The notes under the pieces: generated by a model
What the model was told of the DNA's origin: nothing
Database searches by the model: none
The model's input: only the letters and a program-made list of their open reading frames with translations
In this document: positions 1 through 26,875 of the stretch, piece after piece
Numbering within the stretch: the first letter of the stretch is position 1
Layout: each line of letters starts with the position of its first letter
Made by a program: the position numbers and the translations under genes
NCBI GenBank assembly: GCA_002269645.1
Contig: NIVC01005078.1
Location: 1 to 26,875 of the forward strand
Source of the DNA: Macrostomum lignano
Taxonomy: Eukaryota
Length of the DNA: 26,875 nucleotides
Direction of reading: 5' to 3'

Positions 1-343
1 CTAAATTCCCCTCTATAGGAATCTATCCCAGTAGAAACTGCCCTAAATTCCCCTCTATAGGAATCTATCCCAGTAGAAACTGCCCTAAATTCCCCTCTAT
101 AGGAATCTATCCCAGTAGAAACTGCCCTAAATTCCCCTCTATAGGAATCTATCCCAGTAGAAACTGCCCTAAATTCCCCTCTATAGGAATCTATCCCAGT
201 AGAAACTGCCCTAAATTCCCCTCTATAGGAATCTATCCCAGTAGAAACTGCCCTAAATTCCCCTCTATAGGAATCTATCCCAGTAGAAACTGCCCTAAAT
301 TCCCCTCTATAGGAATCTATCCCAGTAGAAACTGCCCTAAATT
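1..343. repeat. 42-bp tandem satellite, 8+ identical copies (runs off the window start)
   Basis: Unit CTAAATTCCCCTCTATAGGAATCTATCCCAGTAGAAACTGCC repeats exactly at 1, 43, 85 ... 295, with a partial copy at 337-343. Confidence 0.98.
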
Positions 344-1553
344 GCACCTCGAATAAAATCTCTGATAGGCAAGAATAAAAAGTCCAATAAATGAAAATCA
401 ATCAGTGAAAATGATGCTGTCAAATAAAACTACAATAGAATTACCAGACGGGCTGGGTGCTGAAAAAGCAGCAATTTTCCACAGAAAAATTGTTTTGACA
501 GATAAAAGACGCTCTCTTGCACTTTTTTTCCCAAGTGGCGGGAATCGAGAGACGGGAGAAAGAGACAGAGAGGTAGAGGATGCTTGGCTGAAGAGGCAGC
601 AACGCTTTCTAGGAAATTGAAGCGAACCCGACACGAGCAAGCAAGCAAGCGAGCGCGTGACAGGAGCAGAAAGGAGCAGACAGAAGGCAATTCAGGGCGT
701 GAAGATGGGCTGCACAACACTCCAGTCAGTTAGCCTCCTCTGGGACTGAAGTAGCGGATAGGCAGAGGCAAGACTAATAAGATTGTAAAACAGAGAGAAG
801 AGTTGCTAGGACTAATAATAATAATTATGATTATTAATATTGCACGCAGAATTATAACAAAAAAGCAGACAATAATTAAGACAACAATGGTGGCAAGAAA
901 CACAGACTCACGCAAAAGCGACAAAAAGAAACTAAAAAAATCCGATTAAACTGAAAACAACAACAACTTGATGTACGTTAAAACTTTAAACATGCAGTAC
1001 ACTGTAGTAACAGCGTACATATGGTAATTAATATCCAAGAAACACACGGGCAGCAGTATCAGTGTGCAGTAAATGATGTCATTTTTGACAAAACAAAAAT
1101 ACATCAAAATAACGTCAAATCAGACAGAACTTCTTCTAGGACAGTACAGAGGCCAATAAAATTGGAATGAAATGGTGCTGTAAAACTCGAAACGTGCCCG
1201 AATGAAAGCAGACAAATAAAAGCATATTCTGGAGATGCTACAAACAAAATAAATTGAAAACACAAACAGACAAAGAAGTTTGATATTTAAAATAGTGACA
1301 ATAAATTTGAAATTGACATGCAGAAACATTCAACACACTTGGCTCTCCTAAAACACCGAATCCAAAAAACAGCCGGGAGGAGTAGTTAAAGGTTTGATTT
1401 CGTAGAAAGAAACTGCACTACAGAGATGCCTGGAATTCTTATTGATTGACCTGCGGCTCCCAGCACAATGCATGATGAGAAAGCCGGCGCCGCTGCACAC
1501 CCCCTACGATCAGTGAGGAGCTTTGACTGCCGGGCCATTTGAAGGCCAAAGAT

Positions 1554-2435
1554 TCAGGGTCACGGATAGGGTCGATGATAGGGTCAGGGATAGGGTCAGG
1601 GATTAGGTCAATGAAAGGGTCAGGGATAGGGTCAGGGATACGCTCAGGGTTAGGGTCAGGGTTAGGGTCAGGGATAGGGTCAGGGATAGGGTCAGGACTG
1701 ATAAGGGTCAGGGATAGGGTCAGGGATAGGGTCAGGACTGATAAGGGTCAGGGATAGGGTCAGGGATAGAGGACTGATAAGGGTCAGGGATAGGGTCAGG
1801 GATAGGGTCAGGGATACGCTCAGGGTTAGGGTCAGGGATACGGTCAGGGTTAGGGTCAGGGATAGGGTCAGGGATAGGGTCAGGACTGATAAGGGTCAGG
1901 GATAGGGTCAGGGATAGGGTCAGGACTGATAAGGGTCAGGGATAGGGTCAGGGATAGAGGACTGATAAGGGTCAGGGATAGGGTCAGGACTGATAAGGGT
2001 CAGGGATAGGGTCAGGACTGATAAGGGTCAGGGATAGGGTCAAGGATAGGGTCAGGACTGATAAGGGTCAGGGATAGGGTCAGGATAGGGTCAGGACTGA
2101 TAAGGGTCAGGGATAGGGTCAGGGATAAGGTCAGGACTGATAAGGGTCAGGGATAGGGTCAGGGATAGGGTCAGGACTGATAAGGGTCAGGGATAGGGTC
2201 AGGGATAAGGTCAGGACTGATAAGGGTCAGGGATAGGGTCAGGGATAGGGTCAGGACTGATAAGGGTCAGGGATAGGGTCAGGACTGATAAGGGTCAGGG
2301 ATAGGGTCAGGGATAAGGTCAGGACTGATAAGGGTCAGGGATAGGGTCAGGACTGATAAGGGTCAGGGATAGGGTCAGGACTGATAAGGGTCAGGGATAG
2401 GGTCAGGACTGATAAGGGTCAGGGATAGGGTCAGG
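1554..2435. repeat. G-rich telomere-variant minisatellite (12-bp GATAGGGTCAGG and 17-bp GACTGATAAGGGTCAGG units)
   Basis: Built from TCAGGG/ATAGGG/TTAGGG hexamers; units combine into 29-bp and 41-bp higher-order repeats. Confidence 0.95.
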
Positions 2436-2626
2436 TTTGGCAGTCAATTTAGCGCCTATATGCTATTCATTTTATTATCTCTTGTAAAAACGCGGTCTTT
2501 TTACGAATTGCCACAGAAAAAGAAGATATGTATAGCTTTTTTGCTTGCTCCATCAACACACAGGGCTCCCAGCAATCGGGCAGTTCGCACAGCTGCTTGT
2601 CAAGTCAATGAAGAAGAGAAAATTCT

Positions 2627-3061
2627 TCACTGATCTGACTGCACAATTGGCCGGCCAATAGCCATGGGGTCGTCTTCTGTGCAAGCGATGGACGGCTTCC
2701 GGTGCTGCTGCAGCTGCTGCGGTTGCAGCAATTGCTGAGGTGGCAGCAGCGGGTCAAGGCCGCCAACCAGAGATTTCTTGCGTACAGCTGGCACACTTTC
2801 CGGCGTTGCCATGGTGTCGCCTGTGGCGGTGTCCAGCAGATCGGAGCCCCTGGTGGGAGCCCGGTGAGCGCCGACCACCTTAGCCTTGGCCATGTTGTAG
2901 TCGCCGCTGTCAAAATATTTCTGACCTTTATTGTTCAGCCGCTTGTGCAGCACGGAGCTGCCAATGCTTTTGCGATTCAAATTCGGATATTTTTGTTTTA
3001 ATTTGGCCTCCTCTGTTTGCTCGATTGAAACGGAGTTGGACTGGCCTGGAGTGGTCGACAT
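2627..3061 (-). CDS. ENSA: Alpha-endosulfine/ARPP-19 family PP2A-B55 inhibitor, 144 aa, intronless CDS
   Basis: EEAKLKQKYP, Greatwall-site motif KYFDSGDYNMAK (Ser at 2906-2908), TGDTMATPESVP and PKA-type RKKSLV align with ENSA/ARPP19/Endos. AG acceptor 6 nt before the ATG (3068-3069); AATAAA on the minus strand at 2471-2476. The symbol denotes the family; ENSA vs ARPP19 cannot be separated. Confidence 0.95.
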   Translation of the reverse strand: MSTTPGQSNSVSIEQTEEAKLKQKYPNLNRKSIGSSVLHKRLNNKGQKYFDSGDYNMAKAKVVGAHRAPTRGSDLLDTATGDTMATPESVPAVRKKSLVGGLDPLLPPQQLLQPQQLQQHRKPSIACTEDDPMAIGRPIVQSDQ

Positions 3062-5340
3062 GACTTGCTTTCAGAAACGAGGGGTACAGATGTATTTCAC
3101 TTGAAACTGGGGTAAATCACTATATTCCCATAGTCATATTCATTAGCTGCCATAGTTGCCCAGCTGGTGCAACATAGTTGTACATAGTGAGCCATTTTTG
3201 CAACAAAGCTTTGCTCTGCATTCAATTAAAAGCTTCTCTCTCTTTAGTTTTGGCCTTGACTAGTTAATACTCTTTATTTATTTTTTTGATCAGTGTTGCA
3301 ACATAACCTGACCTTGGCTACCTTGTCACCTAGCTAGATTGGCTAGGTTTTCAATATGAAAATGCATCAAATTATATGAAATTAAAAATCTGCACCTGTC
3401 TATCAATCTAAAATAAGCTAATGCATATGAACATGAATTTTTATATCTAAATATTTTGGTTTAGAGGTGCAGTAACAGCTTGAAATATATCTTCCTATTT
3501 ATTGCATATATTGTATACCATTTTGCAATGCATAAGTTAAAATGCTTATGATTTTGATAAAAATTGAGTTGTTGATATGAAATAGGTTTAACAAAAATTA
3601 ATGTTTTCTATGTATATTGCCATGTTGGTACAATTTGAACAGAAAAACAGTAGATAGATATATTTTCTTAATTTTATACAATTTGATATATCCTAGGCTT
3701 ATTGCATATGCATAACATTTATATAATATTAAATTATGCTATATATCTTTAATTATAATTATAGAAAAAAGCTTTTTTGTAGAATCAAAAAAAAGTTAAC
3801 ACTTGTTATCATAATATATAAGTCTTGAAAAGCTGTATATCAAAAGGAAAAGTGTAGTTTTTTTATATATGTATAATTTAATGTAAGTATTAATACTCAC
3901 TGATACTAAACTTTACTACTTTTAAAAGAAAATATTCAAATTTGGTGTTCCCTCTTTGATATAATATTTATTTATAAACTCTTTAGAGAATTGTTGCTAA
4001 TGACTTCTATAAGCATCCTCTTTTAAATTTAAAAATTAATTAGCCTGTCTTCTAATTACTATGTCTATAATACTTTATAGGTTATTTATATAGATATCTT
4101 GATTTTTAAGCAAAGCAACTTGATGTTTATAATTGGAAGATACAATTAATTACCAAATCAATGCATTAAAATAGTGAGAATAGGAGCTCCAAGATTAAAA
4201 TAAAAGCAAAATTACTAGGTTAATTTTTTTCTAGAATCTCAAGACTAAGCACTATGCTTGTCTCATTAGGTCTCGAGTACTTTAGTACACTAGCTAGGCC
4301 CTAACCATAATTCTTTAAGCATAGTTTATTTAAATCAAGCCATGTCATATTATTAGAGAATGAGTAGCTAGGCATACCAACAATTGTGAAAGGGTTGATA
4401 AAATATGCGTTGTCATTGTCATGACAAAAGCAAGTCACCGAAGTGCAATAATAAATTAAGAAGCTAGCGAGTGAATAATGTTATATTAAATAACACTTAT
4501 ATTTTACCATTTTATCTTAAATAATAGGACTACACTTTAAATGAATGCCTAAAGTACTAATATTAAATCTTCGACTCAAGTTGTTATCGTCAAGTGATCC
4601 CCCACGATAATTTTTCAGAAACGTCTAAATTAAAAGAATACCAAAGATTAAGAATGTCCTGATGCTAGTCGGCTAAAAAGCTAATAACTTTTCAATCAAT
4701 TCTGTCTGAAATTCGGGGGTTTTACCGCTTTAAGAGGAACCTAGAGTAAATTTTCTTATAATGCACGGCAGCCCCAATATTGGGAAGCCGCGTGAGACGC
4801 GAAGACATTTTGGTGTCAGAGCAAGTTGAAGCTTTGCAGAGCAGGGAGAGTTGAAGCGAAGTGACTTTTCCTGTAAAAATTACTTTTTATAGTTTTTTGT
4901 TCAGAAAAGCACAGGTGCTATTATCCCACACTTATTTTGGGGTTATAAATTCGAGGTTAGGATCAAGGGTGCATGGATATGGATATATAGAGATCAACTT
5001 GCAGGCTTAAATTACATGTAGGGCTAACATGCAGTCACTTCGGCGACAAGACATAGGGGGAGCCTAGCTAGAGAACCAGTTAATTCGGCGACAGCTTGGA
5101 CTCGGCGGCAGTATTCGGCGACAGCAGTTCGGCGACATATATACATACAGTATGCGGCAGTAATATATTATCATATTCCTTACTCGCTAAATTCATATAT
5201 ATATTATCAACAACATTAAAAAGTCGCCACCTTTGAGAGTGCGAAGTATAAAATTCTAGCTCAGCAGTATTGACTTTTGAGTGACGCAACTTGTGCCACG
5301 ACAACGTACAAAAACAACAACAGAATACGCAATTATAGCG

Positions 5341-5647
5341 TCACAGGGCGCGCTTCAAGGCCAGGTCGCGAATGAACGCCACGCCGCCGGCCAAATCCGG
5401 GGCGCCGGCGTCAGCCAGCAGGCAGTCAAGTGCGCGCCTGCCCCTGCCGGTAGGGTGCCAGCAGCGTTAGCAGCAGCACCTCCTGCACCGGCTCTGGGCA
5501 GTACGACTCGGCGCAGATGATGTGGCCTGCCAGCTGGAGTCGCCGACGGCGCAACAGATCGCTTGGACGGATCAACGTCAACGGACGGATGTCAACTTGT
5601 TGCTCGAGCGACTCCGTCAGCGTCCAGGCCTCGGCATTGTACAGCAG
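5341..5647 (-). mobile_element. 5'-truncated, decayed non-LTR retrotransposon (RTE-like) ORF C-terminus
   Basis: Minus strand reads LLYNAEAWTLTESLEQQVD...RPSDLLRRRRLQLAGHIICAESYCPEPVQEVLLLTLLAPYRQGQART*, then shifts frame to DCLLADAGAPDLAGGVAFIRDLALKRAL*. LLYxxExWTL and RRRRLxxAGH are typical post-RT motifs of RTE-type LINEs; a short GTT-rich tail follows the stop. Confidence 0.8.
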
Positions 5648-7102
5648 TCACGCGACGCAGAGTTGGGCTCGGCTGCTGGGTGTGGAGGGATTGGGAACAG
5701 CGGAGGGCGAAGATTGGATCATATTGAAGCTTTCGCCCGGTTTTCATTGCTTTTTGAAGCATTTTTTATTATCAACATGGTTGGCCAGGTGCACGTGATA
5801 GACGCTGGTCGGAAGATTTTGCTCACTGAGGCAAATGGTAGCGACTTTTCAATGTTGCTGAGTAATATACATAATATGTTTTTCCCAGTCTAGCCACACA
5901 TGCTTAGTAAAACGAATTTTGAGACACCTAGAACAATTTTTGAACAGACTAAACATTTATCGAAAATGCTAGTTAAATTATATTTTATACTGAGTCTTTT
6001 ACACTCAGCACTTTTTGCTGCGAAAGTGTAGAGTAGCTAGGAGGCTGTATGCATTTGTATGTCATATATGTACATGTACATGCGCAATGCACTGAGTTCC
6101 ACTCAAAGGCTCATTCACAACCCGCTATCAAATGAAGCTATCAAGTCACACGACTGATGTACAAAGCGATGAATAAAGGAAATATATAGAAAGTAAATGA
6201 GCTACATATATGTATGTATATTTGAGTGAGCAATTTAGCATGTACAATTATATCATTTGGATTCAATCAAATGAGTTTTTTGTCTATTGTGTGGAGATGC
6301 ACATTGGCTCAATTATTCGCTGCAGAATGGTATAGTTGAAATTGAAGTTGCATTCAGCAATTAATTCTCAATGCTTAATTTTAATTGTGACAACGAATCA
6401 GCGAATACATGTTGCAGATGCTGCCGGATGTATCTGAATGTCTAATATCTGTCGGGAAAGCCACGTACATTTTAATGAAGTTGTTAATTATACATTTTAC
6501 ACTATACGCTCGTACTTGTAAAAAAATTATACTGTGACCCATATATGTAGTTCGTGATTCGTCTATAACTTTACAATAAAACACAAATAAATATAAATTG
6601 TTCATCAAATCACTTAACAATGTTACAATGCACTTTTTAGTATTTATAGGGTTTGTTGAACAAGAACGCGCGTAGCATGGGCAGGCTATAGTTTTTTGGC
6701 GATTACACAACGAATCTTACTAAACAATCTAACATTGTTAAAATACAGTAGTGATGATCCTACTACAACTACACGATCGTGCAGATTGGAATCTTGGAAT
6801 GGGAAAGGTATGCAAGCTTTGTATATAGAACAATTACGAGTATAAATGTTAGTATCGCTTTTGACGATCTAAATGGGAATTTGGGCAATCAAAACGGGAC
6901 GCCACAGACACTCAAGCCAGGCCACAGATCACACCCTAATCCATGGACTTAGGCAGTTTAGCAAAGTCTACTGAGGGAGGCTTGGCCATAGACTATAACT
7001 TTGGACATTCAATATGGTAAAAAGCCATTCAAAACGGGAATCGGACTGAGATTTTAGAGCTCTCTGTCCCTCTCTCCCCTGTTTGCTCGTCTTTGGCCTG
7101 AA

Positions 7103-7369
7103 AGCGACCCCATTCGATGGCGCCATCAATTCGATGCGATTGAACAAGGGTCATCTATCGCAGGAGCTGCAAGAATCTTGCAAAATCAAGAAAACAACGA
7201 AGAAAACAAAGAAAACATTCCGAATCGCTGCCAACTTTCGACTCGATGGCAGAGTGAAATCCCTTCCTCGCGGTGATCGGAAAGACAGGATTGTGCAAGG
7301 CAGCATCAGGAAATGAGAGAATTCTTGGTTGAGAAACTCGATAAAAATCCTTTCCTGACGCTCAAGGAG
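7103..7369 (+). pseudogene. Frameshifted N-terminal paired-like HTH of a Tc1/IS630-type transposase
   Basis: Joining three frames gives SDPIRWRHQFDAIEQGSSIAGAARILQ/IKKTT..FRIAANFRLDGRVKSLPRGDRK../HQEMREFLVEKLDKNPFLTLKE, matching the paired-like HTH pattern (AARIL, G-x-V-x-S-L-P-R-G, NPFLTLKE). Two frameshifts and an AAGAAAACA tandem duplication; no DDE domain seen. Confidence 0.6.
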
Positions 7370-8164
7370 TTTCTGAGTTACTTTTGTTTTGCGATCATTA
7401 TTCACATTTTTAATGCAGAACAATCCATTACTACAAACAATGCATTGTCTGTAGGATCGTCAAACAGAAAAACAATGCAAAGAATCAGCGGTCGCAGCAC
7501 GTGACAACGATTTGTCTATGGTTCGCGCCTACCGGCGCTCGCCAGACAATCGTTGTCACGTACTGGGACCGCTGATTATTTATCCATTGTCCCAGTGTAG
7601 AGTGAATACTAATATACTCCAACAGAATTCAACGAACCAAACAACTCGCTAAAAAAACAACTTTTATTCTACAAGACACCTAATTGCTAGCAAGTATCTA
7701 TAGAAGCTGCAATCTATTCAACGGTATAACAAGCTGCAAAGTTTTCATGTGAAAAATTCCAGCCCAATTGCGGTTTTGTGCAGTCAAACCTGCAAGCCAT
7801 TGTCACGCGGTTTCGGGCCGCAGTTGTAACATTGCGCTATGCTACATCGCACTACATGAACCGTATTATAGAGAAATCATGTGCCTTGAGGGGTTGGCCC
7901 TCAAAGGACGTTAAATTGCACGCGAGCAGACCCGTGGCGCGAGTGACTGCTCTTGGAATCGAGCCATGGGCAGCTGGCACACCAGGGCGCCGCGCTATAG
8001 GCTACGGCTTCATCCCATGAGAATCTGTCTGTTTGACGCTTCTGTTTTTTTAAAAGTGCTCGCCCTGATGGTTTTTGTATATGTGAATCCAGGCAGCTGA
8101 GGTGATGCTAAATATGCTGCATTTGCATTCTTAGAACTGTAATTAGATCCTGATAATCTAATTA

Positions 8165-8308
8165 GATCCTGAAGTCACGGATCCTGAAGTCACGGATCCT
8201 GAAGTCATGGACTCTGAAGTCATGGACACTGCAGAACCCATGGACACTGCAAAAGTCATGGACACTGCAGAAGCCATGGACACTGCAGAATTCATGGACT
8301 CTGAAGTC
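8165..8308. repeat. Short array of 15-bp (GGATCCTGAAGTCAC) and 18-bp (CATGGACACTGCAGAAGT) units
   Basis: Tandem copies read directly; the array grades from one unit type into the other. Confidence 0.85.
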
Positions 8309-8429
8309 GATAGCACTTGAAACTGCCGAGACATTGAGCTTTGGTGGCATAAGTTCTACAATCAATTGGCTTTAAAATCTCAAACGAATAACTCTGAAGA
8401 GAAAATTATAAGATAAAAAATTAGGAACA

Positions 8430-9190
8430 AAGGTTTAGAATAGGGTTTAAGTTAGGTTTAGGTTAATGTTCATAGGTTAGAGTTAGGGTATAAGGCTAGG
8501 TTTTAGGATAGTGTTAAGAATAGGGTTAAGGTTTGGCTTAGCTTCGGTTTAGGATATGTTTACGTTAAGGTTAGGGCTAGGTTTAGGTTAGGCTAGGTTT
8601 AGGTTAGGGCTAGATTTAGGTTAGGGCTAGGTTTAGGTTAGGGCTAAGGTTTAGGTTAGGGCTAGGTTTAGGTTAGGGCTAAGGTTTAGGTTAGGGCTAG
8701 GTTTAGGTTAGGGCTAGGTTTAGGTTAGGGCTAGGTTTAGGTTAGGGCTAAGGTTTAGGTTAGGGCTAGGTTTAGGTTAGGGCTAGATTTAGGTTAGGGC
8801 TAAATTTAGGTTAGGGCTAGGTTTAGGTTAGGGCTAGGTTTAGGTTAGGGCTAAGGTTTAGGTTAGGGCTAGGTTTAGGTTAGGGCTAAGGTTTAGGTTA
8901 GGGCTAGGTTTAGGTTAGGGCTAGATTTAGGTTAGGGCTAAATTTAGGTTAGGGCTAGATTTAGGATAGGGCTAGATTTAGGATAGGGCTAGATTTAGAT
9001 TAGGGCTAGATTTAGTTTAGGGCTAGATTTAGGTTAGGGCTAAATTTAGGTTAGGGCTAGATTTAAGTTAGGGCTAGATTTAGGTTAGGGCTAAATTTAG
9101 GTTAGGGCTAGATTTAGGTTAGGGCTAGATTTAGGTTAGGGCTAAATTTAGGTTAGGGCTAGGTTTAGGTTAGGGCTAAGTTTTAGGTTA
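8430..9190 (+). repeat. Interstitial telomere-like array, G-strand orientation, 17-18-bp unit GGTTTAGGTTAGGGCTA
   Basis: Degenerate 8430-8570, homogeneous 8570-9190; nearly every unit contains TTAGGG. Confidence 0.93.
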
Positions 9191-9432
9191 GGACATTGGC
9201 TTAACAGTTAATTCTCGTAGACTCCATCTGATGGCATCGCATAGTTTATTAAAAAATGGCTACAATTTACATGTGGCGATAATTATTTTCAGCATGGAAC
9301 AGTATCCATTTCTGTCAAGTATAAGTATGATTTCCTGCGGCTCGACTGACATGCATTGACCCTTTTCAGCAATAACGTATCGCTGAACAATTCAGAAATT
9401 TATCCGCTCCTAAGTTTTCTAATTGAATCATA

Positions 9433-10216
9433 ATGAACTCCACACTGCATCTGCTCTTCATCGCATCTATGGTTCTTCTGTTATTCGCCGTTGGTAAGCT
9501 TCTGAAAAATAATTATCACCCAGTAACCAAATCTAAGCATTGCTACTAAGCCACTAAGCATTGCCAATTATAGTCTATGGGACATTGATCGGTTTATACT
9601 CGTACGTCGTGTACTTTATTTATTCTTAGTAGACAACGTGTACTGCTGTGCATGGTTTAGGAGGATTGAGCCCTGAGGAGCTGAAGAGAGCTGGGGAAAG
9701 AGAGAAACTGATTGATTCTCAGTGTTGGCTGGCTTTTTATCACTTTGCTTGGCTGTCGCAGTCTATGGCCCATAGACTGAGGCAAGATATCCAAGGCCCT
9801 TAATTATAACCCTAGCCCCAACCTAACCCTAACCCTAACCCTAAGCCCTAACCCTAACCCTAACCCTAACCCTAGCCCTAGCCCTAATCCTAGCCCTAGG
9901 CCTAACCCCAAAACTAACCCTAACCCTAGACCTAACCCTCTAGCCCTAGCCCTAGCCCTAACCCTAACCCTAACCCTAACCCTAACCCTAACCCTAACCC
10001 TAACCCTAACCCTAACCCTAACCTTTAGTTTCAGGCACGACCGAAGGCAGCTGCAAGCAGCGGTTGCACCTGTGTCTGGCCAGCTCGAACGGCTCATTTG
10101 ACGAGTGCTGCCAGGGGTTGAAGTGCTTCGCCCCGGATGTCATCAAGTCGCGGGACGATGATCACATTTTTGCTGGCTGGTGCATCCGAAACAGTTCGAG
10201 ATTCGAGTGGGATTGA
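9433..10216 (+). CDS. Secreted inhibitor-cystine-knot (knottin, conotoxin framework VI/VII-like) peptide, 80 aa, join(9433..9493,10035..10216)
   Basis: Exon 1 MNSTLHLLFIASMVLLLFAV ends G|GTAAGC (phase 1); acceptor TTTCAG|GC at 10034; spliced CDS is 243 nt, in frame. Product MNSTLHLLFIASMVLLLFAVGTTEGSCKQRLHLCLASSNGSFDECCQGLKCFAPDVIKSRDDDHIFAGWCIRNSSRFEWD with C-x6-C-x10-CC-x4-C-x18-C. ATTAAA at 10315-10320. Confidence 0.88.
9808..10026 (-). repeat. Interstitial telomeric array (TAACCC)n on + (TTAGGG on -) inside the knottin intron
   Basis: Degenerate CCCTAG/CCCTAA units, then about 11 perfect TAACCC copies at ~9957-10023. Confidence 0.95.
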
Positions 10217-10734
10217 GTGGCTGCCTTTCCTTTCTGACTCAACAGCTGCTAACTCATCAATCTACGAGCATAAAAGCAATCTGGCACATCACGTTTTTGT
10301 AAAAAAATGACACAATTAAAGCAAACTATTTTTGTGATTCAACATTTTTCTCATCGAAAAGTTCACCGCAGGTAAACAGACAAATTTTCACAGTGTATTT
10401 CTCAAAATACCGTGTAGTTGTAAATCTAAATAGCTACATGTACTAAAAATCTGCATGAGTGCGTGCGGAACTGTACTGTACTGTACAGTAATAACATTTA
10501 CTAATTTTCCTTCTAATTGAAAAGTTAAAAATAGAAAAATTCAACTGAAAAATAGTATTCCTTGTTTTATTGAGCCTAAAAATGAAAAAAAAACTTGATC
10601 GGCCAAAAAATTCTACATACTACTGCTCTAGAAAGTGTAAAATAGTAGTGTACGAGCGTATTACGACTTAAAGCTCCACTGTTTCATTATTTTATAGCAG
10701 TTTTCAACGAATCCAGATGAATTACGTCATCCCA

Positions 10735-13700
10735 TCAAATTTTCCCATGCAGCCAGTAAGTCTTCATCTTTTTCTCCTAAAAGTGAAGAAATATTGGTTT
10801 AATAGGTTATTTATTCTCAATAAAAACCATAGACAAATGAAGCATAATTAGAAATCCCAGTCAACTGAATCCCAGTTAGGGAATCCAAGTCAGGGGAATC
10901 CCAATCAGGAGAATCCCAGTCAAGGCAATCCCAGTCAGGGCAATCCCAGTCAGGGGAATCCCAATCGGTGGAATCCCAGTCGGTGGAATCCCAGTCAGTT
11001 AAATCCCCGTCAGGGCAATTCTAGTCAGGGAAATCCCAGTCGGTGGAAACCCAGTCAGGGGAATCCCAGTCAGGGGAATCCCAGTCAGGGGAATCCCAAT
11101 CAGGAGAATCCCAGTCAAGGCAATCCTAGTCAGTTAAATCCCCGTCAGGGCAGTTCTAGTCAGGGAAATCCCAGTCGGTGGAAACCCAGTCAGGGGAATC
11201 CCAGTCAGGGGAATCCCAGTCAGGGGAATCCCAATCAGGAGAATCCCAGTCAAGGCAATCCTAGTCAGGGGAATCCCAGTCAGTGGAATCCCAGTCAATG
11301 GGATTCCAGTCAGAGGAATCCCAGTCGGTGGAATCCCAGTCGGTGGAATCCCAGTCGGTGGAATCCCAGTCGGTGGAATCCCAGTCAGTTAAATCCCCGT
11401 CAGGGCAATTCTAGTCAGGGAAATCCCAGTCGGTGGAATCCCAATCGGGGAATCCTTATCAGGGGAATCCCAGTCAGTGGAAATCAACCAGATGATCTGG
11501 AATCCCAGTCAGGTTAATCCCAGTCAGGGAAATCCCAGTCAATGGAATCCCAGTAAGGGATTCCCAGTCAGGGAATCCTAGATTGCTCAATCTGCAATCT
11601 CAAAGTCCAGAGAGTAATAAGTTGTAAATTTAGTGCTAAAAACGGAAATTTAGTCCTTATCTCGCCGCTGCAATACGTTCGTAGGCACAGGAAATTTCTG
11701 AGAAACGTTGTCGAAAATCTGAATCATTTTTTCCTACCTGAACTTCGACTTCGCCGCGAAATTCCAGCTCAAACTGGTTGGTGATCTCCAACAGGGCGAA
11801 AGTTCGCTCGCTAATCTGGACTTTCGATGCTGAAAAAAAATTGTGAAAAAAACTCGTCTCATACTTATAGTAATACTAGAGCATTTTATTGCAATTTTTT
11901 TCCTACGCTGCCCGGTGGACTCCATGCAGTTGGCGATGTGCACCGTCTCGCCAAAAAGACAGTAGCGCGGCATCTTGGTGCCCACAATCCCGGCAACCAC
12001 GGCTCCTGAAAAATTAAATCAGCCAATATTAGCCAATAGCAGATGGTACTTTGAATCAAAATGATTTTTTCACCTGAGTGAATCCCAATGCGAATTTTCA
12101 CGCGGCCTTTTTCCAGGGCTCCGGTGGAAAATTCCATCATTGCGTCGCGAATGTCCAGCGCCACTGAGGCGATCTCCGCTGCGAAGGGAAAATTATCCCG
12201 AATAGATGAATACTATAGTGGCATATTGATTAATCAGCCTGCCTCTCCCTGCCTGCATCTCCCTGCCTGCCTCTCTCTGCCTGCATCTCCCTGCCTGCCT
12301 CTCCCTGCCTGCCTCTCCCTGCCTGCCTCTCCCTGCCTGCCTCTCCCTGTCTGCCTCTCCCTGCCTGCCTCTCCCTGTCTGCCTCTCCCTGCCTGCCTCT
12401 CCCTGCCTCTCCCTGCCTGCCTCTCCCTGCCTCTCCCTGCCTGCCTCTCCCTGCCTGCATCTCCCTGCCTGCCTCTCCCTGCCTGCCTCTCCCTGCCTCT
12501 CCCTGCCTGCCTCTCCCTGCCTGCCTCTCCCTGCCTGCCTCTCCCTGCCTGCCTCTCCCTGCCTGCCTCTCCCTGCCTGCCTCTCCCTGCCTGCCTCTCC
12601 CTGCCTGCCTCTCCCTGCCTGCCTCTCCCTGCCTGCCTCTCCCTGCCTGCCTCTCCCTGCCTGCCTCTCCCTGCCTGCCTCTCCCTGCCTGCCTCTCCCT
12701 GTCTGCCTCTCCCTGCCTGCCTCTCCCTGTCTGCCTCTCCCTGCCTGCCTCTCCCTGCCTCTCCCTGCCTGCCTCTCCCTGCCTCTCCCTGCCTGCCTCT
12801 CCCTGCCTGCCTCTCCCTGCCTGCCTCTCCCTGCCTGCCTCTCCCTGACTGCCTCTCCCTGCCTGCCTCTCCCTGCCTGCCTCTCCCTGCCTGCCTCTCC
12901 CTGCCTGCCTCTCCCTGCCTGCCTCTCCCTGCCTGCCTCTCCCTGCCTGCCTCTCCCTGCCTGCCTCTCCCTGCCTGCCTCTCCCTGCCTGCCTCTCCCT
13001 GCCTGCCTCTCCCTGCCTGCCTCTCCCTGCCTGCCTCTCCCTGCCTGCCTCTCCCTGCCTGCCTCTCCCTGCCTGCCTCTCCCTGCCTGCCTCTCCCTGC
13101 CTGCCTCTCCCTGCCTCTCCCTGCCTGCCTCTCCCTGCCTCTCCCTGCCTGCCTCTCCCTGCCTGCCTCTCCCTGCCTGCCTCTCCCTGCCTGCCTCTCC
13201 CTGCCTGCCTCTCCCTGCCTGCCTCTCCCTGCCTGCCTCTCCCTGCCTGCCTCTCCCTGCCTGCCTCTCCCTGCCTGCCTCTCCCTGCCTCTCCCTGCCT
13301 GCCTCTCCCTGCCTCTCCCTGCCTGCCTCTCCCTGCCTGCCTCTCCCTGCCTGCCTCTCCCTGCCTCTCCCTGCCTGCCTCTCCCTGCCTCTCCCTGCCT
13401 GCCTCTCCCTGCCTCTCCCTCCTGCCTCTCCCTGCCTGCCTCTCCCTGCCTCTCCCTGCCTGCCTCTCCCTGCCTGCCTCTCCCTGCCTCTCCCTGCCTG
13501 CCTCTCCCTGCCTGCCTCTCCCTGCCTGCCTCTCCCTGCCTGCCTCTCTGCCTGCATCTCCCTGCCTGCCTCTCCCTGCCTGCCTCTCCCTGCCTCTCCC
13601 TGCCTGCCTCTCCCTGCCTGCCTCTCCCTGCCTGCCTCTCCCTGCCTGCCTCTCCCTGCCTCTCCCTGCCTGCCTCTCCCTGCCTCTCCCTGCCTGCCTC

Positions 13701-16700
13701 TCCCTGCCTCTCCCTCCTGCCTCTCCCTGCCTGCCTCTCCCTGCCTCTCCCTGCCTGCCTCTCCCTGCCTGCCTCTCCCTGCCTCTCCCTGCCTGCATCT
13801 CCCTGCCTGCCTCTCTGCCTGCATCTCCCTATCTGCCTCTTCCAATGATACTAATCTTCTAGCAAATCTCGCAGTCCTTTATCCCATCGGGAGTCCCCCG
13901 GCAACTACACAGAGGCTCACAAGCGTGCATATCGCCATTCTTGATGGGCACTCCCGAGGCCACCATGTACGCATCGCCGATCGTCTCAACTTTGAAGGCG
14001 TCGTACATTTCAATTATGTTGTCGAATAGGCTGCGGATGGAGAAGTGGAAGCTCCATTATTTTTCTGTCTTCCTCTTTCTGTCTTTTTGAGGTCTTCCTC
14101 AAATTTCTGATGCTTAATTACCGAACCATAGAATCCCAAGGTCAAAATATACAATCCCGAGATCCTATCTTTAATCCCGAGATCCCATCTCCAATCCCCA
14201 AATAACATCCACAATCCCGAGATCCCATCTCCAATCCCTACATCCCATCTACAATCCTGAGATTCCATCTACAATCCTGAGATCTCATTTCCAATCCCAA
14301 GATCCCATCTCCAATCCCAAGATCTCATCTCCAATCCTGAGATCCCCTCTCCAATACTGAGATCCTATCTCCAATATCGAGATCCCATCTCCAATACTGA
14401 GATCCCATCTCCAATCCCTACATCCCATCTTCAACCCTTTGATCCCATCTCCAATCCCTAAATCACGTCTTCAATCCTGAGATTCCATCTCCAACCCTGA
14501 GATCTTATCTCTTATCCTGAGATCCCATCTCAAATCCCTACATCCCATCTACAGTCTTGAGATCCCATCTACAATCCCGAGATCCCATCTCCAATTCTTT
14601 GATCCCATCCCCGATCCCAAGATCCCATCTCCAATCCTGAGATCCTATCTCCAATTCCGAGATCCCATCTCTCCAATCCGAGATCCCATCTTCAATCTCG
14701 AGATCCCATCTCCAATCCCGAGATCCCGAATCCCAAGCGAGATCTCATACAAGGCTTACGAGTAGAGACTATTGAGCAGGTCGATAACCTCCATCGGTGA
14801 GATGCTTGACGAGATCACAGTGAAGCTGACGATGTCGCTGAAGTAGATGCTGACGCACTGGAACGTCTCAGGTTCCACCGTGAGGCCCTTGGTTAGCTGG
14901 TCGGCCACCGTCCGAGGCAGCATCTGGAACAGCAGCGTCTCTGTGCGCTTCTTCTCGACCTGTAGGGACGTGGGAGTCAGTTTGGCTCATTTAGCTTAAT
15001 AAACTCTTTGAATTCATTTTCCTGGCTGCTATTGTGTGTACCATTGAAGTTCTGACCTGCAAGTTTGGAGTTCGGATCTCGGGATTGGAGGTGGGATCTC
15101 GGGACTGAAGATGAGATCTCAAGGTTGGAGATGTGAACTCGGGATTGGAGATGGGATCTCGGATTGGAGAGATGGGATCTCGGAATTGGAGATGGGATCT
15201 CGGATTGGAGAGATGGGATCTCGGAATTGGAGATGGAATCTCGAGATTGGAGATGGGATCTCGGGATTGGAGGTGGGGTTTAGGGCTTGGAGCTGGGATC
15301 TCGGGATTGAAGATGAGATCTCAAGGTTGGAGATGTGAACTCGGGATTAGAGATGGGATCTCGGGACTGGAGATGGGATCTCGGATTGGAGAGATGGGAT
15401 CTCGGGACTGGAGATGGGATCCCGAGATTGGAGATGGGATCTCGGATTGGAGAGATGGGATCTCGGAATTGGAGATGGGATCTCGGGATTGGAGATAGGA
15501 TCTCAGGGTTGGAGATGGAATCTCGAGATTGGAGATGGGATCTCGGGATTGGAGATAGGATCTCAGGGTTGGAGATGGAATCTCGAGATTGGAGATGGGA
15601 TCTCGGGATTGGAGATAGGATCTAAGGACTGGAGTTCGGATCTCGGGACTGGAGATGGGATCTCGGGATTGGAGATGGGATCTCGGATTGAAGAGATAGG
15701 ATCTAAGGACTGGAGTTCGGATCTCGGGACTGGAGATGGGATCTCGGGATTGGAGATAGGATCTCAGGGTTGGAGATGGAATCTCGAGATTGGAGATGGG
15801 ATCTCGGATTGAAGAGATAGGATCTAAGGACTGGAGTTCGGATCTCGGGACTGGAGATGGGATCTCGGGATTGGAGATGGGATCTCAGGGTTGGAGATGG
15901 AATCTCGAGATTGGAGATGGGATCTCGGGATTGGAGATAGGATCTCAGGGTTGGAGATGGAATCTCGAGATTGGAGATGGGATCTCGGATTGAAGAGATA
16001 GGATCTAAGGACTGGAGTTCGGATCTCGGGACTGGAGATGGGATCTCGGGATTAAAGATGTGAACTGGGGATTGAATATGGGATCTCGGAATTGGATATG
16101 TAAACTGAGGATTGGAGATGAGATCTCAGGATTGGAGATGGGATATCGGATTAGAGATGGGATATTGGATTAGAGATGGGATCTCAGGAATGGAGATGGG
16201 ATGTCAGGATTGGAGATGGGATATCGGATTAGAGATGGGATCATAGGATTGGAGATAGAATCTCGAGATCGGAGATGGGATCTCGGGATTGGATCTGGGA
16301 TCATCAGAAAGTTTTGAATTCCAATGAAAAAGTAGTTACGTGGATAAACTAGCTATTAATGCTTGAGATTCCATGTTTTCGGTATATAGGATGAGGGCTT
16401 TCATCTAGGAATCAGGGTTGGATTATGGAAAATTCGATCACCGCAATCACATCCTGATTACATTAAAAGTGGCAGGAGCCATCTCTCACCTGCAACGCTT
16501 TAATTTTCTTTCGCAGTTTTACGGCATAGGTGAGAATCATCTGGCCCATGGCTCTGATGGTGGAGGCGTACCACACGGTGAGGCTGACACACAGAATCGT
16601 CACGATGATGAACAGAGTGGAGAACACGATTAAGTTCATTCTGGCCTCGTTAACAGAAGCTTTGAGCTGACTAACTATCGAGTCCGAGACGGAGTTCCGC

Positions 16701-19700
16701 ACCTGCGGATTGTGTGCATAGTGGGTCTTCTAATTAAGCAACTTCTAATTCTCTAGGGATTAAACGTGTGCTTGGAATTTGAATTTATTTAATCAATAAG
16801 CTTAGTTGCATTTCAATTAACTCAAAGCCTTAATTAAACGGATCAGCTCAACGAGCATCGTTCGTCTTCTTTGAAAGTAGAAATGCATCTCCTGCTGAGG
16901 CTTTTTTCCTGTAATTATTTTCTAGATTAAGATTCCTTATTAGAACAGGCGCGACCGACATCTAATTAGGCCAGAAGTGCAGCTAGAGATTTTTATTGAG
17001 GGGTAGTTAGGACCGCCTCTTTGAGGGCGCCATTTACTTTGAGGGGTGGCGCTATTTCATATTAGAATTGGCGCCATTTCATTTGAGATGTGGCGCCATT
17101 TCATTTGAGATGTGGCGCTATTTCATATTAGAATTGGCGCCATTTCATTTGAGATGTGGCGCCATTTCATTTGAGAGGTGGCGCTATTTCATATTAGAAT
17201 TGGTGCCATTTCATTTGAGATGTGGCGCCATTTCATTTGAGATGTGGCGCCATTTCATTTGAGATGTGGCGCCATTTCATTTGAGATGTGGCGCCATTTC
17301 ATTTGAGATGTGGCGCCATTTCATTTGAGATGTGGCGCTATTTCATTTGAGATGTGGCGCCATTTCATTTGAGATGTGGCGCCATTTCATTTGAGATGTG
17401 GCGCCATTTCATTTGAGATGTGGCACAATTTCATTCAAATCTCAAGCGACTCACCTGAACGAAGAGATTTATGAGCACAGTGGTATTGTCAAACCAGCCC
17501 TGAGCCAGCACGCTTCGGAATTGCTGCTCCTGTGTGTTGCAATAATCGATGAAGCTGCTGTTCAGCATCATTGCCCGTTTCAATGTTAAATTGCTGTCTA
17601 AATTGGCGGTGTTCATGTAAACCGTCTCGAACTCGCTGATGCAAGAGGCGCAATAGCCCCTGCCAATGTCGTACTCAGTTAGTTGAGTTCCGTAGAGGCG
17701 CAGAAAGTACTGCGGGTGAATTGAGGGTTGCTTCAGTACTATTCAAGATTCTTGTTTATCGTGTGAATTTAATTATTGTAATTATATTTATTTCCGAATG
17801 TAACATCCCGTTGTGGGGTAGGAAGATTCCGATTGTACATCCCGTTGTGGGGTAGAAAGATTTATTTCCGAATGCACATCCCGTTGTGGGGTAGAAGATT
17901 CCGATTGTACATCCCGTTGTGGGGTAGGAAGATTCCGATTTTACATCCCGTTGTGGTTAGGAAGATTCCAAATGTACATCCCGTTGTGGGGTAGGAAGAT
18001 TCCGATTGTACGTCCCGTTGTGGGGTAGGAAGATTCCGATTGTACATCCCGTTGTGGGGTAGGAAGATTCCAAATGTACATCCTGTTTTGGGGTAGAAAG
18101 ATTTCGTTCCGAATGTACATCCCGTTGTGGGGTAGAAAGATTTCTTTCTGAATGTACATCCCGTTGTGGGGTAGGAAGATTTCTTTCCGAATGTACATCC
18201 CGTTGTGGGTAGGAAGATTTATTTCCGAATGTACATCCCGTTGTGGGGTAGGAAGATTCTGAAGGTACATCCCGTTGTGGGGTAGGAAGATTCTGAAGGT
18301 ACATCCCGTTGTGGGGTAGGAAGATTCTGATTGTACATCCCGTTGTGGGGTAGGAAGATTCCGATTGTACATCCCGTTGTGGGGTAGGAAGATTCCGAAT
18401 GTACATCTCGTTGTGGGGTAGAAAGATTTTTTCCGAATGTACATCCCGTTGTGGGGTAGGAAGATTTCTTTCCGAATGTACATATCCCGTTGTGGGGTAG
18501 GAAGATTCCGAATGTACATCCCGTTGTGGGGATAAATAAATAATTAAATAATTAAATTGTGACTGTACAGTCTCGTAAACGTTTTAAATAAATGAGTTCG
18601 GCTACCGCATGCCGGCCTATCAAAACCCACCCTGAAAAGTTCGGGCGGCAGGTGGCAGTTGATGAACCAAGACGAGCCCAGGGCTCGCTGCAGTCCGATA
18701 GCCTCGGTGACTCGCAGAATGGCTGAAAAGGCCAGCATTTGAGTCCAGAGCTTGCTGCCCGGAGGGAAAATGGCGGTGCTGTCGCCCCAGTCCATCAGCA
18801 TGTTGATGAAGGGAGTGTAAAAGTCCGGCGAGTCAATTGTTTGCATTTCGTGAGCACTGAAACGAGGAAGGTTTAATAGTTTTCTTTGCGAAAAAGGACG
18901 TCATAAAAAACTTACATCTCTAAGAATTAATTCCCTAATAATTATCTCACTTGTGTTTTTGCGGTCATAGAAACTCACGCCGATGGATGATGGTCTCAGA
19001 ATCACAGAATCTCACCCCCAGTGATGATGATCTCAGCATCTTACAATCTCACCCCAAGTGGTGATGGTCTCAGAATCTCACCCCAAATGATGATGGTCTC
19101 ACAATCTCGTCCCAAGTGATAATGGTCTCACAATCTCACAATCTCACCCCAAGTGATGATGGTCTCACAATCTCACCCCAAGTGATGATGGTCTCAAAAT
19201 CTCACCCCAAGTGATGATGGTCTCAGTATCTCACAATCTCACCCCAAGTGATGTGATCTCAGAATCTCACCCAAAATGATGGTCTCACAATCTCGCCCCA
19301 AGTGATGATGATCTCACAATCTCACCCCAAGTGATGATGGTCTCACAATCTCGTCCCAAGTGATAATGGTCTCACAATCTCGTCCCAAGTGATAATGGTC
19401 TCACAATGTCACAATCTCACCCCAAGGGATGATGGTCTCACAATCTCACCCCAAGTGATGATGGTCTCACAATCTCACCCCAAGGGATGATGGTCTCACA
19501 ATCTCACCCCAAGTGGTGATGGTCCCATAATCTCACCCCAAGTGATGATGGTCTCACAATCTCACCCCAAGTGATGATGGTCTCACAATCTCGTCCCAAG
19601 TGATAATGGTCTCAAAATCTCACAATCTCACCCCAAGTGATGATGGTCTCACAATCTCATCCCAAGTGGTGATGGTCCCACAATCTCACCCCAAGTGATG

Positions 19701-21287
19701 ATGGTCTCACAATCTCACCCCAAGTGATGATGGTCTCACAATCTCGTCCCAAGTGATAATGGTCTCAAAATCTCGTCCCAAGTGATAATGGTCTCAAAAT
19801 CTCACAATCTCACCCCAAGTGATAATGGTCTCACAATCTCACCCCAAGTGATGTGGTCTCACAATCTCGTCCCAAGTGATAATGGTCTCAAAATCTCACA
19901 ATCTCACCCCAAGTGATAGTGGTCTCACAATGTCACCCCAAGTGATGTGGTCTCACAATCTCACCCCAAGTAATGATGATCTCAGCATGTCACAATCTCA
20001 CCCTGCATCAAGGAACTCACATGGTGTCGACTCGACGCCGGAACCAAGCCAGGTTGGCGGCCATGTCAGCTTTGGTGTAGAGCGGCCTGATGGGCACAGT
20101 ATAACCGCTGCTGGTGTTGCTATAGTAAAAGTACTCAATGGGAGGCCAGATGCTCATGCCCTCAAGAGCGGCATCCGAAATAACTCGTTGATTTTTGATC
20201 CGCTGATAAAAGACCATGTCGGTGCCGTTCGAGGCCAGGAAGGTTGCCGTCAGGCCGCGCTCGATCTGCAGGCTGCCGACCAGTTTGCTCATGTCCATGT
20301 TGCCTGAGAAGTGGAGTGAGCATTTTGAGAATTGAGAATATTAAGAATTAGAAGGCTGCGCGGTATCGGGCAAAGAATGAAATGGCGCTCCCTATTGAAT
20401 GACGCTTTGAATTAATCACCCTTCATGACGACTGCACGTATGAACATTTGAAGTACAAGGATGCGGACGCCTAATCGGAATTTTCTCGAGTGAATTTTTG
20501 TTTATGGCAAAACCCCATGCGTTCCCTGTCACTCTCCCGCCTGGGTCCTGCTTGGATTCAACCGCAAGGGCATCAGGGCGGTAGCCGCGATGATGGTCTC
20601 AGGTCAATGGCATCGCCCATTCTGCCTCTCCGGTGTTGAGCGCTTCATCTGTGAATGCCCTGCTTTCAATCCGGATCTCTTTTCCGGCTAGCTACCTAAG
20701 GCCTACCGGACGAGTAACCAACCGCCTCTTCGCCTCTCTTGGACTCTCCGGCAGTCCTGGATCTCCCTGCCCGACACCGCAGCTGCCCGTGGTTGTCAGG
20801 GGTCAGTCGAATGGGCGGTGACGCCTCCCCGCTGCACCCGGATGCCCGGAGCATCCCCTGCAAAAAAGTCAAGTAAGTCCTTCGCGAAGAAAGACGACTT
20901 GATCGGATCTCTGAGTATTACAGATAAATTTAGTCGATAAGATTGCCAGCAGATCTCAAACTCACCTGTCAGTGACACCTGAGCCCGCTGACTCTGCGAG
21001 AACGTGCTCGATGCCCTCGTCAAACCGACAGTGCCAATGGACAGAGCCGCTATCACCGGAATGCTGATCACTGCCAGCATTTTGGCCACCTCAAGCGCCT
21101 GTCTGCAGGCCGTCTGGGTGTCCAGAATCACCTGGATGCGGCCCTTTGTGTCCGAGTTAGCGCTGGATACCATTGACGTGCTCGAGCGTGCGACCAAGGC
21201 TGGGGCTATGCCGTTTGCAACGGAAGCTGCGCTGCTGCTCCGCATGTCGAGGACGCTGGCGCGCCCGTTGGAATATGAGTAGGACAT
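10735..21287 (-). CDS. NIT-domain transmembrane guanylate cyclase (NIT-GC family), 648 aa, complement(join(10735..10776,11738..11829,11907..12005,12074..12178,13921..14030,14760..14959,16490..16702,17455..17709,18631..18856,20021..20303,20966..21287))
   Basis: All 10 introns are GT-AG with consistent phases (1,2,0,0,0,2,1,1,1,0); total 1947 nt = 648 aa + stop. TM1 ([20 protein letters not shown]), NIT motifs [41 protein letters not shown]; TM2 ([22 protein letters not shown]); helical linker [21 protein letters not shown]; cyclase motifs [54 protein letters not shown] on the minus strand at 10566-10571. Confidence 0.92.
10852..11580. repeat. ~15-bp minisatellite (GAATCCCAGTCAGGG) in cyclase intron 10
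   Basis: Tandem AATCCCAGTC-cored units with recurring ~70-bp higher-order blocks. Confidence 0.93.
12234..13842. repeat. 14-bp/10-bp satellite (CCTGCCTGCCTCTC / CCTGCCTCTC) in cyclase intron 7
   Basis: 1.6 kb nearly pure array; explains the 522-586 aa artefactual ORFs. Confidence 0.98.
14152..14748. repeat. 20-bp minisatellite (GAGATCCCATCTCCAATCCC) in cyclase intron 6
   Basis: Tandem degenerate copies; reverse complement of the intron 5 array. Confidence 0.95.
15066..16302. repeat. 20-bp minisatellite (GGGATTGGAGATGGGATCTC) in cyclase intron 5
   Basis: Period 20 is clear at e.g. 15901-15960; reverse complement of the intron 6 array. Confidence 0.96.
17026..17440. repeat. 22-bp minisatellite (TGTGGCGCCATTTCATTTGAGA) in cyclase intron 4
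   Basis: Exact period 22 (17221, 17243 ...). Confidence 0.95.
17789..18531. repeat. 34-bp minisatellite (GATTCCGATTGTACATCCCGTTGTGGGGTAGGAA) in cyclase intron 3
   Basis: Period 34 (18001, 18035) with longer variants. Confidence 0.95.
18974..20003. repeat. 29-bp minisatellite (CTCACCCCAAGTGATGATGGTCTCACAAT) in cyclase intron 2
   Basis: Period 29 (19561, 19590) with ATCTCACA insertion variants. Confidence 0.95.
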
Positions 21288-22361
21288 GGCTCGGGCGCTA
21301 ATCACTAGGCAGGATGGGGATTCGCGATAATCACTGACTCGACTTTGCTTTTAAGCTCAAAGGAAAACCGCCCCAGGCTAGTTGCTTAATGATGATTAAC
21401 CTGCTGTTGCTTCTTTGATTTCAAGCCAGTCCAATGAATCGCAGTTGTTGTTGTTGTTAGTCAAGAAGGCGTAAACTAATAATTACTGCGAGTTGCCATT
21501 GCCAGGACAGCGCAGGATTATGAAGCCTAATCAGTACGTGTGCACTAGTCAGGCTCGAATGAGCCAATCCACTGCCCCCCCATCCCCGGGGGCAAAATTT
21601 GAAATCGCTATACACGGTCTCTAAGTGACACAGCCAACTGCACAGACAAATGAGACTGAGAGTTAGGGGAGGCTGGCTGCATTTTCTACTGCTCCAGGGA
21701 TTTTCATCACCTTTGTGGCCACGCCCTTCCCGCGTTGGCTCTCTGTCTCTAGCTCGACCCCCTCTATTGCTTTGAGTCTCTTCCCCACGAGGTCGCTCTG
21801 CACGCTCATCTGTCTAGCGGACAGGTGAGTCCGGCAAGCAAACGATGAGAGTACGGAAGTAATCTAATCTAATGAGGCATGGACTGCTGCGTCGAGAAAT
21901 CCGGATTGCAAACGGTAGCTGGTCTCATAGAACCTGATTGTCCAGAATTCAGATCTTATAGTATTCCATATAGTTGAATTAGAGACTATGAGTTATTAGC
22001 AGGTGCAGAGCTGTTGAAGTTTCGTGCACTTGTACTTCAATTCATGTCTGGACATGAGACAGTCAAGTGTGCAGAAAAAAGCTTCAATAACTTGTGGCAG
22101 CTTTTGATTAGCATGAGCTAAATGAATATGCCGACTACAATAGTATGAATTATTATTGGTAGTAGATTGTCAATAGTTAATTGAGATGTCTTGAGGAGTA
22201 CCTTTGATTTTCACTGATAGAATGGCTTTTTGAGATTGGAATTCCATGGCTGGTCAAAGAGAGCGACTTGGGTTCAAAGCTCAGTAAGTTCCGACTTGTC
22301 AAAATTAAAAAAACCAGCAAAATCAAGATTTACTCATTCAGAAATTCTCAGATGTACTCAC

Positions 22362-22437
22362 CATCGAACACGGAACTAAAAGATTGGATGGACCATAGCC
22401 ATCAAAACGCAAAAATATATTTTGCGTAAGTCTTTCC
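22362..22437 (-). other. Candidate 5'-UTR exon of the NIT guanylate cyclase
   Basis: Strong donor GATG|GTGAGT (intron starts 22361) pairs with acceptor CCTAG| at 21305, 17 nt before the cyclase ATG. The exon is preceded by a long pyrimidine tract ending TTTTAAG (22438). Confidence 0.45.
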
Positions 22438-22532
22438 CTTAAAATTGAAATCAAAAGCAAGAGAAGCGTCCATTTTTTACAGAAATAACTGCGTGGCTAA
22501 AAGAGCCATTATCGTTCCTTGTCACCGAGTTA

Positions 22533-23162
22533 TCACTTAATGATGTTATAAAACCGGATGGCATGGGTGCTGTCTGAAGGCAGTGCGCTACCATCTGCTG
22601 CTGCACCCTTCTTCGCATCTTTGGCGTCCTTCTTGGCGTCTTTTGCGTCCTTTGCGTCCTTCTTAACGTCCTTTGCGTCTTTCTTCGCGTCTTTTGCGTC
22701 CTTCTTAACGTCCTTTGCGTCTTTCTTCGCGTCCTTTGCGTCCTTTTTAACGTCCTTTGCATCCTTTTTAACGTCCTTAGCGTCCTTCTTGGCGTCTTTT
22801 GCGTCCTTAACATCCTTTGCGTCCTTCTTGGCGTCCTTCTTTGCGTCCTTTGCGTCCTTTGCGTCCTTCTTAGCGTCCTTTGCGTCCTTCTTAGCGTCCT
22901 TTGCGTCCTTCTTAGCGTCCTTAGCGTCCTTTTTGGCGTCCTTGACGTCTTTCTTAGCGTCCTTTTTGGAATCCTTGGCATCCTTTTTAGCATCCTTTTT
23001 GGCATCTTTCTTTGCGTCTTTTGCGTCCTTTTTAGCGTCTTTTTTCGCGTCTTTAACGTCCTTCGCGCCCTTAGCAGCTTTGGTACTCATGCCGGTGCCT
23101 TCTCCGCTGCATCGGCTTACTGAGCAGTTGAAGAGTTGCTTTAACTTGGCTTCCGCTTCCTG
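22533..23162 (-). CDS. Terminal coding exon of a Lys/Asp/Ala-rich repeat protein (cylicin-like KKD/DAK repeats); 5' exons unresolved
   Basis: Frame is open from a TAG|CAG tandem acceptor at 23163 (QEAEAKLKQLFNCSVSRCSGEGTGMSTK...) to TGA at 22533. Repeat copies differ mainly at synonymous positions (GAC/GAT, GCA/GCC/GCG/GCT, AAA/AAG), unlike the non-coding satellites. Confidence 0.75.
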   Translation of the reverse strand, partial: QEAEAKLKQLFNCSVSRCSGEGTGMSTKAAKGAKDVKDAKKDAKKDAKDAKKDAKKDAKKDAKDSKKDAKKDVKDAKKDAKDAKKDAKDAKKDAKDAKKDAKDAKDAKKDAKKDAKDVKDAKDAKKDAKDVKKDAKDVKKDAKDAKKDAKDVKKDAKDAKKDAKDVKKDAKDAKDAKKDAKDAKKGAAADGSALPSDSTHAIRFYNIIK

Positions 23163-24046
23163 CTAATTCTCACTAGATCGTTAAAGAATCGGTCGAACTA
23201 CTAGTGTAAAATAAGCGTCTATGTTCCGATTCGAAACCCGGAATGGATTTTAGACCTTGCTTACTAATTTTAGTTGAAGTTTTTTGGCAGAACCAAATGT
23301 ATCGCTCCATCCTATCTACAGGATTGGCGTTCCGTGGTGCTGCAGAGAATCAGGGAGTCAGGCGCGGATGTCATCACGGCTGCCCAAGAGTGCAATATAC
23401 ACCATTCTTGTTGGATCGTTCTGAGTCCAAAGTCTGAATTCAACTGCTCGATGTCTGAAACTTATTAATTCATCAATTCAAATTAATAATTCAAATTAAA
23501 TTAATGAACATACGACAAATAATTCAACCTAATGGTACTACTATTCATCTAGTAGGCTGCTCGCGTCTTACTAGATAAATTTGCTTAATTTGACTATTTC
23601 TTGCTTAAATAAATCAAGGATTTTTTTTCAAATTTATCGTATTGATTTTCCGTTGGCACGAGTATGCGTGTTGCTATTGAATTAAGAGTTGTCTCCGGCC
23701 TGTGCTCAAAGTAACCCATCTTATTCAGGTCTAGTATCTAGAGAACTAATCATAACATTCCTCACACAATACGACCGTATGAGCTATTTTAAAGTGCCTA
23801 AAAGCCAAGGCAACAAACTAAACAAACACATGTTCTAAAAGAAATTTCCGGAAAATTCTTTTTTCTATATTAAGATTCGCTGAGTCATTTGATTCGGACT
23901 TGTTTTTTAATGCGTCAACCGCACAGTTTTTGTCTATTCGGAGAGAGAGACAAGCATTCGCTGTTCTGCGTGCGACGTCTTGGACCTCCGCTTTGTCCCA
24001 ACAGCGATAAGATGAAGCCAATGCAACCCCGCGCTTATAGCTCCGT

Positions 24047-24060
24047 GTTGTCATGGCAAC
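24047..24060. promoter_or_regulatory. RFX X-box GTTGTCATGGCAAC, with CCAAT box at ~24017-24022
   Basis: Exact match to the X-box consensus GTHNYY-AT-RRNAAC; lies between the divergently oriented DAKK and tetraspanin genes. Confidence 0.55.
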
Positions 24061-24297
24061 CCGGGGCTGACAGAGAGCTTCGCCAGTGCGCAGTAACTGT
24101 TTCATATCTTATCTTAAGTTGACTCGAGCGGATTTGAGGAGGGGTCGCCGCTTCTGCCACTGTAGCCTTTGAGAATTGGCTTCGTGGCCTCAGGGAAGAG
24201 GGTGGCGCCCAGGCTGTGCGCCCTAGCCACCCTCCGCCGTCAACTCTGGGTATTTATTATCTACCAACTTGGCTTAAGATTTTCTTTCTGTTAACAG

Positions 24298-24330
24298 GTC
24301 TGTGACTGACTGCAACTCCAAGCTTTTTTG
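24298..24330 (+). other. Candidate 33-nt 5'-UTR exon of the tetraspanin
   Basis: TTTTCTTTCTGTTAACAG| acceptor and TTTG|GTAAGT donor. The downstream intron holds the 33-bp array and ends at CCAG (26171) or CGCAG (26196), after a CTAAC branch site at ~26149. Confidence 0.5.
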
Positions 24331-24490
24331 GTAAGTTGCTATATCGTTTCTAGTTAAGGACAATTTTGAGGGCAGAATGTCGCAGTGCTTTTCTTTGCAA
24401 CTTTCTTTGCAATTTTGAAGTTTTTTAACACTGTAGAGTTTGGTCTGTAATAGTAAGTTAAATTAATTTCTAAGTTAATTGTTTACAAGT

Positions 24491-26103
24491 CTTGAAGTAT
24501 TTCGATCTGTCTGAAGCATCCGTCCTGAAGTATTTCAATCTATCTGAAGCATCGATCCTGAAGTATTTCAATCTATCTGAAGCATGCATCCTGAAGTATT
24601 CTATCTATCTGAAGCATCCATCCTGAAGTATTCTATCTATCTGGAGCATCGATCCTGAAGTATTTCAATCTATCTGAAGCATCGATCCTGAAGTATTTCA
24701 ATCTATCTGAAGCATCGATCCTGAAGTATTTCAATCTATCTGAAGCATCGATCCTCAAGTAATTCAATCTATCTGAAGCATCGATCCTGAAGTATTTCAA
24801 TCTATCTGAAGCATCGATCCTGAAGTATTTCAATCTATCTGAAGCATCCATCCTGAAGTATTCTATCTATCTAAGCATCGATCCTGAAGTAGTTCAATCT
24901 ATCTGAAGCATCGATCCTGAAGTATTCAATCTATCTGAAGCATCGATCCTGAAGTATTTCAATCTATCTGAAGCATCGATCCTGAAGTATTTCAATCTAT
25001 CTGAAGCATCGATCCTGAAGTATTCCAATCTATCTGAAGCATCGATCCTGAAGTATTTCAATCTATCTGAAGCATCGATCCTGAAGTATTTCAATCTATC
25101 TGAAGCATCGATCCTGAAGTATTCAATCTATCTGAAGCATCGATCCTGAAGTATTCCAATCTATCTGAAGCATCGATCCTGAAGTATTTCAATCTATCTG
25201 AAGCATCGATCCTGAAGTATTCAATCTATCTGAAGCATCGATCCTGAAGTATTTCAATCTATCTGAAGCATGCATCCTGAAGTATTTCGATCTATCTAAA
25301 GCATCGATCCTGAAGTATTTCGATCTATCTGAAGCATCGATCCTGAAGTATTTCAATCTATCTGAAGCATCGATCCTGAAGTAGTTCAATCTATCTGAAG
25401 CATCGATCCTGAAGTATTTCAATCTATCTGAAGCATCGATCCTGAAGTATTTCAATCTATCTGGAGCATCGATCCTGAAGTATTTCAATCTATTTGAAGC
25501 ATCGATCCTGAAGTATTTCAATCTATCTGAGCATCGATCCTGAAGTATTTCAATCTATCTGAAGCATCGATCCTGAAGTATTTCAATCTATCTGAAGCAT
25601 CGATCCTGAAGTATTTCAATCTATCTGAAGCATCGATCCTGAAGTATTTCAATCTATCTGAAGCATCGATCCTGAAGTATTTCAATCTATCTGAAGCATC
25701 CATCCTGAAGTATTTCAATCTATCTGAAGCATCGATCCTGAAGTATTTCAATCTATCTGAAGCATCGATCCTGAAGTATTTCAATCTATCTGAAGCATCG
25801 ATCCTGAAGTATTTCAATCTATCTGAAGCATCGATCCTGAAGTATTTCAATCTATCTGAAGCATCGATCCTGAAGTATTTCAATCTATCTGAAGCATCCA
25901 TCCTGAAGTATTTCAATCTATCTGAAGCATCGATCCTGAAGTATTTCAATCTATCTGAAGCATCGATCCTGAAGTATTTCAATCTATCTGAAGCATCGAT
26001 CCTGAAGTATTTCAATCTATCTGAAGCATCGATCCTGAAGTATTTCAATCTATCTGAAGCATCGATCCTGAAGTATTTCAATTATCTGAAGCAATCCTGA
26101 AGA
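24491..26103. repeat. 33-bp satellite (TCAATCTATCTGAAGCATCGATCCTGAAGTATT), ~49 copies
   Basis: Highly homogeneous; the unit is a dimer of CTGAAG-led subunits; explains the KYFRIDASDRL ORFs. Confidence 0.98.
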
Positions 26104-26243
26104 CTTGCAAAATGCCCACACCAAACCAAGATCCCAAGGTGTTGCATTCTAACCAATGTGCCCCAAACCAGATCACCGGCTCCGAACATCCCGCAGGACA
26201 CTCAGCAAGCAGCGCACTCGAAGTTTAATAAGACACAGAAGCC

Positions 26244-26561
26244 ATGGGTTGCGGCAGCAAGCTCGCTTCGATCACCCTGTTCGTGTTCACCATCGTGTTC
26301 TTCTTGGTGGGCCTGGCCCTGCTGTCTGCCGGCATCTGGATGCTGGTCAGTCAGGACAAACTGTTCAACTTGTTGAACCTCATCAACCAGCAGGCTGGAA
26401 ACAATCCGGAAGTTGAGAGCGAACTGCTCAGACTCTCCGGTCAAAAAGGCATCGTGTCGACCGCTGGCGCCATCCTTATTGCTGTCGGCGCCCTCAGCGC
26501 CTTTATCAGCCTGTTCGGCTGTCTGGGAGCTGTGCGACAGTCCAAGTGCCTGCTGGGCATC
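26244..26561 (+). CDS. Tetraspanin, first coding exon (TM1, EC1, TM2, inner loop); gene continues beyond the window
   Basis: MGC start, TM1 ending GIW, TM2 GAILIAVGALSAFISLFGCLGA, then RQSKCLL (FGCxGAxxExxCLL family motif); phase-0 donor ATC|GTGAGT at 26562. Confidence 0.9.
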
Positions 26562-26657
26562 GTGAGTCAGAGAGAGTTTTGCTGACACTCTATCTGATAC
26601 ATATAGTCTGACCGTTTGACTTTCTAATGTCCTAACCAGATACCAGCCTTCAGATTA

Positions 26658-26875
26658 TTTGATACCTGATGCTGACCATTTGATATCTGATGCTGGGACC
26701 ATTTGATATTTGATTGCTGACCATTTGATACCTGATGCTGACCATTTGATACCTGATGCTGACCATTTTATATCTGATGCTGACCATTTGATATCTGATG
26801 CTGACCATTTGATATTTGATGCTGACATTTGATACCTGATTTGCTGACCATTTGATACCTGATGCTGACCATTTA
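26658..26875. repeat. 21-bp minisatellite (GATACCTGATGCTGACCATTT) in the tetraspanin intron
   Basis: Period 21 (26721, 26742); runs off the window end. Confidence 0.92.

Follow-up and report, generated by a model that had tools for sequence, protein, structure and literature searches.

The cysteine order C-C-CC-C-C, where the loops that close the ring are six and four residues long, is overwhelmingly associated with the inhibitor cystine knot (ICK) fold. Such a knot pairs its cysteines I-IV, II-V and III-VI, with the third bond threaded through the ring, around a small antiparallel beta-sheet core. The order is shared by the spider ICK toxins, among them huwentoxin-1 (of the Pfam family Toxin_12), psalmotoxin-1 and pi-hexatoxin-Hi1a, which space their first and second cysteines by 6 residues and their fourth and fifth by 4. 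Around this scaffold, these toxins display the local motif D/E-CC-x-G-L-x-C-aromatic, an aromatic residue before the last cysteine and an aromatic C-terminal tail. The same C-C-CC-C-C array is found in O-superfamily conotoxins (framework VI/VII) and in the mussel CRP-I peptides, which follow the pattern C(X3-6)C(X1-7)CC(X3-4)C(X3-5)C and encode their cysteine-rich mature peptide in the last exon (PMC10138031). Flatworms have a system of their own in UPF0506 (PF11703), described as a knottin-fold family confined to the Platyhelminthes, with members in Schistosoma and Schistocephalus solidus (PMC8400842). The UPF0506 protein A0A183TDP7 of the S. solidus secretome carries the motif C-x6-C-x7-CC-x4-C-x9-C-x2-C-x6-C-x5-CC-x3-C-x4-C (PMC8400842), and in S. 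mansoni the family is a parenchyma marker (bioRxiv 10.1101/2020.02.03.932004).

[quoted passage not shown] An original prediction had placed a hidden two-exon gene for a secreted knottin at 9433-10216. The features of the locus, all on the plus strand, are as follows.

9193..9432, +: a unique 240-bp stretch between a 17-mer telomere-like array and the ATG, which may hold the promoter and 5′ UTR
9433..9493, +: coding part of exon 1 (ATG, 20 codons and 1 nt), encoding the signal peptide MNSTLHLLFIASMVLLLFAV
9494..10028, +: intron, with donor GTAAGC and two in-frame acceptor AGs, one at 10027-10028 and the other, past the end given here, at 10033-10034
9807..10023, +: about 36 units of (CCCTAA)n, an interstitial telomere-type repeat read from the sequence and called by Tandem Repeats Finder
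10029..10216, + (or 10035-10216, if the downstream acceptor is used): coding part of exon 2, encoding (VS)GTTEG, the cysteine-rich domain and the TGA stop
10217..10340, +: probable 3′ UTR, with ATTAAA at 10315-10320, about 100 nt past the stop

Joined as originally proposed, 9433-9493 and 10035-10216 form a 243-nt open frame whose 80-aa product reads MNSTLHLLFIASMVLLLFAVGTTEGSCKQRLHLCLASSNGSFDECCQGLKCFAPDVIKSRDDDHIFAGWCIRNSSRFEWD, followed by the stop. The donor is TTG/GTAAGC at 9494 and the acceptor of this version is tttcAG/GC at 10034/10035. Because exon 1 contributes 61 nt, the intron is in phase 1. It is of the GT-AG type and lies at the boundary between signal and mature peptide, where it had been predicted. 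The signal peptide also holds up, with a hydrophobic core, LLFIASMVLLLFAV(V), whose mean Kyte-Doolittle hydropathy is 2.8-3.1 over 15 residues. Exon 2 supplies a cysteine-rich domain of 55 aa, SCKQRLHLCLASSNGSFDECCQGLKCFAPDVIKSRDDDHIFAGWCIRNSSRFEWD, in which the six cysteines are spaced C-x6-C-x10-CC-x4-C-x18-C. The mature part further contains two N-glycosylation sequons (NGS and NSS), an acidic stretch, SRDDDH, and a tail that reads RFEWD, each as first described, and has a computed mass of 6.3-6.7 kDa and a computed pI of 5.5-6.0. The signal peptide and the first cysteine lie only 4-7 residues apart, in agreement with the proposed lack of a propeptide. Upstream of the ATG, the unique sequence at 9193..9432 includes a TATA-like 'gtataag' about 110 nt 5′ of the start codon and a 'ttttcag' that is a candidate spliced-leader acceptor; promoter, transcription start and trans-splicing are only putative roles of this segment. 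The minus-strand ORF at 9804-10097 was rejected as a gene, as it is merely a translation of the telomere-type repeat, and Rfam and tRNA scans of the whole window returned no matches.

The reality of the gene is confirmed by a second copy that is already annotated, and the description of the gene as hidden therefore has to be dropped. A word-indexed search of 5.8 billion proteins gave a single match, the 82-aa PAA59774.1 (UniProt A0A267EFP3), which is 94% identical over the full query and is labelled a hypothetical protein in GenBank. Its gene, BOX15_Mlig029543g1, lies on contig NIVC01002232.1 of the same assembly, GCA_002269645.1, at a sister locus collinear with the window, where the same endosulfine gene again lies upstream. 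The first exons of the window copy and of the annotated gene match at 61 of 61 nt, and the ATTAAA poly(A) signal is also kept at the sister locus. The protein collection lacks the product of the window copy in both its 80-aa and its 82-aa form. The GenBank annotation of Mlig_3_7 was derived solely from a genome-guided, RNA-seq-based transcriptome filtered for coding potential (PMC5730564). Since only RNA-seq transcripts entered this annotation, the two-exon model of the sister copy rests on RNA evidence, and the gene, with a 94%-identical copy annotated from transcripts, is itself transcript-supported. Together with the open frame and the canonical splice sites in the window, this establishes a genuine, transcribed two-exon gene of M. 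lignano. A full-text literature search for Mlig029543 found no paper.

The sister copy also bears on where exon 2 begins. The window has paired in-frame AGs 6 nt apart (ctttAG/tttcAG/G), of which the original prediction had chosen the downstream one. The sister product reads ...LLFAVVSGTPEGSC..., containing FAVVSGTPEG, and this demands the acceptor cctaAG/tctcag, 6 nt upstream. Given that the transcript-based model at the sister locus uses the equivalent upstream AG, exon 2 of the window copy probably starts at 10029 rather than 10035, yielding an 82-aa precursor with the junction ...FAVVSG/TTEGSC.... Splice acceptor choice is usually guided by the first-AG rule. The upstream AG (10027-10028) is the first AG to follow the final CTAAC motif in that repeat of the intron, so by this rule it should be the main site, and the downstream AG (10033-10034) may serve as an alternative. 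The cysteine domain is unchanged with either acceptor. The (CCCTAA)n array fills the 3′ part of the intron as far as the acceptor and may itself provide CTAAC branch-point-like motifs and a pyrimidine-rich tract for splicing. Measured to the downstream acceptor in both cases, the intron is 541 nt in the window and 678 nt at the sister locus, where it is longer because the (CCCTAA)n array is longer.

The two copies differ little, and unevenly along their length. Over the kilobase that precedes the ATG (8433-9432), the window matches the sister locus at 999 of 1000 nt (99.9%). In exon 2, identity is 177 of 182 nt, and the five differences comprise two synonymous and three non-synonymous changes (T to P, Q to H and R to Q). 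Neither copy has lost the frame or any of the six cysteines. The pN/pS ratio is 0.38, and exon 2 has diverged by 2.7% vs 4.7% in the downstream flank. The direction of these values points towards purifying selection, but with two copies only to compare, the tests of constraint fall short of significance (Fisher p = 0.30; Poisson p = 0.09-0.14). At a larger scale, 3251-9750 of the window (6.5 kb) is nearly base-for-base identical to the sister contig, and 9751-21900 is about 93-95% identical. The drop in identity is abrupt and falls exactly at the intronic (CCCTAA)n array, which leaves exon 1 on the identical side and exon 2 on the diverged one. The pattern suggests that the repeat marks a breakpoint of recombination or gene conversion, or else a haplotype switch in the assembly.

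Beyond its annotated copy, the gene appears to be an orphan, restricted to its lineage within the available databases. An exhaustive phmmer search of 1.84 billion representative proteins returned that copy and one spurious match, a cysteine-free bacterial repeat protein of 1200 aa in which seven summed 'DDWAFDGW' repeats were aligned with 'DDDHIFAGW'. The paralogue search that had been recommended found none in the 26.9-kb window by tblastn and a regex scan, and only the annotated copy among the 1.84 billion representatives. A C-C-CC-C-C match at 26185-26373 was rejected as a paralogue, being an off-frame stretch inside a tetraspanin exon. It was the one other occurrence when stop-free frames of 60 codons were scanned across the window for a loose C-C-CC-C-C pattern, and taken alone the cysteine pattern is weak evidence. 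It is the signal-peptide exon, the canonical in-phase splice sites and the independent RNA-derived gene model that lift the locus above chance.

The orphan status raises the question of whether the transcript encodes a functional product at all. A young, lineage-specific ORF without selected function, borne on a weakly expressed transcript and with a leader and cysteines that arose fortuitously, would account for the lack of any true homologue outside M. lignano among the 1.84 billion representatives, for the three non-synonymous against two synonymous differences and their non-significant constraint, and for the chance recurrence of the loose cysteine pattern once more in the window; it would also suit surroundings that are extremely repeat-rich, with 40% in tandem arrays. 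However, a strongly hydrophobic leader, a canonical in-phase intron at its boundary, an even cysteine count in a known frame and a poly(A) signal are jointly improbable by chance, the frame and cysteines have stayed intact in both copies despite a surrounding block that has diverged by about 5%, and the sister model passed the coding-potential filter of an RNA-based annotation (PMC5730564). We consider such a functionless ORF unlikely, and favour a gene for a secreted peptide.

The DNA around the gene has an architecture of its own. Upstream of the putative promoter, at 8484-9192 (+), lies a degenerate G-strand 17-mer array (GGTTTAGGTTAGGGCTA, about 38 copies), so that two telomere-derived arrays of opposite orientation, this 17-mer and the C-strand CCCTAA repeat, flank the putative promoter and exon 1, with about 614 bp of unique DNA between them. 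Minisatellites of at least 13 different units, with periods of 6 to 42 nt, make up about 40% of the 26.9-kb window, including a perfect 42-mer repeated 8 times at 1-343, a 33-mer repeated 49 times at 24493-26093 and a 1.6-kb array of a 14-mer at 12237-13840 with a GC content of about 70%. A 20-mer minisatellite (CAATCCCGAGATCCCATCTC) and its reverse complement form inverted arrays at 14152-14727 and 15065-16302, which amount to a large imperfect palindrome inside an intron of a cyclase gene. The latter is a multi-exon membrane cyclase gene with an extracellular NIT (nitrate/nitrite-sensing) domain on the minus strand (about 11660-21350), convergent with the peptide gene and with introns filled by minisatellites; Pfam matches NIT in the exons at 20017-20298 and 18544-18846, class III catalytic motifs occur in the exons at 14759-14986, 13862-14056 and 11737-12212, and the gene is absent from the called genes of the sister locus. 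About 6.4 kb upstream of the peptide gene and divergent from it is an endosulfine/ARPP-19 gene (2627-3061, minus; PF04667, E = 5e-8) with the FDSGDY motif, which is also annotated at the sister locus. A 185-aa ATG-initiated ORF at 22533-23090 (minus) consists almost wholly of KDAKKDA-type repeats from a 21-nt tandem array and has no Pfam match; it may encode a highly charged repetitive protein or be a mere translation of the repeat. The right edge of the window holds exon 1 of a tetraspanin gene (26244-26585, plus; PF00335, E = 4e-14).

Whether the peptide is a knottin, as originally predicted, was addressed through its cysteine frame, by profile searches and by structure prediction. Six cysteines in the order C-C-CC-C-C, the ICK frame, lie within the 55-aa mature region. 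The ring segments between the first and second cysteines (6 residues) and between the fourth and fifth (4 residues) are short enough for an ICK ring, and these lengths are those of all 15 aligned spider toxins, apart from 5-6 in some. At 10 and 18 residues, the other two loops are longer than is usual in knottins. Loops of this kind fall outside the ring of the cystine knot.

Searches with the peptide give matches below significance only. In Pfam, the full precursor has no reported family up to E = 10. The mature peptide matches Toxin_12 (PF07740) at 7.9 bits (E = 6.9), below the 21-bit gathering cut-off, and no further family up to E = 10. A sequence search of the PDB gave as its only match the spider double-knottin pi-hexatoxin-Hi1a over DECCQGLKCF, at a non-significant E = 9.3. 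The sub-threshold matches in these two independent libraries are thus to spider ICK toxins only. A spider ICK profile was also built from 15 toxins and validated by its retrieval of 72 solved spider toxins from the PDB. Aligned to it with hhalign, the peptide reached 34% probability over 12 columns, again in the CC-x-GL-x-C segment, and by hmmsearch it scored 3.0 bits; scores at least as high were obtained by 25% of 2000 cysteine-fixed shuffles and by 4% of full shuffles. With a quarter of the cysteine-fixed shuffles reaching this score, nothing but the cysteine scaffold links the peptide to spider toxins, and assignment to a named toxin family is unsupported.

Besides the cysteine order and the 6/4 loops, the flatworm peptide shares with the spider ICK toxins the local motif D/E-CC-x-G-L-x-C-aromatic, an aromatic residue ahead of the last cysteine and an aromatic tail. 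Set directly against them, it has much longer loops 2 and 5 (10 and 18 residues), has no propeptide, is acidic instead of basic, and carries two N-glycosylation sequons. As spiders belong to a different phylum, the likeness would be at most convergent.

Structure prediction gave models too weak to bear on the knot in either direction. The AlphaFold2 models from the single sequence reach a pLDDT of 65.6 (precursor) and 61.9 (mature peptide), and both of these low-confidence models show two helices and a C-terminal hairpin instead of a knottin sheet. In them, the helices span EGSCKQRLHLCLAS and FDECCQG, the hairpin spans WCIRNSSRFEW, and a stretch of 13-14 residues in the long loop between the fifth and sixth cysteines falls below pLDDT 50 in each. 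Foldseek searches of the two low-confidence models against the PDB gave 0 matches at E <= 10. These models would fit a real secreted peptide with a non-knottin fold, for example a disulfide-stapled helical hairpin with a C-terminal beta-hairpin, which would be a new fold or an unrecognised family; the length of loops 2 and 5 and the lack of any Foldseek or sequence match to solved knottins point the same way. However, the models that suggest this fold are single-sequence predictions with pLDDT of only 62-66, a C-C-CC-C-C frame with 6/4 ring loops generally denotes an ICK, and no known helical family suits the spacing, insulin requiring C-x11-C and CC-x3-C-x8-C. This alternative seems to us possible but doubtful. 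Of the original knottin assignment, the cysteine order and the 6/4 ring loops stand, while a significant match in Pfam, the PDB or Foldseek is missing, and judged from the sequence we would give the ICK fold a roughly even chance.

A family name does exist for the sister protein, as UniRef100_A0A267EFP3 is titled 'DB domain-containing protein'. Neither the precomputed Pfam field, which is empty, nor fresh hmmscans at E <= 10 place a DB or any other domain in it, and the name looks unfounded or outdated. The title is nonetheless what would favour reading the peptide as a divergent nematode-type DB module, just as the shared cysteine order of insulin-superfamily precursors and the loosely reminiscent predicted helices would favour an insulin-like peptide. 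Against such membership of a named family, neither copy matches PF01682 or PF00049 at E <= 10. A DB module has 12 cysteines and the peptide six, and the insulin spacings (C-x11-C in the B chain and CC-x3(4)-C-x8-C in the A chain) are replaced here by 6 and 4/18. Unlike an insulin, the peptide also has no C-peptide and no dibasic cleavage sites. The Pfam scans largely refute both assignments, which we regard as very improbable.

Within flatworms, the comparison is with UPF0506. Like the M. lignano peptide, UPF0506 proteins are secreted, cysteine-rich flatworm proteins with 6- and 4-residue loops in their first module. By the published motif, however, UPF0506 is a double module of 12 cysteines, whereas the M. 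lignano peptide is a single six-cysteine module with different loops 2 and 5. No Pfam match to UPF0506 was obtained at E <= 10, a threshold at which the HMMER filters may still hide very weak matches, and no UPF0506 member was recovered by the exhaustive HMMER search of 1.84 billion representatives.

Mussel CRP-I peptides and O-superfamily conotoxins share with the M. lignano peptide, beyond the cysteine array, a secreted, lineage-specific and fast-evolving character and a mature peptide in the last exon. They differ from it in having propeptides with dibasic sites, conserved family-specific signal sequences and short loops. The flatworm peptide, in contrast, has no propeptide, has loops 2 and 5 outside the mollusc range, and is encoded by two coding exons rather than three. 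Neither its precursor nor its mature form matches the Pfam Conotoxin family.

The most coherent account of the locus would run as follows. Exon 1 would encode a cleavable N-terminal signal peptide, and removal of the phase-1 intron would join to it the six-cysteine domain of exon 2, of 55-59 residues and with no propeptide. The 80- or 82-aa precursor would enter the ER and be cut by signal peptidase, most likely after VSG or TEG; both offer small residues at -3 and -1, and V-x-G is a classical site. Three disulfides would then form, one or both of the sequons NGS and NSS may be glycosylated, and a compact, mildly acidic peptide with a pI of about 5.5-6 would be secreted. Its most likely fold would be an inhibitor-cystine-knot-like core with the long loops (10 and 18 residues) held outside the ring, and it would act extracellularly as a protease-resistant, probably glycosylated binding ligand. 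Of these steps, secretion and the site of cleavage are predicted, as are the disulfide pairing, the knot and the action as a ligand, and for the account as a whole, a genuine transcribed lineage-restricted gene for a secreted ICK-like extracellular ligand, we see the balance as even.

The roles first suggested for the peptide, as a toxin, an antimicrobial or a seminal-fluid effector, are pure speculation. Its mild acidity would count slightly against a cationic antimicrobial peptide. Diatoms are the food on which M. lignano is kept, and with such a diet a secretion for defence, the mucosa or reproduction would be more likely than a prey-capture toxin. A more specific proposal is that the peptide is an independently arisen macrostomid ICK ligand with bioactivity, for example an ion-channel or receptor modulator in defence, mating conflict or mucosal protection, and this we hold to be decidedly improbable. 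If true, free-living flatworms would gain with it their first functional ICK effector, in a species amenable to direct tests by transgenesis and RNAi. A literature search linking M. lignano with knottins found no paper, and ICK peptides go unmentioned in a planarian toxin survey. The prior description of UPF0506 as a knottin-like family found only in flatworms lowers the novelty.

As it stands, the gene adds one more lineage-restricted small secreted cysteine-rich protein, held in GenBank as hypothetical, and its main use lies in refined annotation, with a signal peptide, a likely alternative acceptor 6 nt away and an ICK-compatible frame. If both the knot and bioactivity were confirmed, a genetically tractable free-living flatworm would join the animals that have independently evolved knottin effectors, and the uncharacterised UPF0506 peptides of the parasitic species would have a counterpart in a free-living one.

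Follow-up and report, generated by a model that had tools for sequence, protein, structure and literature searches.

A NIT-domain guanylate cyclase gene of Macrostomum lignano with an alpha-like, half-site set of catalytic residues

Gene structure and domain organization

The window, that is, the whole stretch of DNA analysed here (26,875 nucleotides), is the complete contig NIVC01005078.1 of Macrostomum lignano. According to our splice model, a NIT-guanylate cyclase (NIT-GC) gene occupies 10735..21287 on the minus strand, from an ATG at 21287-21285 to a stop codon at 10737-10735, and encodes a 648-residue protein in 11 exons and an unbroken frame. All 10 introns are GT-AG, and neither stops nor frameshifts were found. 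The first-pass annotation had described an intact open reading frame over 11 exons, which is confirmed by the continuous frame; the span it assigned, 10735-14959, corresponds exactly to exons 6-11, which contain the cyclase domain. Exons 1 to 5 lie upstream on the same strand, at 21287-20966, 20303-20021, 18856-18631, 17709-17455 and 16702-16490. The introns are full of minisatellites and hard to assemble.

The predicted protein begins with a transmembrane-like segment (residues 71-89, positions 21021..21077 on the minus strand, 19-residue Kyte-Doolittle mean 2.25), followed by the NIT sensor domain (residues 114-371, encoded by exons 2-5 within 16676..20286, minus strand; Pfam PF08376, E 1.8e-23), a second transmembrane-like segment (residues 387-405, positions 16574..16630, minus strand, Kyte-Doolittle mean 2.66) and a class III cyclase domain. 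The latter matched PF00211 (Guanylate_cyc) with an E-value of 6.1e-61 and a score of 205.6 bits (cut-off 21.9), and its residues 462-646 cover model positions 2-183 of 183. No Pfam match to Pkinase, which would represent a kinase-homology domain, was detected in this protein. Both putative ligand-site Arg motifs of the NIT domain are present, LQIERG (residue 119) and GLQRALG (residue 256), and align with LQRERG and GIQRALG of homologs; the ligand role of these two arginines follows Moroz et al. 2020 (PMC7400543). The other window ORFs that we tried had no Pfam match, and no tRNA genes were found in the window.

Active-site residues

Active sites of class III cyclases sit at the dimer interface, where one chain brings two metal-binding Asp residues and an Arg, and the other chain brings the base-recognizing pair, the ribose Asn, the transition-state Arg and the triphosphate Lys. 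In soluble guanylate cyclase (sGC), the alpha subunit contributes D486, D530 and R574, and the beta subunit contributes E473, C541, N548, R552 and K593 (Allerston et al. 2013, PMC3591389). We read the residue states of the M. lignano protein from an alignment to human GC-A that was gap-free over the catalytic core, with K1065 of AC2 placed at the first Lys of the KGKG motif, a numbering validated by D1018, N1025 and R1029.

All six cyclase exons are on the minus strand. Exon 6 (14760..14959) encodes the end of the signalling helix and the start of the cyclase domain, including the first metal Asp, D475 (FSDIV, codon 14836-14834). Exon 7 (13921..14030) contains KVETIGDAY with the guanine-specifying E515 (13987-13985) and the second metal Asp, D519 (13975-13973), and exon 8 (12074..12178) contains IRIGIH with the alpha/C1-type phosphate Arg, R566 (12092-12090). 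D475, D519 and R566 are aligned with conserved residues of GC-A. In exon 9 (11907..12005), RYCLFG provides C587 (11961-11959), which together with E515 makes up a guanylate-type base-recognizing pair; adenylyl cyclases have Lys/Asp at these positions. The same exon encodes H594 (CAC, 11940-11938) in place of the ribose Asn and C598 (TGC, 11928-11926) in place of the transition-state Arg. The last codon of exon 10 (11738..11829) is Q635 (11740-11738), at the position of the triphosphate Lys, so that the KGKG site reads VQEKK, with the first Lys replaced and the second kept (K637). Exon 11 (10735..10776) contains the C-terminal residues and the stop codon.

Thus, all three alpha-type positions are kept and only two of the five beta-type positions (signature DEDRC-HCQ). 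What the first-pass annotation had said of these motifs and substitutions agrees in every sequence statement with the splice model and the GC-A alignment, as does its description of a half-site, alpha/C1-like cyclase with Asp/Asp/Arg kept and Asn/Arg/Lys replaced. Judged by its residues, the protein is not a pure alpha copy, since the Glu/Cys pair belongs to the beta/C2 set in sGC. Because the Asn, Arg and Lys positions are all changed, a self-sufficient homodimeric site is not expected. Conservation of FSD, IGDAY and RIGIH could be partly structural, as these are core fold motifs.

A second genomic copy under purifying selection

We identified a second M. lignano copy of the gene on contig NIVC01002232.1, with the same His/Cys/Gln residues in identical codons and an identical VQEKK; the coding sequence of exon 11 is identical between the two copies. 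The gene was absent from the called genes on both contigs in the parts of the annotation examined. Over the whole gene, the copies differ by 24 synonymous and 7 non-synonymous changes (dN/dS 0.085, P = 3e-10 versus neutrality), and over the cyclase exons by 8 synonymous changes and 1 non-synonymous change (dN/dS 0.036, P = 6e-5). The NIT-GC gene is therefore under purifying selection. Recent decay, for which the first-pass annotation had proposed dN/dS as a check, does not account for the His/Cys/Gln state, given that the second copy shares it and dN/dS is low. In addition, GDTVNTASRMES and KGKG are retained in all six closest full-length homologs, which together with the identical codons of the second copy argues that the residue changes are not due to chance or error. 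A third ENSA-containing region of M. lignano (NIVC01000150.1) had no NIT-GC within 10 kb.

Relatives of the M. lignano protein

The best full-length homologs were NIT-GCs of a bivalve, a brachiopod, an annelid, echinoderms and a tardigrade (32-38% identity). Homologs were searched for with a profile built from six of them; a protein search with the NIT half alone gave no matches. The nearest relative in the sample is a protein of Lineus longissimus, P0046 (XP_064641408.1), with 36% identity over 635 residues, and its grouping with the M. lignano protein had a bootstrap of 85% for full-length sequences and 51% for the N-terminal NIT part alone. Like the M. lignano protein, P0046 is alpha-like, having kept D, E, D, R and C and lost the Asn and Arg (GTTVLIAGYMEN); however, where the M. 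lignano protein has His and Cys for the lost Asn and Arg, P0046 has Leu and Tyr, and P0046 retains the first Lys of KGKG. No synteny was conserved between the P0046 locus and the neighbors of the gene in the window.

Phylogenetic analyses did not support a single clade of alpha-like proteins, which were placed in several groups in the tree of the NIT part. A cyclase-only NJ tree lumped them together, probably by long-branch or convergent attraction; Kimura distances were saturated and unfit for a tree.

Alpha-like and beta-like forms in the NIT-GC family

Among 95 NIT-GC representatives, 59 were canonical, 15 alpha-like, 10 beta-like (metal Asp or Arg lost, Asn/Arg/Lys kept) and 4 degenerate on both sides, the remaining 7 being incomplete. 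The complementary class that had been predicted from the M. lignano gene therefore exists, and alpha-like and beta-like genes co-occur in two nemerteans, Lineus longissimus and Tubulanus polymorphus. Both complementary half-site forms recur across the family. The first-pass annotation had also proposed that this gene evolved an alpha/beta division of labor of its own; the half-site character stands, but it is not special to the gene, being found in several NIT-GC lineages and in Lineus P0046 as well.

In the 17 sequences with at least two beta-type losses, alpha-type residues were lost at 4 of 50 positions versus 44 of 84 for beta-type residues (Fisher P = 8e-8), showing that across the family the Asp/Asp/Arg set is retained where Asn/Arg/Lys have decayed. 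The existence of the beta-like class also indicates that the first Asp can be dispensed with without loss of the fold. On the other side, two-sided loss among the 95 representatives was no rarer than expected under independence (4 observed versus approximately 3 expected), which counts against a half-site reading. The members degenerate on both sides include P0088, P0123 and P0117.

We further considered several gene pairs. The tardigrade tandem P0067/P0108 was rejected as an adjacent alpha/beta pair: as read from the DNA, P0067, the "alpha-like" member, is without the whole strand carrying the first Asp, and P0108 is also without this Asp. This is the one adjacent degenerate pair inspected, and its lack of complementarity likewise counts against a half-site reading. 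The Owenia genes P0083 and P0123 lie close together without being direct neighbors, and P0123 belongs to the members with two-sided degeneration. P0026, an NCBI NIT-GC fragment, was discarded as an M. lignano paralog, as it derives from GCA_022702875.1 and GCA_022702835.1.

Possible functions of the M. lignano NIT-GC

We suggest that the gene encodes a functional NIT receptor guanylate cyclase which acts as an alpha/C1-type half-site subunit, and we place the probability of this reading at about 0.55. Judging from its residues, the protein probably needs a partner cyclase for cGMP synthesis; that such a partner exists, that the two chains form a heterodimer and what they would catalyze are inferred. 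The M. lignano chain could supply D475, D519 and R566 but, with H594, C598 and Q635, could not supply the Asn, Arg and Lys, and for this reason both sites of a homodimer would be crippled. With a chain that retains Asn/Arg/Lys, one competent site and one dead pseudo-site would form, an arrangement as in sGC and membrane adenylyl cyclase, and the partner could equally be a canonical or a beta-like NIT-GC. Because the NIT domain appears to be ligand-competent, the heteromer may gain a second sensor input from it. No second cyclase gene was detected in the window, where tblastn of 181 homologs matched only the NIT-GC exons, all on the minus strand, and no partner cyclase was found within 10 kb of Lineus P0046.

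A different, somewhat unlikely explanation is that the protein is a non-catalytic pseudoenzyme, a sensor, scaffold or dominant-negative subunit (the decoy of the first-pass annotation) that lowers or localizes cGMP production through dimers with itself or with active cyclases and contributes to no active site. Of the eight active-site positions, three have been lost, and purifying selection would suit any protein-level function, catalytic or not. Non-catalytic derivatives also seem to exist in the family, as judged by the two-sided degeneration of P0088, P0123 and P0117 and by P0067 without its first-Asp strand, and pairing with a canonical partner would exchange two good sites for one, a partial dominant-negative effect. 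However, the metal Asp pair, the Arg and the Glu/Cys pair are retained both in M. lignano and in its nearest relative, and a role independent of the site would not require the bias towards keeping Asp/Asp/Arg when Asn/Arg/Lys are lost (4/50 versus 44/84).

It is improbable, in our view, that the protein is a weakly or unconventionally active homodimer in which His594 partly stands in for Asn and other basic residues for Arg and Lys, a low basal rate having been selected. His, like Asn, can donate or accept a hydrogen bond, K637 is retained, the substrate-binding and metal residues needed within one chain are all present, and Platynereis NIT-GC1 is active when expressed alone. Adenylyl cyclase mutants lacking only the equivalent Asn or only the equivalent Arg have a kcat lower by one to two orders of magnitude; in the M. 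lignano protein all three of Asn, Arg and Lys are replaced, the Arg-to-Cys change removes a charge, and the Leu/Tyr of the nearest relative show that no replacement chemistry is conserved. The absence of the gene from the called genes and its minisatellite-rich introns might point to a pseudogene, to recent decay or to an error in assembly or sequencing, but this is extremely improbable in view of the intact frame, the canonical splice sites throughout, the identical critical codons on an independent contig and the rejection of neutrality at dN/dS 0.085 (P = 3e-10).

Significance

Overall, the interpretation offered by the first-pass annotation is partly supported. The half-site reading of the M. 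lignano gene can be extended, tentatively, to the family: NIT-GCs may have split repeatedly across bilaterians into alpha-type and beta-type subunits of obligate two-sensor, single-site heterodimers. The window gene would then be a spiralian alpha-type subunit that predates the flatworm-nemertean split and, in a flatworm without NOS, might report nitrogen oxides from the environment or from microbes and not NO made by the animal itself. The flatworm phylum has been reported to lack NOS (PMC10728431), and a conserved NIT-GC in such a phylum makes one ask what its NIT domain detects.

NIT-GCs were recognized only in 2020; for one of them, a role in mediating NO signalling was demonstrated in a photoreceptor circuit of an annelid, and animals often have a dozen or more paralogs of unknown function. 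If approximately a quarter of NIT-GCs are half-site subunits, as in our sample, single-gene expression assays and knock-downs would mislead. The signalling unit may be a heterodimer in which two different NIT sensors feed a single catalytic output. It would represent a further independent transition from homodimer to heterodimer, besides those of sGC, membrane adenylyl cyclase and ODR-1/DAF-11, and one with many natural replicates.

Comparison with known systems

Similar to the M. lignano protein, sGC alpha and the C1 domain of adenylyl cyclases have the metal Asp pair and the Arg and are without the ribose Asn and the transition-state Arg; sGC alpha1 reads GNNVTLANKFES over the Asn/Arg stretch. 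In contrast, sGC alpha is a haem-free H-NOX/PAS soluble subunit, whereas the M. lignano protein is membrane-bound, carries a NIT sensor and has kept the Glu/Cys pair. Since it belongs to the receptor-GC/NIT-GC branch, its likeness to sGC alpha and C1 is convergent. sGC itself is a precedent for an obligate heteromer (PMC3591389).

Known NIT-GCs (PMC7400543), including Platynereis NIT-GC1 and NIT-GC2, share the architecture of the M. lignano protein, TM-NIT-TM-signalling helix-cyclase with no kinase-homology domain. Platynereis has 15 NIT-GCs (Jokura et al., bioRxiv 10.1101/2023.08.02.551600). The cyclase domain of NIT-GC1 was termed highly conserved in the same study, and this protein made cGMP when expressed alone; unlike it, the M. 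lignano protein is without the Asn, Arg and Lys. NIT-GC1 is the only NIT-GC tested biochemically, and its activity alone counts against a half-site reading. Flatworms are not named among NIT-GC-bearing taxa, and degenerate or heteromeric NIT-GCs are not mentioned, in either PMC7400543 or bioRxiv 10.1101/2023.08.02.551600.

A heterodimeric membrane guanylate cyclase has a precedent in ODR-1/DAF-11 of C. elegans. According to PMC5225109, the two form an obligate heterodimer with a single site to which both monomers give essential residues. By this description, these proteins resemble the proposed M. lignano heteromer in being membrane guanylyl cyclases; they differ from the M. lignano protein in being nematode proteins of a separate lineage, with a kinase-homology domain and an ANF-type ectodomain and no NIT domain.

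Structure and active site of the M. lignano NIT-GC

We identified a NIT-GC gene of 11 exons, encoding a 648-residue protein, by reading the minus strand and checking each boundary. Exons 1 to 11 of this splice model lie on the minus strand at 21287-20966, 20303-20021, 18856-18631, 17709-17455, 16702-16490, 14959-14760, 14030-13921, 12178-12074, 12005-11907, 11829-11738 and 10776-10735, and every intron has a GT donor and an AG acceptor; the segment described in the first-pass annotation is the 3' half of this single gene. Pfam searches placed a NIT domain (PF08376, E 1.8e-23) at residues 114-371 and a guanylate cyclase domain (PF00211, E 6e-61) at residues 462-646, and also matched the HNOBA tail, which is the signalling helix, while no kinase-homology domain was matched in this protein. 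Hydrophobic segments (residues 71-89 and 387-405) are present on either side of the NIT domain, and both Arg motifs thought to build the NIT ligand site (Moroz et al. 2020, PMC7400543) were found (LQIERG and GLQRALG). Moroz et al. 2020 (PMC7400543) and Jokura et al. describe the same layout for NIT-GCs. When 181 homologues were used in tblastn searches, only these 11 exons were matched, and a second cyclase gene was absent from the window.

We further checked the eight active-site positions listed by Allerston et al. (PMC3591389), who assign D486, D530 and R574 to the sGC alpha subunit and E473, C541, N548, R552 and K593 to sGC beta, the latter being equivalent to K938, D1018, N1025, R1029 and K1065 of AC2. 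The core alignment of the cyclase domain with human GC-A was gap-free. Five residues were conserved: the metal-binding Asp residues D475 (codon 14836-14834) and D519 (13975-13973), the guanine-binding E515 (13987-13985) and C587 (11961-11959), and the alpha-type phosphate-binding R566 (12092-12090). The other three were lost, with the ribose-binding Asn replaced by H594 (CAC, 11940-11938), the transition-state Arg by C598 (TGC, 11928-11926) and the triphosphate-binding Lys by Q635 (11740-11738). Matching the rat AC2 C-terminus to chain 1AB8_A identified the first Lys of KGKG as K1065, and the same offset also yielded D1018, N1025 and R1029. The residue states in the first-pass annotation (an intact NIT-GC frame with Asn to His, Arg to Cys and VKGKG to VQEKK) were thus right in every particular according to the splice model, the GC-A alignment and the AC2 numbering. 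As a refinement, Glu and Cys count among the beta/C2 residues, so the protein retains 3 of 3 alpha-type and 2 of 5 beta-type residues.

A second genomic copy and selection on the cyclase domain

The window corresponds to the complete 26,875-bp Macrostomum lignano contig NIVC01005078.1 of assembly GCA_002269645.1. The NIT-GC region is duplicated on contig NIVC01002232.1 (191 kb), where two collinear loci (L002 and L003) were 98% identical to the window in the intergenic stretch, and the whole region, comprising endosulfine, NIT-GC, a Lys/Asp/Ala-repeat ORF and tetraspanin, recurs at ~98% identity. The second copy contains NIT-GC exons 1-6 and 8-11 with identical splice sites; exon 7, which was not recovered in L002 or L003, probably lies within the 544-bp gap that separates these loci. 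A third endosulfine copy was detected on the 865-kb contig NIVC01000150.1 (locus L004), with no NIT-GC within 10 kb. These data fit either a recent large-scale duplication or haplotypes retained in the assembly.

Both the catalytic stretch of exon 9 and that of exons 10-11 read identically in the two copies. Nei-Gojobori estimates and a binomial test over all comparable codons gave 24 synonymous and 7 non-synonymous differences (dS 0.059, dN 0.0050, dN/dS 0.085, P = 3e-10 against neutrality). For cyclase exons 6 and 8-11, there were 8 synonymous and 1 non-synonymous differences (dS 0.068, dN 0.0025, dN/dS 0.036, P = 6e-5). The degenerate cyclase domain is therefore under strong purifying selection, whether the contigs are recent duplicates or haplotypes. 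Recent decay, which the first-pass annotation had associated with orthologues retaining Asn, Arg and Lys and a dN/dS near 1, was not what we found, since the second copy carries the same residues and dN/dS is 0.085. The gene is missing from the genes called on the examined portions of NIVC01005078.1 and NIVC01002232.1, which looks like an annotation gap, as it is intact and constrained.

Neighboring genes and repeats

The downstream neighbor on the same strand is an endosulfine/ARPP19 gene (PF04667, 2627-3061, minus strand) with 100% identity over the aligned part to an M. lignano UniRef entry. On the other side, the first exon of a tetraspanin gene (PF00335, 26244-26570, plus strand; 99% identity to M. 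lignano BOX15_Mlig019955g1) is transcribed divergently from NIT-GC. A 185-residue ORF (22533-23090, minus strand) consists almost entirely of KDAKKDAK-type repeats and has no Pfam match; its counterpart is a 126-residue gene called at 7574-8317 of L002, and repeat number differs between the copies.

Several of the longer NIT-GC introns are largely minisatellite arrays. Very long arrays occur at 12237-13840 (intron 7), 10853-11578, 17792-18531, 19008-19984 and 24493-26093, the largest having ~120 copies of the 14-mer GCCTGCCTCTCCCT (1.6 kb, 64-68% GC, strong strand skew), and array lengths are unequal between the two genomic copies. Exon 6 (14760-14959), which encodes the first metal-binding Asp, is flanked by introns with oppositely oriented arrays of one 20-mer (14147-14733 and 15065-16302; arms up to 287 nt, 84% complementarity), an arrangement also seen in the second copy (L002 1-270 and 600-1400). 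Such inverted repeats could favor skipping or back-splicing of exon 6; as this exon is 200 nt long, skipping would shift the frame. Some 36 copies of TAACCC, complementary to the telomere repeat TTAGGG, form an interstitial array at 9807-10023, in the intergenic region downstream of NIT-GC and ~0.7 kb from its stop codon. A tRNA-like stretch (ggccgtagcccagcggtagcgg...ggctcgattcc) is present upstream of the NIT-GC start in the second copy (L002, about 6840-6910) and may be a tRNA-derived SINE limited to that copy; no tRNA genes were detected within the window.

Distribution of degenerate NIT-GCs

The six best full-length homologues showed 32-38% identity to the M. lignano protein, and all six retained GDTVNTASRMES and KGKG. 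A profile of these six was run against 1.84 billion representatives, the best 150 matches were taken, and the eight positions were tabulated; 94 database proteins had both NIT and cyclase domains. Together with the window protein, 59 of these 95 sequences were canonical, 15 (including the window protein) were alpha-like (Asp, Asp and Arg all present, with one or more of Glu, Cys, Asn, Arg and Lys lost), 10 were beta-like (at least one of Asp, Asp and Arg lost; the other five all kept), 4 had losses on both sides and 7 were incomplete. Alpha-like proteins came from nemerteans (Lineus, Tubulanus), hemichordates (Saccoglossus, Glandiceps), sea urchin, brachiopod, bivalves, a priapulid and crustaceans, and beta-like proteins from nemerteans, the annelid Owenia, molluscs and a tardigrade; both classes coexist in Lineus longissimus and Tubulanus polymorphus. 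In many alpha-like proteins, the residue after the Asn position is hydrophobic (xTVxIAxKMES). Among the 17 sequences with at least two beta-type losses, alpha-type residues were lost at 4 of 50 positions versus 44 of 84 for beta-type residues (Fisher P = 8e-8).

In the tardigrade Paramacrobiotus metropolitanus (BHEN01000144.1, locus L007, 3763-15811), two degenerate NIT-GC genes form a tandem pair separated by 1.2 kb. P0067, encoded by the upstream gene, is without the beta-strand bearing the first metal-binding Asp, as read from DNA, and also without Asn and Arg; in P0108, encoded by the downstream gene, Val replaces the first Asp, while Asn, Arg and Lys are retained. We rejected them as a complementary alpha/beta pair because neither chain could give a complete metal site.

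Phylogenetic analyses (neighbor-joining, 100 bootstraps; rough distance trees rather than likelihood analyses) paired the window protein with a Lineus longissimus protein (P0046), with bootstrap values of 85% for full length and 51% for the NIT/TM part alone. P0046 belongs to the alpha-like class too and carries Leu and Tyr at the positions of His and Cys. If the two are orthologous, the loss would be older than the divergence of flatworms and nemerteans, with later drift at both positions. In the NIT-only tree, a lophotrochozoan alpha-like group (Tubulanus, Mytilus, Lingula) had 88-97% support and deuterostome groups were separate. As alpha-like proteins did not form one clade, this state seems to have arisen several times.

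Possible function and comparison with known cyclases

The gene belongs to a known kind, NIT-GCs. Flatworms are not among the NIT-GC-bearing taxa named by Moroz et al. 2020 (PMC7400543) or Jokura et al., and we found no mention of flatworm NIT-GCs, or of degenerate or heteromeric ones, in the searchable literature. NOS is reported missing from flatworms, including M. lignano (PMC10728431), and yet this NIT-GC is constrained with its ligand-site arginines intact, which suggests that something other than endogenous NOS supplies the NIT ligand.

Each active site of a class III cyclase is formed at the dimer interface and draws complementary residues from both chains. A heteromer of the window protein with a chain retaining Asn, Arg and Lys would have one competent site and one pseudo-site. 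We consider a heteromer with such a putative partner, as the first-pass annotation had proposed, the likeliest working form, with a probability of roughly 0.55. Several observations weaken this reading: no cyclase gene lies beside NIT-GC within the window or within 10 kb of Lineus P0046, the adjacent tardigrade pair is non-complementary, losses on both sides (4 observed) are about as frequent as expected under independence (about 3), and Platynereis NIT-GC1 is active when expressed alone (Jokura et al.). A maintained non-catalytic sensor or dominant-negative subunit is possible, if doubtful; the beta-like class shows that the first Asp can be replaced with no loss of the fold, which argues that alpha-like proteins, by retaining it, still feed a catalytic site. 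That the protein works as a weakly active homodimer, as single-chain activity in Platynereis might allow, is unlikely; its two sites would have the metal-binding residues and be without Asn, Arg and Lys. In adenylyl cyclase mutagenesis, loss of Asn or Arg alone lowers kcat by one to two orders of magnitude. A pseudogene or artefact is effectively excluded by the intact frame and splice sites, the identical key codons in the second copy and the low dN/dS (0.085).

The main value of the heteromer reading is a testable prediction for the family, namely that many NIT-GC paralogues are not self-sufficient enzymes but subunits. The combination of one competent site and one pseudo-site proposed here is found in sGC and membrane adenylyl cyclase (PMC3591389). 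A half-site membrane guanylate cyclase also has a precedent in nematodes, as C. elegans ODR-1/DAF-11 has been described in the same way (PMC5225109).
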